From contig NZ_JAMXFC010000004.1 of NCBI RefSeq assembly GCF_025370755.1, forward strand, positions 145,505 to 209,504: a stretch of DNA of 64,000 bases, read 5' to 3'. The notes below the pieces were generated by a model that did not search any database, was not told the DNA's origin, and saw only the letters and a program-made list of their open reading frames with translations. This document shows, one piece after another, positions 1 through 64,000 of this stretch. Each line of letters starts with the position of its first letter. The first letter of the stretch is position 1. Source of the stretch: Laspinema sp. D2d. Its GTDB lineage: Bacteria > Cyanobacteriota > Cyanobacteriia > Cyanobacteriales > Laspinemataceae. A program made the position numbers and the translations under genes.

Positions 1-574
1 CAGGGACTTTAAATTTGCATCCAGGATCGGGTTAGACTAACACCTCGTTAGCCTAACCTTCACCCTGGGTTTAAATGTTTAAGCCTTCGGTAATTCATGA
101 TTCATCTCCATTCCTAACATGACCGCCCTCTTTCCCGGGGGTCACGAGATGAACCAGAAAACTCGCCGATGGAGTCACGCTAGGTCATTTCACTGACTAA
201 ACCGCCCGGTTGTGGGGAAACGGTCGAGGTTCGTCTAAAGGCTCGTCAGCCATTGAGTCTGCCTGAGTAATCGTTGCAATACAACTACTACCAGAGCTTT
301 CCACTTGAGTATTCCTTACTTGTTTAAGTTGCGTTTAAGATCGGGAAGTTCAGAGGGTTCTGAAAGCCCTTTTTCCTTATAGCACTCTTCAGAAAACAGG
401 TCAAGCTTTTTAGGATTTTTTTTAGGGAAAAAGGTTTCCAATATTTCCCTCGGGTCAGAAGTTCAGTGGAGATTACCCGTCTTTCTGACCCTTTGCTGCC
501 TGCTAAAATTTCCGTCTGAGAATTCCTCTATCCCCTTTTCAAAGGATAAATTCCTCAAAAAAATGACTCTAATT

Positions 575-2215
575 TTATTCAGGTTCTCCCGCAATATCCG
601 GGGTTGGTACGACCAAGACGGGAACGGAACTCCCCGCTAAAACTCCTTGAAAAATTGACCTGATCGGCGTTTCTTCTTGGTTTGGATTAGGGCATTTTCC
701 GACCACAATTGCCGTGACCGGATGCGCTTTTGACCAAGCCAAGATTGTATCCACCACTGCCCCTTTTTCCCGGATGAACTGATGACGAATATCTGCTAAA
801 ATTCCCAGAGTCATCTCCTGAATCGCTTGAGTTTCCTGCGGGTTATCTACGGTGGTTACATACAAAACGATCGCCTCTCCATGACTACGCCGAGCTAAAT
901 CTGCCGTTTGTTTCAAGACTTCCCTGGCCCCCTTGGAACTCTCCAACGCTGCTAAAAACATAGTTCGAGTATTCACGGTTACTTTGGTGGGGTCTACTTC
1001 TCCTTTTTTCAGCAATTTTGGAGCAAAAGTGGGAATCGCCCAAGCCCCCAAAGGCGCTGTCACTAAAATTGACAACGCAGCAATGGCTAAAATAATTTCA
1101 CCGCCTTCAATGCCATAGGCTAAAGGTAATGCACCCAAGGCCGCTTGCACCGTTGCTTTTGCAGAATTTCCCGGTAATAAAAACAGTTTTTCTTGCCAAT
1201 TCCAATTGCTTCCTGCTGTCGAAAGAGTCCAACCAATGGTTCTCCCGATTAATAAGCCCACTGCTAAAATAGTTAAGCCCGGTAAGAACATTTCTCCCAA
1301 AACATGGAGCTGAATACTGGCTCCCATTAACACAAATAAGATAATTTCGGCCACAATCCACAGGCTATTAAATCCGTTGCGGAGTCGGCGGGCCAGGGGT
1401 GCATCCAGTTCGATTAGAAAAAATCCCATCGACATCACTGCTAGATACCCTGAAAAGTAAGGGAATTCCCGGGCAGTAAGCACGGCAACGGCGGCAACAA
1501 CGGCGGCAATTAAGATATCTTGGACGGGATTTTTACTCCAGCTTTGCCGTTCCAGGAGAGAGACTAATAATTGGGCGGCTAAATAACCGGCAACGATTCC
1601 TAAAACAATCTGGATAATAGCTTGGAAGGGAAGTAAGAGAAGCGGATTTAATGAGAGTCCCCCGGGCAAAATAATTGCCTCGATTTCCCCTTGCTGGAGG
1701 AAATTTAACAGTAAACTAAAGACGAGTAAGAGGACTACATCCGAGACGGCAGACCCAGTTAAAATAGCATCGGGAATGCCTTTTTTGACGCCCCAACCCA
1801 AGCGTTTGAGACGCAACATTCCTGGGACAATAACGGCGGGAGATTCAGCAGCAATAATGCAACCGAGGAGTAACCCAGTTAATAGGTCAAACTGGAAGAG
1901 AAACACAGAAGCAATGGCGATCGCCCCCGTTTCCAGGATAGCGGGTAAAATGCCCAATCGCAGGGCGACGGTTCCTTGTTCCGCCAACTTGTCGCGATCG
2001 AGTCCGAGTCCCGCTTTCATCAAGATAATCATCACTGCCATTGTTCGTAAATCATCGGCAGCAGCGAGAATTTCCGGTTCTAAGCGGTTTCCGACTTCGG
2101 GACCGAGGATGACTCCCACCAAAATCATGCCAATGAGGGGGGGTGCACCGAGACGACGGGCGAATTGACCCGCAAAAAAGCCCATTCCCAGGATCCAAAT
2201 TATACTGATTAACAT
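575..2215 (-). CDS. CPA1-type Na+/H+ antiporter with a C-terminal UspA-like (universal stress protein) domain
   Basis: The N-terminal ~400 aa are polytopic membrane with Na+/H+ exchanger-like helices (LIGMILVGVILGPE ... MKAGLGLD). The C-terminal ~130 aa (EAIVLYVTTVDNP...AIVVGK) resemble the Usp alpha/beta fold. The ORF is 546 aa. Confidence 0.8.
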   Translation of the reverse strand: MLISIIWILGMGFFAGQFARRLGAPPLIGMILVGVILGPEVGNRLEPEILAAADDLRTMAVMIILMKAGLGLDRDKLAEQGTVALRLGILPAILETGAIAIASVFLFQFDLLTGLLLGCIIAAESPAVIVPGMLRLKRLGWGVKKGIPDAILTGSAVSDVVLLLVFSLLLNFLQQGEIEAIILPGGLSLNPLLLLPFQAIIQIVLGIVAGYLAAQLLVSLLERQSWSKNPVQDILIAAVVAAVAVLTAREFPYFSGYLAVMSMGFFLIELDAPLARRLRNGFNSLWIVAEIILFVLMGASIQLHVLGEMFLPGLTILAVGLLIGRTIGWTLSTAGSNWNWQEKLFLLPGNSAKATVQAALGALPLAYGIEGGEIILAIAALSILVTAPLGAWAIPTFAPKLLKKGEVDPTKVTVNTRTMFLAALESSKGAREVLKQTADLARRSHGEAIVLYVTTVDNPQETQAIQEMTLGILADIRHQFIREKGAVVDTILAWSKAHPVTAIVVGKCPNPNQEETPIRSIFQGVLAGSSVPVLVVPTPDIAGEPE

Positions 2216-2564
2216 TGCTCATGCTCCTGAACAGGTGTGAAGGGGCTGGTCCAGGAGAGGATTGATGCGATCGCCCTACCTCCCGGCATTCAGCCCGGAC
2301 AGGTAGGAGCCATCAGCCTTTCAGCCCCCCATCGGGATCGCTGAATCGGCGGTTATGGCGAGCTCCATCGCCTTCAATCTTAAATCAGAACTTAATATAG
2401 CATAAATTTCCGCAACAATCCAGTAATTGACCCATTTTTTTATTAGACAGAACGACTCAAAAATCATCCCTCTGCTGCCACAATCTCTTTCTGGAGATAG
2501 AAACCTTCAGAGGATTAAGTTTTGTAAAATTCAAAGCAAGTGGGAATTTAACAGGAGTTTTTTC

Positions 2565-4262
2565 ATGTCCCAGTACGATGTAATTATCATTGGAGCCGGT
2601 CATAACGGCTTAGTTTGTGCCGCTTATCTTTTAAAAGCCGGTAAAAGTGTTTTACTATTAGAAAAACGCTCAATTCCTGGGGGTGCAGCAACCACCGAAG
2701 AATCGTTGCCTGAAGAAGCCCCAGGGTTTAAATTTAACCTCTGCGCGATCGACCATGAATTTATCCATCTCGGACCCGTGGTGGAAGAATTAGAACTCAA
2801 AAAATACGGATTAGACTATCTGTATTGTGATCCGGTCCTCTTTTGTCCGCAACCCGATGGAAAATACTTCCTCGGGCATAAATCCGTAGACAAAACCTGT
2901 GAGGAGATTGCCCGCTACAGTGAGCGGGACGCGCAGAAATATGGAGAATTTATTCACTACTGGCAGAGAGTTTTGAATGCGATCGCTCCCATATTCAATG
3001 CCCCGCCTAAATCGATTATCGATATTACCGGCAATTATAATTTCGATAAAATTAAAGACCTTTTGTCTTTACTAGGAACCCCAGATAAAATCCTCGATTT
3101 TGCCCGAACCATGCTCAGTAGTCCTCAAGATATGTTAGAGGAATGGTTCGATACCGAAGTCGTCAAAGCACCCTTAGCTAGACTCGCCGCAGAAATGAGC
3201 ATTCCGCCCTCACAAAAAGGGATGTCTGTGGGTGCAATTATGATGGCAATGCGTCATAATCCTGGCATGGCAAGACCCAGAGGAGGAACCGGCGCACTCA
3301 CCCAAGCATTAGTGAATCGAGTCACCAGTCTTGGGGGTGAAATTTTGTGCGATCGCGGCGTTGAACGAATTTTAGTGGATAATAATCGCGCCGTCGGTGT
3401 CCGCGTGGATGGAGGTCAAGAATACCGCGCTAAAGAAGGGGTAATTTCCAATATTGATGCCAAACGAGTCTTCTTAGATTTAATCAATCCGGGAGATGTA
3501 GATTCCAGCGACCCCAACTTACGCGATCGGGTGGATCGCCGCATTGTCAACAACAATGAAAGCATCCTCAAACTGGATTGTGCCCTCTCAGAAATGCCGC
3601 GATTTGAAGCCTACAATCACCAAGATGAATATTTAATTGGGTCGGTTGTTATTGCCGATTCCGTTCATCATGTGGAAGAAAGTCATAGTCTCTGTCAACT
3701 TGGTAGGATTCCTGATGAAAATCCCTCCATCTATGCCGTTGTTCCCACCGTTCTTGATCCATCAATGGCCCCGGAAGGAAAGCATACCCTGTGGGTGGAA
3801 TTCTTCGCTCCTTATCAGATTCATGGCGCAGAAGGAACCGGACAAAATGGCACGGGATGGACTGATGAACTGAAAAACAAAGTGGCCGATCGCCTGATTG
3901 ATAAACTATCGGATTATGCGCCGAATCTCAAAAATTCAATTATTGCGCGACGGGTAGAAAGTCCAGCGGAACTGGGCGCTCGCCTTGGGTCTTATAAGGG
4001 CAATCATTACCATATTGATATGACCTTAGACCAGATGATTTTCTTCCGTCCTCTGCCAGAAATCGCCAACTACAAAACTCCCATTGATGGGTTATTTTTA
4101 ACCGGCGCTGGTACTCATCCCGGTGGTTCAATTTCTGGAATGCCCGGACGGAACTGTGCTCGGGTATTTTTATTCCAGCAGCAACCCATGAGCCAAACCT
4201 TAAAAGATGCGACCAATTCGGTCAAGTCAATGGCAAATTCTGTGTTTAATTTGTCCAGTTAA
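2565..4262 (+). CDS. FAD-dependent oxidoreductase of the phytoene desaturase/CrtI-like family (COG1233)
   Basis: A Rossmann dinucleotide motif DVIIIGAGHNGLVCAAYLLKAGKSVLLLEK sits at the N-terminus. Length (~566 aa) and the C-terminal FAD motif (GLFLTGAGTHPGG) fit this family. The start at 2565 follows an AGGAG RBS. The track start at 2427 is probably too far upstream. Confidence 0.8.
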   Translation: MSQYDVIIIGAGHNGLVCAAYLLKAGKSVLLLEKRSIPGGAATTEESLPEEAPGFKFNLCAIDHEFIHLGPVVEELELKKYGLDYLYCDPVLFCPQPDGKYFLGHKSVDKTCEEIARYSERDAQKYGEFIHYWQRVLNAIAPIFNAPPKSIIDITGNYNFDKIKDLLSLLGTPDKILDFARTMLSSPQDMLEEWFDTEVVKAPLARLAAEMSIPPSQKGMSVGAIMMAMRHNPGMARPRGGTGALTQALVNRVTSLGGEILCDRGVERILVDNNRAVGVRVDGGQEYRAKEGVISNIDAKRVFLDLINPGDVDSSDPNLRDRVDRRIVNNNESILKLDCALSEMPRFEAYNHQDEYLIGSVVIADSVHHVEESHSLCQLGRIPDENPSIYAVVPTVLDPSMAPEGKHTLWVEFFAPYQIHGAEGTGQNGTGWTDELKNKVADRLIDKLSDYAPNLKNSIIARRVESPAELGARLGSYKGNHYHIDMTLDQMIFFRPLPEIANYKTPIDGLFLTGAGTHPGGSISGMPGRNCARVFLFQQQPMSQTLKDATNSVKSMANSVFNLSS

Positions 4263-4664
4263 TAGCGGTTTTTAGCCTTTTAAAGGGGGGGGTTAGAGAA
4301 GGATTCTTGATTTTTTTATCTCCCCTTTAGATAGGCAACCGCTGAGATAACTGTTGGGTCAATGATTTCTTAGACGAATCAAAGACCTGTTACCCAAACC
4401 GCATAACCCATCTCATTTGTTGACCAAGCACTTGACTCAATCTCCGGTCCCCTCCCCTAAACTTAGGGGAGGGATATGGCCTTTTATTTTAGTTGAAAAA
4501 GCCCTGAATTTGAAGGTTGATTGCCTTTTGTGCAAACCTCTATTTAAGCGAAAAATAAAGAGCATCATGACCTGGATTAGGGAGAGAAGTGCTAGTCTGA
4601 TAGATTGGGCTGTTCCCTTAATCATTTGTTCCTTTAATCGACTACTAAAAGAGGAGCGATCGCT

Positions 4665-5918
4665 TTGATAGATGTTTACATTCTCAATATGCTGGCTATC
4701 GGGTTTTTACTGCTGTCAGTAACTGTATTTTCCGGTTGGATTAAGCGATTGCCGCTTTCTTATGCCCTAATTTATTTAGTCGTTGGGATTTTGATTGGTC
4801 CTTATGGACTGAGATTAGTTATGGTGCGCCCAGATGCCAATTTTCTGGAGCGATTGAGTGAATTAGTGGTCATTATTTCATTGTTTAGTTGCGGCCTCAA
4901 AATGAATCGTCCACTCAATTTATGGGCATGGCAGACGACGGCCCGATTAATTGGATTTTTGATGCCCATTTCTATTGTCGCGATCGCGGTAGTCGGGCGC
5001 TTATTTTTAGGCATGGATTGGGGGGCTGCGATTTTACTCGGGGCTATTCTCGCCCCCACCGATCCGGTTTTGGCATCAGAAGTTCAATTGGCTCATTTTG
5101 AGGATAAAGATGAACTCCGGTTTGGCTTAACGTCTGAAGGGGGATTAAATGATGCCTTGGCTTTCCCCTTTGTTTATTTTGGGTTATATCTGCTAAAAGA
5201 TAGTGATATCAATAACTGGATTTACGAGTGGTTGGTTATCGATTTAATTTGGGCGATCGCTGCGGGTCTCGGCATGGGCATTATCGTCGCTTCTGCCATT
5301 GTTTGGATCGAAAAGCAATTAAATCGTGCTCGTCCCGTCGATGAACTCATGCAAGATTTTATTGCTTTGAGTACCATTTTATTGGCTTATTCCCTAACGG
5401 AAGTGATTAATGGATATGGGTTTCTCGCGGTATTTGTCGCCGGAGTGACGGTCCGCAGAAGCTACAGCCGCGATTCAGAACGAACCGAGTCTCAACTGAG
5501 ATTAACGGAACGGGTGGAAAAACTGCTAGAAGTAGGAACTATCTTATTACTCGGGTCTCTGCTAAGAATAGAACCGAGTTTACAGTTTGCGGGAGATGCG
5601 TTAATCATCGCAGGATTTTTGTTGTTTATTATTCGTCCCCTGGGAACTTGGATTAGTACCATTGGCTCAAATTTTCATCGCTCAAAACGGTTATTGATGG
5701 GGTGGTTTGGAATTCGGGGTGTAGGTTCAGTCTATTATCTCACTTATGCGATGGGCAAAGGGTTAGAAGGAGAAACTGCGGAAAAAATCGCTTGGATTGT
5801 TTTTCTGACCCTGGTGATTTCGGCTATTGTGCATGGCATTAGTGCGACTCCCTTGATGAATTGGTATGGGGCCAAGTTGGAGAAAAGAAGGGTAACCCTA
5901 AAAGGCGATCGCCCCTGA
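4665..5918 (+). CDS. CPA1 (NhaP-type) Na+/H+ antiporter
   Basis: 417 aa with ~11 predicted TM helices and Na+/H+ exchanger family motifs (ILLGAILAPTDPVLAS, GLNDALAFPF). Confidence 0.8.
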   Translation: MIDVYILNMLAIGFLLLSVTVFSGWIKRLPLSYALIYLVVGILIGPYGLRLVMVRPDANFLERLSELVVIISLFSCGLKMNRPLNLWAWQTTARLIGFLMPISIVAIAVVGRLFLGMDWGAAILLGAILAPTDPVLASEVQLAHFEDKDELRFGLTSEGGLNDALAFPFVYFGLYLLKDSDINNWIYEWLVIDLIWAIAAGLGMGIIVASAIVWIEKQLNRARPVDELMQDFIALSTILLAYSLTEVINGYGFLAVFVAGVTVRRSYSRDSERTESQLRLTERVEKLLEVGTILLLGSLLRIEPSLQFAGDALIIAGFLLFIIRPLGTWISTIGSNFHRSKRLLMGWFGIRGVGSVYYLTYAMGKGLEGETAEKIAWIVFLTLVISAIVHGISATPLMNWYGAKLEKRRVTLKGDRP

Positions 5919-6112
5919 GAGCAAGCAAGATGCGCGCACTCCTGATAGTCTCTCTCTGGAACCCCTGAGTTTGGGAACCGCGATAGAGGCGCTAGAACAC
6001 TGAATAGGGGCCAAAAACTCGGCTTCTTCTCTCTCTCTAGTTCTGTACACCCAGACTAGGGAGAATTTCTATAATAAGGGAAATGAGCTGATGCATGGGT
6101 GGGAGGGCTATA

Positions 6113-7042
6113 ATGAGCGAATCACCGGACTTTATTCTGTATGCGCAACATGGATGGGCGGATACTTATCATAAAATTGCGACATTGGCTGAGGCTTTAA
6201 AAACCCCAAATTGTCGGATTATTACGCCCAATTTGGGTTGGTTGCGGACCTTTTATCGGATTGAACCCTTAATTCAAACCGTGGAAACTATCGTAGGCGA
6301 AACCCTCGCCACCTATCCCACTACTCCAATGCGAATTATTGGTCATTCAATGGGGGGATTAATTTGGTTAGAAGTGCTGCATCGCCATCCGGAATGGCGA
6401 TCGCAAATTCACTCCTTAGTTTTGCTGGCTTCTCCTGTGGGTGGGGCGGATTTAGCCCGGATTTTAGACCCCTTTAAATGGGGACTGGGGATGGGTCGGG
6501 ACTTAGGCATTAATCGGCGTCAAATTGCCGAGTCTCTGGCTGAAATTATCCCCACGTTAGTTATTGCTGGAGATAGCGATAATGGTAGCGATCGCACGAT
6601 TAGTATTGAAGCGACTAAGTTTAACCGCGCTCAATTTATCTGTTTGCCTGGGATCTCTCATCCCGCCCTCAAAAATCATCCCCAGTTAGTCCAAATTATT
6701 CGCGATTTTTGGGAAAATCCGGTGATTTCTCCTCCGCCAAAGGCCGATTTAATTTATGCCGTGATTCAGAAATTGCAAGCCCTTCCCGCCATGACTGCCG
6801 CCCATCGCCGGGATTTTGTCCGGGCTAAACCCTATCTAACGTTTAATACTGGGATGAAGATTAGAGTCTGGAAAAACCCCGTTCAGGTTCACCATGTTTT
6901 CATTGAAAATCCTCTAGGAATTTGTGTATTTTGCGGCTTTGTGGGATGGCAACATACCCAAGATTTATATCAGACTCTGAACCAGATTGCTGAAGAGTTT
7001 CAAGAGCATTTGACTGAATCAGAGGTCATTTTGTCTGTTTAA
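6113..7042 (+). CDS. alpha/beta-fold hydrolase (esterase/lipase-like)
   Basis: A GHSMGG nucleophile elbow lies within IIGHSMGGLIW. The size suits an alpha/beta hydrolase. The ATG at 6113 is preceded by a GGGAGGG RBS. Confidence 0.65.
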   Translation: MSESPDFILYAQHGWADTYHKIATLAEALKTPNCRIITPNLGWLRTFYRIEPLIQTVETIVGETLATYPTTPMRIIGHSMGGLIWLEVLHRHPEWRSQIHSLVLLASPVGGADLARILDPFKWGLGMGRDLGINRRQIAESLAEIIPTLVIAGDSDNGSDRTISIEATKFNRAQFICLPGISHPALKNHPQLVQIIRDFWENPVISPPPKADLIYAVIQKLQALPAMTAAHRRDFVRAKPYLTFNTGMKIRVWKNPVQVHHVFIENPLGICVFCGFVGWQHTQDLYQTLNQIAEEFQEHLTESEVILSV

Positions 7043-7211
7043 AATTACCCAAAGATAGCGTTTCCCCCAGGGAGGAGGTACAGAGATTTAGAGGAGTGCG
7101 TTATTGAAGGCTGTGCGGAACGTACTCCTAATCCCCTCTGTACTCCATGAGTCGGGAAACGACTCCCGAACCGATTTTGTACTCAGTCACGGGCGATCTT
7201 TCTTCGTATAG

Positions 7212-8372
7212 ATGCCAGATTTGGAGAAAAATGCTGCAATGGGGGTATTGTTATCGATTAGAGACATGACTCAACGAGTTTTGATTATTGGCGGACGGGG
7301 ACGGATCGGCAGCAGCATTGCTCAAGATTTGATCACCCATACTGATGCAGAAATTACGGTGACGGGACGGGACAAGACACCGGGAAAATCAGTGGATGAG
7401 ACTCTGGGCGATCGCGTGCAGTTTCGGGCAGTACATTTAGACGATCGCGCTGGATTATCCCAGGCGATCGCAGATAGCGATCTCGTCATCCATAGTGCCG
7501 GACCCTTCCATCACCGCGATGCCCGAGTGCTGCAACTCTGCATCGATCGCGGCGTGAACTATACCGATGTTAGCGATAGTCGAGGATTCACGCGCAGGGC
7601 GCTGGCATTGCAAGACGCCGCCGAAAAAGCAGGCATAACCGCTATCATTAATACCGGCATTTTTCCCGGAATTTCTAATAGTATGGTTCGCCAAGGGGTG
7701 GAACAACTTCAAGAAGCCGATCGCATCCATTTAAGCTATGTTGTCGGGGGGTCAGGCGGTGCAGGAGTCACCGTCATGCGTACCACCTTTTTAGGCTTAC
7801 AAAACCCCTTTGATGCTTGGATTGATGGTCGATGGCAACCCGTTAAACCCTATACCGATCGCGAAACCATCGAATTTCCCCCACCATACGGAAAGGTCGG
7901 AGTTTACTGGTTTGATATGCCTGAAGCTTTCACCTTACCCGACTCCTTCCCGGTGAAAACTGCGATTACAAAATTCGGCACTTCCCCGGATTTGTACAAC
8001 CATTTAACCTGGATGGTGGCAAATTTATGGCCTTCCGCCGCCCTGAAAAATTCCGCCGTAGTCGAGTTTTTATCTCAAGTCAGCTACCGCATGACAGGAT
8101 TCACCGACAAATTTAGCGGGACTGGGGTAGCGGTGCGATCAGAAGTTAACGGACGTAACAGCGCAGGAGAACCCGCCACCGTTTGCAGTGCCGTGGTTCA
8201 TCCTAGTGCCGCTGTTGCCACCGGAATCGGCACCGGAACCATCGCCGAACTGATGCTGAAAGGAAAACTCACTAAACCCGGCGTATGGCCCGTAGAACAA
8301 GCCTTATCTACGCCGTTATTTGAATCAATTATGACAACTCGGGGAATCGAGATCGCTCATCATTGGTTGTAA
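7212..8372 (+). CDS. saccharopine dehydrogenase-like NAD(P)-binding oxidoreductase
   Basis: An N-terminal Rossmann motif VLIIGGRGRIGSSIAQDL is present. The overall architecture is typical of the saccharopine dehydrogenase NADP-binding family. The start may instead be at 7266. Confidence 0.75.
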   Translation: MPDLEKNAAMGVLLSIRDMTQRVLIIGGRGRIGSSIAQDLITHTDAEITVTGRDKTPGKSVDETLGDRVQFRAVHLDDRAGLSQAIADSDLVIHSAGPFHHRDARVLQLCIDRGVNYTDVSDSRGFTRRALALQDAAEKAGITAIINTGIFPGISNSMVRQGVEQLQEADRIHLSYVVGGSGGAGVTVMRTTFLGLQNPFDAWIDGRWQPVKPYTDRETIEFPPPYGKVGVYWFDMPEAFTLPDSFPVKTAITKFGTSPDLYNHLTWMVANLWPSAALKNSAVVEFLSQVSYRMTGFTDKFSGTGVAVRSEVNGRNSAGEPATVCSAVVHPSAAVATGIGTGTIAELMLKGKLTKPGVWPVEQALSTPLFESIMTTRGIEIAHHWL

Positions 8373-8406
8373 GCTGTCCCTATCTATATCTTAGCCCGGA
8401 TCAACC

Positions 8407-9894
8407 ATGCACACTTGTCTGAATTATATTGAGGGTCACTGGTTACCCCCCGCCTCTGGGGAAACAATGGAAAGTCGCAATCCCGCCCACTGGCGCGAAC
8501 TGGTGGCAACTTTTCCGCGATCGGACCAAAGTGATATAGACCGGGCTGTAACCGCCGCCCGCCATGCCTATCGCACTTGGCGGCGCGTTCCAGCACCAGA
8601 ACGGGCAGAATTGTTATACCGCTTTGGAGAATTATTGCGCGATCGCAAAGCAGAACTGGCTTATTTAATGAGTCAGGAAATGGGAAAACCCCTGCGTGAA
8701 GCCAATGGCGATGTCCAAGAAGGCATTGATTGCGCTTTTTATTATGCCGGAGAAGGTCGCCGTTTGTTCGGACAAACCACCACCTCGGAAATGGACAATA
8801 AATTTGCGATGACGGTACGAATGCCGATCGGGGTCTGTGGGTTAATCACCCCTTGGAATTTTCCCATCGCCATTCCCTGTTGGAAAGCAATGCCTGCCTT
8901 AGTCTGCGGCAATACCCTCGTCCTGAAACCGTCCGAAGATACCCCCGCCGTAACTCACTTCCTGTTTCAGGTGTTCCATGATGCCGGATTTCCCCCCGGT
9001 GTGGTTAATCTGGTACATGGATTGGGAGAAGAAGTGGGAAAAGCCTTAGTAGAACATCCCGACGTCAATTTAATTTCCTTAACCGGGTCCTCACAAACTG
9101 GCGCAGAAGTGGCGGCAATCTGCGCCAAACAGCACAAGCGGGTTTGTTTGGAACTAGGGGGAAAAAATGCCCAAGTCGTGATGGAGGATGCGGATTTAGA
9201 ATTAGCCCTAGAAGGCGCAGTCTGGGGCGCTTTTGGCACGAGTGGGCAACGGTGCACCGCCACCAGCCGTCTCCTGCTGCATCGGGATATTAAAGATAAA
9301 TTTACCGCAATGCTGCTCGATCGCACTCGGAAACTCCGTTTGGGTCCCGGAACAGACCCGAATACTGACATTGGGCCAATTGTCAATGCCACGCAATTGA
9401 ATACCATTGAGGAGTATATGGAAATCGCCCATCAAGAGGGGGCAAAGATTTTAATCGGCGGCAATCGCACAACGGAGGGCACCCTCACAGGAGGATTCTT
9501 TTTTGAACCCACTATCCTGGATGGGGTGATGCCGAATATGCGGGTGGCGCGGGAAGAGATTTTTGGTCCGGTGGTGGCATTGATAGAAATTTCTTCCTTT
9601 GAAGAAGCGATCGCCATTCTCAATGATACCCCCTACGGGTTATCTTCTTCCGTTTATACTCGTGATGTGAATCGGGCATTTCAAGCCATGCGCGATATTG
9701 AAGCCGGAATCACCTATATTAACGGTCCCACCATTGGCGCTGAGGTACATTTACCCTTTGGGGGTGTCAAACAAACCGGCAACGGACATCGCGAGGCGGG
9801 AACAGCGGCGCTGGATGTGTTTACGGAATGGAAAACAGTCTATGTAGACTTTTCGGGACGCTTACAACGGGCGCAAATCGACAATCGCGAGTAA
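8407..9894 (+). CDS. NAD(P)+-dependent aldehyde dehydrogenase
   Basis: The ALDH catalytic Cys motif ([13 protein letters not shown]) and Glu motif ([17 protein letters not shown]) are both present. The ORF is 495 aa and starts 35 bp downstream of the preceding gene. Confidence 0.9.
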
Positions 9895-10050
9895 TTGGAG
9901 TCGGGAGTACCTCGGGGTGAATCTCAGAGGGCGATCGGCTCAGAATCATGCAATCCCCGCCCGATTTGGCCCACAAATGGGCTATGATGAGTTCTGGGAT
10001 AAGTCCCTTTTGAATCATCTGTTTTGAACCCACAAACCATAGGAGTCACG

Positions 10051-10632
10051 ATGTCTACCGCCCCCAAAATTCTCGCCTTTGCCGGAAGCGCTCGCGAAGC
10101 GTCCTTTAACAAAAAACTCGTTCAAATTGCGGCCAATGGCGCTAGAAAAGCCGGTGCAGAGGTCACTTATATTGACCTGAGAGATTTCCCAATCCCCCTG
10201 TTTGACCAAGACTTAGAAGCCGCAGAAGGAATGCCAAGGTATGCTCAGGAGTTGAAATCGCTCTTCTTTGCTCACCAAGGTGTGTTGATTGCCTCTCCGG
10301 AGTATAATAGTACCATCAGTCCCCTGCTCAAAAATGCGATCGACTGGGTATCTCGTCCCGCGCCAGGTGAACCGATGCTGGCCGCTTTTTCCGGTAAAGT
10401 TGTGGGAATTATGAGTACCTCTCCCGGTGGTTTAGGAGGATTACGGGGTTTAGCTCAACTCCGGGAAATGCTGGCGAATATTAGTATGATTGTGGTACCG
10501 AATCAAATAGCGATTCCCCAAGCCTTTGAAGCCTTTACAGAATCGGGAACGTTAAATGACCCCAAAAAGCAAGAAACGGTGGAAAATATCGGTGTCACAG
10601 TAGCACAAATGTTAACCAAGTTGAATGCTTAA
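10051..10632 (+). CDS. NADPH-dependent FMN reductase (flavodoxin-like fold, ChrR/SsuE-type)
   Basis: ILAFAGSAREASFNKKL...YIDLRDFPIPLFDQDLE is typical of NADPH-dependent FMN reductases. An AGGAG RBS precedes the ATG at 10051. Confidence 0.85.
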   Translation: MSTAPKILAFAGSAREASFNKKLVQIAANGARKAGAEVTYIDLRDFPIPLFDQDLEAAEGMPRYAQELKSLFFAHQGVLIASPEYNSTISPLLKNAIDWVSRPAPGEPMLAAFSGKVVGIMSTSPGGLGGLRGLAQLREMLANISMIVVPNQIAIPQAFEAFTESGTLNDPKKQETVENIGVTVAQMLTKLNA

Positions 10633-10800
10633 TTTAAGCAGAATGGTTAGCGTAATTCCGATTAATTTATCTTTCTGAATTATTTCAAAGGGTAAGAAAC
10701 CGGGTTTCGGCGTTAACTTTGGCTGACTCTGCTAAGAGTTAGGTAAAGAAACCCGGTTTTTGAGTTATTTCAAAGGGCAAGAAACTGGATTTTTGAAAAT

Positions 10801-13146
10801 CTATTCTTCAATTTTTGTGCGAATAAGCGTTAATAAATCGCGCGTTTTATAAGGTTTAGATAAATAGGTCGGGCCGCTCTTTTCCGTTGATGCGGATACG
10901 GGAAGATTGCTCATCAATCCACTAACGGCAATAATTTTAATGGCGGGATTAATTTTTTGAAGTGCTTTTAGGGTGAGTTTTCCATCCATTAATGGCATCA
11001 TCATATCCAGAATCACCACGGCAATTTCTGAGGACCGTTGACTGTAGAGGGAAATAGCCTCCATGCCATCAGCAGCCGTTAATACATTATAGCCAAATTT
11101 TTGGAGGAGGGCTTGAGCAATTTCACAGATGGCAACTTCATCATCTACGACTAAAATTAACTCCCCGGATCCGAAAGGGAGTTCGGTTGGTTCTGCAGTT
11201 AGCACTTCCGTTCCCTGCATGGCAGGCAAGTAGACAGTAAAAGCACTTCCTTTGCCAATTTGACTAGAAACGGATAAAAATCCGCCATGATTTTTAACGA
11301 TACCTCGAACCGTGGGTAACCCGAGTCCCGTGCCTTTTCCTAATCCTTTGGTCGTAAAAAAAGGTTCAAATAAGCGGTCTAAAATTTCCGGGGGAATCCC
11401 GGTTCCTGTATCGCAAATTGTGAGTTTAATATAAGAACCCAGTTGAGCCTCGGGGTCGAGGGTTAAATCGGATTTGGTGAGGGTGAAGTTTTCAGCCTGA
11501 ATCGATAAAGTTCCCCCGTTTGGCATCGCATCCCGAGCGTTGACGCACAGATTCATCAAGATTTGATGGAGGTGAGTAGGGTCGCCGGAAATCAACCAAA
11601 GTTTGGGGTTAATTGTGGTAGAAATTTGAATAGATTTGGGAAAGGTTTCTCGGGCGATCGCGACGATTTCATCAATCAGGTGTTTGATTTGAACCAGGGT
11701 TCGATTCCCATCCAACCCTTTGGCAAAAGATAGCACTTGTTTGAGCAGGTCCGCGCCGCGCAAGGTGTTAATTTCTAACATGGAAATTAAGCGCATTTGC
11801 TGGGCATTTAAGGGGAACATTTCCAACAGTTGCACCGCCCCCAAAATGGGGGTGAGAATGTTGTTCAAATCATGGGCAATGCCACTGGCTAAAGTGCCAA
11901 TACTTTCGAGGCGTTGGGCGCGCAAAAACTGGGCTTCAAGCTGTTTTTTCTCCGTAATATCTGTATTCACTGACAGGATGGAAAAGGGCCGATCGCGCTC
12001 GTCTCGGACTAGGGTCTGACGACTGGCAACGGTGATGGATTTACCCCCTTTGGTGACTTGTTCTAACTCTCCATGCCATTCGCCGGTTGTGAGGACCGTT
12101 TGCTCGATCTGGTTGAGTTCTTGGGCGCTTTTCACATCAAAAAGATGACTGCTGCTTTGGGCGATCGCTTCGCTGCGGGTCCATCCATATAATTTTTCCG
12201 CACCTTTATTCCAAAATACAATATTCTGCTGAAGGTCTTTGACCCAAATTGCATCGGTGGCAACATCTAAAAGCGCTGCCTGCTGGCGGACCTGTTCTTC
12301 AGCGCGTTTGCGCTCAGTGATATCGTATAATGCCCCAACAATTTCTTCACTTTGTTTCTCCCCTTTACAAATCAGCTTCATTTCATCCCGCACCCAGCGA
12401 TAACTCCCGTCTGTATTCTGGAACCGATACTCACTGAGGGAATGACCGATTTGGTACAACTGCTTGATACTGGAAAATAGCGCCGGTGCATCATCGGGAT
12501 GAATGCGATCGCGCCAAAATGAGGAGTCCCCTAAAATTTCTTCCGGTCGATATCCCAAATGTTCGAGAATATTCTCACTCACAAAGGTCGGGCAGTAAGG
12601 GTGGTCAGAAGGGCAGGTATAAATCACGGCTGGACTGGAGGACAACAAGTATTGAAGCTGACTTTGCGTGGCGATGAGTGCCGATTCCGTCCGTTTTAAT
12701 TCCTTAATTTGATGTTGGAGTTCCGACTCCCGTAAAACCCGTTCCGTGACATCTTCAATGGTGGCGATCGTGCCAATCACTTGAGATGCTTCCATAAGGG
12801 GAGCAATCTTAGCACTTTGTAGCATATAAGGCACGCTTTTATAGACATCGGTTGGGAGCATGGGTAACAAAAACCCATGTAACCGCTGAGATAGGAGGGT
12901 AACTTGTCCGGCTAGGGCTTGGTAAAAAAATCGATCTAATCGCCGCTGCTTTAATTCGGGATAAATTTCTAGTAAATTTCTCCCCACCACCCGATTCACA
13001 CTCAACCCACTATAGAGTTCCAGCCAACGATTCCAACTTTGGATATTCAAATCTACATCGGTCGTAAATATCCCTCGGTCAGCTAAGTCATTGACCCAAT
13101 GAAGGAGATCTTGATTAGAGTTGAGCGGATCGGTAATATTGCTCAT
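10801..13146 (-). CDS. PAS-domain hybrid sensor histidine kinase with C-terminal receiver
   Basis: There are about three PAS/PAC repeats, then a HisKA domain (HDLNNILTPILG), an HATPase_c domain (GTGLGL) and a C-terminal REC domain (LVVDDEVAICE...DMMMPLMDG). Confidence 0.9.
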   Translation of the reverse strand: MSNITDPLNSNQDLLHWVNDLADRGIFTTDVDLNIQSWNRWLELYSGLSVNRVVGRNLLEIYPELKQRRLDRFFYQALAGQVTLLSQRLHGFLLPMLPTDVYKSVPYMLQSAKIAPLMEASQVIGTIATIEDVTERVLRESELQHQIKELKRTESALIATQSQLQYLLSSSPAVIYTCPSDHPYCPTFVSENILEHLGYRPEEILGDSSFWRDRIHPDDAPALFSSIKQLYQIGHSLSEYRFQNTDGSYRWVRDEMKLICKGEKQSEEIVGALYDITERKRAEEQVRQQAALLDVATDAIWVKDLQQNIVFWNKGAEKLYGWTRSEAIAQSSSHLFDVKSAQELNQIEQTVLTTGEWHGELEQVTKGGKSITVASRQTLVRDERDRPFSILSVNTDITEKKQLEAQFLRAQRLESIGTLASGIAHDLNNILTPILGAVQLLEMFPLNAQQMRLISMLEINTLRGADLLKQVLSFAKGLDGNRTLVQIKHLIDEIVAIARETFPKSIQISTTINPKLWLISGDPTHLHQILMNLCVNARDAMPNGGTLSIQAENFTLTKSDLTLDPEAQLGSYIKLTICDTGTGIPPEILDRLFEPFFTTKGLGKGTGLGLPTVRGIVKNHGGFLSVSSQIGKGSAFTVYLPAMQGTEVLTAEPTELPFGSGELILVVDDEVAICEIAQALLQKFGYNVLTAADGMEAISLYSQRSSEIAVVILDMMMPLMDGKLTLKALQKINPAIKIIAVSGLMSNLPVSASTEKSGPTYLSKPYKTRDLLTLIRTKIEE

Positions 13147-13183
13147 TTTACTAAGCCTTTGTTGATAGCTAACTATTATTCCA

Positions 13184-13828
13184 TTATGAAGACATGGAAA
13201 TGTTAGGGGGGTCTATCTCTCCCCGGGCCCAGTTATCAATCTCTTCGAGTAATTTTTCTAAAGAGACCACACTCAATACCATGACTAAATACCCCTGAAT
13301 GGAATTTTCCTTCATCCGAAACCCAGTATAAACGACCATTGCATACCGCATTTCCGCTTTACCAATACTCAGAGAATGGAGTAACCCATCTAAGGCTTCT
13401 AAATGTAACCGAGGAACTGAAAAAGAAATTTGCATTTGTAACAAATTTCCAAAAACGCTTAGACAGGCGTTGAGTAAAATATTGCCTATTTCCGTGAGCA
13501 CTTCGGCTGCCGAGGCATCCAGGCGATCGCGATGCATATCTTGTTCTGGCGTGACCAACTCAGTCAGTTGCAAGGCTCCGTCATAGTTCAACAATAACAG
13601 GGCATTTCCCGAAACCCGTCCTGTAAAAATTTGCTGAACCGTGGCAATTTCTCCCGTAACAAAGGTCCCGAGTTTGGCGCTGAGTTCTTCGATGGGGTGA
13701 ATGGAAACCTGGGGAACCTCTAGTAACACTCGATGACCCGTGAGTTCCGAGAGCGCCGTCGCTGTGCGGGCGAAACCCATGTTCAGTAATTCGCTTAAGG
13801 CATCCTGTTGGATTTCTGTCAGCTTCAT
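13184..13828 (-). CDS. CheC-like protein (CheC/CheX/FliY family CheY-P phosphatase)
   Basis: It has two internal CheC-type repeats: LSELLNMGFARTATALSELTG and LTEIGNILLNACLSVFGNLLQ. Its start overlaps the stop of the upstream receiver gene by 4 bp (ATGA). Confidence 0.75.
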   Translation of the reverse strand: MKLTEIQQDALSELLNMGFARTATALSELTGHRVLLEVPQVSIHPIEELSAKLGTFVTGEIATVQQIFTGRVSGNALLLLNYDGALQLTELVTPEQDMHRDRLDASAAEVLTEIGNILLNACLSVFGNLLQMQISFSVPRLHLEALDGLLHSLSIGKAEMRYAMVVYTGFRMKENSIQGYLVMVLSVVSLEKLLEEIDNWARGEIDPPNISMSS

Positions 13829-14235
13829 TCTACCCCTCCCGGGATTCCTTGGAGAACCTGATTTACGGTGTCCAGAACCGCATCGGGATTATAGGGCTTA
13901 GTCACATACCCCAGTGCTCCGGCTGCCATGACGGCAGCGCGGGTCATTTCTTGAAGATCAGCCGTCGCCATGACGATGCGGGCGTGATGGTCGAAGGCGC
14001 GTAATTTTTCCAGCACTTCGGTTCCCTGCATATCTGGCATGGCGATATCCAGTAAAACCAGATCTGGTTTTTCTATATAGTAACTCTCAATGCCCGTTAA
14101 TCCATCCTTGGCCTCAATAATCAAGTGGCCTTCAGTCTGGAGGATGCGTCGCAGTATTCCCCGAGAAAGGGTAGAGTCATCAACAATCAAAATTTTTGCC
14201 ATTGCCTTGCGTCTTTGTATCGGATTGGCAGTCAA
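13825..14235 (-). CDS. CheY-like single-domain response regulator
   Basis: The protein is a receiver domain only: KILIVDDS ... LLDIAMPDMQG ... TKP. A possible alternative start lies at 14202. It is translationally coupled to the CheC-like gene. Confidence 0.9.
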   Translation of the reverse strand: MTANPIQRRKAMAKILIVDDSTLSRGILRRILQTEGHLIIEAKDGLTGIESYYIEKPDLVLLDIAMPDMQGTEVLEKLRAFDHHARIVMATADLQEMTRAAVMAAGALGYVTKPYNPDAVLDTVNQVLQGIPGGVE

Positions 14236-14363
14236 GCTCTAACCCTGAGATTGAAGGATCCAACTTTCCAGCCGGTCCGCTTCATTTCCGCCCCCATTTG
14301 TTCATGCCCTTATCTTAACTCTGAACGGGAGTGCTGCATAGGGATATCTTCTCATTACTGCTT

Positions 14364-17300
14364 TTATAGCGTCCAGGTCAATTGAGCGAGGACTTGAGCT
14401 AATTGGGCCGGTTCTACGGGTTTAGTAAGGTGTTTTTCAAAGCCTGCGAGGAGGGATTGGGCGCGGTCCTCGTCCGAGGCAAACGCAGTCAGGGCGATCG
14501 CCGGAATATGACTGTGGTTTTCAGCTTCATGCTGGCGGATTTGGTGAATTAAATGATATCCGTCTTCTCCGGGCATTCCAATATCGCTGACTAAGATATC
14601 AAATTTGAATTGGCCCAACAAGGCGATCGCCTCGGCAACGGAAGTGACTACCCGAACCCGGACCCCATAATCGGTGAGCATCGCTTCCATTAAATCCCCG
14701 GTATCGGGGTCGTCATCCACGACTAACACCTGCAACCCATCTAATGCCCACAGTTGACTCGACAATCCTTCCTCTGGAGAACAGGAAGTCTGGACGGCTT
14801 GCTCTTGCTCTTGTGGCGGTTTGGGCAGAATCGGTAACTGGACCCGCAACGTGGCCCCTTGGTCTTCACCCTCGCTCAAGGCTTGGACCTGGCCCCCGTG
14901 GAGTTCGACTAAGTGCCGGACGATGGTCAACCCTAACCCTAATCCACCATAGGCGCGAGTCGTAGAACTATCCGCTTGACGGAATCCCTCAAAAATATAG
15001 GGGAGAAAGTCGGGATGGATGCCAATTCCCGTATCCTGAACCTGGAGGGTAATATAAGAATCCATTTGGGCGATCGCTACAGAAATTTGACCTCCGGCTG
15101 GGGTAAATTTCACCGCATTGGATAACAAATTCCAAGCCACTTGTTGCAAGCGATCGCTATCCCCCGAAACCAAGGGAATCGCCGGATCAAAGTTAAAATC
15201 AATCTGAATTCCCTTAGATTCAGCCGTGGGAGTTACCGTATCCAGGGCGGCTTCAACAATAGGAATTAAATTCACCGGACGCAGTTGTAAGCGAATTTTA
15301 CCGCGAATAATCCGGGAAACATCTAAGATATCATCAATTAGAGTCACCTGTAATTTAGCATTACGCTCAATGGTTTCTAATGCTTTCGTCTTTGTCGCTT
15401 CATTCAGCTTGCGGGTGCGCAGCAACTGGGTCCAGCCCAGAATTGAATTGAGGGGGGTGCGCAGTTCATGGGAAACAATGGATAAAAACTCATCCTTGAT
15501 TTGATTGGCCTTGATTAATTCTTCTGACTGTTGCTGTTGGAAAATGAGCGCTGTTTCCAGTTCTCGCTTATGTAAAGTTAGTTCCGAGGCGAGGGCTTCT
15601 ACATCGGAGCTTTGAGAGGCCAACTCCTGCTGTAACACATCCCGCACCCGTTTAATGGCGATCGCATTGCCCACCCGCGCCCGCAATTCTTCCACGGAAA
15701 AGGGTTTCATCAGATAATCTTGCACCCCTTCCCGCAATAACTGGACCCGCAAATCATCATCATCTTTCGCCGTCAACATGATAATGGAAACATTGGCAAA
15801 ATCGGGATTACTGCGTAATAAAGACACCAGGCGATCGCCCCCAATTTCGGGCATCATCACATCACTCAAGATTAAATCCGGATGCAGGGCGAGTGCCTGT
15901 TCCCACCCTTGCTCCCCATTAAACGCCGTCGCAATTTGATAGTCCCGTCCCAGGATATCGCTGATAAAGCGATTCATTTCCCGGTTGTCTTCCACAATTA
16001 AAATCAGGGGTCGAGAGTCATTGGGAACGAGCATCGGGGGAGGTGTTTCCCCTCCCACCTTCAGTTCAGCGATCGCTGATTCGGCCAGATCCTCCCAGAT
16101 AGAAGCCTCTGAAGCCGTTTTAGTGAGGTCTGGAGAAACCGCCAAAGGCAGTTGAACCGTAAACATTGCCCCGCCTAGGGGTGCATCAGCGACGGTTATG
16201 CTTCCTTGATGAAGTTCTACAAATTCTTTAACAATTGCCAACCCCAACCCCGTCCCGCCAAAACGACGGGTGCTCCCGCCTTCAATTTGGCTAAAGCGCT
16301 CAAAGATGCTTTCACGCCGTTCCAAGGGAATCCCTGGACCACTATCTTGGATGGCGATCGTCACCGGGTTATTCTCCCCGGGCCCATCGTTCAGAGACAG
16401 GGAACAGTCAATTTTGCCTCCCGGGGGTGTGAACTTAAAGGCATTAGAGAGTAAGTTTAAAACCACCCGTTCGATTTTTGGGCGGTCCAATCGGGTTGAC
16501 AAGGATTCCGGGGCCTTGAGGGTTAATTCAATCTCCCGTTCCAGGGCTAAGGCGTCAAAGTTCGCCGCCACTTGGCGAATCAGACTCGCTAGATCCAGGG
16601 GAACGGCGGCGAGTTCCATTTTGCCCGCTTCTAGCTTAGAGATATCCAGGAGATCATTAACCTGTTTGAGGAGCATTCGGGAATTACGCTCAATTACCAG
16701 TAAGTCCCGGTGTTGTTCCCCCGAGAGTTGGGTATCGGCGAGCAACTTCTGAGTTGGACCTAAAATCAAAGCCAGGGGGGTTCGCAATTCATGGCTAACG
16801 TTGGCAAAAAATTGGCTTTTGAGTTCATCCAGTTGCTTCAGTTGACCATAAAGGGCTTGCAGTTCTTGATTTGCCCGTTCCAGATTCAAGCGGCGCTCTT
16901 CAGAAACCTGAGCCGAGTCCAATAATTTCAAGGCTTTGGGGATTAAGGGGGGTAAAGAAAGTGCGGTAGTGACTGAGGCGATCGCCGTGAGTAATTTAAC
17001 ATTTCCCGATAACCAGTAAGTCGGATTCCACAAGGTCCAGACTGATAGAAAATGGGTCATGCCACAAGCGATGATAAACGCACCAAAGGCTAAAAATATC
17101 CAATCAAAGGGGATATTTTTCCGCGCTTTATAAACGAAATAAGCAAGGCTGCTCGAAATGGCAACATAGGCGACGCCAATCAGGGTGTCGGATGTCACAT
17201 GAAGCCAAACTAATGAGGGCTTCCAGAGATAACAATGACCGTGGGGGATAAACCCGTCTTTGGCTAATAAATTTCCCAGGATGTCGGGCCAGAGCAGCAG

Positions 17301-17444
17301 GGTGAAGAGGCAGAGCAACCCCAATAATCCGCTAATCAAGAGGATATTGGGGGGCGGGTTACTATCGGTTTGAGTAGAGTTTTTTAACCCTTGTCCCTCA
17401 GCATCTGAACTGAGAGTGGCTAGATTAAAATTAAATGGTTTCAT
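14364..17444 (-). CDS. ethylene-binding-domain (EBD) homolog fused to a dual histidine kinase (EBD-HisKA/HATPase-REC-HisKA/HATPase-REC)
   Basis: The N-terminal TM region (SDTLIGVAYVAISSSLAYFVYKARKNIPFDWIFLAFGAFIIACGMTHFLSVWT...KLLTAIASVTTAL) aligns with the plant ETR1 EBD. This includes the Cys-G-x-T-His copper-ligand motif (LCGATHL in ETR1). Two complete HisKA (VSHELRTPL) plus HATPase modules follow, each succeeded by a REC domain. Confidence 0.85.
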   Translation of the reverse strand: MKPFNFNLATLSSDAEGQGLKNSTQTDSNPPPNILLISGLLGLLCLFTLLLWPDILGNLLAKDGFIPHGHCYLWKPSLVWLHVTSDTLIGVAYVAISSSLAYFVYKARKNIPFDWIFLAFGAFIIACGMTHFLSVWTLWNPTYWLSGNVKLLTAIASVTTALSLPPLIPKALKLLDSAQVSEERRLNLERANQELQALYGQLKQLDELKSQFFANVSHELRTPLALILGPTQKLLADTQLSGEQHRDLLVIERNSRMLLKQVNDLLDISKLEAGKMELAAVPLDLASLIRQVAANFDALALEREIELTLKAPESLSTRLDRPKIERVVLNLLSNAFKFTPPGGKIDCSLSLNDGPGENNPVTIAIQDSGPGIPLERRESIFERFSQIEGGSTRRFGGTGLGLAIVKEFVELHQGSITVADAPLGGAMFTVQLPLAVSPDLTKTASEASIWEDLAESAIAELKVGGETPPPMLVPNDSRPLILIVEDNREMNRFISDILGRDYQIATAFNGEQGWEQALALHPDLILSDVMMPEIGGDRLVSLLRSNPDFANVSIIMLTAKDDDDLRVQLLREGVQDYLMKPFSVEELRARVGNAIAIKRVRDVLQQELASQSSDVEALASELTLHKRELETALIFQQQQSEELIKANQIKDEFLSIVSHELRTPLNSILGWTQLLRTRKLNEATKTKALETIERNAKLQVTLIDDILDVSRIIRGKIRLQLRPVNLIPIVEAALDTVTPTAESKGIQIDFNFDPAIPLVSGDSDRLQQVAWNLLSNAVKFTPAGGQISVAIAQMDSYITLQVQDTGIGIHPDFLPYIFEGFRQADSSTTRAYGGLGLGLTIVRHLVELHGGQVQALSEGEDQGATLRVQLPILPKPPQEQEQAVQTSCSPEEGLSSQLWALDGLQVLVVDDDPDTGDLMEAMLTDYGVRVRVVTSVAEAIALLGQFKFDILVSDIGMPGEDGYHLIHQIRQHEAENHSHIPAIALTAFASDEDRAQSLLAGFEKHLTKPVEPAQLAQVLAQLTWTL

Positions 17445-17716
17445 AACGGTTTAATTCATTAAAATCATGAATTTTTCAGGGTCAGTCGGGGAATTGAGCT
17501 GGGTTGAATTGATGGAGTCGGATAAAAAATAAAGCTCAAGAGTCTTCAGAACCCAAAGGGGTTAGATAGGTTTGAATTCTGAGAAAATCGCGAGAGTCTG
17601 ACGGTGAAAAAATCGCCCGACGAGAAATTCTACTGCACTAATTTCAATTTTAGCGCTGAAACGGTCAGAACTTCAGGGAGCAAGAGAGGCCGGGAGCAGA
17701 AAGGGGAAATTTGGGA

Positions 17717-20700
17717 TTAGATTAAGCCCGTTTGTTGAGCAATTTCCGCGAGGGCCGTTGCTAATTTCAAGGGTTCAACAGGTTTAGCAACATGAAGATG
17801 AAATCCGGCTAACAGGGCTTGTTGACGATCCTCTTCCCGAGCAAAAGCAGTCAAGGCGATCGCGGGAATGGGCTTGCCGTATCCTGCCTCACGCTGGCGA
17901 ATTTTGCGGATCAAAACATAGCCGTCTTCTTCTGGCATTCCAATATCAGAAATTAAGATATCATGACGCGATCGCTCGGTGACGGCTAAGGCTTCAGCAG
18001 CGGATACAACCACCGTCGTCTGTACCCCATATTCCGCTAAGACTTGAGCAATTAACTCTCCCGTATCGCGATCGTCATCGACAACCAGTACCTGTAAACC
18101 TGCGATGTTTAAGGCATACTTTGCCATTGTTTTCTCGTCCAACATTACAGTATCGGGTTCGGGGAGAGGACTCTGGGAGACCCGGATGGGGAGGGCTACG
18201 GTAAAGGTGGTGCCCGTTCCTTCTCCCTGACTGAAGGCTTGGACGGTCCCCCCATGCAGTTCTACGAGGTAGCGCACAATGGTTAAGCCTAGACCGAGAC
18301 CCCCGTGGGTGCGGGTGGAGGAACTGTTGGCTTGGCGGAAGCCTTCAAAGACGTGAGGGAGGAAGTCGGGGCTGATGCCAATCCCCGTATCCTGGACCCG
18401 AAACTCGATGCGATCGCCTACCCGGTCGATTCCTACGGTCACCTGTCCCCCATGAGGGGTAAACTTGACCGCATTGGAGAGTAGATTCCAAACAATTTGA
18501 TGGAGGCGGCTACTATCCCCTAAAATGATCTGTCCGCTTGCATTGAACTGGGTCAGCAGTTGAATCGACTTCGCTTCCGCTGCGGGAGTCAGGGTGGAAA
18601 TCGCCTGTTCCACCAAAGTTTCCAGATACAAAGGAACTCGATTTAGGCGAATTTTCCCGCGAACAATTCGCGAGACATCGAGGATATCGTCAATCAGGGT
18701 CACCTGGTGCTTGGCATTGCGTTCGATAGTTTCTAGGGCTTTTTGTCGCGTCTCTTCTTTGAGGGTGCGAGCACGGAGTAATTGCGCCCAGCCGAGAATC
18801 GAGTTGAGGGGAGTCCGCAATTCATGAGAGACGATCGCCAAAAATTCATCCTTGAGTCGGTTGGCTTTTTCGGCGCGATCGCGGGCTTGTTGCTGGGCCT
18901 CATAAAGGTTGGCCCGGTCAATGGCAAGGGCTACGCGATCGGCCACCAGTTGCAGCAAATAGACATCTTCGGCCATAAATTCTCGCGGCGACTCCGTACT
19001 CACATGGAGCACCCCAAGCACTTGGTCGTCTAAGATCATCGGTGCGCCCATCATGGACTCAATTTTTTTATGTCGGAACAGAGGACTAATCACTTGGGTA
19101 TGAGCATCGCGCTCAATCCGCATCGGTTGCCGAGTCTGGGCAATTTTTCCCGCAAACCCCAGCCCCAGGGGAATCGGGATAGAGGCGGAAATCGGTTGCT
19201 CTAAATCTAAGCCTTTAGTCGCCGTCACAATCAAGGCAGTTTGCTCAGGATTCATCAGTAAAATCACCACCGCATCCACTTCTAACACCACGGTGACGCG
19301 ATCGAGCAACTCTTGGAGTAAATCATGGAGAGACAACGGGGCGATCGCCACATCCACAATCGCTTGTAACCGATGTACCATTGTCGTTGCCCGTTCAGAC
19401 AAAATTCGCGCCGCTTTCTCCCGTTCCAACAACTCCATGCGCTCTTCTTGCGCTTCCTTACGTTCGTGAATGTCTGTATTCGTCCCAAACCACTTGACAA
19501 TCTCTCCCTGATGATCGCGCATGGGTACCGCTAATCCCAGATGCCAGCGGTAAGCGCCATCAGAACCCCGACGCATTCTGGCTTCAATTTCATAAGGGTG
19601 TCCGTGTTCCACACAAGCCATCCACTTATCGCGACATTCGCACAAGTCGTCAGGATGCACGATGGGCTCCCATCCCCAGCCTAGCAGTTCGGCCTCACTC
19701 AAGCCGGTGTACTCACTCCAGCGGTGACTCAGGTAATCCAGGGTCCCATCGGGTAGGGCGGTCCAGACCATTTGGGGAATGGCCTCGCTCAGGAATCGAT
19801 AATACTGCTCACTGGCTTCAGCTTGAGTTCGGGCTGATTGTTCCAGTTGTAACAGTTCAATCCGTTCTGCCTCCGCTTCTTTGAGGGGAGTAATATCGAT
19901 CGCCGATCCAATGAACCCGACTAAATTGCCCTCGGGATTCCACCGGGGCACCCCAGTTTCTAGCATCCACCGATAGGCTCCATCCGATCGTTTTAGGCGG
20001 TATTCCTGAGTAAAAGGTTGGCCGACTTTTACCGCTTGTTGGTAACTCAAAACGCACTGGAGTTGATCCTCGTAATGGATCCGGTCCCGAGGGTTGAGCT
20101 CCGGGTCTGCTTCCAATAAGACGCCGATGAAGTTTAAGCCCCATTTATTTAAAAAAGTCCACTGTCCCTGACAATTGGCTACCCACAACAGCACCGGGGC
20201 GGTATCTGCCATATCCCGAAACCGTTTTTCACTGTCGCGCAGGGCTTCTTCCGTCTGTTTGCGTTGGGTAATATCGTAGCGGATGGCTAAATATTGAAAG
20301 GGTTTTCCCTGACTATCTAAAAAAGGAACAATGACTGTATCGACCCAATAATAAGTACCATCTTTGGCCCGATTCTTAATTTCCCCGCGCCATACTTCTC
20401 CCCGGGCAATAGTCGCCCATAGATTGATAAAAAATTCTTTAGGATGATAACCGGAATTAATTAAGCGATGGTCTTGTCCAATTAATTCAGACTGGGAATA
20501 TTTAGAAATTTGAATAAATTTTTCGTTGACATATTGAATCGTTCCTTTCGCATCAGTCGTAGCAACGATCGCTGATTTATCTAAAGCGAATTGGAAATCC
20601 GATAATTCTTTTAAGGTTTGTTGAAGTTCCGCCTCTGCCCGTTTGCGATCGCTGATGTCCCGTACCGATGCCATCCAAACTGAGCGACCCAAATAGACCG

Positions 20701-21826
20701 TCGGTTGAATAACTGCTTCTAGGACTACCGTTGTCCCATCTTTTTTAATCCCGACTGCTTCTGATGCTCCCTCCTGTGTCCATTGCCAGTCGGCCAACAT
20801 TAACCCAACGGTCTCTTCCGTTAAAATATAGCCTAAAGGCCGTCCAATCAGTTCATCGGCATCATATCCAAAGATTTTTTCCAAGGATTGATTCACCGCA
20901 ATCAGGCGATCGCTCTCATAAAAGAAAATCCCTTCCACTGTCGATTCAGCGAGGGTTTTAAACCGTTGTTCATTAGCTCGGAGTGTTCCCTCTGCCTGCT
21001 TGCTTTCGGTGATATCTCGGCTAATTTTAGAGAATCCGTAAAGATTCCCCTCAGTATCATATAAAGGGGTAATCACTTCATGCACCCAAAAGCGGGTTCC
21101 GTCCTTTCGCAATCGTTCTGCTTCTTGTTCCAATCGTCCCTGTTCTACCGCCTGTTTCAAATCTCGTTCCGGTTGACTTTCGGCTACCGCTTCAGGGGGA
21201 TAAAAGCAGGAAAAATGTTGGCCGATAATCTCCTCGGCTGCATACCCTTTGAGGCGTTTTGCTCCCGGATTCCAACTATTGACCCGTCCATCCGGTGCCA
21301 GCATATACAGTCCATAATCTTGAATGCCATCTACCAATAACTGAAAGTTTTGTTCACTTTGCAGAAACGAGTCAAGATGTAATTGAGCCGTTTTGGAACT
21401 TTGGGCATACCGTTCTTTCGTTTGTTGCAATGAGCCGATCGCGATCGCAATTGCCGATCCTTCAATTAAAAATAAAATTAACCGAAATATTTGGCCCCGA
21501 CTGTTGTCTACAACCCCATAAAGGGGAGATGAAAAGAAGTAACCGCTGGCTAATCCGGCCCCTAGGGTCGCCATCAGTCCCCCTATCTTCCCCCCAAACC
21601 AAGCACTGACCATAATCGCCGCAAAATATACCAAAAATGGGCTTTCGGGTAAAATTAAGGGTGCGATGGTATTTTTAATCCCCGTGGCAAGGCTGACACT
21701 CAGGAGGGCAATTGCCACAGGATGCAGGAGTTGTCGCCATCGGGTTAAAGGCTGATTTCTGGGATCGCACAACTGAGGCAGTTTGCTAAATAGACGCAGG
21801 AGGAGCGAGGGGCTGATTTTCATCAT
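17717..21826 (-). CDS. multi-sensor hybrid histidine kinase (DUF4118-like TM domain, multiple PAS/PAC, GAF, HisKA, HATPase, REC)
   Basis: This is a 1369-aa ORF. It has an N-terminal KdpD-like membrane domain and about five PAS repeats with TGVPRW/DIT-type PAC motifs. A GAF domain, HisKA (VSHELRTPLNSILGWAQLL), HATPase (GGLGLGL) and a C-terminal REC follow. Confidence 0.9.
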   Translation of the reverse strand: MMKISPSLLLRLFSKLPQLCDPRNQPLTRWRQLLHPVAIALLSVSLATGIKNTIAPLILPESPFLVYFAAIMVSAWFGGKIGGLMATLGAGLASGYFFSSPLYGVVDNSRGQIFRLILFLIEGSAIAIAIGSLQQTKERYAQSSKTAQLHLDSFLQSEQNFQLLVDGIQDYGLYMLAPDGRVNSWNPGAKRLKGYAAEEIIGQHFSCFYPPEAVAESQPERDLKQAVEQGRLEQEAERLRKDGTRFWVHEVITPLYDTEGNLYGFSKISRDITESKQAEGTLRANEQRFKTLAESTVEGIFFYESDRLIAVNQSLEKIFGYDADELIGRPLGYILTEETVGLMLADWQWTQEGASEAVGIKKDGTTVVLEAVIQPTVYLGRSVWMASVRDISDRKRAEAELQQTLKELSDFQFALDKSAIVATTDAKGTIQYVNEKFIQISKYSQSELIGQDHRLINSGYHPKEFFINLWATIARGEVWRGEIKNRAKDGTYYWVDTVIVPFLDSQGKPFQYLAIRYDITQRKQTEEALRDSEKRFRDMADTAPVLLWVANCQGQWTFLNKWGLNFIGVLLEADPELNPRDRIHYEDQLQCVLSYQQAVKVGQPFTQEYRLKRSDGAYRWMLETGVPRWNPEGNLVGFIGSAIDITPLKEAEAERIELLQLEQSARTQAEASEQYYRFLSEAIPQMVWTALPDGTLDYLSHRWSEYTGLSEAELLGWGWEPIVHPDDLCECRDKWMACVEHGHPYEIEARMRRGSDGAYRWHLGLAVPMRDHQGEIVKWFGTNTDIHERKEAQEERMELLEREKAARILSERATTMVHRLQAIVDVAIAPLSLHDLLQELLDRVTVVLEVDAVVILLMNPEQTALIVTATKGLDLEQPISASIPIPLGLGFAGKIAQTRQPMRIERDAHTQVISPLFRHKKIESMMGAPMILDDQVLGVLHVSTESPREFMAEDVYLLQLVADRVALAIDRANLYEAQQQARDRAEKANRLKDEFLAIVSHELRTPLNSILGWAQLLRARTLKEETRQKALETIERNAKHQVTLIDDILDVSRIVRGKIRLNRVPLYLETLVEQAISTLTPAAEAKSIQLLTQFNASGQIILGDSSRLHQIVWNLLSNAVKFTPHGGQVTVGIDRVGDRIEFRVQDTGIGISPDFLPHVFEGFRQANSSSTRTHGGLGLGLTIVRYLVELHGGTVQAFSQGEGTGTTFTVALPIRVSQSPLPEPDTVMLDEKTMAKYALNIAGLQVLVVDDDRDTGELIAQVLAEYGVQTTVVVSAAEALAVTERSRHDILISDIGMPEEDGYVLIRKIRQREAGYGKPIPAIALTAFAREEDRQQALLAGFHLHVAKPVEPLKLATALAEIAQQTGLI

Positions 21827-22184
21827 GATTCAAAGGGGTCGGGAGCTTGGGGATGGCACTTTCAAAATGTGAACAGGAGAACGTTAAGAAACCGTTTCAT
21901 CATAGAGAGAGGTGCTTTTTTTCCTTTTTTGTGCTAACCCCAGGTTCCAGTTTAACCTCAGCCTCTTTTTCGTTCTATTCCTCCCATTTTAGAATTTGGA
22001 CATGATTTCTGGTGAAAAAATGGACAAAACTCAGTTAACCCGAATTTATCAAGTAAATATACCTAGCTTAACTGATTTTATTTTCTCCTCAAATCGCGCT
22101 AAGGACAACTCCAATTACTCCCAGGGTCAGTTTAATTACATTAGAATCGCATGGAGTAGGCATTAGTATATCGGAACATGAGGA

Positions 22185-23504
22185 ATGGCGATGGATGAAA
22201 TGTTAACGGCCCAATCCTTACCTCGCAGGCCCCATCTGGTCACCCCCTTACCGGGACCCCGCGCCCAAGAACTGGTCCAGCGCGATCGCTCAGTGACCTC
22301 TCCCTCTTATACCCGAGGATACCCCTTAGTCGTAGCCCGGGGAGAAGGTTGCTCGATCCAGGATGTGGATGGCAATGTCTTCCTCGACTTTACCGCAGGC
22401 ATTGCCGTCACCGCCACGGGACACGCTCATCCCCAGGTAGTGCAAGCGATTCAAGCTCAGGCGGCCCAGTTGATCCATATGTCCGGGACCGATTTTTACT
22501 ATGAACCAATGGTGCAACTGGCGGAACAGTTGGCAAAACTCGCCCCGTTTCCCCAAGGTGCGAAGGTCTTTTTCAGCAATTCCGGGGCGGAATCCAACGA
22601 AGGGGCGCTCAAATTAGCCCGCTATGCGACGGGAAGGACTCAGATTGTGGCCTTTCTGGGGGCATTCCACGGGCGCACCTTTGGGGCCATGTCCCTCACA
22701 GGTTCCAAAGCAGTCCAACGGCAAGGATTTGGACCCTTGTTACCGGGAATTACTCATATTCCCTACGGTACTCATGCCAGTTTAGATTATCTGGAGTTTC
22801 AACTGTTTAAAACCGTGTTACCCCCGGAGGAATTGGCGGCGATCGTTGTCGAACCGATTCAAGGGGAAGGAGGATATCTGGTGCCAGAAGATGGATTCCT
22901 CGCCCGAATTCGCGAGATTTGCAGTCGTCATCACAGTTTGATGGTGGTGGATGAAGTACAATCGGGCATGGGTCGCACGGGCAAGTTGTTCGCGGTGGAA
23001 CATTGGAATGTGATGCCCGATATCATTACTCTGGCGAAAGGGATTGCCAGTGGATTACCCCTCGGGGCCATTCTCGCGCGTCCAGAATTGATGACATGGC
23101 CGCCCGGTTCTCACGCTACCACCTTTGGCGGCAATCCGGTTGCTTGTGCCGCCGCCAATGCAACGTTACAGATTCTCACTCAAGGAGCGATCGCCAATGC
23201 TGCCCAAATGGGGGAGTTGTTACAGGAAGGGTTAAGGAAATTAGCCCATCGCTATCCCCAACTCTCACAACCGAGAGGAAAAGGGTTAATGGTGGCGGTG
23301 GATTTACTGGATGAATCCGGTGGTTTTGACCCATCCTTACGCGATCGCGCGATCGATGAGGCATTCTACCACGGACTATTACTGATTGGCTGTGGTAAAT
23401 CCGCTATCCGCTTTTGTCCCCCATTGGTGGTTGACGCTGAACAAATTCAGGTGGCGTTAGAGATTCTGGACGCCTGTTTTGCCAAACTATTGACCACAGG
23501 GTAA
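22185..23504 (+). CDS. class-III pyridoxal-phosphate aminotransferase (GabT/ArgD-like)
   Basis: The 439-aa product carries the class III aminotransferase fold motifs ([10 protein letters not shown]..., [21 protein letters not shown]). Confidence 0.85.
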
Positions 23505-23636
23505 CGCTTTAGGGTTTCTGCATTCGGTCAATGGGACAAGAAATGGGGTTTTTTGTCCTACATTCTCGACTCCTGTACCAATTCCCTTGGCCGATCGCCT
23601 CTTGATGTTTCTCTCACAATTCCCGGAGATATTCCG

Positions 23637-24599
23637 ATGAAACAAGCATTAGTCGCCCAAGCGCTATGGCATCAACTCTGGCTAGACTACAGTCACCGGG
23701 TTCCCTATGCCCGAATTTACGAGGGGGTCATTGCTGAAGCGGGGGGAACCGTTGCCAATGATCATATCGCCTTTCGTTCCCTGGCCCTCTCCATTGAAAC
23801 GGCGATCGGAAGGGTGAATCTAGGTATCCCTCATCTGGAACAGGTTCTGGATGGGTTGGGGTATGTGCCAATGGGCGAGTTATCTTTCCCCTCCCAAAAC
23901 CTTTATGCGCGGCACTATTGCCATCCCCAACAGGACGAGTTTGATTTGCCGAAACTGTTTATCAGTGAGTTAAGGGTGGATCATCTGCCCCCCGAGGTGC
24001 GATCGCATTTGGAAAAAACGGTACAGTCAGGTTTAGATTTAGAGGGGTTATTAGAGTGTCAGTCTGCTATTCAAGACTTAAAGGCGATGGACACTTCCTC
24101 CCCAGACCCTCACATCCTAGCCCAGCGACTCAAATGCCTGTTTGTTCGTCCCTGGATGCCTCCGGTGCGATCGCACCTGGAAACAGTGAATGCGGTCAGT
24201 CAGTATGGGGCCTGGGTCTTGCTACATGGCTATGCCGTCAACCATTTTACCGGCTATATCAACCGCCAAAATACTCCCGCCTACCCGGATATCGAAACCA
24301 CCGCCCAAGCACTTCGGAAGAGAGGTGTCCCGATGAAAGCTGAAATTGAAGGGACTGCCGAAGTTGGATTACGTCAAACCGCAACCCAGGCGGTACAGGA
24401 ATCCGTCATCGTCCGCAGTCAGCCCGAGGGTCCTTTTCAGGAAATTCCCTGGACCTACGCCTATTATGAAATCGCCCAACGATTTGCGATCGAACCCACC
24501 CCAGGACATCCTGAACTCTTTCAAGGGTTCCTAGGCCCCAACGCGGCCCAACTCTTTGAAATGACCCGTTCCCCAGGAAGCATCGCCCCTCCCGGGTAA
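23637..24599 (+). CDS. conserved hypothetical protein, possibly DUF1338/YdcJ-like
   Basis: The long ORF has an RBS (GGAGA) before the ATG at 23637. I recognise no catalytic motif with certainty. The DUF1338 assignment is tentative. Confidence 0.45.
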   Translation: MKQALVAQALWHQLWLDYSHRVPYARIYEGVIAEAGGTVANDHIAFRSLALSIETAIGRVNLGIPHLEQVLDGLGYVPMGELSFPSQNLYARHYCHPQQDEFDLPKLFISELRVDHLPPEVRSHLEKTVQSGLDLEGLLECQSAIQDLKAMDTSSPDPHILAQRLKCLFVRPWMPPVRSHLETVNAVSQYGAWVLLHGYAVNHFTGYINRQNTPAYPDIETTAQALRKRGVPMKAEIEGTAEVGLRQTATQAVQESVIVRSQPEGPFQEIPWTYAYYEIAQRFAIEPTPGHPELFQGFLGPNAAQLFEMTRSPGSIAPPG

Positions 24600-24872
24600 T
24601 TTTGTAAAATTTGTCGGTAAATTTAGTTAATGGTAGCTTTCACTACAGTTTTGCCCTCCAGCTTTTGCTAAAAGTTATTAAATAGAAAGCATTGCAGAAC
24701 TAAAAACTGTTGCTAACGGTAAAGCAGAGAACTTAATCCTTAATAGAATTCTGATTTGAATTGACGAATTTAAACTGGATTCAAAAGAATTGAGTCAACC
24801 TCGGAGTGGTTCTGTTTCTAAGTTTTACGTTCAACGCTTAGAAACAGTTGTTGGTTACACGGCGGGATAAAA

Positions 24873-24930
24873 GCCCGAAAGATAATAGCAGGTTTCCTGT
24901 TACTATCTTTCGGGCTATTTGTTTCTCTAT
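24873..24930 (+). terminator. long imperfect hairpin followed by a T-rich tract (rho-independent terminator-like)
   Basis: The arm gcccgaaagataatagcagg pairs with cctgttactatctttcgggc and is followed by tatttgtttctctattct. Confidence 0.45.
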
Positions 24931-25013
24931 TCTACGGGTTTAAAGTAACTATTTTCTACGGAATTCGGTTGTTAAAACTCGAATTCCGTATTATAACTAT
25001 TGCAAAATTCAGG

Positions 25014-25056
25014 AGAGATCCCCCCAACCCCCCTTACTAAGGGGGGCTTAAGAGAT
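25014..25056. repeat. GC-rich hairpin mini-repeat (family A: GAGATCCCCCCAACCCCCCTTA-loop-TAAGGGGGGCTT)
   Basis: A perfect palindrome ccccccttaCtaagggggg spans 25028-25046. A near-identical inverted copy lies at 59230-59276. The element sits between two convergent genes. Confidence 0.7.
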
Positions 25057-25118
25057 TTATGCCACAGGTTTAGTGTGAAACCCCACGCTAAATAATCTGC
25101 ATAAATCCTACCCTGAGT

Positions 25119-26852
25119 TTAAAATAGAAAATACCGCTGGGCTAAGGGCAAGACTTGCGCGGGTTCACAGGTGAGTAATTGACCATCGGCCCAAACTTGA
25201 TAGGTTTCTGGATCAACTTCGATATAAGGCAGGGTTTCATTTAATTTCATATCCCGTTTACCCACTTTTCGCGTGTCGGAAACGGCGATCGCCTGTTTTC
25301 GCAATCCTAACCGAGTTGGTACTTCTAATTCCAATGCCGCTTGGGAGACAAAGGTAAAAGATGTGGCAGTCCGAGACCCTCCAAAACTGGCAAACATCGG
25401 CTGAGAATGGACGGGTTGGGGCGTGGGAATACTGGCATTCGCATCACCCATTTGGGCGTAGGCGATCGCCCCGCCTTTGATGACTAATTCCGGTTTCACC
25501 CCAAAAAATGCCGGACGCCACAAACATAAATCTGCCAGTTTGCCTTCTTCAATCGACCCCACATAGTTAGAAATACCGTGGGTAATTGCGGGATTAATGG
25601 TATATTTGGCAATATAACGTCGCGCCCGGAAATTATCATGTTCTGTGGTACTGGGAATTGCATCTTTGCGGTCATCTGGGGACAAAAACCCCCGTTGTAC
25701 CTTCATTTTATGCGCCGTTTGCCAAGTGCGAATGATGGTTTCTCCCACCCGTCCCATTGCCTGAGAATCGGAGGAAATCATACTAAACGCCCCGAGGTCA
25801 TGTAAAATATCCTCGGCAGCAATGGTTTCGCGACGGATGCGGGATTCAGCAAAGGCGACATCTTCGGGGATACTGCGATCGAGGTGATGGCACACCATCA
25901 GCATATCCAGATGTTCTTCTAAGGTATTAACTGTATAAGGCCGCGTCGGATTAGTGGAAGAGGGGAGGACATTTTTTTGTCCGCAAACCTTGATAATATC
26001 CGGGGCGTGTCCTCCGCCAGCCCCTTCTGTATGGTAAGTATGAATAGTGCGGTCTTTAAAGGCGGCGATGGTTTCTTCCACAAATCCCGCTTCATTCAGG
26101 GTATCGGTATGGATGGCAACTTGTACATCATACTCATCGGCAACGGTGAGACAAGTATCGATCGCCGCTGGAGTCGTTCCCCAGTCTTCGTGTAACTTTA
26201 ATCCCATTGCACCAGCGAGGACCTGTTCCACTAAAGCGCGGGGTCTGCTGCTGTTGCCTTTTCCCATAAACCCGAGATTCACCGGGAAGGCATCGGCAGC
26301 TTGTAACATCCGGTGAATGTTCCAAGGTCCTGGAGTACAGGTGGTAGCATTTGTGCCTGTAGCGGGTCCAGTCCCCCCGCCTAACATAGTGGTAATTCCC
26401 GAGGCGATCGCCACCTCAATCTGTTGGGGACAAATAAAGTGTATATGGGCATCGATTCCCCCGGCGGTGAGAATCATCCCCTCCCCGGCGATCGCCTCGG
26501 TTCCTGGACCAATAATAATATCAACCTGGTCTTGAATATAAGGATTTCCTGCTTTACCAATTTTAAATATTTTGCCATCCCTGATGCCCACATCGGCTTT
26601 CACCACTCCCCACCAATCCAGAATCAGCGCATTGGTAATCACCAGATCCACCGCCCCGCTATCATTGGCAATGGGGGACTGTCCCATCCCATCGCGGATG
26701 ACTTTCCCCCCGCCAAATTTCACTTCATCGCCGTAGGTGGTTAAGTCTTGTTCAACTTCAATAAATAATTCTGTATCAGCTAACCGAATGCGATCGCCCA
26801 CCGTTGGGCCATAGGTTTCCGCATAAGCGCGGCGATCCATTTTATAACTCAT
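25119..26852 (-). CDS. ureC: urease alpha subunit
   Basis: Full-length UreC (577 aa) with the canonical N-terminus [29 protein letters not shown]. Nickel-site His motifs ([15 protein letters not shown]) are present. Confidence 0.95.
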
Positions 26853-27224
26853 TGATGTTCCCTCACTCCATTCTCGCCCCTCATTTTAGGGTTCCAATTA
26901 GTTTATCCCATTTTAGGGAGAATTAAACCTTTGGGAAACCGTGGCAATTAAACAAAATAAAGAATCTACATGAATGCATCGAAATAGATGACGTCATACC
27001 AAATCTGATTACAAAAAGTCGGTTTTCTTTCTTAGCCCGCGCCCGCTGGCTTCGTCTGTATAGCCCCAGGCTTGACGCTGCGGGGTTTTATAGCCCGACT
27101 ACAACCGGATTCCGTATCAATAAGGCGATCGCAACGCAAGTTTCAAAGTAAACACCCCACACCCTTGCGAGTGGGGGTGTTTCTCAACCTCCAAAAATCG
27201 GATTTGGTTTCAATCCTAATCGGG

Positions 27225-29267
27225 TTAATTCCAATTCCCAATCATGGTAAACGCCGACCAAAAATAAGGATGAGATAGGTTCATCGTTTTTTCTATCCCC
27301 AATTCCGGGGGTAAAGGGACAGTTGTACCATTCGAGAGAACTAACATTCCATTTTCTATGCGCACCTCTCCCCTTAACAGTGCCAGTTGAGTTTGCCGTA
27401 AAGCTTCGGCTTTAAGGGGCTTTTCTCCCAGTTGGGAATAAAATTCACTCATTAATCCTAAAGTTCCCGCATCGCTGACATACCAGAAACTCGCTAACGA
27501 TGCTTTCGCCCCAGAAAGTACCGCTAACCCGGCAAATCCCAACTCAGCTTGGGTATCTCCTACTGCCGTCCGACAAGCACTTAAGGTTAATAGTTCAATG
27601 GGAGGATTCTGCGAGGTATTCCACCCCAGTTCCGTGGCTAAGTCTCGAATTTGGTTCAGCCCGACCCGACTATCGTAAAACGTGATAAAAGAGTTATCCA
27701 AATTTCCCCCTTGAAATTCGGCGTGGGTTGCCAAATGGATAATTCCATATTGTTTTTCCAGGTTAATTTTTCGGAAATTAGCGGCAGTAAACTCTTCATT
27801 CAGGAAGACATTTCCCTTCCACGGATCGCTGACAATATTTTGTAACTCAGTCGGCACTCCAGGCAAAGGATTAAGATCTTCAAAAATAGCCGAACCCATC
27901 CCTAAAACTTCTCGGTTGCGGATATCGGAATAGGTGACATCGGTTAAGCCAAAACTGGGGACTAAAGCAACGGCATATTTTTCCACTAAAAACTGTTCCC
28001 CATCATGTAATGCCCCCAGGGGAAGGGTTCTCAACCCAGAATCCATCGAAAAAACTAAGGTTTCAATCCCATTGGCTTCTAGTTGTGCTTCCATTGGAGC
28101 AATCAGGGACTGATAGAGTTGTTGGGAACTGGGCAAGTAACTCCGAGTGTTGATCTTTCGGGAATTAGTCAGTTCCGATCGCAAGTTCTGCACCTGTTCA
28201 AAAAGCTGTGTCTGAGAGACATTGGGCACGGTTTCGCGAACGGCTATATCTGTTGTCCTCTCAATCAATCCTTGGGCTAAATCCGTGGAAGCCACTAAGT
28301 CAGAACTGCCCCCCGACACTCGAAAATTGTGCGGGAAAATCATCACCAGTTCTAATTGTTCCGCTAACGCAGAGACATAAATAAATGCACTCTTGTTACC
28401 CGTCGCTTGCCACAAATCATACAAAGTTTGGGCAATATCATCGGGAGTCGCGGTTTCCCCAAATAACTGCACTTCTAAATAATTGCCAAACTCCATTGCC
28501 TGATATTCTTCCAACATTTGAACCGCCACCCCAACATCAGCAACAGCTAACTGACTTTCATAACCCGGGCGATCGACTTCTTGATCAGAAAGTGGACTCA
28601 TGGGCTGTGCCTCTCCCGTTGTGCTGGGGGCATCTTCAAGAATCTGACCCTGTATAGGATTGGTACTTTCGGTTGTAGGGTCCGGTTCGGGATTATTCTC
28701 ACTCACCGGAGGCGGAATTTCCTCCCCACTGGGTATCTCTGGATTCTCGGGGATGACAATCGGGGCACTAGGTTCAGGCGAATCAGTATTAATTGGTTCA
28801 AGGGTTTGAATGGGAATCGGTGTCAGCACTTCCCCTGGGCTGTCAACAGGGATGACAGGGGTATCCCCAGGTGGGATGTCTGCGGGAGTTTCCGTAGGAG
28901 TTTCCGTAGGAGTCTCTGTGGGAGTGTTTGTAGGAGTCTCTGTGGGAGTGTCTGTAGGAGTCTCTGTGGGAGTTTCCGTAGGAGTCTCTGTGGGAGTGTC
29001 TGTAGGAGTAGGTAAAGGAGTGATAACTCCTGTGGGTATGATCGGTGGTGGTTCATCGGGTACCGGATCTACGGGTACTGGATCTACGGGTACTGGATCT
29101 ACGGGTACTGGATCTACGGGTACTGGATCTACGGGTACTGGATCTATGGGTACGGTGGGTCCCGTGACATCCGACTGATTTTGCGTCTGGGTGATGGCAG
29201 GAGCAGGAGCGATCGCCACCAATACCACAGGCAGAACCCATTTCATGCCTAACTTCAATAGTTTCAT
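27225..29267 (-). CDS. secreted CHAT-domain (caspase-like) protein with N-terminal Pro/Thr-rich tandem repeats
   Basis: A signal peptide is followed by (PVD)n and (TPTE)n low-complexity repeats. The C-terminal CHAT domain carries the His (IIHLATHAEF) and Cys (LSACRTAVGD) catalytic dyad. Confidence 0.85.
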   Translation of the reverse strand: MKLLKLGMKWVLPVVLVAIAPAPAITQTQNQSDVTGPTVPIDPVPVDPVPVDPVPVDPVPVDPVPVDPVPDEPPPIIPTGVITPLPTPTDTPTETPTETPTETPTDTPTETPTNTPTETPTETPTETPADIPPGDTPVIPVDSPGEVLTPIPIQTLEPINTDSPEPSAPIVIPENPEIPSGEEIPPPVSENNPEPDPTTESTNPIQGQILEDAPSTTGEAQPMSPLSDQEVDRPGYESQLAVADVGVAVQMLEEYQAMEFGNYLEVQLFGETATPDDIAQTLYDLWQATGNKSAFIYVSALAEQLELVMIFPHNFRVSGGSSDLVASTDLAQGLIERTTDIAVRETVPNVSQTQLFEQVQNLRSELTNSRKINTRSYLPSSQQLYQSLIAPMEAQLEANGIETLVFSMDSGLRTLPLGALHDGEQFLVEKYAVALVPSFGLTDVTYSDIRNREVLGMGSAIFEDLNPLPGVPTELQNIVSDPWKGNVFLNEEFTAANFRKINLEKQYGIIHLATHAEFQGGNLDNSFITFYDSRVGLNQIRDLATELGWNTSQNPPIELLTLSACRTAVGDTQAELGFAGLAVLSGAKASLASFWYVSDAGTLGLMSEFYSQLGEKPLKAEALRQTQLALLRGEVRIENGMLVLSNGTTVPLPPELGIEKTMNLSHPYFWSAFTMIGNWN
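28870..29150. repeat. in-frame tandem nucleotide repeats (15-bp and ~30-bp units) encoding PVDPV and TPTETP repeats
   Basis: The 15-bp unit ggtactggatctacg is repeated about 7 times. The 30-bp unit gtaggagtctctgtgggagtgtctgtagga is repeated about 4 times. Confidence 0.85.
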
Positions 29268-29297
29268 TGTGAGATTCCTTTTATAAAAAAGCCTGTC

Positions 29298-30344
29298 TTA
29301 GAACCGATCAAAGGTAAACCCATAACCAATCCCCAAAATAAACCTTGTACCATCTCCAGCATTTCCAGTTATGTCTGTAATCGCCGGAGAAATCACCAAG
29401 GGAATATTTCGGAACGGCACAACAGAGACTCCCAAAGTGAGGTCTTGACCCGTCCATTCGGCGATCGCACTCACAGGAGGAGCAACCCGTACTGCTACCG
29501 ATCCAAACAGTCCAAGAGTCCCCTCTTCCGCCTCGATATCCGACTCCGATCGGTACTGTCCCCCTCCAACCCCCAGGGTCAAATACAATTGACTCCAAAG
29601 CTTCTCTGGCTCATCTAAAACAAACCGTTTCGTTACCACGCCATACCCAGAGGTTCCTCCATCGGTTTCTCCCCAAGTGAGCGCTCCTTGTACCCCAGCG
29701 GCAATGCCAAAATCGTTCGGCAATTGCCGATGTAATTTTAAGCTCATACTGCCATCCTCAAAGGTATCGCCCCATAAATCGGTTACCGTCACACCAACGG
29801 TTAAACCAATATTTTCCCGAGGATTTCCAAAGCCAATACCGAATCCGGCAACCCCATCGCTGCTATCTGTAAACCGAGTTCGTTCCTGTAAACCCACCCC
29901 AAATCCTGCACTTCCCCAACCGGCACCATAACCGGAAGGAATCATCACTGTAATCCCTGGAGAAGCGAGATAGGGTTTGCTTTGAGTGGTAACATCCGTG
30001 CGCGGGCGAAACGGGATTCTTTCAGGAATGAACGGTTGTTCCCCGGGAATCCCTCGATGTAAGGGAACCCCTTGGCGGGGGGCTGTTCCTTCCGGTGGGG
30101 TGGCGGGTTCCCCTTGGGCAATCTCACTTTGGGGGTGAACGGCATCCGGTTCAGGAAAAAGCACTTCGGTGCGATCGCCCTGAATGGGTTGGAACAATAA
30201 AGGCTCCAGATTGGCAGCATCCGCAGAGAATTCCAGCTTATCCCCGAACCCCTCTGCTTGCCAGGGTTCTACCTCACCCGCTTGGGCGACATCAACGGGA
30301 AACAAAATCCCAAGGAGAAGTAACTCAACGATCATACATTTCAT
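29298..30344 (-). CDS. putative outer-membrane beta-barrel protein with a Pro-rich N-terminal region
   Basis: A signal peptide is followed by about 12 amphipathic alternating beta-strand segments. The C-terminus ends in an aromatic residue (..GYGFTFDRF). The gene lies 30 bp upstream of and co-oriented with the CHAT gene. Confidence 0.55.
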   Translation of the reverse strand: MKCMIVELLLLGILFPVDVAQAGEVEPWQAEGFGDKLEFSADAANLEPLLFQPIQGDRTEVLFPEPDAVHPQSEIAQGEPATPPEGTAPRQGVPLHRGIPGEQPFIPERIPFRPRTDVTTQSKPYLASPGITVMIPSGYGAGWGSAGFGVGLQERTRFTDSSDGVAGFGIGFGNPRENIGLTVGVTVTDLWGDTFEDGSMSLKLHRQLPNDFGIAAGVQGALTWGETDGGTSGYGVVTKRFVLDEPEKLWSQLYLTLGVGGGQYRSESDIEAEEGTLGLFGSVAVRVAPPVSAIAEWTGQDLTLGVSVVPFRNIPLVISPAITDITGNAGDGTRFILGIGYGFTFDRF

Positions 30345-30676
30345 TAGTGGCGAGGCTAAACAATAAATACCCCTTTGAGGATTGTACCCATTCTGATCCA
30401 CAAAATCACATTTTCCTTTACCGAACTTAAGACAGAGATGTTTCCCCTTCATCCCAGGGGGAAGAATCTAGTCAAAAATACTTACCTTTGTTCTCTCACC
30501 TGGGTGCAAAGTGTGACAGCGATTGTAGCAATTCTGACTCAAGCGATCGCTGTCACGCATCGGGTGTATTTTATCCGGGATAGCGAGTTGCTGATCCAGA
30601 TCACCCCATCCCTAAAATCCTTGTTTATAGTAAAGCTATCCTATAAACTATTCTCTGCCTGGAGGATATTTAAAAC

Positions 30677-40572: not shown

Positions 40573-42366
40573 TTAGTCCAAGCGCCTATCTTCTAGCATA
40601 CCCCGGAATTTGTGTTTGCGGGCGTGGGTTTGTAGTAAGTCTTGCCGATAGGTTTTCCAAATATCCCACTGGTCTTTTTGAATGTAAGCCGCCCGGACTT
40701 TTTTCAACCAGGCGATCGCCTGATTATAGTATTCGGATTTTTTGCGATCTAAAATTGCTTCTGCAAAGGGTTTCGCTGTTTCAATTACCCAGTCTGGACG
40801 TTCAGACATCGCCGCATCCATCACTTGATGGACTAAATCCATGTGATATGAACCCAACCCATTGACGGAGGCGATCGCCTCATCAATTAAGCCTTCATTT
40901 AGGAAAATCTCTACCTTAACTTCAGTTTTTCCCCAAGTTTTATTCTGTCTCAGAGTATTTAATAAATCCGGCTGAAGTTTAGACCAATTTTCTGCACTTA
41001 AGGCTTTAATCCTGAAATAATCTTTAGAATGAGGGTTATCGTAAAAAGCGGATTGTCTGGCCTCTAATTCTACTTCAGGATTTCCCAATTCTTCAGCTAA
41101 TTCAGCAGTCCAACTGGCGAGTTGATATTGGCAATCTCCCGGTAATTTTAACCCCATTTTTCCAATTTCTAGGGCTTTACTCACTTCCCCATTACTGCGT
41201 AAGGTTTCACCCAGGGAGAACGCTTCCTCCATTGTTTTCATCTGGGTCCGGGCGGCTTCCATTGCTTCGGCAGTTCGTCCTAAACTGCCCAACATGGTCA
41301 GATATTGTTTCATGCGCCCTTTCGATTTTGCCAAGTTCAAATATTCCTGATATCGCTCTTGCCTATCGAGAATTTTTAAGCGAATTAGGACCAAATCCCG
41401 GGAAGAATAGGGGTGAGAGTCTTCTGCAATTTCGGGTTCGGTTAGGGTTCCTTTGAGGGCTTGTACCAAATGTGGATCATTCCATCCTTGGGTGAGGGAT
41501 TCTAAGCTGAGGGTAAATTCGGTACTCCACTCCTCTTGGAGTATTTCTAATCGCGATCGCCACTCTTTCACTTCACTGGAACTCAGGGAGTCGCTGAGAA
41601 TCGCTTCGGCGATCGCTTCATCCAGGGCGAGGATAATATCATCGGAATCAATTCCATACTGTTCCACCCGGTCCCAATCTGCTGCACAGGCTGAAGCAAT
41701 GGCTTCTAGCACGATTAACGCATTATAAGTTTCCCCAATTTCTATTAACCCTTGAACATTATCAATTAAATCTAATAACTCCTCAGTTACCGGGTCCTCT
41801 TCCCCATCTAAATTTTCAAAATAACGCATCCCTTCATATAAAATATCCCGCGCCTGCTGCCGAAATGGAGCCGGATTAATGGGGGAGGGTCGCTGAGTAT
41901 TGGCTGGTTGGGTTGGGCTTTTTATTGCAGTTTTTAAAGTGAGGTAGCAGTCAATTTCATCAATAAGTTCTGGATTTTGTTGAACTAATTCTTGCACTAG
42001 CTCTTGGATTTGTTTCAGGTTGAGATGATCAAGCAATTGCTCTAAAGTCGGACGCTCTTGAATAGTTTCGGGTTGCCGCATTACCACAAATAAGGTGGCT
42101 ACAATATGTTCACACCATTCAGCCTTTTGATAGCCACAAGAACAGGTCGCTGAAGTCAAACTGCCCTCATCAAATCCGACCCGAACCCGATAGGGTTGAA
42201 CGGCATGACCTATCACTTCAGCATTGAGTAAATTGCCGCGCCGAGTCACTGCGGTTACATTGCCCGATTCATAATCAGACTGGCCTTTGCTCAAGAATTC
42301 AGGGGCGGATTTTGTGTGAATGAGGCTGTCGGTCAGGTAGGGAGTTTTAAACATAGAGCAATCCAA
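40573..42366 (-). CDS. SWIM zinc-finger domain protein
   Basis: An N-terminal CxC-x(n)-CxH SWIM motif (CSCGYQKAEWCEHIVATLF) heads the protein. The remaining ~480 aa are predicted alpha-helical with no recognisable catalytic domain. Confidence 0.75.
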   Translation of the reverse strand: MDCSMFKTPYLTDSLIHTKSAPEFLSKGQSDYESGNVTAVTRRGNLLNAEVIGHAVQPYRVRVGFDEGSLTSATCSCGYQKAEWCEHIVATLFVVMRQPETIQERPTLEQLLDHLNLKQIQELVQELVQQNPELIDEIDCYLTLKTAIKSPTQPANTQRPSPINPAPFRQQARDILYEGMRYFENLDGEEDPVTEELLDLIDNVQGLIEIGETYNALIVLEAIASACAADWDRVEQYGIDSDDIILALDEAIAEAILSDSLSSSEVKEWRSRLEILQEEWSTEFTLSLESLTQGWNDPHLVQALKGTLTEPEIAEDSHPYSSRDLVLIRLKILDRQERYQEYLNLAKSKGRMKQYLTMLGSLGRTAEAMEAARTQMKTMEEAFSLGETLRSNGEVSKALEIGKMGLKLPGDCQYQLASWTAELAEELGNPEVELEARQSAFYDNPHSKDYFRIKALSAENWSKLQPDLLNTLRQNKTWGKTEVKVEIFLNEGLIDEAIASVNGLGSYHMDLVHQVMDAAMSERPDWVIETAKPFAEAILDRKKSEYYNQAIAWLKKVRAAYIQKDQWDIWKTYRQDLLQTHARKHKFRGMLEDRRLD

Positions 42367-42521
42367 TCTGATGGGTCCAGAGCACTGGACGGGTTGTTAA
42401 AGAATCGGGCAAGCTTATCCTCATCCGCTCAGAGAACAGTAATCGCCAGTTTCTCTAGTTCCTATCATATCCAGAGACGGTCTGACTCGCAAGACTCATT
42501 CACAGATATTAACACCTGCAA

Positions 42522-45161
42522 TTATTCAATTCGTTGACAGTTAGGCGATCGCAAGGCGAGAAACGAAATACTTCCCTCGGGGATTGCTGTAATTAACTGG
42601 ATTCTTCCCTCAATATCCCGTCGCCAAGCTGTCGCTTCTTTCAGTTGGGAAGGCGGATTTTCATAAGAGGGGGTCCGACGGCGAGTAGGGGCGAGGGTCA
42701 CCGTTTCTCCCTCTAACTCTTGGAAAAAGTTGCGTAAATCATGCCATATTGGTTGGGTTTGCAGGGGTTGAGTCGGGTCTGTGGGTAACCCTCCTCGTCC
42801 AGAAATGGTAAACGAATTCTCATCGGATAAAGCACACCCAACAAAGTAATTATTTCCCGCTTGATCCAGCATTTCGGGTAATTGTACTAATCCAGTGGAG
42901 GGATTGACATCAGGGGTATTAATGGTAACACTGCCGCTAAACTCGGCCCCCAGTTCGGAGGTGGCGGTAATATCACTTTGTGGCGTGAGTTCCAGGCGAA
43001 ACTGAGTCCCCAAGATACCTTGGGCGGCGATCGCCACGCGACCCCCAAAACTGGCGCTAGAATTGGCGGTGATATCGCTATTTTCTACGGCAACTAAGGT
43101 ATCGGTAGCGATCGCAATATTCCCACCCGTCCCACTCCCACTGGCATTCGTCGTAATTCCCCCTTGATTCCGCAACCGGATATCCTGAGATTCAATAAAA
43201 ATATTCGCCTGATCTCCTTGGACGGTTTCTGCGGCGATCGCGGCATTGTTGACCAGAATCTGTCGCGCCACAATTTCCATATTCCCGGCAACCCCCGTAT
43301 TCTCACTATTGGCCGAAATGATAGCGCGATCGCCTAAAATTAACTGTCCTGTCTCTAACCGCATCGTCCCTGCATTCCCCGTTTCTGTAGAAGCTGCAAA
43401 AATTCCCGTGGGAAACAATGTTCCAGACTCATCCGTGAAGAAAAATCCCCCCTCGGTTGCCGGAACTGACCCAGTTAACACAATCGCCTCAGTTGCCAGA
43501 ATCTCCAAATTTCCCCCATCCCCTGCACCAAATGTCCCCACGCTAATCTGTGCGCCATCCCGCAAAATTAACCTCGGGGTTTCAATCCGTAAATTATCCC
43601 CATTCCCTTCTCCCAAAGTATCACTAAACACAATCACCGGATTGCCCACGCGATCGACTCCTCCAAATTCCATCACCTCCGTTGCCTGTAATCGCACAGG
43701 ACCCCCATTCCCCGCCTCAAACGTGGTACTGCCCACATTCGCCCCATTCAGAATGCGTAATGCTGCCGTCTCAATCTCTAAACTTCCCGCATTTCCTCTG
43801 CCTTCTGGGTCTACGGTACTTTCCGCCCCTGTGGGCCTTAGCACATCGTTACTGGAATTCAATCCATCAAAAACCACCGACTCCACGGCGCGAATGACGA
43901 GGGGTGCACCATTCCCCTGACCCCGGGTTCCCGTGATGATGCCCGCCCCATCTTTGACCAACACCGAACCCGCCTGAATCTCGATGCCTCCTGCATTTCC
44001 GACCCCTTCGGGGGCCACGTCTGCCGAGGCGATGGTGATGAAATCCTCTCTCCCCTGTCCATCCAATACCACCGACTCTCGGGCGGTAATTTGCAGTTTG
44101 CCGCCATTCCCTTCTCCCGATGTGCTAGTGGAAATCCTGGAACTGGTGGCAGAAAAGGTTGTGGTATTCAAAGTGATGTTCCCACCATCTCCCATCCCCG
44201 TGAGTTGGACTTCATTGGCGATCGCACTCTCTCCAGTTAGCACAATATCCCCCCGGGTGTCAATGTTGATATCCCCAGCTTGTACACCCGGTGTTCCTAA
44301 CCCTTCGGCAATCCCTGCGCGAATCTCAGATTGACCCGAAATCAGCAGATTTTCTACCTGAATCCCGATACTTCCACCGCCTGCCCCTGCCACATCCACT
44401 CGCGCCCCATTGGAGAGATTTAGGGGCGATCGCCCGACGGGTTCCGGCAGTTTTAGCACACTTCCCCCTTGTAATTCGACAACTCCCGCCTCGGATATCC
44501 CGCCCAGGGTCACGGTCCCACCGGGGGCCAATAATTGTCCCCCCTCCAGGGTAATCTCACCCCCAACCAGGGTTAAGGTTTGGTTCGGCAGTACAGTCAG
44601 GACCGCACCTCTCACAAAAATGCTCTCGGCATTGGGTCCATATTGCAATCCAATGGGGACATTCACGCTCAAAATTGGCGAGGAATCAGGGTCCGTGGCA
44701 CTAAAGATGCGATCGCCCGGAAACAAGACACCATTCGCGGTACTCCCGACAAAAGAACCGCCTAGATTCAAAGTTGCATTGGGTCCGAAGGCGATACCAC
44801 TGGGATTAATCAGAAATAAATTCGCATTGCCCTTGGCGGCGATCGCTCCATCAATTTGGGACAATTTACCTCCAGTAATCCGAGTAATAATATTAGAAAT
44901 TGCGGTTGAATTGTTAAAAATTGCCGCGCTTCCCGTCGGGATAGAAAATTCCTGGAAACTATGAAATAAGTTACTCCCCGCAGCAGTTCCCCCTTCAAGG
45001 GTGTAGGTATTGCCGTTGATTTGCACCTGGGAGGGAGTGGGTAGGGTATTATCCGGGATGACTTGCGCCTGGAGGGAGTTCGGCCCTAGACCTCCCTCCA
45101 CGAAAAGCAAGGCACTCACAACACTGAAAATAGATCGATAATAATGACCCCAATTCATCAC
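42522..45161 (-). CDS. filamentous hemagglutinin N-terminal (TPS) domain protein, right-handed beta-helix
   Basis: A signal peptide precedes the TPS/hemagglutination-activity domain (NGNTYTLEGGTAAGSNLFHSFQEFSIPTGSAAIFNN...GNANLFLINPSGI). A long Gly/Asn/Thr-rich beta-helical repeat region follows. Confidence 0.85.
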   Translation of the reverse strand: MMNWGHYYRSIFSVVSALLFVEGGLGPNSLQAQVIPDNTLPTPSQVQINGNTYTLEGGTAAGSNLFHSFQEFSIPTGSAAIFNNSTAISNIITRITGGKLSQIDGAIAAKGNANLFLINPSGIAFGPNATLNLGGSFVGSTANGVLFPGDRIFSATDPDSSPILSVNVPIGLQYGPNAESIFVRGAVLTVLPNQTLTLVGGEITLEGGQLLAPGGTVTLGGISEAGVVELQGGSVLKLPEPVGRSPLNLSNGARVDVAGAGGGSIGIQVENLLISGQSEIRAGIAEGLGTPGVQAGDINIDTRGDIVLTGESAIANEVQLTGMGDGGNITLNTTTFSATSSRISTSTSGEGNGGKLQITARESVVLDGQGREDFITIASADVAPEGVGNAGGIEIQAGSVLVKDGAGIITGTRGQGNGAPLVIRAVESVVFDGLNSSNDVLRPTGAESTVDPEGRGNAGSLEIETAALRILNGANVGSTTFEAGNGGPVRLQATEVMEFGGVDRVGNPVIVFSDTLGEGNGDNLRIETPRLILRDGAQISVGTFGAGDGGNLEILATEAIVLTGSVPATEGGFFFTDESGTLFPTGIFAASTETGNAGTMRLETGQLILGDRAIISANSENTGVAGNMEIVARQILVNNAAIAAETVQGDQANIFIESQDIRLRNQGGITTNASGSGTGGNIAIATDTLVAVENSDITANSSASFGGRVAIAAQGILGTQFRLELTPQSDITATSELGAEFSGSVTINTPDVNPSTGLVQLPEMLDQAGNNYFVGCALSDENSFTISGRGGLPTDPTQPLQTQPIWHDLRNFFQELEGETVTLAPTRRRTPSYENPPSQLKEATAWRRDIEGRIQLITAIPEGSISFLALRSPNCQRIE

Positions 45162-45593
45162 GGTTTGCCAACTCCTGACTCTACTATTTTTCTTTATGAT
45201 TACAGAAACTCCCGATTAATCCCGGATCGGCAGTCCTTCTGTGAAAGGAGAGGGGGCATTTTTAGGATTTATGCAAGAGTTATAGAGGAGTTTCTCCCGG
45301 CGATCGCTCTTATTAATCAAAGGGTATAAGGGCGATCGGCTAGAGTAAAGGTTGATTATCATTATCCCTGCATCACCGATGTCTCATCACCTATTTCAGT
45401 GGGGCATCCGGGGCGACTCTTCCCCAAGACAGATGTCAGTTGTCACCCTTTTATTATAGCGTGGAATTTGTATGCTAAAAACAGCCCTACCCGTTATCAC
45501 CGAATGCGGGCAGTTCTTAAGGTTTATTCTGTTATATTAAGGGGTCGATCTACCCACTTAAATCGGTAGAATTCAATCACTGAGGTTTTAGAG

Positions 45594-46829
45594 TTGATGA
45601 TGAAATTAACCCATATTCTCACTGTCATACCCATCGTGAGTCTGATCGGGGTTGCCAGTTGTACCGCCCCCTCGGGCGCATTGCTGGAAAATAGTACCAC
45701 CGGACCAGGAAACCGGCCCCAGGAACAGGCGCAAGGGGTTCCCACCCCCAGCAACGAGGCCGCTTGCATCCTGGTAGAAAATGGGTTTGGTCCCGCAGGT
45801 CAAGTCAATGTTCGGGTAGAAGAGGTCGTAAGTGGACTAGATGTTCCCTGGGGCATTGGGTTTTTGCCCAATGGGGATATGCTGGTAACCGAACGAACGG
45901 GACAGGTGAGATTGGTCCAAAACGGGCAACTGCGGCCCGAGGCAGTTGCTACGATTAATGTGACGGCCAGGGGTGAGGGGGGACTACTGGGAATTGCCAC
46001 CCATCCGGATTTTGCCAGTAATCGCTTCTTTTATGTTTACTATACTGCCGATACAAATGACTCATCGGTTAACCGGGTGGAACGATGGCAACTTGCCCCA
46101 GATGGATTAAGTGCCACTCGCGATCGCCTGATTTTGGATAATATTCCCGTCGCACAATTCCACAATGGCGGACGGATTCGCTTTGGACCTGATGGAATGT
46201 TGTATATTGGCACCGGAGATGCCCGCGAACCGGACTTATCCCAAGATGTCAGCAGTCTCGCCGGTAAAATTCTCCGGGTCACTCCCGAGGGCGATGTCCC
46301 CCCAGATAATCCGTTTCCGGGTAATCCTGTCTATATTTTGGGCATTCGTAATACTCAAGGATTTGACTGGGTGAATGACACCACCTTACAAGTCACGGAT
46401 CATGGACCCAGTGGGGAATTAGGCAGACGAGGCCATGATAAATTGAGTGTCGCACAAGCAGGGGATAATCTGGGGTGGCCGACCCTGGAACGCTGTGAAT
46501 CCCAAGCGGGATTAGTCACCCCTTCTCTGGTGTGGCGGGAGGCATTACCCCCGGGAGGTGCAGCTATTTATACAGGGACGGCGATTCCGGAATGGCAAGG
46601 GAATTTAATCATTGCTTCCCTGCGATCGGAACATTTGCAGCGCATAGTTTTTGACCCGCAATCTCCCCAACAAGTGCAACAACATGAAGTATATTTACAA
46701 GGGGAATACGGACGACTCCGAGAGGCGATCGTCGGACCGGATGGGGAGTTATACATCACCACCAGCAATTGTGATGGTCGCGGCGGTTGTCCCCCGGATG
46801 GTGATAAAATTCTTCGCATCACTCGCTAA
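45594..46829 (+). CDS. PQQ-dependent soluble sugar dehydrogenase (glucose/sorbosone dehydrogenase family), lipoprotein
   Basis: It has a lipobox (GVASC). GSDH beta-propeller motifs are present (LDVPWGIGFLPNGDMLVTERTGQVRLV, FHNGGRIRFGPDGMLYIGTGD). Confidence 0.85.
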   Translation: MMMKLTHILTVIPIVSLIGVASCTAPSGALLENSTTGPGNRPQEQAQGVPTPSNEAACILVENGFGPAGQVNVRVEEVVSGLDVPWGIGFLPNGDMLVTERTGQVRLVQNGQLRPEAVATINVTARGEGGLLGIATHPDFASNRFFYVYYTADTNDSSVNRVERWQLAPDGLSATRDRLILDNIPVAQFHNGGRIRFGPDGMLYIGTGDAREPDLSQDVSSLAGKILRVTPEGDVPPDNPFPGNPVYILGIRNTQGFDWVNDTTLQVTDHGPSGELGRRGHDKLSVAQAGDNLGWPTLERCESQAGLVTPSLVWREALPPGGAAIYTGTAIPEWQGNLIIASLRSEHLQRIVFDPQSPQQVQQHEVYLQGEYGRLREAIVGPDGELYITTSNCDGRGGCPPDGDKILRITR

Positions 46830-46866
46830 AGTTTAATGAGATAAATCAATTGGAGATTTTACGATC

Positions 46867-47637
46867 ATGAAAAATCAGAAGAAAGGGCGTTTGGGTTCAG
46901 TTTTCCTTGGATTTATGGCGGTATTGCTGCTAATTGCTTGTCAGGGAATGGGGCAAACTAACCTGTCTCAAACTCTACCAACCATGAATACCACTCCACC
47001 AAATGAACTAAGTGCTTCTCCCGCTGAATTACCCCCATTGCCTTACCCCTATAATGCCCTCGAACCCCATATTGATGCTCAAACAATGGAGTTACATCAT
47101 GATAAGCATCATGCCAGCTACGTCACTAATTTGAATAAGGCTTTAGAAAATAACGCAAACCTTAAAAACCAAAGCGTTGAGTCTTTAATTCGCAATTTAA
47201 ATCAAATCCCCGAAGAGATTCGCACTGCGGTTAGAAATAACGGCGGAGGTCACGTCAATCATTCCATGTTTTGGGAAATTATGAGTCCTAATGGTGGGGG
47301 AGAACCTACTGGGGCGATCGCCGAAGCGATTAACGAAACTTTTGGCAGTTTTGAAACCTTCAAAGAGCAATTTAATCAAGCAGGAAGCAGTCGATTTGGC
47401 AGTGGTTGGGTTTGGTTAGTTCGTAATGCTCAAGGACAACTAGAAATTACCAGTACCCCGAATCAAGATAGTCCCCTCATGGATGGACAATATCCCATCA
47501 TGGGCAATGATGTCTGGGAACACGCCTATTATTTGAACTACCAAAATCAGCGGGGAGAATATTTAAAAAATTGGTGGAATGTCGTCAATTGGGAAGCAGT
47601 AAACCGCCGCTTTGAACGCGCTTCTCAAGCGAGTTAA
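46867..47637 (+). CDS. sodA: Mn-type superoxide dismutase with N-terminal lipoprotein/membrane anchor
   Basis: Fe/Mn-SOD motifs are present: HHDKHH, the Mn-type [12 protein letters not shown] and [10 protein letters not shown] lipobox LLIAC sits in the N-terminal extension. Confidence 0.85.
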
Positions 47638-47870
47638 CGTTTTCACCCCCGGGTTTCTGACCCCAGTCCCAAGGGTCATCCTCGGTATTTAAAAACCGAG
47701 GATAACCGGAACTAGAAGCACTTCAGACTTTTGCAAGACCCAGTTTCAACCCTTTGCAGATTACCCCGCGCACGCCTCGGCTGTATTTAGGACGTTCCTC
47801 CCTTCTGAGTCAGGGTTTTAGGGGAAATTTCCCTTTACAATTATCATAAACCTACAGGACTATCAGATAA

Positions 47871-49274
47871 ATGTTTCAAGCAACACGCCGACGGTTAGCG
47901 ATTTGGTATGCTGCACTCACCGCAGTGTTGCTGCTGGTGTTTGCTACGGGATTTTATGTGTATGTTCGGAGTACCTTAATCGATCGCATTGATGACACTC
48001 TCAAGCACGTTGTTGAAGTGGTAGAACGATCGCTGGCGATCGATGAAAACCCCAACACCGGCCAATATACCGTAAATGTTGTTGCTAGTTTTCGCAACAA
48101 TGCCAAAACCGTGGAAGATGACCATATTGATTTAGAATGGTTTAGTTCTACGGGAGAATTATTGTGGTCTACCCTTTGGGAACCCTTAAAGATTCCCCTG
48201 CACCCGAAAAAGAATGGGGAAACGGTACAACTGTCGGGAGGACAACTCCTGCGCCAATTTACCGATCGCGTGGAAATTGGACGGCAAGTGGTGGGATATT
48301 TGCGAGTCAGTCATCCTTGGTTTGAAGTTACCAAACCGATTCGCCAGTTAATTATTGATTTAAGTTTGGGAACTTCTCTGATGGCGATCGCTATTAGTGC
48401 GATCGCTTGGTTACTGTCAGGATTAGCCATGAAACCTGTGCGAGACTCCTACCAGCGTCTCAAACAGTTTACCTCCGATGCGTCCCACGAACTCAGAAAT
48501 CCGATCGCTACCATTCAAACCAATGTGCAAGTGGCCCTTGCGGACCCGGAATTAGATTCACCTATCCATCGCCAGCAATTGCAATTAGTGGAACGCTTGA
48601 CGCGCCGGATGGGACGATTGGTGGATGATTTGCTCTTCCTCGCGCGACAAGATAGCGGCATGGTGAAGGTGAGAAAACAACCTGTGCCAATGGATGCGTT
48701 ATTGATGGAAGTGATGGAGGAACAGGAGGCGATCGCCGCCGAAAAAGGGATTAAATTAGTATTAGAAATTATTGATCCACCCGATCGCAGCAATCAGACC
48801 CTTTCCCCCCTTATGGATCCAGAAACCGAACCGGGACTGGATTTTACAATTCCCGGCGATTGGGACCAACTGGCGCGACTGTTTACAAACTTAGTCAGTA
48901 ATGGATTACAATACACGGCGAAAGGGGGCCAAATTACCATCACCTTAGAATGTAGCGCGGTGAGCAATCGCCCGAGTGTCAATGGTGGGGTGCAAATTAC
49001 GGTGAAAGATAGCGGAATTGGGATTTCGGCAGAGTCCCTGCCTCATATTTTCGATCGCTTTTATCGTGTGGATCCGGCGCGGAGTCATGAACCGGAACAA
49101 TCGCCGGAATGGGGTTCTACGGGTTCCGGATTAGGACTAGCCATCGCCCAAGCGATCGTTGAAAATCATCACGGCGGGATTCGGGTAGACAGTCAGCTTA
49201 ATCGGGGTACTACCGTCAGCGTTATCCTTCCCCTCTCCAAACCCGATTTAGAAAAATCGCACCCCGAGGCATAA
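47871..49274 (+). CDS. membrane sensor histidine kinase
   Basis: Two TM segments flank a periplasmic loop. HisKA (SDASHELRNPIATIQTN) and HATPase_c (GSGLGLAIAQAIV) domains follow. Confidence 0.9.
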   Translation: MFQATRRRLAIWYAALTAVLLLVFATGFYVYVRSTLIDRIDDTLKHVVEVVERSLAIDENPNTGQYTVNVVASFRNNAKTVEDDHIDLEWFSSTGELLWSTLWEPLKIPLHPKKNGETVQLSGGQLLRQFTDRVEIGRQVVGYLRVSHPWFEVTKPIRQLIIDLSLGTSLMAIAISAIAWLLSGLAMKPVRDSYQRLKQFTSDASHELRNPIATIQTNVQVALADPELDSPIHRQQLQLVERLTRRMGRLVDDLLFLARQDSGMVKVRKQPVPMDALLMEVMEEQEAIAAEKGIKLVLEIIDPPDRSNQTLSPLMDPETEPGLDFTIPGDWDQLARLFTNLVSNGLQYTAKGGQITITLECSAVSNRPSVNGGVQITVKDSGIGISAESLPHIFDRFYRVDPARSHEPEQSPEWGSTGSGLGLAIAQAIVENHHGGIRVDSQLNRGTTVSVILPLSKPDLEKSHPEA

Positions 49275-49842
49275 TATCCGCAAAGGACAGAGCGAATTTG
49301 AAGGATATAATCGCTCTGATTCCCCTGCTATGTTTCCGTGCTAAACTTCGATTTGTGACTGGCCGGTGCAGATGGCACAGGAGCATCCAAGGGCATCCCG
49401 GATCGGGTCACTTCCAGACCCCTGAGCGATTAAAGCCCCTTGATGGGGGATTTCCGGACTCATCCAGACTGAGGCTAAGTTACCGGAAACTTGAGAAAGC
49501 AGACTTGGATGGAGGGGAGTGGCGATCGCTTTAGTTGGAGCAATTTGCGTCACTTGAGCCACGGGTTGGCTCAGATTAGCCATTACCAAGAACGGTTGCG
49601 CCGCAGCGAGGATAGAAGTAATCGCTAACGTTAACGCTAAACTGAGGGCCGGAGCAAGTTTAAATCGAATCATAAGTTCTGCTTGTGCGAGTGGAGTGTC
49701 TTGAGTTGGGATGATGTTTAAGCTAACCATTTGTTCCTTTCACGATAGCATCAAACCCTCCGGACTGACTACCCTGTACCCGCCTTTGGATGTTGCCCGG
49801 ATCCGGCTTACCGCATTGAATCTTGAGCCGTTGCCACCGGGG

Positions 49843-50502
49843 TTATCGGGGACGATAAGTTCCCGGAATTTTTTTAGACAATCCTTCCGCAAATTCTTTC
49901 TCGAACTCAAAGGCTTCTACTTCTAATTTATTATTTCGGTAGGTTTCTCCAGCCTTCTTGTATTCTTTGAAATAGTGATAGCCAAAATTTCCCAAGCTGC
50001 CCAGTCGTTCATGCTGTTGGCAGTGGATGAGTTCATGGGAGAGTAGGACCAGTTGATCGAAGTCCTTTTCTTTCATTTCCTTTTTAATGTAAATGGTGTT
50101 TCCATAAACTTGAGCGTTGGATTCACCGACATTAATTTTGAAACTTGCCGCTACCCAATCCTCCATTAAAGTAGCATTATAAACCACTTCTACCCGATCA
50201 ACTAAATCGCCAAAAGAGGGACGTAAATACTTTTTTTGAGTCTCGGTTAAAGCTTGCGGTTCAGCGTTATTGGAGCGCATTACTTCTGCGGCTGCTTGAT
50301 AAGCAATGGCCCCAAATTGACCCCAAGCTTCTTCCGGCATTTCTTTGGGAACTTTTCCCCGGCAAATCTGGCCTCCAAAGGTTTGGAGTTTTGGGCAAGT
50401 GTGGCTTTCTGGATTAATCATGGGATTACTGAAGGCTCCGAAACCCACGGTTACGAATCCCAGACAAGCACCAATTAAGTTTACTTTACGGGAGGTGAGC
50501 AT
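49843..50502 (-). CDS. DUF4157-like HExxH zinc-metallopeptidase-fold protein, probable lipoprotein
   Basis: It has a signal/lipobox (LIGAC). The motif LLSHELIHCQQHE matches the HExxHxxQ signature of DUF4157. Confidence 0.65.
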   Translation of the reverse strand: MLTSRKVNLIGACLGFVTVGFGAFSNPMINPESHTCPKLQTFGGQICRGKVPKEMPEEAWGQFGAIAYQAAAEVMRSNNAEPQALTETQKKYLRPSFGDLVDRVEVVYNATLMEDWVAASFKINVGESNAQVYGNTIYIKKEMKEKDFDQLVLLSHELIHCQQHERLGSLGNFGYHYFKEYKKAGETYRNNKLEVEAFEFEKEFAEGLSKKIPGTYRPR

Positions 50503-51570
50503 AACCTCAATACTGAACTTTTCTAGGGTTATTCTTGGCGGATTTTGACGCTCCCGGAAATCTGGTTTGGCTCACGGTTAACCCCCTCTAAAAGTTGCCA
50601 GATTACAAGCGCCGGTCATGGAGATTTAAGCCGCGATCGCCGGGGTAAAAGTTCCCTGAATGGGGGAAATGCTTTGGAGTGGTTTGGGAGCGATCGCGCT
50701 TGGAAATAGTTTACCCGGTTTTCACCTAAAAATTGATCCGGTTTTTAGCGGTATGTCCCCCAAATTTCAGGAATGAAATTCCAGATATCTCCTTGAGGAT
50801 CAAGTTTTGCCCTTGTCCCATTCGATGCAAGTGCCGGGAAATTTGCGCGGGTCTTCCCAAAAAATTGACTCGCTTTGGACGATTCAATTCCCCGGAGGGG
50901 TGCCGATCCCGGAACGGGTAGGGTTCATCTCAACCACCGGAAGGACTCCCTCTAGGCTGCTATTTTCTGGGCTTTAAGCTCGTGCTCGGTTCAATGATTC
51001 AAACATCCTAAGTGGGTTGATATTGTTTAGAGAATTATCCGGTAGACATACCCCATCCCACTGTTCCAAAACCGTTATTTTGGCTACAATTGACGGTTAA
51101 TGTAGTCCGGCGATCGCTACAACTGTCCCCTTTTTGAACTAGATTTCTAGGTAAATTTGCTCTATTTAGAGTACCCGAGATATTCTGCATTCTAACGATC
51201 TCCAGGGGGAATCAACAGTCAATGGTCATCGGTTCTTGGAATCACTGCTAGGTTAGCCCTTACCTGCCCTGCTTTCCTCCCGAGAAAATCCAATCGAGGA
51301 AAGCTCCTTCACCCTGCCTGTCGGGGGCCGAATTTAAACAAATTTGGACCTCATTCCATCCGGGTGATCCCAATGGGCTAGAGGGCTACAATAGGAGTCA
51401 TGATTAGGCGGGCTGCCATCACCGTTAAGTTCAGGCTCTGTCCCATAACGTTAACATTGGATTTCTAATTCCTAACGCTTAGTTGTGGTCGTTCAATTCA
51501 ATTTCAAAATCTGCATAGCCTCTTATTTTAACAGTCGCCGGAGCCAATTCCTACCCCAAGGATTGCCCTG

Positions 51571-51597
51571 ACTTAAAAAGGCCCGCATCAGGGCCTT
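51571..51597 (-). terminator. hairpin plus T-tract on the minus strand, downstream of the pentapeptide gene
   Basis: On the minus strand, aaggccc-tgatgc-gggcctt is followed by ttttt. Confidence 0.5.
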
Positions 51598-51759
51598 AGT
51601 GCGTTGGCTATCTCGGGACTGGCGAGCAACGGACACCGCCTTTAGCTAACAGCGGAGCACGACTCAAGTCGTGCTCGTGAACAGAAACTTGAACAAACTC
51701 CGGGCCTGTTGCTACGAAATCTGCTCATTCTTTAGGGCTAAAATAAGTTCCACTGTCAG

Positions 51760-52827
51760 TTAACGGCATCGAGCGGTTTTGCCATTGGGTAAAATCGCGT
51801 CACAAATTATCCCTTGGGTAAAATCTACATTCTCAATCACAATCTGAGTGAGATCCGCCCCTCGCAGATTAGTATCAGTGAGTTGGACATTGCGGAAGGT
51901 GGCTCCGGTGAGGACTGCCCCCTCTAGGTCCGCACCCGAGAGAATGGTCCCCTCTAAGCTTGCTCCCTGAAGCTCGACATTTCTGAGCTGGGTATTAATC
52001 AAAATCGCCTCATTGAGAATCACCCCTTGCATATCGGCATCCAATAAATCCGCACCGGAGAGGTCCGCTTGGGTTAACAAGGCCCCTCGGAAGTTACTGG
52101 AGCTCAGGTTAGCATTTCTGAGACTGGTTCCTTGCATCTGTGTACCTTGGAAGAAGGCTTGGCGCGCACTGGCCCCACTGAGATTGGCACTATTGAGAAT
52201 TGCACCACTGAGGTTGGCATTGTTGAGGGTCACCCCGAAGAGTTCCGCACCTGTCAGGTTGGTCCCCTGGAGTTGTGCCCCATTTAAGTTAGCTTGCTCG
52301 ATGTAGATGCGGCTGAGATCCGTCCCGCTTAAATTGGCTTCGGTCAAATCTGCATTCGCTAGGTTAATTAAAAATAAAACGGCACCCACTAACTGGCTCC
52401 GAGACAAGTTGGCCCCTGTTAGGTTCACCCCCGTTAAATTAGCCCCTCGAAGATTGACATTTTGTAAGTTGGCCCCGGTGAGGTTGGCCCCGGTGAGGTT
52501 GGCCCCTCTTAAATCGGACCCTTGAAAATTGGCATTCGTTAGGTTAGAGCTACTCAGATCCGCACCTGTGAGGTCCGTATTACTCAGGTTGGCACCCGTC
52601 AGGATACAGGCTTGACACTGCTTTGTTTGCATTAAACGCATGACTCCTCCAGAATCTTGCGATCGCCCGGGAATAGCGAGACAAACCGCAGCTAAGACGA
52701 TGAGGGAAAATCCCATCCCTTGATAAATCTGCCGTACTCGTAAACTCAATAGGTTGTTTTTGATGATTCGTTGATTTGCCATGCGTGGGGCCACCTCTGG
52801 AGTCCCGTAGAAAATCTTAATGTTCAC
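51760..52827 (-). CDS. pentapeptide-repeat protein with signal peptide
   Basis: More than 40 consecutive A(N/D)L(S/T)G-type pentapeptides are present. An N-terminal hydrophobic signal is present. The start may be at a later ATG. Confidence 0.9.
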   Translation of the reverse strand: MNIKIFYGTPEVAPRMANQRIIKNNLLSLRVRQIYQGMGFSLIVLAAVCLAIPGRSQDSGGVMRLMQTKQCQACILTGANLSNTDLTGADLSSSNLTNANFQGSDLRGANLTGANLTGANLQNVNLRGANLTGVNLTGANLSRSQLVGAVLFLINLANADLTEANLSGTDLSRIYIEQANLNGAQLQGTNLTGAELFGVTLNNANLSGAILNSANLSGASARQAFFQGTQMQGTSLRNANLSSSNFRGALLTQADLSGADLLDADMQGVILNEAILINTQLRNVELQGASLEGTILSGADLEGAVLTGATFRNVQLTDTNLRGADLTQIVIENVDFTQGIICDAILPNGKTARCR

Positions 52828-52975
52828 CAGACGGTGATTCTAATCGATGTCTAACCCTACAGCACCCTATTTTTGCCGGGTCTATCCCCTTTCTTATACT
52901 CCATCCTATACTCATAGGTCTGGGAAAGGGACCACGATGCTAGTCCTAGGTGAAAGGGAAAGGGTGGGAGTTGGC

Positions 52976-53911
52976 CTAATTTGATTGATCGCCCGGTTTG
53001 AGGCGAAAAATATAAACGAATTTTCGGCGATCGGCAGGGAGAATTTTCTTTAAAATCCCTTCGACTTCGGCTTTAGTCCCACCGCTGGCGATCGGCATTT
53101 CTTCAAACAAGGCAATCCAGCCTTTTTTCATCCCAATTTCTCGCCAGCGCTCTAAATAAATTTCTGCATACAGCCGCCCCATTTCCTGGTAATAAATAAC
53201 TTTTAAATCAACACTTTGTTTGACTAATTCTTGAATCTGCATTTCATAGGTTTTTCGATTTTCTTCACTCTGGAGATAAAATTTTAGCCGATCGCCCTCG
53301 TTCCCCGGGCCGAGGCCATCATCCGGCTGAGATTCTGGGGGGGGTTCCGCTGCTTCAAATTCGGTCAACGAGGCGATAATTCCAAATTTTTCAACGGCAT
53401 GATGATAGGTTTCCTTCAGACTCCCTTTAATACTCAAGCCTAAATAAAAGGGATAGGGTTGTAAGGTTCCATCATAGATAATTTTGTTTTTAAAGGGTAA
53501 GAGCACGGTTTCTACCATGACCGGCAAAACACTCCCAACCAGTTCCGGAAAAGGACAATCTAAGGCTAACACGCCGTAAGCTTTACTCGGAGGGCGATCA
53601 GCAATTAATACCGCATAATTTTTTTGATAACTATAAATATAAAATCTCCCAGGAATAAAATTGTGCCAACTCGAAACAATTTGAAGTAAATCAGGAGAGG
53701 TTTTTAGGGGGTTTTCTTCTGCAAATAAATCAAATAGGTAAGGATGAGTGTAGAGTTGCTGACGGAGTTCGTTAACCTGTAACGGTGTCAGTTCTGACAT
53801 TTCCTCCGAGGCACAGACTCCTGCAAAAAGACCCATTTTTTGATTAACGTAAATTAAAAGAGAATAGTATAGATGGTAAAATAAATCAATATCTGAATCG
53901 GCTAATTGCAT
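52976..53911 (-). CDS. hypothetical protein
   Basis: The long ORF has coding-like composition. It is divergent from the AAA ATPase gene. I recognise no motif. The start at 53911 corresponds to MQLADSD. Confidence 0.55.
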   Translation of the reverse strand: MQLADSDIDLFYHLYYSLLIYVNQKMGLFAGVCASEEMSELTPLQVNELRQQLYTHPYLFDLFAEENPLKTSPDLLQIVSSWHNFIPGRFYIYSYQKNYAVLIADRPPSKAYGVLALDCPFPELVGSVLPVMVETVLLPFKNKIIYDGTLQPYPFYLGLSIKGSLKETYHHAVEKFGIIASLTEFEAAEPPPESQPDDGLGPGNEGDRLKFYLQSEENRKTYEMQIQELVKQSVDLKVIYYQEMGRLYAEIYLERWREIGMKKGWIALFEEMPIASGGTKAEVEGILKKILPADRRKFVYIFRLKPGDQSN

Positions 53912-54737
53912 AATAGAACCCCTCGATTTTATCCTGGGTGGCTTCGTTCTTTTACTATAGCCTGCCTGTCCTACTTCAGAACCCTTAGATTCAGAATAAG
54001 GACCTATAGAAGAAGGCACAACCTGTCAGGGGAGATTTCAGGTCAACAGGGGGGCTCTACCCCTCGTCGTACCCCTAGACCTGGATGATAGCGGGTCTAA
54101 ATCATTCTGAGCCTAAAATGAATCCGTTGGCGTCTCTTGCGGTAGTAGAAGGCAAGATGCTCCCCCTCCGGTGGGGAATTATCCCGTTGATTTAGACGGG
54201 CGATCGACACCCATCCACAAAATTTTTTTCCCCTCTTGACAACCGTGTAACATGAATGTATTATGTCAGTATCAGAACCGTAACTTTTTAAAATGCCATA
54301 AATTTGAAATCAGAGCGATCGCCTTTCCTGTAGAGGTCTACGCCGACGGTGTTTGGTGCTGACCTCAGTCCCCATCGAAAGCCCTGGTGCTCATGAATGA
54401 CTCGGACCCACGGAATCTGTCAAAATTACTAGGAAAAGACCCAGAGGAAATTGCCTCAGTCATTGACTCGGCGATCGCCCCCCATTTTTGTTAATATCTT
54501 ATCCGTAGGAACTGTATGAAAAACATCATTTTCAGGTCAGTAACTTTGCTTAAATAACCGGATTTAATCAAGGCAAATAAACCGTTAAATCAACAAAACC
54601 TAACCGTTTCGATTTATTCAGGGGATAAATCCAATTTTTTCTCCGAAGCGCTTTCAATCAGGCGTTAACTGTTCCAATCCATTCAAGACTTAGGGCAAAC
54701 CTTTAGTTTAGTTAGGCCATCACAACTCACTTAAATT

Positions 54738-55964
54738 ATGGCATTTGGCAATTTTGACCACGGAAACGAACAACGCGATCGCCAATCCAATCAAGACCGG
54801 GGATTATTAGGCTCGGGTTGGCGACCCTTATCCCGAGAATTTGATTGGGGTTATTTCTTCCATCTCGCCTCTAAAGACCCCTGGGAATTAGCCCACAAAA
54901 CCTTAGATGTTAGTAGTGATATTGCCGATGCGTTAGGTCGTCAAAATTTTACGTGGTGGGCCAATATTTTAAATGTATTTTCGGAATACACCCGAGGGGA
55001 TTTCAATGAATTTTGGGATTATATTACCCCTGCACCAGCGGGACCCCATTGCCTCACCGCAGATATGCTCGCGGCAGAAACCCCCGTGGTTCAATTAGTG
55101 AGCCGGGACAGCATCCCGATTGATTACGTCCTCAAACGCCTCCAAGAGATTACTGTTTTAAAAGTTCTTGATCTTTTGGGTCGGCCCGATTTGATTACCC
55201 AATATTACCAAGACCGGCATTTTTATTATCCCATCGAGCGGTTTTCCACCTGGGAGCGTATCGAAACAATTGGGACGGTTTATGCCTATTGGAAAAAACA
55301 GGATATTTGGCTGCAAATCGACCATCTCGGGCGCATTCAAAATATAGGCCGCAATCAATTTCAATATACCCTGATTGCCGATGATTTGCGATCGCTGATT
55401 AACAAAGCCACCTACAATCTAGCAGTCATGCTCAGTGGCTATCAAAGCCGCGTCGGTCAAGTTCAAAGTGAATTTCCGATTCGGACCTTTCCTGCGGATA
55501 TTCAATGCTTTACCGATCGCGTTCAAGATGCCATTTTTACCCAACCTCAACTCGCCGTCCTGGTTCATGGGGCACCGGGGACCGGAAAAACCGCTTGGAC
55601 CCAAGCTGTGGCCAAAGAAATTCTAGTCCCCTTGGGATATGTGATTTTTATTCTTGACCATGATGCGGTAGAAAATTTCGTTCCCCCTAGTTATTTAGAA
55701 AAAATTTGCATCATTATTAATGAAGCAGATAACCTCGCCCAAGACCGGGGAAGTGAAGCCGCACAACACAGTAATAAAACTGAACATATCCTCAGCTTAC
55801 TCGATGGTACTTTATATCAAAGTGTTTTAGATGTGGAGGGAATCAATGCTCAACAAAAGTTAGTGTTTTTAATGACTTGTAACACCACCGAACGATTGGA
55901 TCCGGCAGTATTACGCAAAGGCAGGATTGATTTAATCTCTGAATTTGTAACTCAATTTGTGTAA
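54738..55964 (+). CDS. AAA-family ATPase with an unknown ~270-aa N-terminal domain
   Basis: The C-terminal classical AAA module has Walker A (GAPGTGKT), Walker B (IIINEAD) and the second region of homology (CNTTERLDPAVLRKGRID). Confidence 0.85.
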   Translation: MAFGNFDHGNEQRDRQSNQDRGLLGSGWRPLSREFDWGYFFHLASKDPWELAHKTLDVSSDIADALGRQNFTWWANILNVFSEYTRGDFNEFWDYITPAPAGPHCLTADMLAAETPVVQLVSRDSIPIDYVLKRLQEITVLKVLDLLGRPDLITQYYQDRHFYYPIERFSTWERIETIGTVYAYWKKQDIWLQIDHLGRIQNIGRNQFQYTLIADDLRSLINKATYNLAVMLSGYQSRVGQVQSEFPIRTFPADIQCFTDRVQDAIFTQPQLAVLVHGAPGTGKTAWTQAVAKEILVPLGYVIFILDHDAVENFVPPSYLEKICIIINEADNLAQDRGSEAAQHSNKTEHILSLLDGTLYQSVLDVEGINAQQKLVFLMTCNTTERLDPAVLRKGRIDLISEFVTQFV

Positions 55965-56067
55965 AGAATTTTACGGGAATGATTAAATGAAAAAGTGGGG
56001 CGATCGCCCCACTTCCTCTACAGTCCTAGACTAAAAACCAGTCGCCGGTTCCTGCTTATTGAGTTAC

Positions 56068-56496
56068 TTATTTCGGAGAAACTTCGATATCAGGATTCTC
56101 GCAAAAATTCATGGCAGCAGCGAAGCCTTCTGTTCCATCTTCACTGCGGGTAAAGACATCATATAAACAGGGGTCTCCATCTTCCCAGTCTTCATCAGCC
56201 CACTCAAATGGAGCCGTATCACCCGGTTCGATTGGTACATCGCCTAGGATACTGTCACCCCACTCGGTTTGCTCCGCATCATCGACATAAAGTTCAGTAA
56301 TCGGGCTACCTGTATTATTGGTAACCGTAAATTTATATTGAGGGCTGGTCTTCTCAGCGTCATCAGATGGAGCGCTGCTTTCCTCAGCCTCCTCAACCTC
56401 CTCAGCGCGGGCGACTGTACTCACCAGAGGTAGGCATAATGCAAACCCCACGAGCAGAGCACGGAAGGACAGATTAACCAGAAGGTTTGGTTTCAT
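56068..56496 (-). CDS. small secreted acidic protein (hypothetical)
   Basis: A signal peptide is followed by a Glu/Asp-rich sequence with a single Cys pair. Confidence 0.5.
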   Translation of the reverse strand: MKPNLLVNLSFRALLVGFALCLPLVSTVARAEEVEEAEESSAPSDDAEKTSPQYKFTVTNNTGSPITELYVDDAEQTEWGDSILGDVPIEPGDTAPFEWADEDWEDGDPCLYDVFTRSEDGTEGFAAAMNFCENPDIEVSPK

Positions 56497-56803
56497 TATA
56501 GACCCTCCTTGAGGGCAGTGTAAAAATGGATTAACTGATATCCTATCATTGCTTTTTTATTTGTCAATCCCCTTTTTTAAATAGCAGTCAGGCTGGAAAG
56601 AAAAGATTTGGATCCTGTCCTGCCTTCACTTAAAAGCTAAAATCAGAAACACCCTAAAGTGAGCTTCGGAATACTTTTATCCAGGAACATGATTCTGGGA
56701 ACACCCAGGGTTTTATCTGGAAAAGGGAGTTTATTCAAAACTTCAATAAATTTTTTGATCCCCTTTTCACGTTTGTACTTATCCATTCTAGCTGGACAAT
56801 TTT

Positions 56804-57352
56804 ATGAACAAAAATTATCAACTCCTTAAAATTAGTAAATACCTCAGTTATCACTTACGACACCATCCCGAGGAAATTGGATTAGAACTGGAACCGGGGG
56901 GGTGGGTTGCGGTGGTAGCCTTATTAGCTGCCGCACAAGCGCACCAGTTCCCTATCACCCCTGCGGAACTAGAGTTAGTGGTAGAAACCAGCAATAAACA
57001 GCGCTTTTCTTTTGATTCCACTGGCACTCGTATTAGGGCAAATCAAGGGCATAGTATTCCTATCGATTTGCAACTTGATTCGAGTTGTCCTCCGGAGATT
57101 CTTTATCATGGCACGGGACATCATGCGGTTGAGTCAATTCTGGCCCACGGATTACAAAAAAGAGCGCGCCATCATGTTCATTTATCCTCGGATAGGGATA
57201 CTGCCAAACAAGTGGGAACCCGTCAGGGTAAACCTGTGATTTTCACCATTAAAGCTGCCGAAATGCACCAAAATGGGCATTTATTTTACTGTTCTGATAA
57301 TGGGGTTTGGCTGGTGGATGAAGTGCCACCAGAATATTTAGTTCTGGGATAA
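56804..57352 (+). CDS. kptA: RNA 2'-phosphotransferase (Tpt1/KptA family)
   Basis: LSKYLSYHLRHHPEEIGLELEPGGWVAV...QRF...IRANQGHS...LYHGT matches the Tpt1/KptA signature along its length. The product is 182 aa. Confidence 0.9.
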   Translation: MNKNYQLLKISKYLSYHLRHHPEEIGLELEPGGWVAVVALLAAAQAHQFPITPAELELVVETSNKQRFSFDSTGTRIRANQGHSIPIDLQLDSSCPPEILYHGTGHHAVESILAHGLQKRARHHVHLSSDRDTAKQVGTRQGKPVIFTIKAAEMHQNGHLFYCSDNGVWLVDEVPPEYLVLG

Positions 57353-57467
57353 GCTGGCCCTCTTTCAAATCGATAAAGGAGTGGGAGTATCTCCCTCTTT
57401 ATCAGCTTCTAAAAGTAGCCAGAAGAATTTCATAAAACTCAGAAAAATTAGTTAGGGAGAAACGCCC

Positions 57468-58322
57468 ATGAAAAATATTCGTAACCTGCTTAAAGAATTG
57501 GCAATTCAAGAGTCTAATTTGCAGGGGAAACAGTTTCTCGCTCCAGCAGTGGAGGGGGGACGAGTCCGACTGCGGATGGCGGGTATCATTTATACCTTTG
57601 AGATTGAGCCAAAAGGGTTTGAAGGCTGGGGGATTTTTGAGGCGATCGCCCCTGGAAAAGCCCAGTTCATCGAACCTGCTGAGTTCCTCCAAATTGCCGA
57701 ATATTTAGAACAATTTCCCCCAGCACGGTTATGGTTAGCTTATCCGTTGCGCGGTCAAACTTGGTTGGCTTATCCCATGAATGAATCAGACTGGCTTCAG
57801 CGCACGGGAACGGTCAAACCTGTGGTCGTTCATTTGGTGCTAGAAGGAGGAAAGTTTGAGCCCGTTGTGGTGCGTTGGGATGGTAAAAATGGCTGGTTTG
57901 AAGCCTGCGATCGCCGTGCGGACCCGATGCCTACGGAACAGCTTAGAACGGAGTTAAAGCGCTTAACTATGCCCCAAAATTTAAGCTTTAAAGGGCTGAC
58001 TCCAGAAATGCGAACCGTTTATGAACAAGTCGTCCAAAAAATGGCAGAATTTAACCCCCAGTGGCAATATTACCAGGATGAAAAACGCTTGGAAGCGGCG
58101 TTAAAAATGGGCGGAGGTGAGTTACAAAGCTTTCAGGAAAGTGGGGATAAGTATTGGACTGTTCACTGGACCACCCGGACGGGGGAACAGCATACTTCGG
58201 CAATTTCTAAACAAGATTTGACCGTGTTCAGTTCCGGGATTTGTTTGAGCGGACGGGACCACGATTTTGATTTACAATCCCTGATAGGGGTAATTGAAAA
58301 TCGGGATGAATGGTTCGACTGA
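57468..58322 (+). CDS. hypothetical protein
   Basis: The 284-aa ORF is co-oriented between kptA and the E1-like gene. I recognise no motif. Confidence 0.6.
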   Translation: MKNIRNLLKELAIQESNLQGKQFLAPAVEGGRVRLRMAGIIYTFEIEPKGFEGWGIFEAIAPGKAQFIEPAEFLQIAEYLEQFPPARLWLAYPLRGQTWLAYPMNESDWLQRTGTVKPVVVHLVLEGGKFEPVVVRWDGKNGWFEACDRRADPMPTEQLRTELKRLTMPQNLSFKGLTPEMRTVYEQVVQKMAEFNPQWQYYQDEKRLEAALKMGGGELQSFQESGDKYWTVHWTTRTGEQHTSAISKQDLTVFSSGICLSGRDHDFDLQSLIGVIENRDEWFD

Positions 58323-58367
58323 TTTTAGTTCACCACTTTTTTTATAATTACCCAGATACCCAGAAAA

Positions 58368-59009
58368 ATGTCGATTTATTTTCACGAACAACTGTATAGA
58401 ACACCGGAAGTCATGGGGAAACTTCAGGGATTTCCGGTGACCATTTGTGGGGCAGGTGCTTTAGGTGCTAACTTGACTGAAAGTTTAGCCCGCAGTGGTT
58501 TCCAAGGGTTGACGGTGATTGATCGCGATCGCATTGAAGAGCGCAATCTTTCCACCCAGCCTTACTATCGTTCCGATATTGGCGCATTTAAAGCCAAGAT
58601 TTTAGCCAACAGTCTCTATCGGGCCGTCGGGATTAAACTGGATATCCAGACTAAAGAATTGACCGCCGAAAATGCCAGTAAACTCATCGGAAGTCAACCG
58701 GGCTTAGTTATTGATACCTTTGACAATAGTGGGTCTCGAAAAGCGGTAGCAGATTGCTGTGCCACTCAGGAAATCCCCTGTCTTCATGTAGGACTCGCGA
58801 CGGATTATGCTGAAATTATTTGGAACGAAGTGTATCGCATTCCTTCCCCGGTTCAGGATGATATTTGCGATTATCCCTTGGCGAGAAATTTAGTCACGCT
58901 TACCGTAGCAGTCGCTTGTGAGGTAATCATTGAATTTGCGATCGCCCAAGTGCGTTCTAGCTATACGGTGACCCTGGGAGATTTTGCGATTAAACCGTTT
59001 ATAGCTTGA
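58368..59009 (+). CDS. small ThiF/MoeB-family E1-like adenylyltransferase
   Basis: It has the Rossmann nucleotide-binding motif VTICGAGALGANLTESLARSGFQGLTVIDRDRIEERNLSTQ. It is 213 aa with no rhodanese or zinc-finger extension. Confidence 0.75.
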   Translation: MSIYFHEQLYRTPEVMGKLQGFPVTICGAGALGANLTESLARSGFQGLTVIDRDRIEERNLSTQPYYRSDIGAFKAKILANSLYRAVGIKLDIQTKELTAENASKLIGSQPGLVIDTFDNSGSRKAVADCCATQEIPCLHVGLATDYAEIIWNEVYRIPSPVQDDICDYPLARNLVTLTVAVACEVIIEFAIAQVRSSYTVTLGDFAIKPFIA

Positions 59010-59085
59010 GGTGCAGCCTTTTTAAAGAAACTGCACCTCAATCCCTCCAATAGCGGGATACCCACTCCCAGACAAACACAAAGAA

Positions 59086-59133
59086 CCCCCCCTATTATTC
59101 CCACTCCGAGAAGGGCGGGAATAATAGGGGGGG
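59086..59133. repeat. 17-bp perfect inverted repeat hairpin (ccccccctattattccc / gggaataataggggggg)
   Basis: It lies about 80 bp downstream of the E1-like stop, with a 14-nt spacer. Confidence 0.8.
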
Positions 59134-59229
59134 GTGACAAGTTCCTCAAAGCGAAAGGATGAATGATCCCGATCAACTCAGGGATTTCCATAAAACAAAG
59201 TTCTGCATTAGAGGTTAGGCAAAATTAGT

Positions 59230-59276
59230 AAAGCCCCCCTTATTAAGATTAAGGGGGGTTGGGGGGATCTCTTATA
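59230..59276. repeat. GC-rich hairpin mini-repeat (family A, inverted copy)
   Basis: AAGCCCCCCTTATTAAGATTAAGGGGGGTTGGGGGGATCTCTTAT is the reverse complement of the element at 25014-25056. Confidence 0.7.
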
Positions 59277-59860
59277 GAAGATTTTATTTTTTGGACTTCC
59301 CTAACCGATTGAGGAGGGTTGCCCATACCCTAATCCAGATAACCCATTAACTCAGATTCCTTTGTCGGGTTATTATTTGCAGCGATCGGACGACCGTGAG
59401 GGCCTGGGGCTAATTTAGTGATTTGGCTCCCTGGATTTGTGCTATCCTGAACGGTCTGAGTTGGGCTATCCTTATCCTTCTCGTTAGGCACGTTTAGACT
59501 CCTCTATCACTGTATTGATTAACTATCTTAGGCGATTTTAGACAACCCTGAATAAAAATCGGGTAAACTAAAGGACAGAAGTAGAACCAGAATCCGGAGT
59601 TCTAGGGGATCACAGAACAATCACCCCACTCCGGGTTCATGTTGGGCCATCCGCTCATTCCAATGAACGGTTCAGGGGAAATTCAGGGGAACTGACTCGG
59701 TTGAATCGGGCCAGTTTCTAGTCAAGGCAGGGTCAAAGCACTTATCAATCCTATGATGATTTCTTAAGAACCTGCGACAAAAAAATGAATGAGTTTATCG
59801 AAGGCAAAACATGGGTTTTTCCCGGTTAGGCTTGAGTTCTTTACAGTTTGATAACTGGCT

Positions 59861-62800
59861 ATGGGAGCTATCTTTTCAAGATTTCAACTCAAAATTCCCC
59901 TGCAACTCCTTTTAAATGTACCGCTTGTCCTACTCTTAGTTTTGACGGTAGGACTGACGAATTCTCTGTTGTTGCATCGCAGTCATGAAGCCACCCGGGT
60001 GATTGCCCATGAATTAATGAGGAAAGCGGGTGCTAGGGTGGATTTGTACCTGGATAACTATTTCTCTCTAGCTGAACAGATTACGAGAAGTAATGTGAAT
60101 GCAGTTGCGTTTGAGCGCCTTGATCCCCATAATTTAGAGGAGATAGAACGCCAACTGATTTGGGAAATTTCTAGCTTCACTCAGATTCCCTATATTCTGT
60201 ATGCCAATGAACAAGGGGATGTTAGAATTGCCCAGAATTTGGAGGGGAAAACGACCCTAGGGGTGATTAATCATTCCCATCCTCAGACTTTTGAGGAATA
60301 CGAGATCACGGCTAACGGTCAAAGGAGCCTAGAACCTCTACAAAGGGAAGATCTCTCGTCAGATTGGGATATTCGAGAACGTCCCTGGTATCGCGCCGCC
60401 AAACAGCAGCAAGGACCCGTCTGGACTCCTCCGTTCCAACTTTGGAATACCCAAGAGTTTGCGATTAATGCGAGTTGGCCGATTAGGGACCCTGTTACCC
60501 ACACCCTGATTGGAGTGTTTGGGATTACCTTACCTCTGAGCCAAGTCAATCAGTTTTTACAACCCATTAAATTAGCGGAATCTGGGGTTGTTTTTATCAT
60601 AGAACCCAACGGGAAATTAATTGCGAGTTCTAGTGCAAAATCCCCTTTAAATCAAAGTTTACAGGCCATCCTCCAATTGAAAGAAACCCGGGAAAGTTCT
60701 GAGCATTTTCTACGCTCAACCCGGGACTATTTACTTTCAAAACTGCCGAATTGGAGTCAGACCCAGAGCCTTAAACAGTGGGATTTTATGGAGGGAGGTA
60801 AACATTATTTTGCCCATAGCCAGTCCTATCAAAAGGGAAAGAATAGCCTGGATTGGCGGATTATAATGGTGATCCCGGAAGCGGATTTAATGGAACCGTT
60901 GAATGAATCCTTTAAACAGAGTATGGGGTTGGGATTCTTCGCCGTTATGGTAGCAGTGGCCCTGGGGACCTGCTTGACTCATTGGATTGCTCGTCCGATT
61001 GTGATTCTCAGCCAAACTGCTGCTACTTTAGCGCACGGGGATTTACAGCGAAATTTGGATGAAAATTTGCCCATTCAGGAACTGGCGGGGATGGCGCGAT
61101 CGTTCAATCAAATGTCTGTACAATTGCGGGATGCTTTTGCTCGTCTACAGACCAATTTGTACGAGTCTGAAGCGCGATATGCTACCATTTTTCGTCATAG
61201 TCCCGATCCGATTCTTATTACCCATGTCCAAAGTAGATGCTTGCTGGATATGAATAACGCTTTTTTAGAATTATCGGGCTATGAATATGATGAATTGAGC
61301 AATCGCTCTTCTAAAGATATTAATCTGATTATTGACCCGGAAGAAGCGGATATCATCCGGCAACAACTGCGAGAAACCGGGGTGGTTAAAAATCAAGAAT
61401 TGCACTGGCGTACCAAATCAGGAGATATTAAATTTTCTTTGGTTTCTTGCGAAGTCATTCAACTGGAGGGGGAACCTGTTATTCTTTCGATTTTGAAAGA
61501 CATTACGGAACGCCAAGCCATTGAAGGAGCGTTGCGTGAAAGTGAAGAACGATTTCGGGAGATTGTCCAGACGATTGCACAGATGTTTTTTGTGCGATCG
61601 GCCAGAACAGGAGAGTTTATTTATATTAGTCCAGCTTACGAAGCCATCTGGGGACGAAGCTGTGAAAGTTTGTATCGAGATTCTAACTCCTGGCAGGAAT
61701 CAATTTATCCCGAAGACCGCCCTTTGGTGGAGAGCTCTCTCACTGAACAATTTACCGGAAAGCCGGTGCAAAGAGAATATCGAATCCGCCGACCCAATGG
61801 GGAAATTCGCTGGATTTTTGCTCAAGTTAACCTCTTGCAGGATGAAGCGGGTAACCCCGATCGCTTCATCGGGTTTGGGGAAGATATCACCTCTCGCAAA
61901 GCGCTGGAATTAGCACTCACGGCTTCTGAACAAAAGTTAAATGATATTCTCAATAGCTCGATCGCCGCGATCGTGCGAGTTAAAATCTTGAGCAATCAAG
62001 AGTGGGAAATAGATTATTTATCTGCCGGATGTGAAACCGTCTTTGGCTATACTCCCCAAGACTTTTTGCAGGATAAATCCATTTGGATGGCTCGCATCGT
62101 CCCGGAGGATTTAGAACAGGTAATTTTCCCTTTATTTGATAAAATTTTTCAAGAAACAACGAGCAGTTTTGAGTATCGATTCCAACATAAAGCGGGTAGC
62201 CTTCGCTACTTAGCAACCCGATACACCTCTCGATTTGAACCCCAGGAAAATTGCTGGTTTGTTACTCAGGTCACCGTTGATATTACCGATCGCAAACAGA
62301 CGGAAGCCGCCCTCAAACAAAGTGAAGAACAATATCGGCGGATTGTGGAAACGGCTAATGAGGGAATTTGGAGCATTGATGCCCAAGACTGCACGAATTT
62401 TGTCAATCCAAAAATGGCTGAACTTCTCGGATATACCCCCGAAGAAATGCTGGGAAAATCCCTCTTGTATTTTATGGATGAAGTGGGAAAACAAGAAGCT
62501 CAAGAAAAATTAGAGCGGCGTAGACAAGGACTCATCGAGCAGCATGATTTTCTATTTTATTGCAAAAATGGCGCACCCCTTTGGACCCTGCTCTCAGCTA
62601 CCCCAATTTTTAATGAATCCGGAGAGTATAGAGGGAGTTTGGCAATGGTAACGGACATTACCACCCGCAAACAAACTGAACAGGCCCTAGCTCGAAAAAC
62701 CCAGCAGGAACACCTCTTAAATCAAGTTATTCAAGCGATTCATCAATCCCTCGATTTAAGTACCATTTTCTCCACCGCCACTACGGGGATTGCGAAACTG

Positions 62801-64000
62801 GTTGATTTTGAGCGCGCTTCTATCGTTCGTTATCTCCCGGAACAGGGAGTCTGGACTCATTTATATTCCTATAATAACGAGTCGGAATTACCAGAAGAAG
62901 TCGCTGAAGATATCCCCGATGCAGGCAATCCCTTTGCTGCACAACTCAAACAATTGCAAGTGGTGGTGGTGGATACCAATACCATTGACGACCCCATTAA
63001 TGAAGAATTAGCCCGCGATCGCCAAGGCGCTTGGTTATTAGTTCCTCTCGCCGTAAACGGCACAATTTGGGGTTCTTTGAGTTTATGGAGTCCCAAATAT
63101 CTCCCTTGGCAAGAGGACGAAATCGAACTCACTCGGCGAGTCGTAGAACCCTTGGCGATCGCCATTCATCAAGCGAATCTCTATCAAGAAAGCCAAGAAG
63201 CCCAGGCGGCTTTTCAAGATAGCGAATCCCGGTTACGGTTAGCCCTAGAAGTTTCCAATACCCTGGCTTGGGAACGAGACCTCATCACCAATCAAATCGT
63301 CTTCTCAGGCACAACTGTTGATTCAGTTCCTCAAGTGATTTCTTACCCAGAATATCTCGCCCTTGTTCACCCGGAAGATCGAGAAGAATTGCAGGAATTA
63401 AATGAAGAAATAATTTGCCACGGAGGAGGGTTTAAAACAGAATATAGAATTAATTTCCCCCCAACTTATCAGGAATGGCGGTGGATTCAGGTTCATGCTC
63501 AGGTAGTCCCTGATGGGACTGGAATCTCTCATCGCATGATCGGAATGTCCATTGATATGACCGAGCGCAAGCAGTCTGAAGACGTCTTAAAAATCACTTT
63601 AAATCGACTGCAAAACCTGGCCCGGGCAGTACCGGGCACTATTTATTCTCTAGTTAAACATCCCGATGGTTCCCTTGAATTTGAATATATTAATCAGGCC
63701 ATCGAAGAAATTTTAGAAATCCCCTTGAATCAAATCTTTCAAAACGTGGAAGCCGCTCTTACCAATCCGATTCATCCTGAAGATAAAGCGGGATATTTGG
63801 AAGCCGTTAAAGCTTCTCGTGAAACCTTTAAAGTATTTAAACATGAATGGCGAATTTTTACCCCCTCGGGAAAAGTGAAATGGCTGCAAGAAAACTCGCA
63901 ACCCGAGCAACGGGAAAATGGAGATATAGTTTGGCATGGCATTCTTTTAGATGTTAGCGATCGCAAATTAGTTGAAGAAAAACTTCGCCAGAGTCAAAAT
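59861..64000 (+). CDS. multi-sensor signal-transduction protein, 5' partial (TM - periplasmic Cache-like domain - TM - HAMP - PAS x4-5 - GAF - PAS ...). It continues beyond the window.
   Basis: I translated this frame by hand from the ATG at 59861 to 64000 and found no stop. The two hydrophobic segments flank a ~290-aa extracytoplasmic region. HAMP (ATLAHGDLQRNLDE...MARSFNQMSVQL) is followed by repeated PAS/PAC units (DITERKQ/DITDRKQ/DITTRKQ spacers). A GAF-like block then follows. The ORF is absent from the supplied track because it has no stop within the window. Confidence 0.85.
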   Translation, partial: MGAIFSRFQLKIPLQLLLNVPLVLLLVLTVGLTNSLLLHRSHEATRVIAHELMRKAGARVDLYLDNYFSLAEQITRSNVNAVAFERLDPHNLEEIERQLIWEISSFTQIPYILYANEQGDVRIAQNLEGKTTLGVINHSHPQTFEEYEITANGQRSLEPLQREDLSSDWDIRERPWYRAAKQQQGPVWTPPFQLWNTQEFAINASWPIRDPVTHTLIGVFGITLPLSQVNQFLQPIKLAESGVVFIIEPNGKLIASSSAKSPLNQSLQAILQLKETRESSEHFLRSTRDYLLSKLPNWSQTQSLKQWDFMEGGKHYFAHSQSYQKGKNSLDWRIIMVIPEADLMEPLNESFKQSMGLGFFAVMVAVALGTCLTHWIARPIVILSQTAATLAHGDLQRNLDENLPIQELAGMARSFNQMSVQLRDAFARLQTNLYESEARYATIFRHSPDPILITHVQSRCLLDMNNAFLELSGYEYDELSNRSSKDINLIIDPEEADIIRQQLRETGVVKNQELHWRTKSGDIKFSLVSCEVIQLEGEPVILSILKDITERQAIEGALRESEERFREIVQTIAQMFFVRSARTGEFIYISPAYEAIWGRSCESLYRDSNSWQESIYPEDRPLVESSLTEQFTGKPVQREYRIRRPNGEIRWIFAQVNLLQDEAGNPDRFIGFGEDITSRKALELALTASEQKLNDILNSSIAAIVRVKILSNQEWEIDYLSAGCETVFGYTPQDFLQDKSIWMARIVPEDLEQVIFPLFDKIFQETTSSFEYRFQHKAGSLRYLATRYTSRFEPQENCWFVTQVTVDITDRKQTEAALKQSEEQYRRIVETANEGIWSIDAQDCTNFVNPKMAELLGYTPEEMLGKSLLYFMDEVGKQEAQEKLERRRQGLIEQHDFLFYCKNGAPLWTLLSATPIFNESGEYRGSLAMVTDITTRKQTEQALARKTQQEHLLNQVIQAIHQSLDLSTIFSTATTGIAKLVDFERASIVRYLPEQGVWTHLYSYNNESELPEEVAEDIPDAGNPFAAQLKQLQVVVVDTNTIDDPINEELARDRQGAWLLVPLAVNGTIWGSLSLWSPKYLPWQEDEIELTRRVVEPLAIAIHQANLYQESQEAQAAFQDSESRLRLALEVSNTLAWERDLITNQIVFSGTTVDSVPQVISYPEYLALVHPEDREELQELNEEIICHGGGFKTEYRINFPPTYQEWRWIQVHAQVVPDGTGISHRMIGMSIDMTERKQSEDVLKITLNRLQNLARAVPGTIYSLVKHPDGSLEFEYINQAIEEILEIPLNQIFQNVEAALTNPIHPEDKAGYLEAVKASRETFKVFKHEWRIFTPSGKVKWLQENSQPEQRENGDIVWHGILLDVSDRKLVEEKLRQSQN

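Follow-up and report, generated by a model that had tools for sequence, protein, structure and literature searches.

The window analyzed here is the 64,000-nucleotide stretch of the Laspinema sp. D2d genome that holds the features listed in Table 1. Its central gene is one uninterrupted frame with an ATG start, and encodes a sensor kinase with four membrane helices from a Laspinema-type filamentous cyanobacterium. Besides ETR1_N, Pfam recognizes HisKA, HATPase_c, and Response_reg domains in the product, each of these three twice. An NCBI entry from Laspinema, named 'ATP-binding protein', matches it at 100% identity, and orthologues of equal length occur at 81–88% identity; the frame is therefore not a fusion artefact. 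The unusual length and the resemblance of the second module to that of a neighboring gene might nevertheless raise the suspicion of an assembly or annotation artefact, or of a recent and functionless fusion of two genes. Such an origin is wildly improbable and is refuted by the conservation data. The layout is uninterrupted in all 120 best relatives, which were drawn from numerous separate assemblies, the complete Oscillatoria acuminata PCC 6304 genome among them, the catalytic residues of both modules are invariant, and the similarity to the neighbor is only 60%, so that the module is no recent duplicate.

Table 1. Features of the sensor kinase gene and its neighbors (window positions; residues refer to the 1026-residue product)
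Feature	Position	Strand	Basis
Whole gene, EBD-HK1-REC1-HK2-REC2 sensor kinase, 1026 aa	14364..17444	(-)	ORF and Pfam domains
Extra N-terminal hydrophobic helix TM0, residues 33–52	17289..17348	(-)	Kyte-Doolittle peak; AlphaFold helix 33–51
P-H-G-H-C-Y-L-W motif, residues 67–74, outer loop before helix 1	17223..17246	(-)	Conservation
EBD homologue ETR1_N, residues 78–174	16923..17213	(-)	Pfam; ETR1 residue map; AlphaFold helices
Helical connector, residues 175–208, membrane helix 3 to DHp1	16821..16922	(-)	AlphaFold; spacing
Kinase 1: HisKA 209–274 (H218) and HATPase_c 320–435	16140..16820	(-)	Pfam, motifs
Receiver 1, residues 479–597 (E485, D486, D528, T558, K580)	15654..16010	(-)	Pfam, motifs
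Signaling helix, residues 598–640, REC1 alpha-5 to DHp2	15525..15653	(-)	AlphaFold; spacing
Kinase 2: HisKA 641–712 (H659) and HATPase_c 755–873	14826..15524	(-)	Pfam, motifs
Receiver 2, residues 904–1021 (D910, D911, D954, T986, K1008)	14382..14735	(-)	Pfam, motifs
Upstream DUF4118, multi-PAS, GAF, HK, REC hybrid kinase	17717..21826	(-)	Pfam
Downstream single-domain CheY-like receiver, candidate output partner	13825..14235	(-)	Pfam REC
CheC/CheX-like putative CheY-P phosphatase	13184..13828	(-)	Pfam CheC
PAS-PAS-HK-REC hybrid kinase, last of same-strand signaling cluster	10801..13146	(-)	Pfam; kept in O. acuminata

The output module of the upstream hybrid kinase is 60% identical to residues 636–1022 of the target and is a paralogue of HK2-REC2; its adjacency to the target is kept in O. 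acuminata and in an orthologue of 62% identity. The notion that HK2-REC2 is a recent copy of this neighbor's output module was rejected, because about 60% identity is found in every comparison within and between genomes. Downstream, the CheY-like receiver has CheY as its best NCBIfam match (95 bits, below the cutoff) and also adjoins the orthologue in O. acuminata. The start of the CheC-like gene overlaps the stop of this receiver gene; its product matches the NCBIfam CheC model over the full length at 83 bits, below the cutoff, and is likewise kept in O. acuminata. The CheY/CheC neighborhood is confined to the closest lineage, more distant relatives being orphan genes. Among window ORFs of at least 150 amino acids there are no HPt, copper-handling, or ethylene-forming genes, and scans of the cluster for promoters and terminators gave nothing better than shuffled sequence.

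The sequence-only reading had seen an ethylene-binding domain (EBD) with the copper-ligand Cys and His at the N terminus, and the profile comparison upholds it: the domain is a true homologue of the region that spans helices 1–3 of ETR1. The match to ETR1_N (PF25487) reaches 126.7 bits against a cutoff of 27, with E = 4.3e-37 over profile positions 2–97 of 97. BLASTP places residues 85–200 on residues 24–134 of Arabidopsis ETR1 (35% identity over 119 columns, E = 2e-18); the ETR1 query itself was validated against database entries for ethylene receptor 1, to which it is 98% and 95% identical. An assignment to MHYT or another unrelated family, which would have overturned the identification, found no counterpart in Pfam, where MHYT gave no match and the sole other membrane-family match, ECF_trnsprt, scored 18.7 bits, below its cutoff of 30.7. 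AlphaFold places the three membrane helices of the EBD at residues 76–107, 114–139, and 147 onward, and the cytoplasmic loop residues K106, R108, and K109 agree with the positive-inside rule. A sequence search at E values up to 10 returned no solved structure for any EBD homologue.

The key residues of the domain are D86, Y93, I96, S97, F120, F123, I124, C127, T130, H131, and K150. In the alignment, C127-G-M-T-H131 falls on Cys65-Gly-Ala-Thr-His69 of ETR1, so that the two predicted copper ligands occupy the expected positions on helix 2. The target keeps ETR1 residues Asp25, Tyr32, Ile35, Phe58, Phe61, Ile62, Cys65, Thr68, His69, Lys91, Thr94, Ala95, and Ala102 (as D86, Y93, I96, F120, F123, I124, C127, T130, H131, K150, T153, A154, and A161, respectively), and differs in having Ser at Pro36 and at Glu38. 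Both C127 and H131 are invariant in the relatives; together with D86, Y93, I96, I124, and K150 they vary little or not at all across 344 aligned EBDs. The pair that bridges helices 1 and 3, Asp25–Lys91, is thus retained, D86 and K150 being invariant, as are the pocket residues Tyr32, Ile35, and Ile62 (residue roles: PMC10266040; also PMC6586836, PMC8879215). The last three are counted among the residues essential for ethylene binding by ETR1 in PMC8879215 and PMC6586836.

Like Arabidopsis ETR1 and other plant receptors, the target has a three-helix domain of the Cu(I)/ethylene-binding type, an N-terminal Cys, and a downstream HisKA-type kinase. It differs from ETR1 in its extra N-terminal helix, in the PHGHCYLW loop, and in the second kinase and receiver. 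The extra helix, TM0, brings the membrane helices to four, and a similar hydrophobic stretch lies ahead of the HGxC motif in 14 of the 15 relatives in which that motif was found. Within the loop motif, conservation is complete at P67 and H68 and reaches 90% or more at G69, C71, Y72, L73, and W74; bacterial EBDs share this motif generally, whether they carry Pro or Ser at the position of ETR1 Pro36. C71 is the single N-terminal Cys of the target, whereas plants have two (C4 and C6), which serve to link the dimer by disulfide; cyanobacterial proteins with a single N-terminal Cys have been described (PMC6682694).

The connection between sensor and kinase is a further point of difference. Plant receptors are built as EBD-GAF-HK, with or without REC, whereas in the target the GAF domain is missing and helix 3 leads straight into DHp. 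Indeed Pfam gives no GAF or PAS match anywhere in the protein, so no spacer separates the EBD from kinase 1, and only 29 residues lie between the end of the EBD and HisKA. Residues 147 to 235 are modeled by AlphaFold as one unbroken helix, and the spacing from K150 to H218 is 68 residues in 98 of 98 relatives. The model thus suggests a rigid coupling in which helix 3 runs directly into the first kinase; the geometry between domains is not established by this model, because its pTM is only 0.44.

Both tandem kinase/receiver modules are complete, in accord with the sequence-only reading. Each H-box reads SHELRTPL with its phospho-His (H218 and H659), the N, G1, F, and G2 boxes are intact in both kinases, and both receivers retain the acidic pair, the phospho-Asp (D528 and D954), the Thr, and the Lys. 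Across 64 sequences reaching down to 42% identity, the invariant residues are H218, N334, D367, G369, G371, G397, G399, and G401 in kinase 1, E485, D486, D528, and K580 in receiver 1, and H659, N776, D804, G806, G808, G834, G836, and G838 in kinase 2. REC2 is present in a minority of relatives only; all five of its residues are kept in 17 of 17 compact relatives that bear it. REC1 and DHp2 are joined by AlphaFold helices at 584–610 and 615–677, and the distance from D528 to H659 varies in heptad steps, being 131 residues in 86 relatives, 124 in 8, and 138 in 2 (96 of 98 in all).

The suggestion that this arrangement implies an internal multi-step relay holds in part. BarA, ArcB, TorS, and BvgS also have HisKA and HATPase domains followed by a receiver in one polypeptide, and several steps in their pathways. 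In those proteins, however, the second His carrier is an HPt domain, whereas the second His of the target belongs to a complete ATP-dependent kinase. Pfam finds no HPt domain in the target, and the NCBIfam models of HPt hybrids (BarA/ArcB/TorS) all score below their cutoffs. A kinase cascade with a Rec-controlled second kinase is therefore a better description than a His-Asp-His-Asp phosphorelay, and a multi-step pathway as such is plausible, LvrA providing the precedent (PMC5863495).

The sensor-HK-REC-HK layout has already been characterized in Leptospira LvrA, a PAS-DHp-CA-REC-DHp-CA protein in which transfer from H218 to D524 was demonstrated (PMC5863495). The two proteins have their cytoplasmic domains in the same order, with a phospho-Asp between two H-boxes: H218, D528, and H659 in the target lie at nearly the positions of H218, D524, and H616 in LvrA. 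LvrA (NF047465) is also the best NCBIfam model for the target, at 630.5 bits, far short of the cutoff of 1200; the target falls outside that family, and the analogy is thus one of architecture and not of orthology. LvrA is cytoplasmic, senses through PAS, and ends without a terminal REC; the sensor of the target is a membrane EBD. A second Leptospira-type comparison is afforded by LvrB (8vc9), which is among the top structural matches. Cryo-EM of LvrB revealed that REC phosphorylation leads to formation of a coiled coil and frees the CA domain, with linkers that favor multiples of seven (PMC13269768). The target resembles LvrB in its helical coiled-coil linker between REC and DHp and in the heptad variation of linker length, though its REC-to-His spacing of 131 residues exceeds those of LvrA (92) and LvrB (105).

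The dual-kinase arrangement had been called rare, and in this respect the sequence-only reading, sound in its observations and partly so in its interpretation, was mistaken. The EBD-HK-REC-HK core is found in all 120 best full-length relatives (82 without a terminal REC, 37 with one, and one fragment) and is a common layout among filamentous cyanobacteria. Of the 150 nearest representatives at 50% identity, 23 are dual kinases, as are 14 of 80 species-genome loci. These counts come from the full-length search; a search with the N-terminal region alone returned proteins of at most 357 amino acids, and hence nothing on architectures. The target gene is an ordinary member of a common family. Some relatives, of about 1400 amino acids, carry PAS and GAF sensors inserted between REC1 and HK2.

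The protein probably senses ethylene, or some other small ligand like it, with the help of Cu(I); HK1 would phosphorylate REC1, and REC1 would switch on HK2 through the coiled coil. Cu(I) would be gripped by C127 and H131, the His being oriented by D86, which bridges to K150 of helix 3. Ethylene, or a comparable small ligand that is unsaturated or gaseous, would shift helix 3 on binding, and this helix, rigid and of fixed length into the first kinase, would alter autophosphorylation of H218. If ETR1 and SynEtr1 are a guide, autophosphorylation would most probably fall. HK1 would set the phosphorylation of REC1 at D528, as LvrA does from H218 to D524, and phospho-REC1 would supply the input of HK2 by way of a coiled coil in heptad register, by the mechanism seen in LvrB. 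The catalytic domain would thereby be freed and H659 phosphorylated with fresh ATP, so that the second tier would amplify or gate the signal instead of passing on the same phosphate. Receptor-level amplification has been proposed for ethylene signals (PMC6682694).

It is possible, but unlikely, that REC1 is not mainly a target of HK1 but forms a phosphate sink or lets other kinases feed in, with HK2 integrating several inputs or the two kinases working largely independently. A candidate outside kinase is the upstream multi-PAS/GAF hybrid; the roughly 60% identity of its output module to HK2-REC2, and the recurrence of the pairing in the 62% orthologue, make cross-talk conceivable. The pathway of LvrA is itself branched, since LvrA also phosphorylates LvrB, a Rec-controlled kinase in its own right (PMC5863495), and the PAS and GAF insertions of the longer relatives indicate that HK2 can take extra inputs. 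Yet the 82 relatives of about 870 amino acids have no receiver besides REC1, and the three relatives whose context was examined (one of about 870 amino acids, one of 858, and one longer form) are orphan genes, which leaves HK1 without another obvious partner. LvrA, moreover, prefers transfer to its own Asp (PMC5863495), and the heptad-quantized linker between REC1 and DHp2 argues for mechanical control of HK2 by REC1, whatever phosphorylates the latter.

In the preferred scheme, from HK1 through REC1 to HK2, phosphate from HK2 would pass to REC2 at D954, to a free regulator, or to both. The likeliest output in the Laspinema lineage would be the adjacent CheY-like receiver with its CheC-like phosphatase, which points to gliding motility, phototaxis, or biofilm formation as the process controlled. 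Responses of this kind are affected by ethylene in Synechocystis, where both phototaxis and biofilm formation change, and in Geitlerinema, where phototaxis does (PMC6682694). The direct run of a single rigid helix from gas-binding helices to kinase makes the protein an attractive minimal system for the study of ethylene signal transmission, and the Rec-controlled second kinase could serve as an amplifier or a logic gate.

Few bacterial ethylene receptors have been tested: SynEtr1 (Slr1212/UirS/PixA) of Synechocystis, AzoEtr1 of Azospirillum, and, indirectly, GeiEtr1/2 of Geitlerinema. These are EBD histidine kinases like the target; SynEtr1 and AzoEtr1 are ethylene binders that act through response regulators on phototaxis or biofilm formation (PMC6682694; PMC11819568). 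SynEtr1 does couple its EBD to a phytochrome-like domain and a kinase, as had been stated (PMC6682694). According to their descriptions, all of these proteins are of the Pro type, keep all seven essential residues, and interpose PAS and/or GAF (cyanobacteriochrome) domains before a single kinase, whereas the target is of the Ser type, with a directly coupled EBD and two kinases. According to PMC6682694 and PMC11819568, none of the receptors with demonstrated ethylene binding lacks any of the seven residues; the full list of seven for ETR1 is taken here from secondary citations, including PMC8879215 and PMC6586836.

The residue at issue is ETR1 Pro36, the position of the Never-ripe and etr2-1 mutations, which is Ser97 in the target; this substitution had been overlooked earlier. 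The position is occupied by Ser in all 119 dual-kinase relatives and in 104 of those 150 nearest representatives at 50% identity, and by Pro in all 106 plant sequences. The input of the target is an EBD homologue of a distinct Ser-type subfamily, predicted from its residues to bind Cu(I); in this subfamily no GAF or PAS domain stands between EBD and kinase. Ser-type EBDs do not form a single clean clade: a crude neighbor-joining tree of 195 EBDs requires at least 15 changes between Ser and Pro, though this is far below the shuffled mean of 59.5. The proposal that only non-Pro EBDs adjoin a kinase had to be narrowed, since EBD-HK-REC proteins also exist among the Pro type. In these a P-S-P break comes first, and the linker after it is longer and of no fixed length (74 to 120 residues or more).

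A Ser-type EBD might keep its Cu(I) site without being a high-affinity ethylene receptor, and feed another signal, such as a different small ligand, ethylene at much higher concentration, or membrane copper or redox state, into the same cascade. Such a role is somewhat doubtful, though it deserves serious consideration. Pro36 is counted among the essential residues in PMC6586836, and the P36L form of ETR1 is cited as retaining less than 5% of ethylene binding; the uniformity of Ser among the dual kinases points the same way. Laspinema palackyanum also has a Pro-type EBD paralogue (L039), which would fit a division of labor between the two types. The natural D25N variant of ETR1, with an affinity about 100-fold lower, still works as a receptor, which shows that one change in the pocket can weaken binding without abolishing function (PMC11971883; PMC10266040). 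However, the 13 conserved residues listed above for the target comprise every other one tied to Cu and ethylene binding and to signal transmission, Ser is a far milder replacement than the Leu tested in ETR1, and the 15 or more Ser/Pro switches hint that Ser and Pro can replace each other with function retained.

The target stands for a large Ser-type subfamily that carries a natural substitution at the tomato Never-ripe position. If its EBD binds ethylene, it offers a simple bacterial model of receptor mechanics; if not, it reveals a residue that tunes the choice of ligand. Either outcome is relevant to those who study ethylene receptors and two-component systems. More speculatively, Ser-type EBDs may be a functionally distinct receptor class, marked by Ser in place of the Never-ripe Pro, an unbroken helix 3, and a fixed, rigid 68-residue link to the kinase. 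The affinity or specificity of such a class would be unlike that of coexisting Pro-type EBDs in the same genus, and it would feed a two-tier kinase amplifier. A built-in amplifier of this kind could explain cyanobacterial responses to ethylene far below the receptor Kd. Proteins of this type occur also in Chloroflexota and Acidobacteriota, and the class, if real, would therefore be a widespread bacterial gas-sensing module.

The N-terminal domain of the 1026-aa sensor kinase had been read from sequence as an ethylene-binding domain (EBD) that keeps the copper-ligand Cys and His of plant ETR1, and database comparison bears this out. The ETR1_N profile (PF25487) is covered in full by residues 78-174, scoring 126.7 bits (gathering score 27; E=4.3e-37, Pfam), and BLASTP aligns residues 85-200 with ETR1 24-134 at 35% identity (E=2e-18). 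The Arabidopsis ETR1 sequence compared was validated at 98% and 95% identity to database proteins named ethylene receptor 1; with 344 database EBDs it makes up the 345-sequence alignment used for residue mapping. Both BLASTP and this alignment place C127 and H131 on Cys65 and His69, the Cu(I)-binding residues of ETR1 (PMC10266040). D86, Y93, and I96 correspond to Asp25, Tyr32, and Ile35; the alignment also equates F120 with Phe58, F123 with Phe61, I124 with Ile62, T130 with Thr68, K150 with Lys91, T153/A154 with Thr94/Ala95, and A161 with Ala102. In ETR1, His69 is oriented by Asp25, which also forms a bridge to Lys91 of helix 3 (PMC10266040), and ethylene binding requires Tyr32, Ile35, Pro36, and Ile62 (PMC6586836; PMC8879215). 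Pfam finds no match in the protein to MHYT, the alternative family considered, and the sole other membrane family in its output, ECF_trnsprt, scores under cutoff. Given the placement of Cys and His and the absence of MHYT, the homology to the ETR1 EBD is solid.

The gene itself is real, since an NCBI 'ATP-binding protein' from Laspinema sp. is 100% identical to its product and orthologues of the same length, at 81-88% identity, are known from Oscillatoria acuminata PCC 6304, Phormidium pseudopriestleyi, and further Laspinema species; these matches also place the window in a filamentous cyanobacterium of Laspinema type. A 659-aa fragment, 90% identical, carries the NCBI label 'Vampirovibrionales bacterium' (P0133); its identity to the Laspinema and Oscillatoria proteins suggests that it is probably from a misbinned cyanobacterial contig.

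One of the residues required in ETR1 is replaced. In the 345-sequence alignment Ser97 aligns to Pro36, the site of the tomato Never-ripe and Arabidopsis etr2-1 mutations; ETR1 P36L keeps <5% of ethylene binding (PMC3212723), and none of the seven essential residues is changed in receptors reported to bind ethylene (PMC6682694; PMC11819568). The substitution is no accident of this gene, because Ser occupies the position in 119 of 119 relatives with the dual-kinase core (EBD-HK-REC-HK, where HK is a histidine kinase and REC a receiver), whereas plant receptors have Pro in 106 of 106 cases. Of the 150 nearest 50%-identity EBD representatives, Ser is found in 104 and Pro in 28. On a crude neighbour-joining EBD tree made with that column masked, the Ser/non-Ser state changes at least 15 times, and label shuffles on the same tree need 59.5 changes on average and never fewer than 51; the state clusters strongly but does not have a single origin. 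The recurrence of these changes weakly suggests that Pro and Ser may be interchangeable without loss of function, and it seems plausible that Ser-type EBDs bind ethylene. A Pro-type paralogue, 61% identical in the EBD, is found in Laspinema palackyanum D2a (L039, NZ_JAMXFF010000037.1), so that both receptor types coexist in one genus; its EBD is fused to >1100 more residues, and no kinase was detected within the fetched stretch.

A hydrophobic segment at residues 33-52, with a counterpart in most relatives examined, precedes the three EBD helices, so that four membrane helices are predicted. A P-H-G-H-C-Y-L-W motif is general to bacterial EBDs, both Pro-type and Ser-type, and absent in plants. 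In this region H68 and H82 do not vary among relatives and C71 is nearly invariant, and the motif could be an extra metal-handling or dimerisation site. On the cytoplasmic route to the first kinase (HK1) the protein has no GAF or PAS domain. In an AlphaFold model (64-sequence alignment, mean pLDDT 76, pTM 0.44) residues 147, in membrane helix 3, to 235 form a single continuous helix that passes H218, and in 98 of 98 compact relatives Lys150 and His218 lie exactly 68 residues apart. In Pro-type EBDs, helix 3 is usually followed by a P-[ST]-P break, and the spacers before any kinase are longer and variable; an H-box at +68 was not found in any sampled Pro-type protein.

Beyond the EBD, the Pfam output has HisKA, HATPase_c, and receiver domains in two copies each, and the two kinase/receiver modules are complete, as had been proposed: both H-boxes (H218, H659) read SHELRTPL, each kinase has its N, G1, F, and G2 boxes, and both receivers have the full active-site residue set. 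In 64 sequences, down to 42% identity, HK1, REC1, and HK2 show no variation in their catalytic residues, and those of REC2 are conserved in 17 of 17 compact relatives having this receiver. The arrangement is not rare, contrary to the sequence-only reading, for EBD-HK-REC-HK occurs in all 120 of the best full-length relatives: 82 lack the terminal receiver (~870 aa), 37 have it, including ~1400-aa forms with PAS and GAF inserted before HK2, and 1 is a fragment. The whole EBD family has 8,476 representatives at E<=0.001. Among 80 loci from species-representative genomes, 14 of 22 Ser-type versus none of 57 Pro-type genes encode the dual kinase. Ser-type dual-kinase genes also appear in MAGs assigned to Ktedonobacteraceae and Chloroheliaceae (Chloroflexota) and to Blastocatellia and Pyrinomonadaceae (Acidobacteriota) (loci L017, L021, L036, L061), which shows that the architecture extends beyond cyanobacteria.

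Of the NCBIfam models, that for the Leptospira hybrid kinase LvrA scores highest, with 630 bits, under its 1200 cutoff. LvrA (PAS-DHp-CA-REC-DHp-CA) autophosphorylates at His218, with its own Asp524 as the preferred recipient of the phosphate (PMC5863495); the phospho-sites here are H218, D528, and H659. In LvrB, the prototype Rec-controlled kinase, with structures solved in inactive and active states, the phosphorylated REC acts through a linker-helix coiled coil to free the catalytic domain, and multiples of seven are favoured for linker length in such kinases (PMC13269768). D528 and H659 are 131 residues apart in 86 relatives, 124 apart in 8, and 138 apart in 2; the H218-to-D528 distance is flexible (308 to 325). 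AlphaFold models the REC1-to-DHp2 linker as helical, and LvrB (8vc9) is among the top structural matches. These spacings, helix, match, and precedents argue for a kinase cascade, in which ligand would act through helix 3 on HK1, REC1 phosphate would throw a coiled-coil switch, and HK2 would then pass the signal to REC2 or a free regulator. The internal multi-step relay suggested earlier remains plausible as a multi-step pathway, and not as an HPt-type phosphorelay, because Pfam and NCBIfam find no HPt domain in the protein. The second, ATP-driven kinase tier could amplify the signal. Receptor-level amplification has been proposed for cyanobacterial ethylene responses below receptor Kd (PMC6682694), and this tier could be linked to it.

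Of the bacterial receptors with tested function, SynEtr1 is EBD-PAS/GAF-HK (PMC6682694) and AzoEtr1 EBD-PAS-HK (PMC11819568), whereas the present protein lacks PAS and GAF and has two kinases. The literature searched yielded no report of an EBD joined to tandem or Rec-controlled kinases. Since the layout is common and no such link was found in print, the protein is an unexceptional representative of a subfamily that is common yet uncharacterised. The novelty of this subfamily lies in the Ser that replaces the Never-ripe proline, in the rigid, direct link from sensor to kinase, and in a second kinase resembling that of LvrA. Both the Ser replacement and the minimal link lend themselves to direct tests.

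The gene lies in a same-strand signalling cluster flanked by metabolic genes.

Signalling cluster and other features of the window
Feature	Position	Strand	Remarks
Five-gene signalling cluster	10801..21826	-	
PAS-PAS-HK-REC kinase	10801..13146	-	downstream; Pfam
CheC/CheX-like putative phosphatase	13184..13828	-	start overlaps stop of CheY-like receiver gene
CheY-like receiver	13825..14235	-	downstream of sensor kinase; Pfam REC
EBD sensor kinase	14364..17444	-	single uninterrupted 1026-aa frame
HK2-REC2	14364..15539	-	
PHGHCYLW motif	17223..17246	-	residues 67-74; outer loop just before EBD helix 1, beyond Pfam domain boundary
Intergenic gap	17445..17716		272 bp
Upstream kinase	17717..21826	-	DUF4118, multi-PAS, GAF, HK, REC; Pfam
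CHAT-domain protein	27225..29267		
Vault-domain ORF	30677..33325	+	882 aa
Region with TPS protein	39236..45161	-	
TPS protein	42522..45161	-	879 aa; two-partner secretion domain

The output module of the upstream kinase (DHp-CA-REC) is 60% identical to HK2-REC2, with near-identical H-box regions, and both kinases may act on a common downstream partner. Recent duplication of these modules was ruled out: paralogous output modules are ~59-63% identical in every comparison and are therefore not recent copies. All five genes are conserved in O. acuminata. A 62% orthologue keeps the adjacent upstream kinase and no other cluster gene, and more distant relatives are orphan genes. Motility or phototaxis control would be the most likely output in the Laspinema lineage, because a CheY/CheC pair adjoins the gene and by analogy with SynEtr1/GeiEtr (PMC6682694). 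In O. acuminata PCC 6304 the gap to the upstream kinase measures ~1270 bp (L001 6731..8000), against 272 bp here, and a 30-aa ORF is called inside it.

Elsewhere in the window, three ORFs downstream of the TPS protein (160, 164, and 597 aa) and a 384-aa ORF beside the vault-domain gene have no Pfam match. The vault-domain ORF carries eukaryote-type Major Vault Protein (MVP) domains (Vault repeats, E=1.9e-66; MVP shoulder, E=2e-55; also Vault_2, Vault_3, and Vault_4), which identify it as a bacterial MVP homologue; the CHAT-domain protein adjoins it.

Follow-up and report, generated by a model that had tools for sequence, protein, structure and literature searches.

A conserved cyanobacterial gene pair for a barrel and its partner, a possible undescribed export or anchoring system

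The window (the whole stretch of DNA that was analysed, 64,000 nucleotides from Laspinema sp. D2d) carries two co-oriented open reading frames within positions 27225..30452, as the original prediction had described. Both lie on the minus strand, as do all of the features given below. The upstream gene (29298..30344) encodes a 348-residue barrel protein, and the downstream gene (27225..29267) encodes a 680-residue partner protein with a Pfam CHAT match. The longest open reading frame of the barrel gene spans 29298..30452, which is the reading used previously; the likely start is at 30344, because orthologues begin with MKCM. Exactly 30 nt (29268..29297) separate the barrel stop codon from the CHAT ATG, the distance originally given, and this short spacer is consistent with co-transcription of the two genes. 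A promoter and terminator scan of 26800..30800 gave counts no higher than the shuffled expectation. The two reading frames of the window share one frame. Among 59 orthologous pairs, the gap between the genes has a median of 30 nt (mostly 9–43 nt), the CHAT ATG continues the frame of the barrel stop codon in 32, and stop codons part the two genes in all of them. Programmed read-through and a recently split fusion were ruled out by the additional in-frame stop codons, which are common, by the separate signal peptides, and by the lack of any fusion among 272 barrels.

Signal peptides and topology of both proteins were judged from sequence features. The barrel protein begins with a predicted Sec-type signal peptide (MKCMIVELLLLGILFPVDVAQA, residues 1–22, 30279..30344), read from the translation, with an A-Q-A cleavage motif. 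This is followed by a variable, disordered and probably periplasmic N-terminal region (residues 23–94, 30063..30278; mean column conservation of 0.21, pLDDT <50), and then by a pre-barrel segment (residues 95–144, 29913..30062) that is conserved in the alignment. The latter holds a family-wide SP..(F/Y)G..WG stretch and, at 30012..30032 (coordinates checked), FIPERIP, the window's copy of the motif F-x-P-x-x-[LIV]-P. The barrel domain itself comprises residues 145–344 (29313..29912), after which the tail FDRF leads to the stop codon. In the structural model, the strands of the domain are antiparallel, even in number and closed into a barrel; the domain is predicted to be a 12-stranded outer-membrane barrel, not a soluble periplasmic protein, in agreement with the ~12 strands and the C-terminal aromatic residue that had been proposed. 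By inspection, this residue belongs to a C-terminal aromatic beta-signal, as the protein ends in GYGFTFDRF and its orthologues in GY.FSF. The predicted outer-membrane insertion is indirectly supported by N-terminal SLH fusions in relatives and by the UniRef name of the PCC 6304 orthologue, outer membrane beta-barrel domain protein.

A profile search, which had been suggested for this protein, gave no match in Pfam, NCBIfam, PADLOC or the PDB sequences. In the structural comparison, KdgM, NanC and the COG4313 channel are among the best matches. The barrel family is large, with at least 1129 clusters at 50% identity. Of 10 long family members, 7 have SLH domains in the place of the variable N-terminal region, and no other Pfam domain is significant in the 10; one CHAT-paired barrel (locus L083) also carries SLH domains. 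The SLH domains are N-terminal to the barrel, and therefore the N-terminus of the barrel would be periplasmic, as in SLH-bearing autotransporters (bioRxiv 10.64898/2026.01.22.700529). In contrast to the SLH-OprB porins of cyanobacteria, neither the window protein nor the 10 long family members have an OprB barrel match. The loops assigned to the outer face in the inferred topology are conserved at least as well as the strands (GGGQ(F/Y)RSE, EWTGQD and TDITGxAGDGxRF), and most of the residues that are invariant across the family are located in them. CHAT-paired barrels are set apart by the pre-barrel motif F-x-P-x-x-[LIV]-P: it was found in 70 of the 74 CHAT-paired barrels, compared to 2 of the 29 barrels without an adjacent CHAT gene.

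The partner protein also starts with a predicted signal peptide (MKLLKLGMKWVLPVVLVAIAPAPAIT, residues 1–26, 29190..29267), whose small-x-small cleavage pattern was read from the sequence. The predicted cleavage is located directly before a Gln that is kept in 98% of CHAT partners, and directly after this site lies the mature N-terminal motif QTQNQSDVTGP (residues 27–37, 29157..29189). A disordered Pro/Thr/Glu-rich spacer follows (residues 38–229, 28581..29156), as indicated by composition (202 residues with 55 Pro and 35 Thr), TRF and a pLDDT of <50. The spacer DNA contains two tandem repeats detected by TRF, one of 15 nt × 6.5 with 97% matches (29057..29153) and one of 12/24 nt (28871..29009), and the spacer is hypervariable among orthologues, from 14 to 986 residues. 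The globular part, which was modelled by AF2 with a pLDDT of ~90 over residues 230–680, consists of a conserved helical/beta pre-domain (residues 230–378, 28134..28580; alignment and AF2), beginning with EVDRPGYE, and the caspase-like CHAT domain (residues 379–678, 27234..28133; Pfam and alignment). CHAT (PF12770) is the sole Pfam match of the protein (residues 379–678, E 6.9e-61, 206.7 bits with a cut-off of 24, profile positions 2–289 of 289). This unit is 40–58% identical across cyanobacterial orders. H511 (27735..27737) and H515 (27723..27725) in IIHLATHAEF and C565 (27573..27575) in LSACRTA are invariant in the alignment of 51 homologues (HLATHA and LSAC). C565 is the only Cys of the mature protein, and 41 of the 59 orthologues likewise have a single Cys. 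The protein is therefore predicted to be a catalytically intact caspase-like protease.

The Foldseek best matches of residues 230–680 were the Csx29 (Craspase) TPR-CHAT protein, separase and DdvA (E 5e-12 to 3e-6). The window's CHAT protein has the fold and the His/Cys dyad in common with these proteases, but it is without their TPR repeats, CRISPR or anti-sigma context, and transmembrane helix; it appears instead to be a soluble, Sec-exported protein with a disordered N-terminal stalk. The proposed secreted CHAT protein with a long Pro/Thr-rich spacer and an intact His/Cys dyad is thus borne out at the level of sequence, where the Sec-type signal peptide, the spacer and the invariant dyad are all present. 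That such a secreted protein is unusual was overstated, as CHAT domains outside the cytoplasm are not so rare: paralogues with a TPS domain exist, and in Myxococcus the TPR-CHAT domain of the anti-sigma factor DdvA is periplasmic (PMC11506125). The paralogues with an N-terminal TPS domain are 39–53% identical over the aligned part, which in most cases covers 47–66% of the query and corresponds to the shared globular unit of pre-domain and CHAT. Their layout of outer-membrane secretion signal, spacer and CHAT parallels that of the partner protein, with the TPS domain in place of the short motif. No TpsB gene was present beside them in the 3 loci checked, and therefore they support export through the TPS domain only. 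The PADLOC matches to the CHAT protein were weak, and the better of them fell in the low-complexity spacer; a defence-system reading was rejected, with neither supporting context nor a supporting PADLOC match.

The expectation that the two genes are conserved as neighbours was examined in a co-occurrence survey of 80 genome loci, 77 of which were informative (at least 200 nt of sequence after the barrel gene). The partner gene lay directly downstream of the barrel gene on the same strand in 74 of these 77 cyanobacterial loci, which is far beyond chance, and only the barrels at loci L024, L027 and L050 had no adjacent partner. In the reverse look-up, a barrel gene was directly upstream in all 3 CHAT orthologues checked. 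The pair occurs as immediate neighbours in Oscillatoriales, Nostocales, Pleurocapsales, Chroococcales, Spirulina and others, and apart from the pair no conserved gene was found when the neighbourhoods were compared across orders. A COP23-like gene is also near the pair in some lineages. Nearly all of the surveyed loci carry a single pair. Duplications involve whole modules (for example L114/L115 and L108), and one locus has the order barrel-CHAT-CHAT (L168). Literature on CHAT in connection with cyanobacteria, the outer membrane, the exoproteome, two-partner secretion or inverse autotransporters yielded no paper on this gene pair.

The mature N-terminal motif of the window protein is a version of the near-invariant family consensus Q-[ST]-G-N-[QM]-S-D-[IV]-T-G-P, with which the partners start directly behind their predicted signal-peptidase site. 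Among 97 distinct partners, S and D are present in 100%, N in 93–100%, and Q at mature position 1 in 86–98%. In 79 metagenome loci, barrel paralogues are followed by signal-peptide proteins of ~200 to 650 residues that lack CHAT and carry the same motif. These non-CHAT partners gave no Pfam match; they have the same layout as the CHAT partners with unrelated C-terminal domains. With a strict regular expression, the motif was detected at 109 of 143 non-redundant loci; the loci that were missed mostly have it in a variant spelling. The motif thus travels with the barrel family, not with CHAT. The original idea that the CHAT protein has its own barrel is correct as to the pairing, but the barrel is not CHAT-specific, since its paralogues pair with other motif-bearing partners. 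The motif is a candidate barrel-recognition signal, and the CHAT protease may then be the commonest cargo, with a family of ~200-residue helical proteins as another. Docking of the motif on the CHAT domain in the manner of a pro-peptide was rejected, as the full-length AF2 model leaves residues 1–228 disordered, with a pLDDT of ~50 at the motif.

Among the closest known systems is the Fap system of Pseudomonas, in which a Sec-exported cysteine protease is encoded together with a 12-stranded secretion barrel (PMC5557850). However, the window barrel has no detectable sequence relation to FapF, and in place of the trimerising coiled coil and helical plug of FapF, the AF2 model shows the stretch from the signal peptide to strand 1 free of helices, which in this low-confidence region is a weak negative. 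The FapA/B/C/E-like amyloid genes of the fap operon are absent at the barrel-CHAT loci. Furthermore, the Fap protease FapD is C39-like and accessory, whereas the caspase-like CHAT protein carries the putative targeting motif and so looks like cargo. Autotransporters (type Va: NalP, EstA and Hbp; type Ve: intimin/invasin) combine barrel and passenger in one polypeptide, whereas here the two are separate, with their own signal peptides. The barrel gave no match to the Pfam Autotransporter or intimin-barrel families, it ends 10 or fewer residues from the C-terminus in all 272 family members, and none of these is a barrel-CHAT protein. Two-partner secretion (type Vb) likewise has two genes, a targeting element at the mature N-terminus and a C-terminal functional domain, and close CHAT paralogues are genuine TPS-domain proteins. 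TpsB, however, is a 16-stranded Omp85 protein with POTRA domains, whereas the window barrel is 12-stranded and matches none of the Pfam families POTRA, ShlB and Bac_surface_Ag. The type Vb signal is also a whole TPS domain (Pfam profile of 252 positions) and not an 11-residue peptide, and it is found in the paralogues, not in the barrel-paired orthologues. In the Slam (type XI) and curli CsgG-CsgA systems, a dedicated outer-membrane protein is likewise encoded beside its cargo, and mature CsgA carries its outer-membrane secretion signal in a short N-terminal peptide. The Slam barrel (DUF560) has 14 strands and comes with TPR domains, and CsgG is a 36-stranded lipoprotein nonamer; the 12-stranded window barrel matches neither Pfam family.

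These observations describe a conserved, tight two-gene unit that resembles an undescribed barrel-plus-partner export or anchoring system. The points that are new are the N-terminal motif of the partner, the same motif on the non-CHAT partners of barrel paralogues, and the CHAT-specific motif before the barrel. We favour, at slightly less than even confidence, the reading that the barrel and its partner form a dedicated two-partner module for export or display at the outer membrane. Both proteins would cross the inner membrane via Sec. The first would insert in the outer membrane as a 12-stranded barrel, leaving in the periplasm its N-terminal extension, which in many relatives bears peptidoglycan-binding SLH domains. 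Removal of the signal peptide would expose the near-invariant peptide as the new N-terminus of the partner, and this peptide would serve as an address label read by the barrel. The Cys-free, disordered Pro/Thr spacer and then the unfolded CHAT domain would thread the pore after the peptide, and the His/Cys protease would end outside the outer membrane, either on a flexible stalk or released. This proposal follows the principle of two-partner, curli and Fap secretion, here with a small autotransporter-like or FapF-like barrel and a new, very short signal. More tentatively, the pair may be one case of an unrecognised cyanobacterial pathway that moves or anchors proteins at the outer membrane, a split, type-V-like pathway of 12-stranded, often SLH-anchored barrels and a cargo signal of ~11 residues.

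The pairing, the motif, its association with the barrel family, the duplication as pairs, the TPS-CHAT parallel, the SLH domains before the barrel and the Fap precedent support the module reading, and the low-complexity, repeat-encoded spacer of hypervariable length and the single catalytic Cys fit both unfolded passage and a surface stalk. Several points count against it. An alpha/beta domain of 450 residues would need to get through a 12-stranded pore, and no energy source for this is known. No family member provides a fused barrel-passenger 'Rosetta stone' linking the family to autotransporters, and the three partnerless barrels also weigh against a module. The CHAT-specific pre-barrel motif is on the periplasmic side, which would suit a CHAT domain that meets the barrel in the periplasm and perhaps resides there, and this argues against export. 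So do the invariant outer-face loops: should these bind the N-terminal motif, the remainder of the partner would, in the simplest topology, stay periplasmic. The originally proposed combination of an export or anchor protein with a periplasmic or surface protease is thus supported by the pairing, the barrel and the leaders, whereas export, display or tethering of the protease is a matter that we infer.

Tethering, which we consider doubtful, would mean that the partner peptide plugs the barrel lumen from the periplasm, while the spacer and CHAT stay periplasmic and the protease is kept on the inner side of the outer membrane, where it would cut envelope proteins, possibly including the F-x-P-x-x-[LIV]-P segment of the barrel, as proposed for FapD on the FapF linker. 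The position of this CHAT-specific segment, between the periplasmic SLH/N-terminal region and strand 1, suits such an arrangement, and the loops that are invariant across the barrel family could bind the N-terminal motif that its partners share. Energy for translocation would be unnecessary, and a linker threaded through a barrel is known from RcsF, which passes through OmpA/OmpC/OmpF. The periplasmic cysteine protease FapD (PMC5557850) and the periplasmic CHAT domain of DdvA (PMC11506125) are further precedents. However, disordered spacers of up to ~1000 residues, whose length differs freely even among close relatives, are difficult to account for in a confined, protease-rich periplasm. Moreover, the nearest CHAT paralogues carry the TPS domain, a hallmark of export across the outer membrane, and the non-CHAT partners keep the layout with unrelated C-terminal domains.

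The structural similarity to KdgM, NanC and the COG4313 channel would also suit a pair of functionally uncoupled neighbours, a KdgM/NanC-type small solute channel or structural outer-membrane protein and an independent Sec-exported protease, co-transcribed for a common envelope process. We regard this as improbable, as the pairing persists across orders while other neighbours change, each paralogous barrel keeps its own motif-bearing partner, modules duplicate as pairs, and the pre-segment of the barrel varies by class in step with the motif of the partner. In addition, porin loops are not expected to match strands in conservation, as they do here. By analogy with TpsA/CdiA C-terminal toxins, the CHAT protein could be a contact-dependent, polymorphic-toxin-like effector against neighbouring cells, exported by the barrel, and TPS-CHAT paralogues and the C-terminal enzymatic domain (the toxin domain of CdiA-type proteins is C-terminal) resemble such layouts, but this is very improbable because the CHAT unit is conserved across orders and not polymorphic, no immunity-like small gene is consistently found downstream, and the loci hold single pairs instead of arrays of variant toxin ends.

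Protein transport across or onto the outer membrane of cyanobacteria is poorly understood compared to that of Proteobacteria. If the barrel recognises the N-terminal peptide of its partner, the pair would represent a secretion or display signal that is both new and very compact, together with a small dedicated transporter present across much of the phylum, and such a signal could help to engineer cyanobacterial production strains that secrete proteins or display them on the surface. The conserved, dyad-intact caspase-like protease would be placed in the envelope of many filamentous and baeocyte-forming cyanobacteria, and its substrates among envelope or extracellular proteins thereby become a point of interest. 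Through the pairing, two large groups of hypothetical proteins, namely the barrel family and the non-CHAT partners, also gain a link to function.

The barrel and CHAT genes form a real pair, co-oriented on the minus strand, and the reading given to them in the original prediction is supported apart from two corrections, on the rarity of secreted CHAT domains and on the range of partners of the barrel. The CHAT ORF (27225..29267) encodes 680 aa, and the gap from the barrel ORF to its ATG is 30 nt, which equals the median gap among orthologous pairs (30 nt). In its longest reading, the barrel ORF spans 29298..30452 (minus strand, 384 aa). The gene is likely the shorter 29298..30344, which encodes 348 aa beginning with the leader MKCMIVELLLLGILFPVDVAQA, because the orthologues start at MKCM. 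When one genome per species was scanned, 252 barrel relatives were found; the best 80 of these 252 loci were kept, and 77 of the 80 extended at least 200 nt past the barrel. A CHAT ORF was located directly downstream of the barrel gene, on the same strand, in 63 of the 77 loci. In 11 further loci, the contig end cut an ORF bearing the characteristic N-terminus of the partner, and the remaining three (L024, L027, and L050) had no partner next to the barrel. The reverse look-up placed a barrel directly upstream of 3/3 CHAT orthologues. The named records span Oscillatoriales, Nostocales, Pleurocapsales, Chroococcales, Spirulina, Prochloron, and others. Culturable strains with the pair include Oscillatoria acuminata PCC 6304 (AFY82777.1, locus tag Oscil6304_3199, next to AFY82778.1), Allocoleopsis franciscana PCC 7113 (barrel AFZ21450.1), and Stanieria PCC 7437 (CHAT AFZ34754.1). 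The pairing of the two genes is strict and ancient, and the neighbourhood claimed in the original prediction is kept well beyond Laspinema. The locus of one partnerless barrel (L024) has, about 3 kb upstream and on the opposite strand, a gene for a Peptidase_C14 (caspase-family) protein (679..2589, minus strand).

The module also occurs in multiplied forms. The whole module is duplicated in tandem (barrel-partner-barrel-partner) at three loci (L114 at 2525..8033, L115, and L108), and the locus L168 (1604..6067) contains a single barrel with two CHAT partners after it, both with the N-terminal motif described below. Of 59 pairs, 32 (about 20 expected), among them the pair in the window, have the barrel and CHAT genes in the same frame. 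Extra in-frame stops argue against read-through from the barrel into CHAT, and common descent may be enough to explain the excess.

Besides the partner, no neighbouring gene was kept across orders in the surveyed loci. The only other recurrent neighbour, absent from the window, was a COP23-like gene of about 175 aa, found upstream in 35 loci. It lies co-directionally upstream of the barrel in loci of the Pleurocapsales/Chroococcales type (e.g., 5130..5654 in L048 and 1242..1769 in L166) and encodes a Cys-containing signal-peptide protein ending in PLWWPW. A precomputed Pfam COP23 match exists for the L166 copy, and hmmscan gave none for the L048 copy. A COP23 gene is also close to the SLH-barrel module of L082. 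In the window, the product of the gene divergent from the barrel gene (30677..33325, plus strand) is homologous over its full length to the major vault protein of eukaryotes (Pfam Vault repeats, Vault_2/3/4, and MVP_shoulder, with E values as low as 2e-66), and the other neighbour encodes the urease alpha subunit (25119..26852). Both genes are kept only among the closest relatives, with the vault gene beside the barrel only in the Laspinema/Oscillatoria clade (8 loci). Further secreted-type proteases are encoded close to barrel modules in L082 (1284..2567) and L083 (10176..11378). One is a Trypsin_2+TPR protein whose gene lies immediately upstream of an SLH-barrel; the other, a trypsin-PDZ (HtrA-like) protein, is encoded two genes after a different SLH-barrel.

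The window barrel protein, which includes GEQPFIPERIPFRPR, had no matches in Pfam, NCBIfam, or PADLOC and no sequence matches among PDB chains. The AF2 model (48 homologues) has 12 antiparallel strands at residues 145–344 (pLDDT about 85–95), preceded by a disordered N-terminal region. The upstream protein is thus predicted to be the 12-stranded outer-membrane barrel that had been proposed from the sequence, and not a soluble periplasmic protein. A profile search of 1.84 billion representatives returned 1,129 barrel clusters. Many members of the family are longer, with SLH domains ahead of the barrel in 7 of 10 tested, and in each of 272 members the barrel forms the C-terminal end. These SLH fusions argue for a periplasmic N-terminus, in which case the outer-face loops would be short in the model. 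Their conservation is at least that of the strands (GGGQ(F/Y)RSE, EWTGQD, and TDITGxAGDGxRF). Loops conserved as much as strands are unusual for a porin.

The downstream protein is a genuine CHAT-family member, a predicted Sec-exported protease with a long stalk. The Pfam CHAT match covers residues 379–678 (E 7e-61), and H511, H515, and C565 are invariant among 51 CHAT homologues, so the His/Cys dyad is intact as expected. In the AF2 model, residues 230–680 form a confident globular unit and residues 1–228 are disordered. Matches in a Foldseek search with the globular part included Csx29 TPR-CHAT (E 5e-12), separases, and the DdvA periplasmic domain. A Sec-type leader and the anticipated Pro/Thr-rich spacer were both recognized, the leader from sequence features; the spacer (residues 38–229) contains 27% Pro and 17% Thr. 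It is encoded in part by two tandem arrays, one of 12/24-nt DNA repeats encoding TPTE units (28871..29009) and one of 15 nt × 6.5 with 97% identity encoding PVDPV units (29057..29153). Such regular repeats point to a recent expansion and to a stalk whose length can change easily. Across partners, the low-complexity spacer that follows the motif ranges from 14 to 986 residues, and the conserved globular unit after it begins with (I/V)DRxx(Y/F)E. C565 is the sole Cys of the mature protein, and the same is true in 41 of 59 orthologues. Secreted CHAT domains, which the original prediction called unusual, are not that rare and are common in cyanobacteria.

All partners have the sequence features of a basic n-region, a hydrophobic core, and a small-x-small site, followed by the motif Q-[ST]-G-N-[QM]-S-D-[IV]-T-G-P, which in the window reads QTQNQSDVTGP (29157..29189). 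Among 97 distinct partners, S and D are invariant, N is conserved to 93–100% and the first Gln to 86–98%; two to four copies of the motif occur in some partners. The motif goes with the barrel family, not with CHAT. In L083, an SLH-barrel is followed by a CHAT orthologue; in L082, another one is followed by a 204-aa non-CHAT protein with the mature N-terminus QNGNQSDITGP. In the 79 loci of a metagenome scan with SLH-barrels as seeds, most barrels were followed by a motif-bearing signal-peptide protein, and a strict pattern detected the motif in 109 of 143 non-redundant loci, the misses being mostly variant spellings or failures of the start-site heuristic. The non-CHAT partners had no Pfam matches, and their C-terminal parts vary between an about 200-aa family with a conserved helical end (…AYNA(L/M)I…PP.EL.AIQ…) and longer variants. 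In one 654-aa partner (L134, 5780..7741), the ~200-aa non-CHAT unit is present in triplicate, arranged in tandem, with several internal GN(M/L)SD motifs. A near-invariant peptide at the predicted mature N-terminus is common to unrelated partners of paralogous barrels. The idea that CHAT has a barrel of its own stands as far as the conserved pairing is concerned, but the barrel family serves a wider partner class. The core S-D-[IV]-T-G resembles the invariant last loop of the barrel (T-D-I-T-G; TDITGNAGD at 29325..29351 in the window), and N-Q-S-D-G occurs in the first loop of a few barrels. This likeness could be chance or a hint of strand or loop mimicry.

A second motif, F-x-P-x-x-[LIV]-P, is located about 35 residues ahead of strand 1 in CHAT-paired barrels (FIPERIP in the window). 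It was present in 70 of 74 CHAT-paired barrels compared to 2 of 29 without an adjacent CHAT gene, counts that are not phylogenetically independent; the two exceptions are the orphan orthologues in L024 and L050. In barrels paired with other proteins, this position is taken by another segment, of the LRQ(Q/R)(Y/F)(R/L)LP type. The distribution indicates a match between the type of partner and the periplasmic part of the barrel protein.

The simplest explanation would be that the two proteins bind each other physically, with the N-terminal peptide of the partner as the recognition element. We tentatively favour export or surface display of the partner via the barrel, at somewhat less than an even chance, and for this reading we infer the coupling, the direction of transport, and the location of the protease. 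It is favoured because the closest CHAT paralogues, otherwise alike in layout, have a TPS secretion domain where the short motif would be, because spacer length is hypervariable and the CHAT protein Cys-poor, and because the closest structural relatives of the barrel include the peptide-conducting FapF and autotransporter beta-domains. The N-terminal signals of curli and the protease of the Fap operon are precedents that point the same way. Curli use short N-terminal signals for outer-membrane secretion. Fap is a secretion operon with a 12-stranded barrel and a Sec-exported cysteine protease (PMC5557850).

The main rival, which we consider less likely, is a periplasmic tether: the peptide would plug the barrel, with the protease acting on the periplasmic face of the outer membrane, where its target may be the pre-segment of the barrel itself. 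Two observations favour this rival, the location of the class-specific pre-barrel motif on the periplasmic side and the existence of a periplasmic CHAT in DdvA (PMC11506125). Co-expression of barrel and CHAT without contact fits the conservation pattern poorly and is improbable. Toxin delivery by the pair, also a poor fit to this pattern, is very improbable.

Literature searches brought up no paper that describes the barrel family, its pairing with the partner, or the motif, and the public names are 'hypothetical protein', 'outer membrane protein beta-barrel domain-containing protein' (assigned automatically in UniRef), and 'CHAT domain-containing protein'. Among known systems, the module most resembles a mixture of Fap, type V, and two-partner secretion, and it belongs to none of them. 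In contrast to Fap, the barrel has no sequence relation to FapF and no coiled coil or plug is predicted, and the locus has no Fap genes. Because no fusion of barrel and passenger was found among 272 members of the barrel family, the pair is no type Va or Ve autotransporter. It is not type Vb because both an Omp85/POTRA transporter and a TPS domain on the window partner are missing, and not Slam because DUF560 is absent; unlike OprB porins, the barrel has no OprB domain. We rate the pair as one of the two-partner, type-V-like outer-membrane modules.
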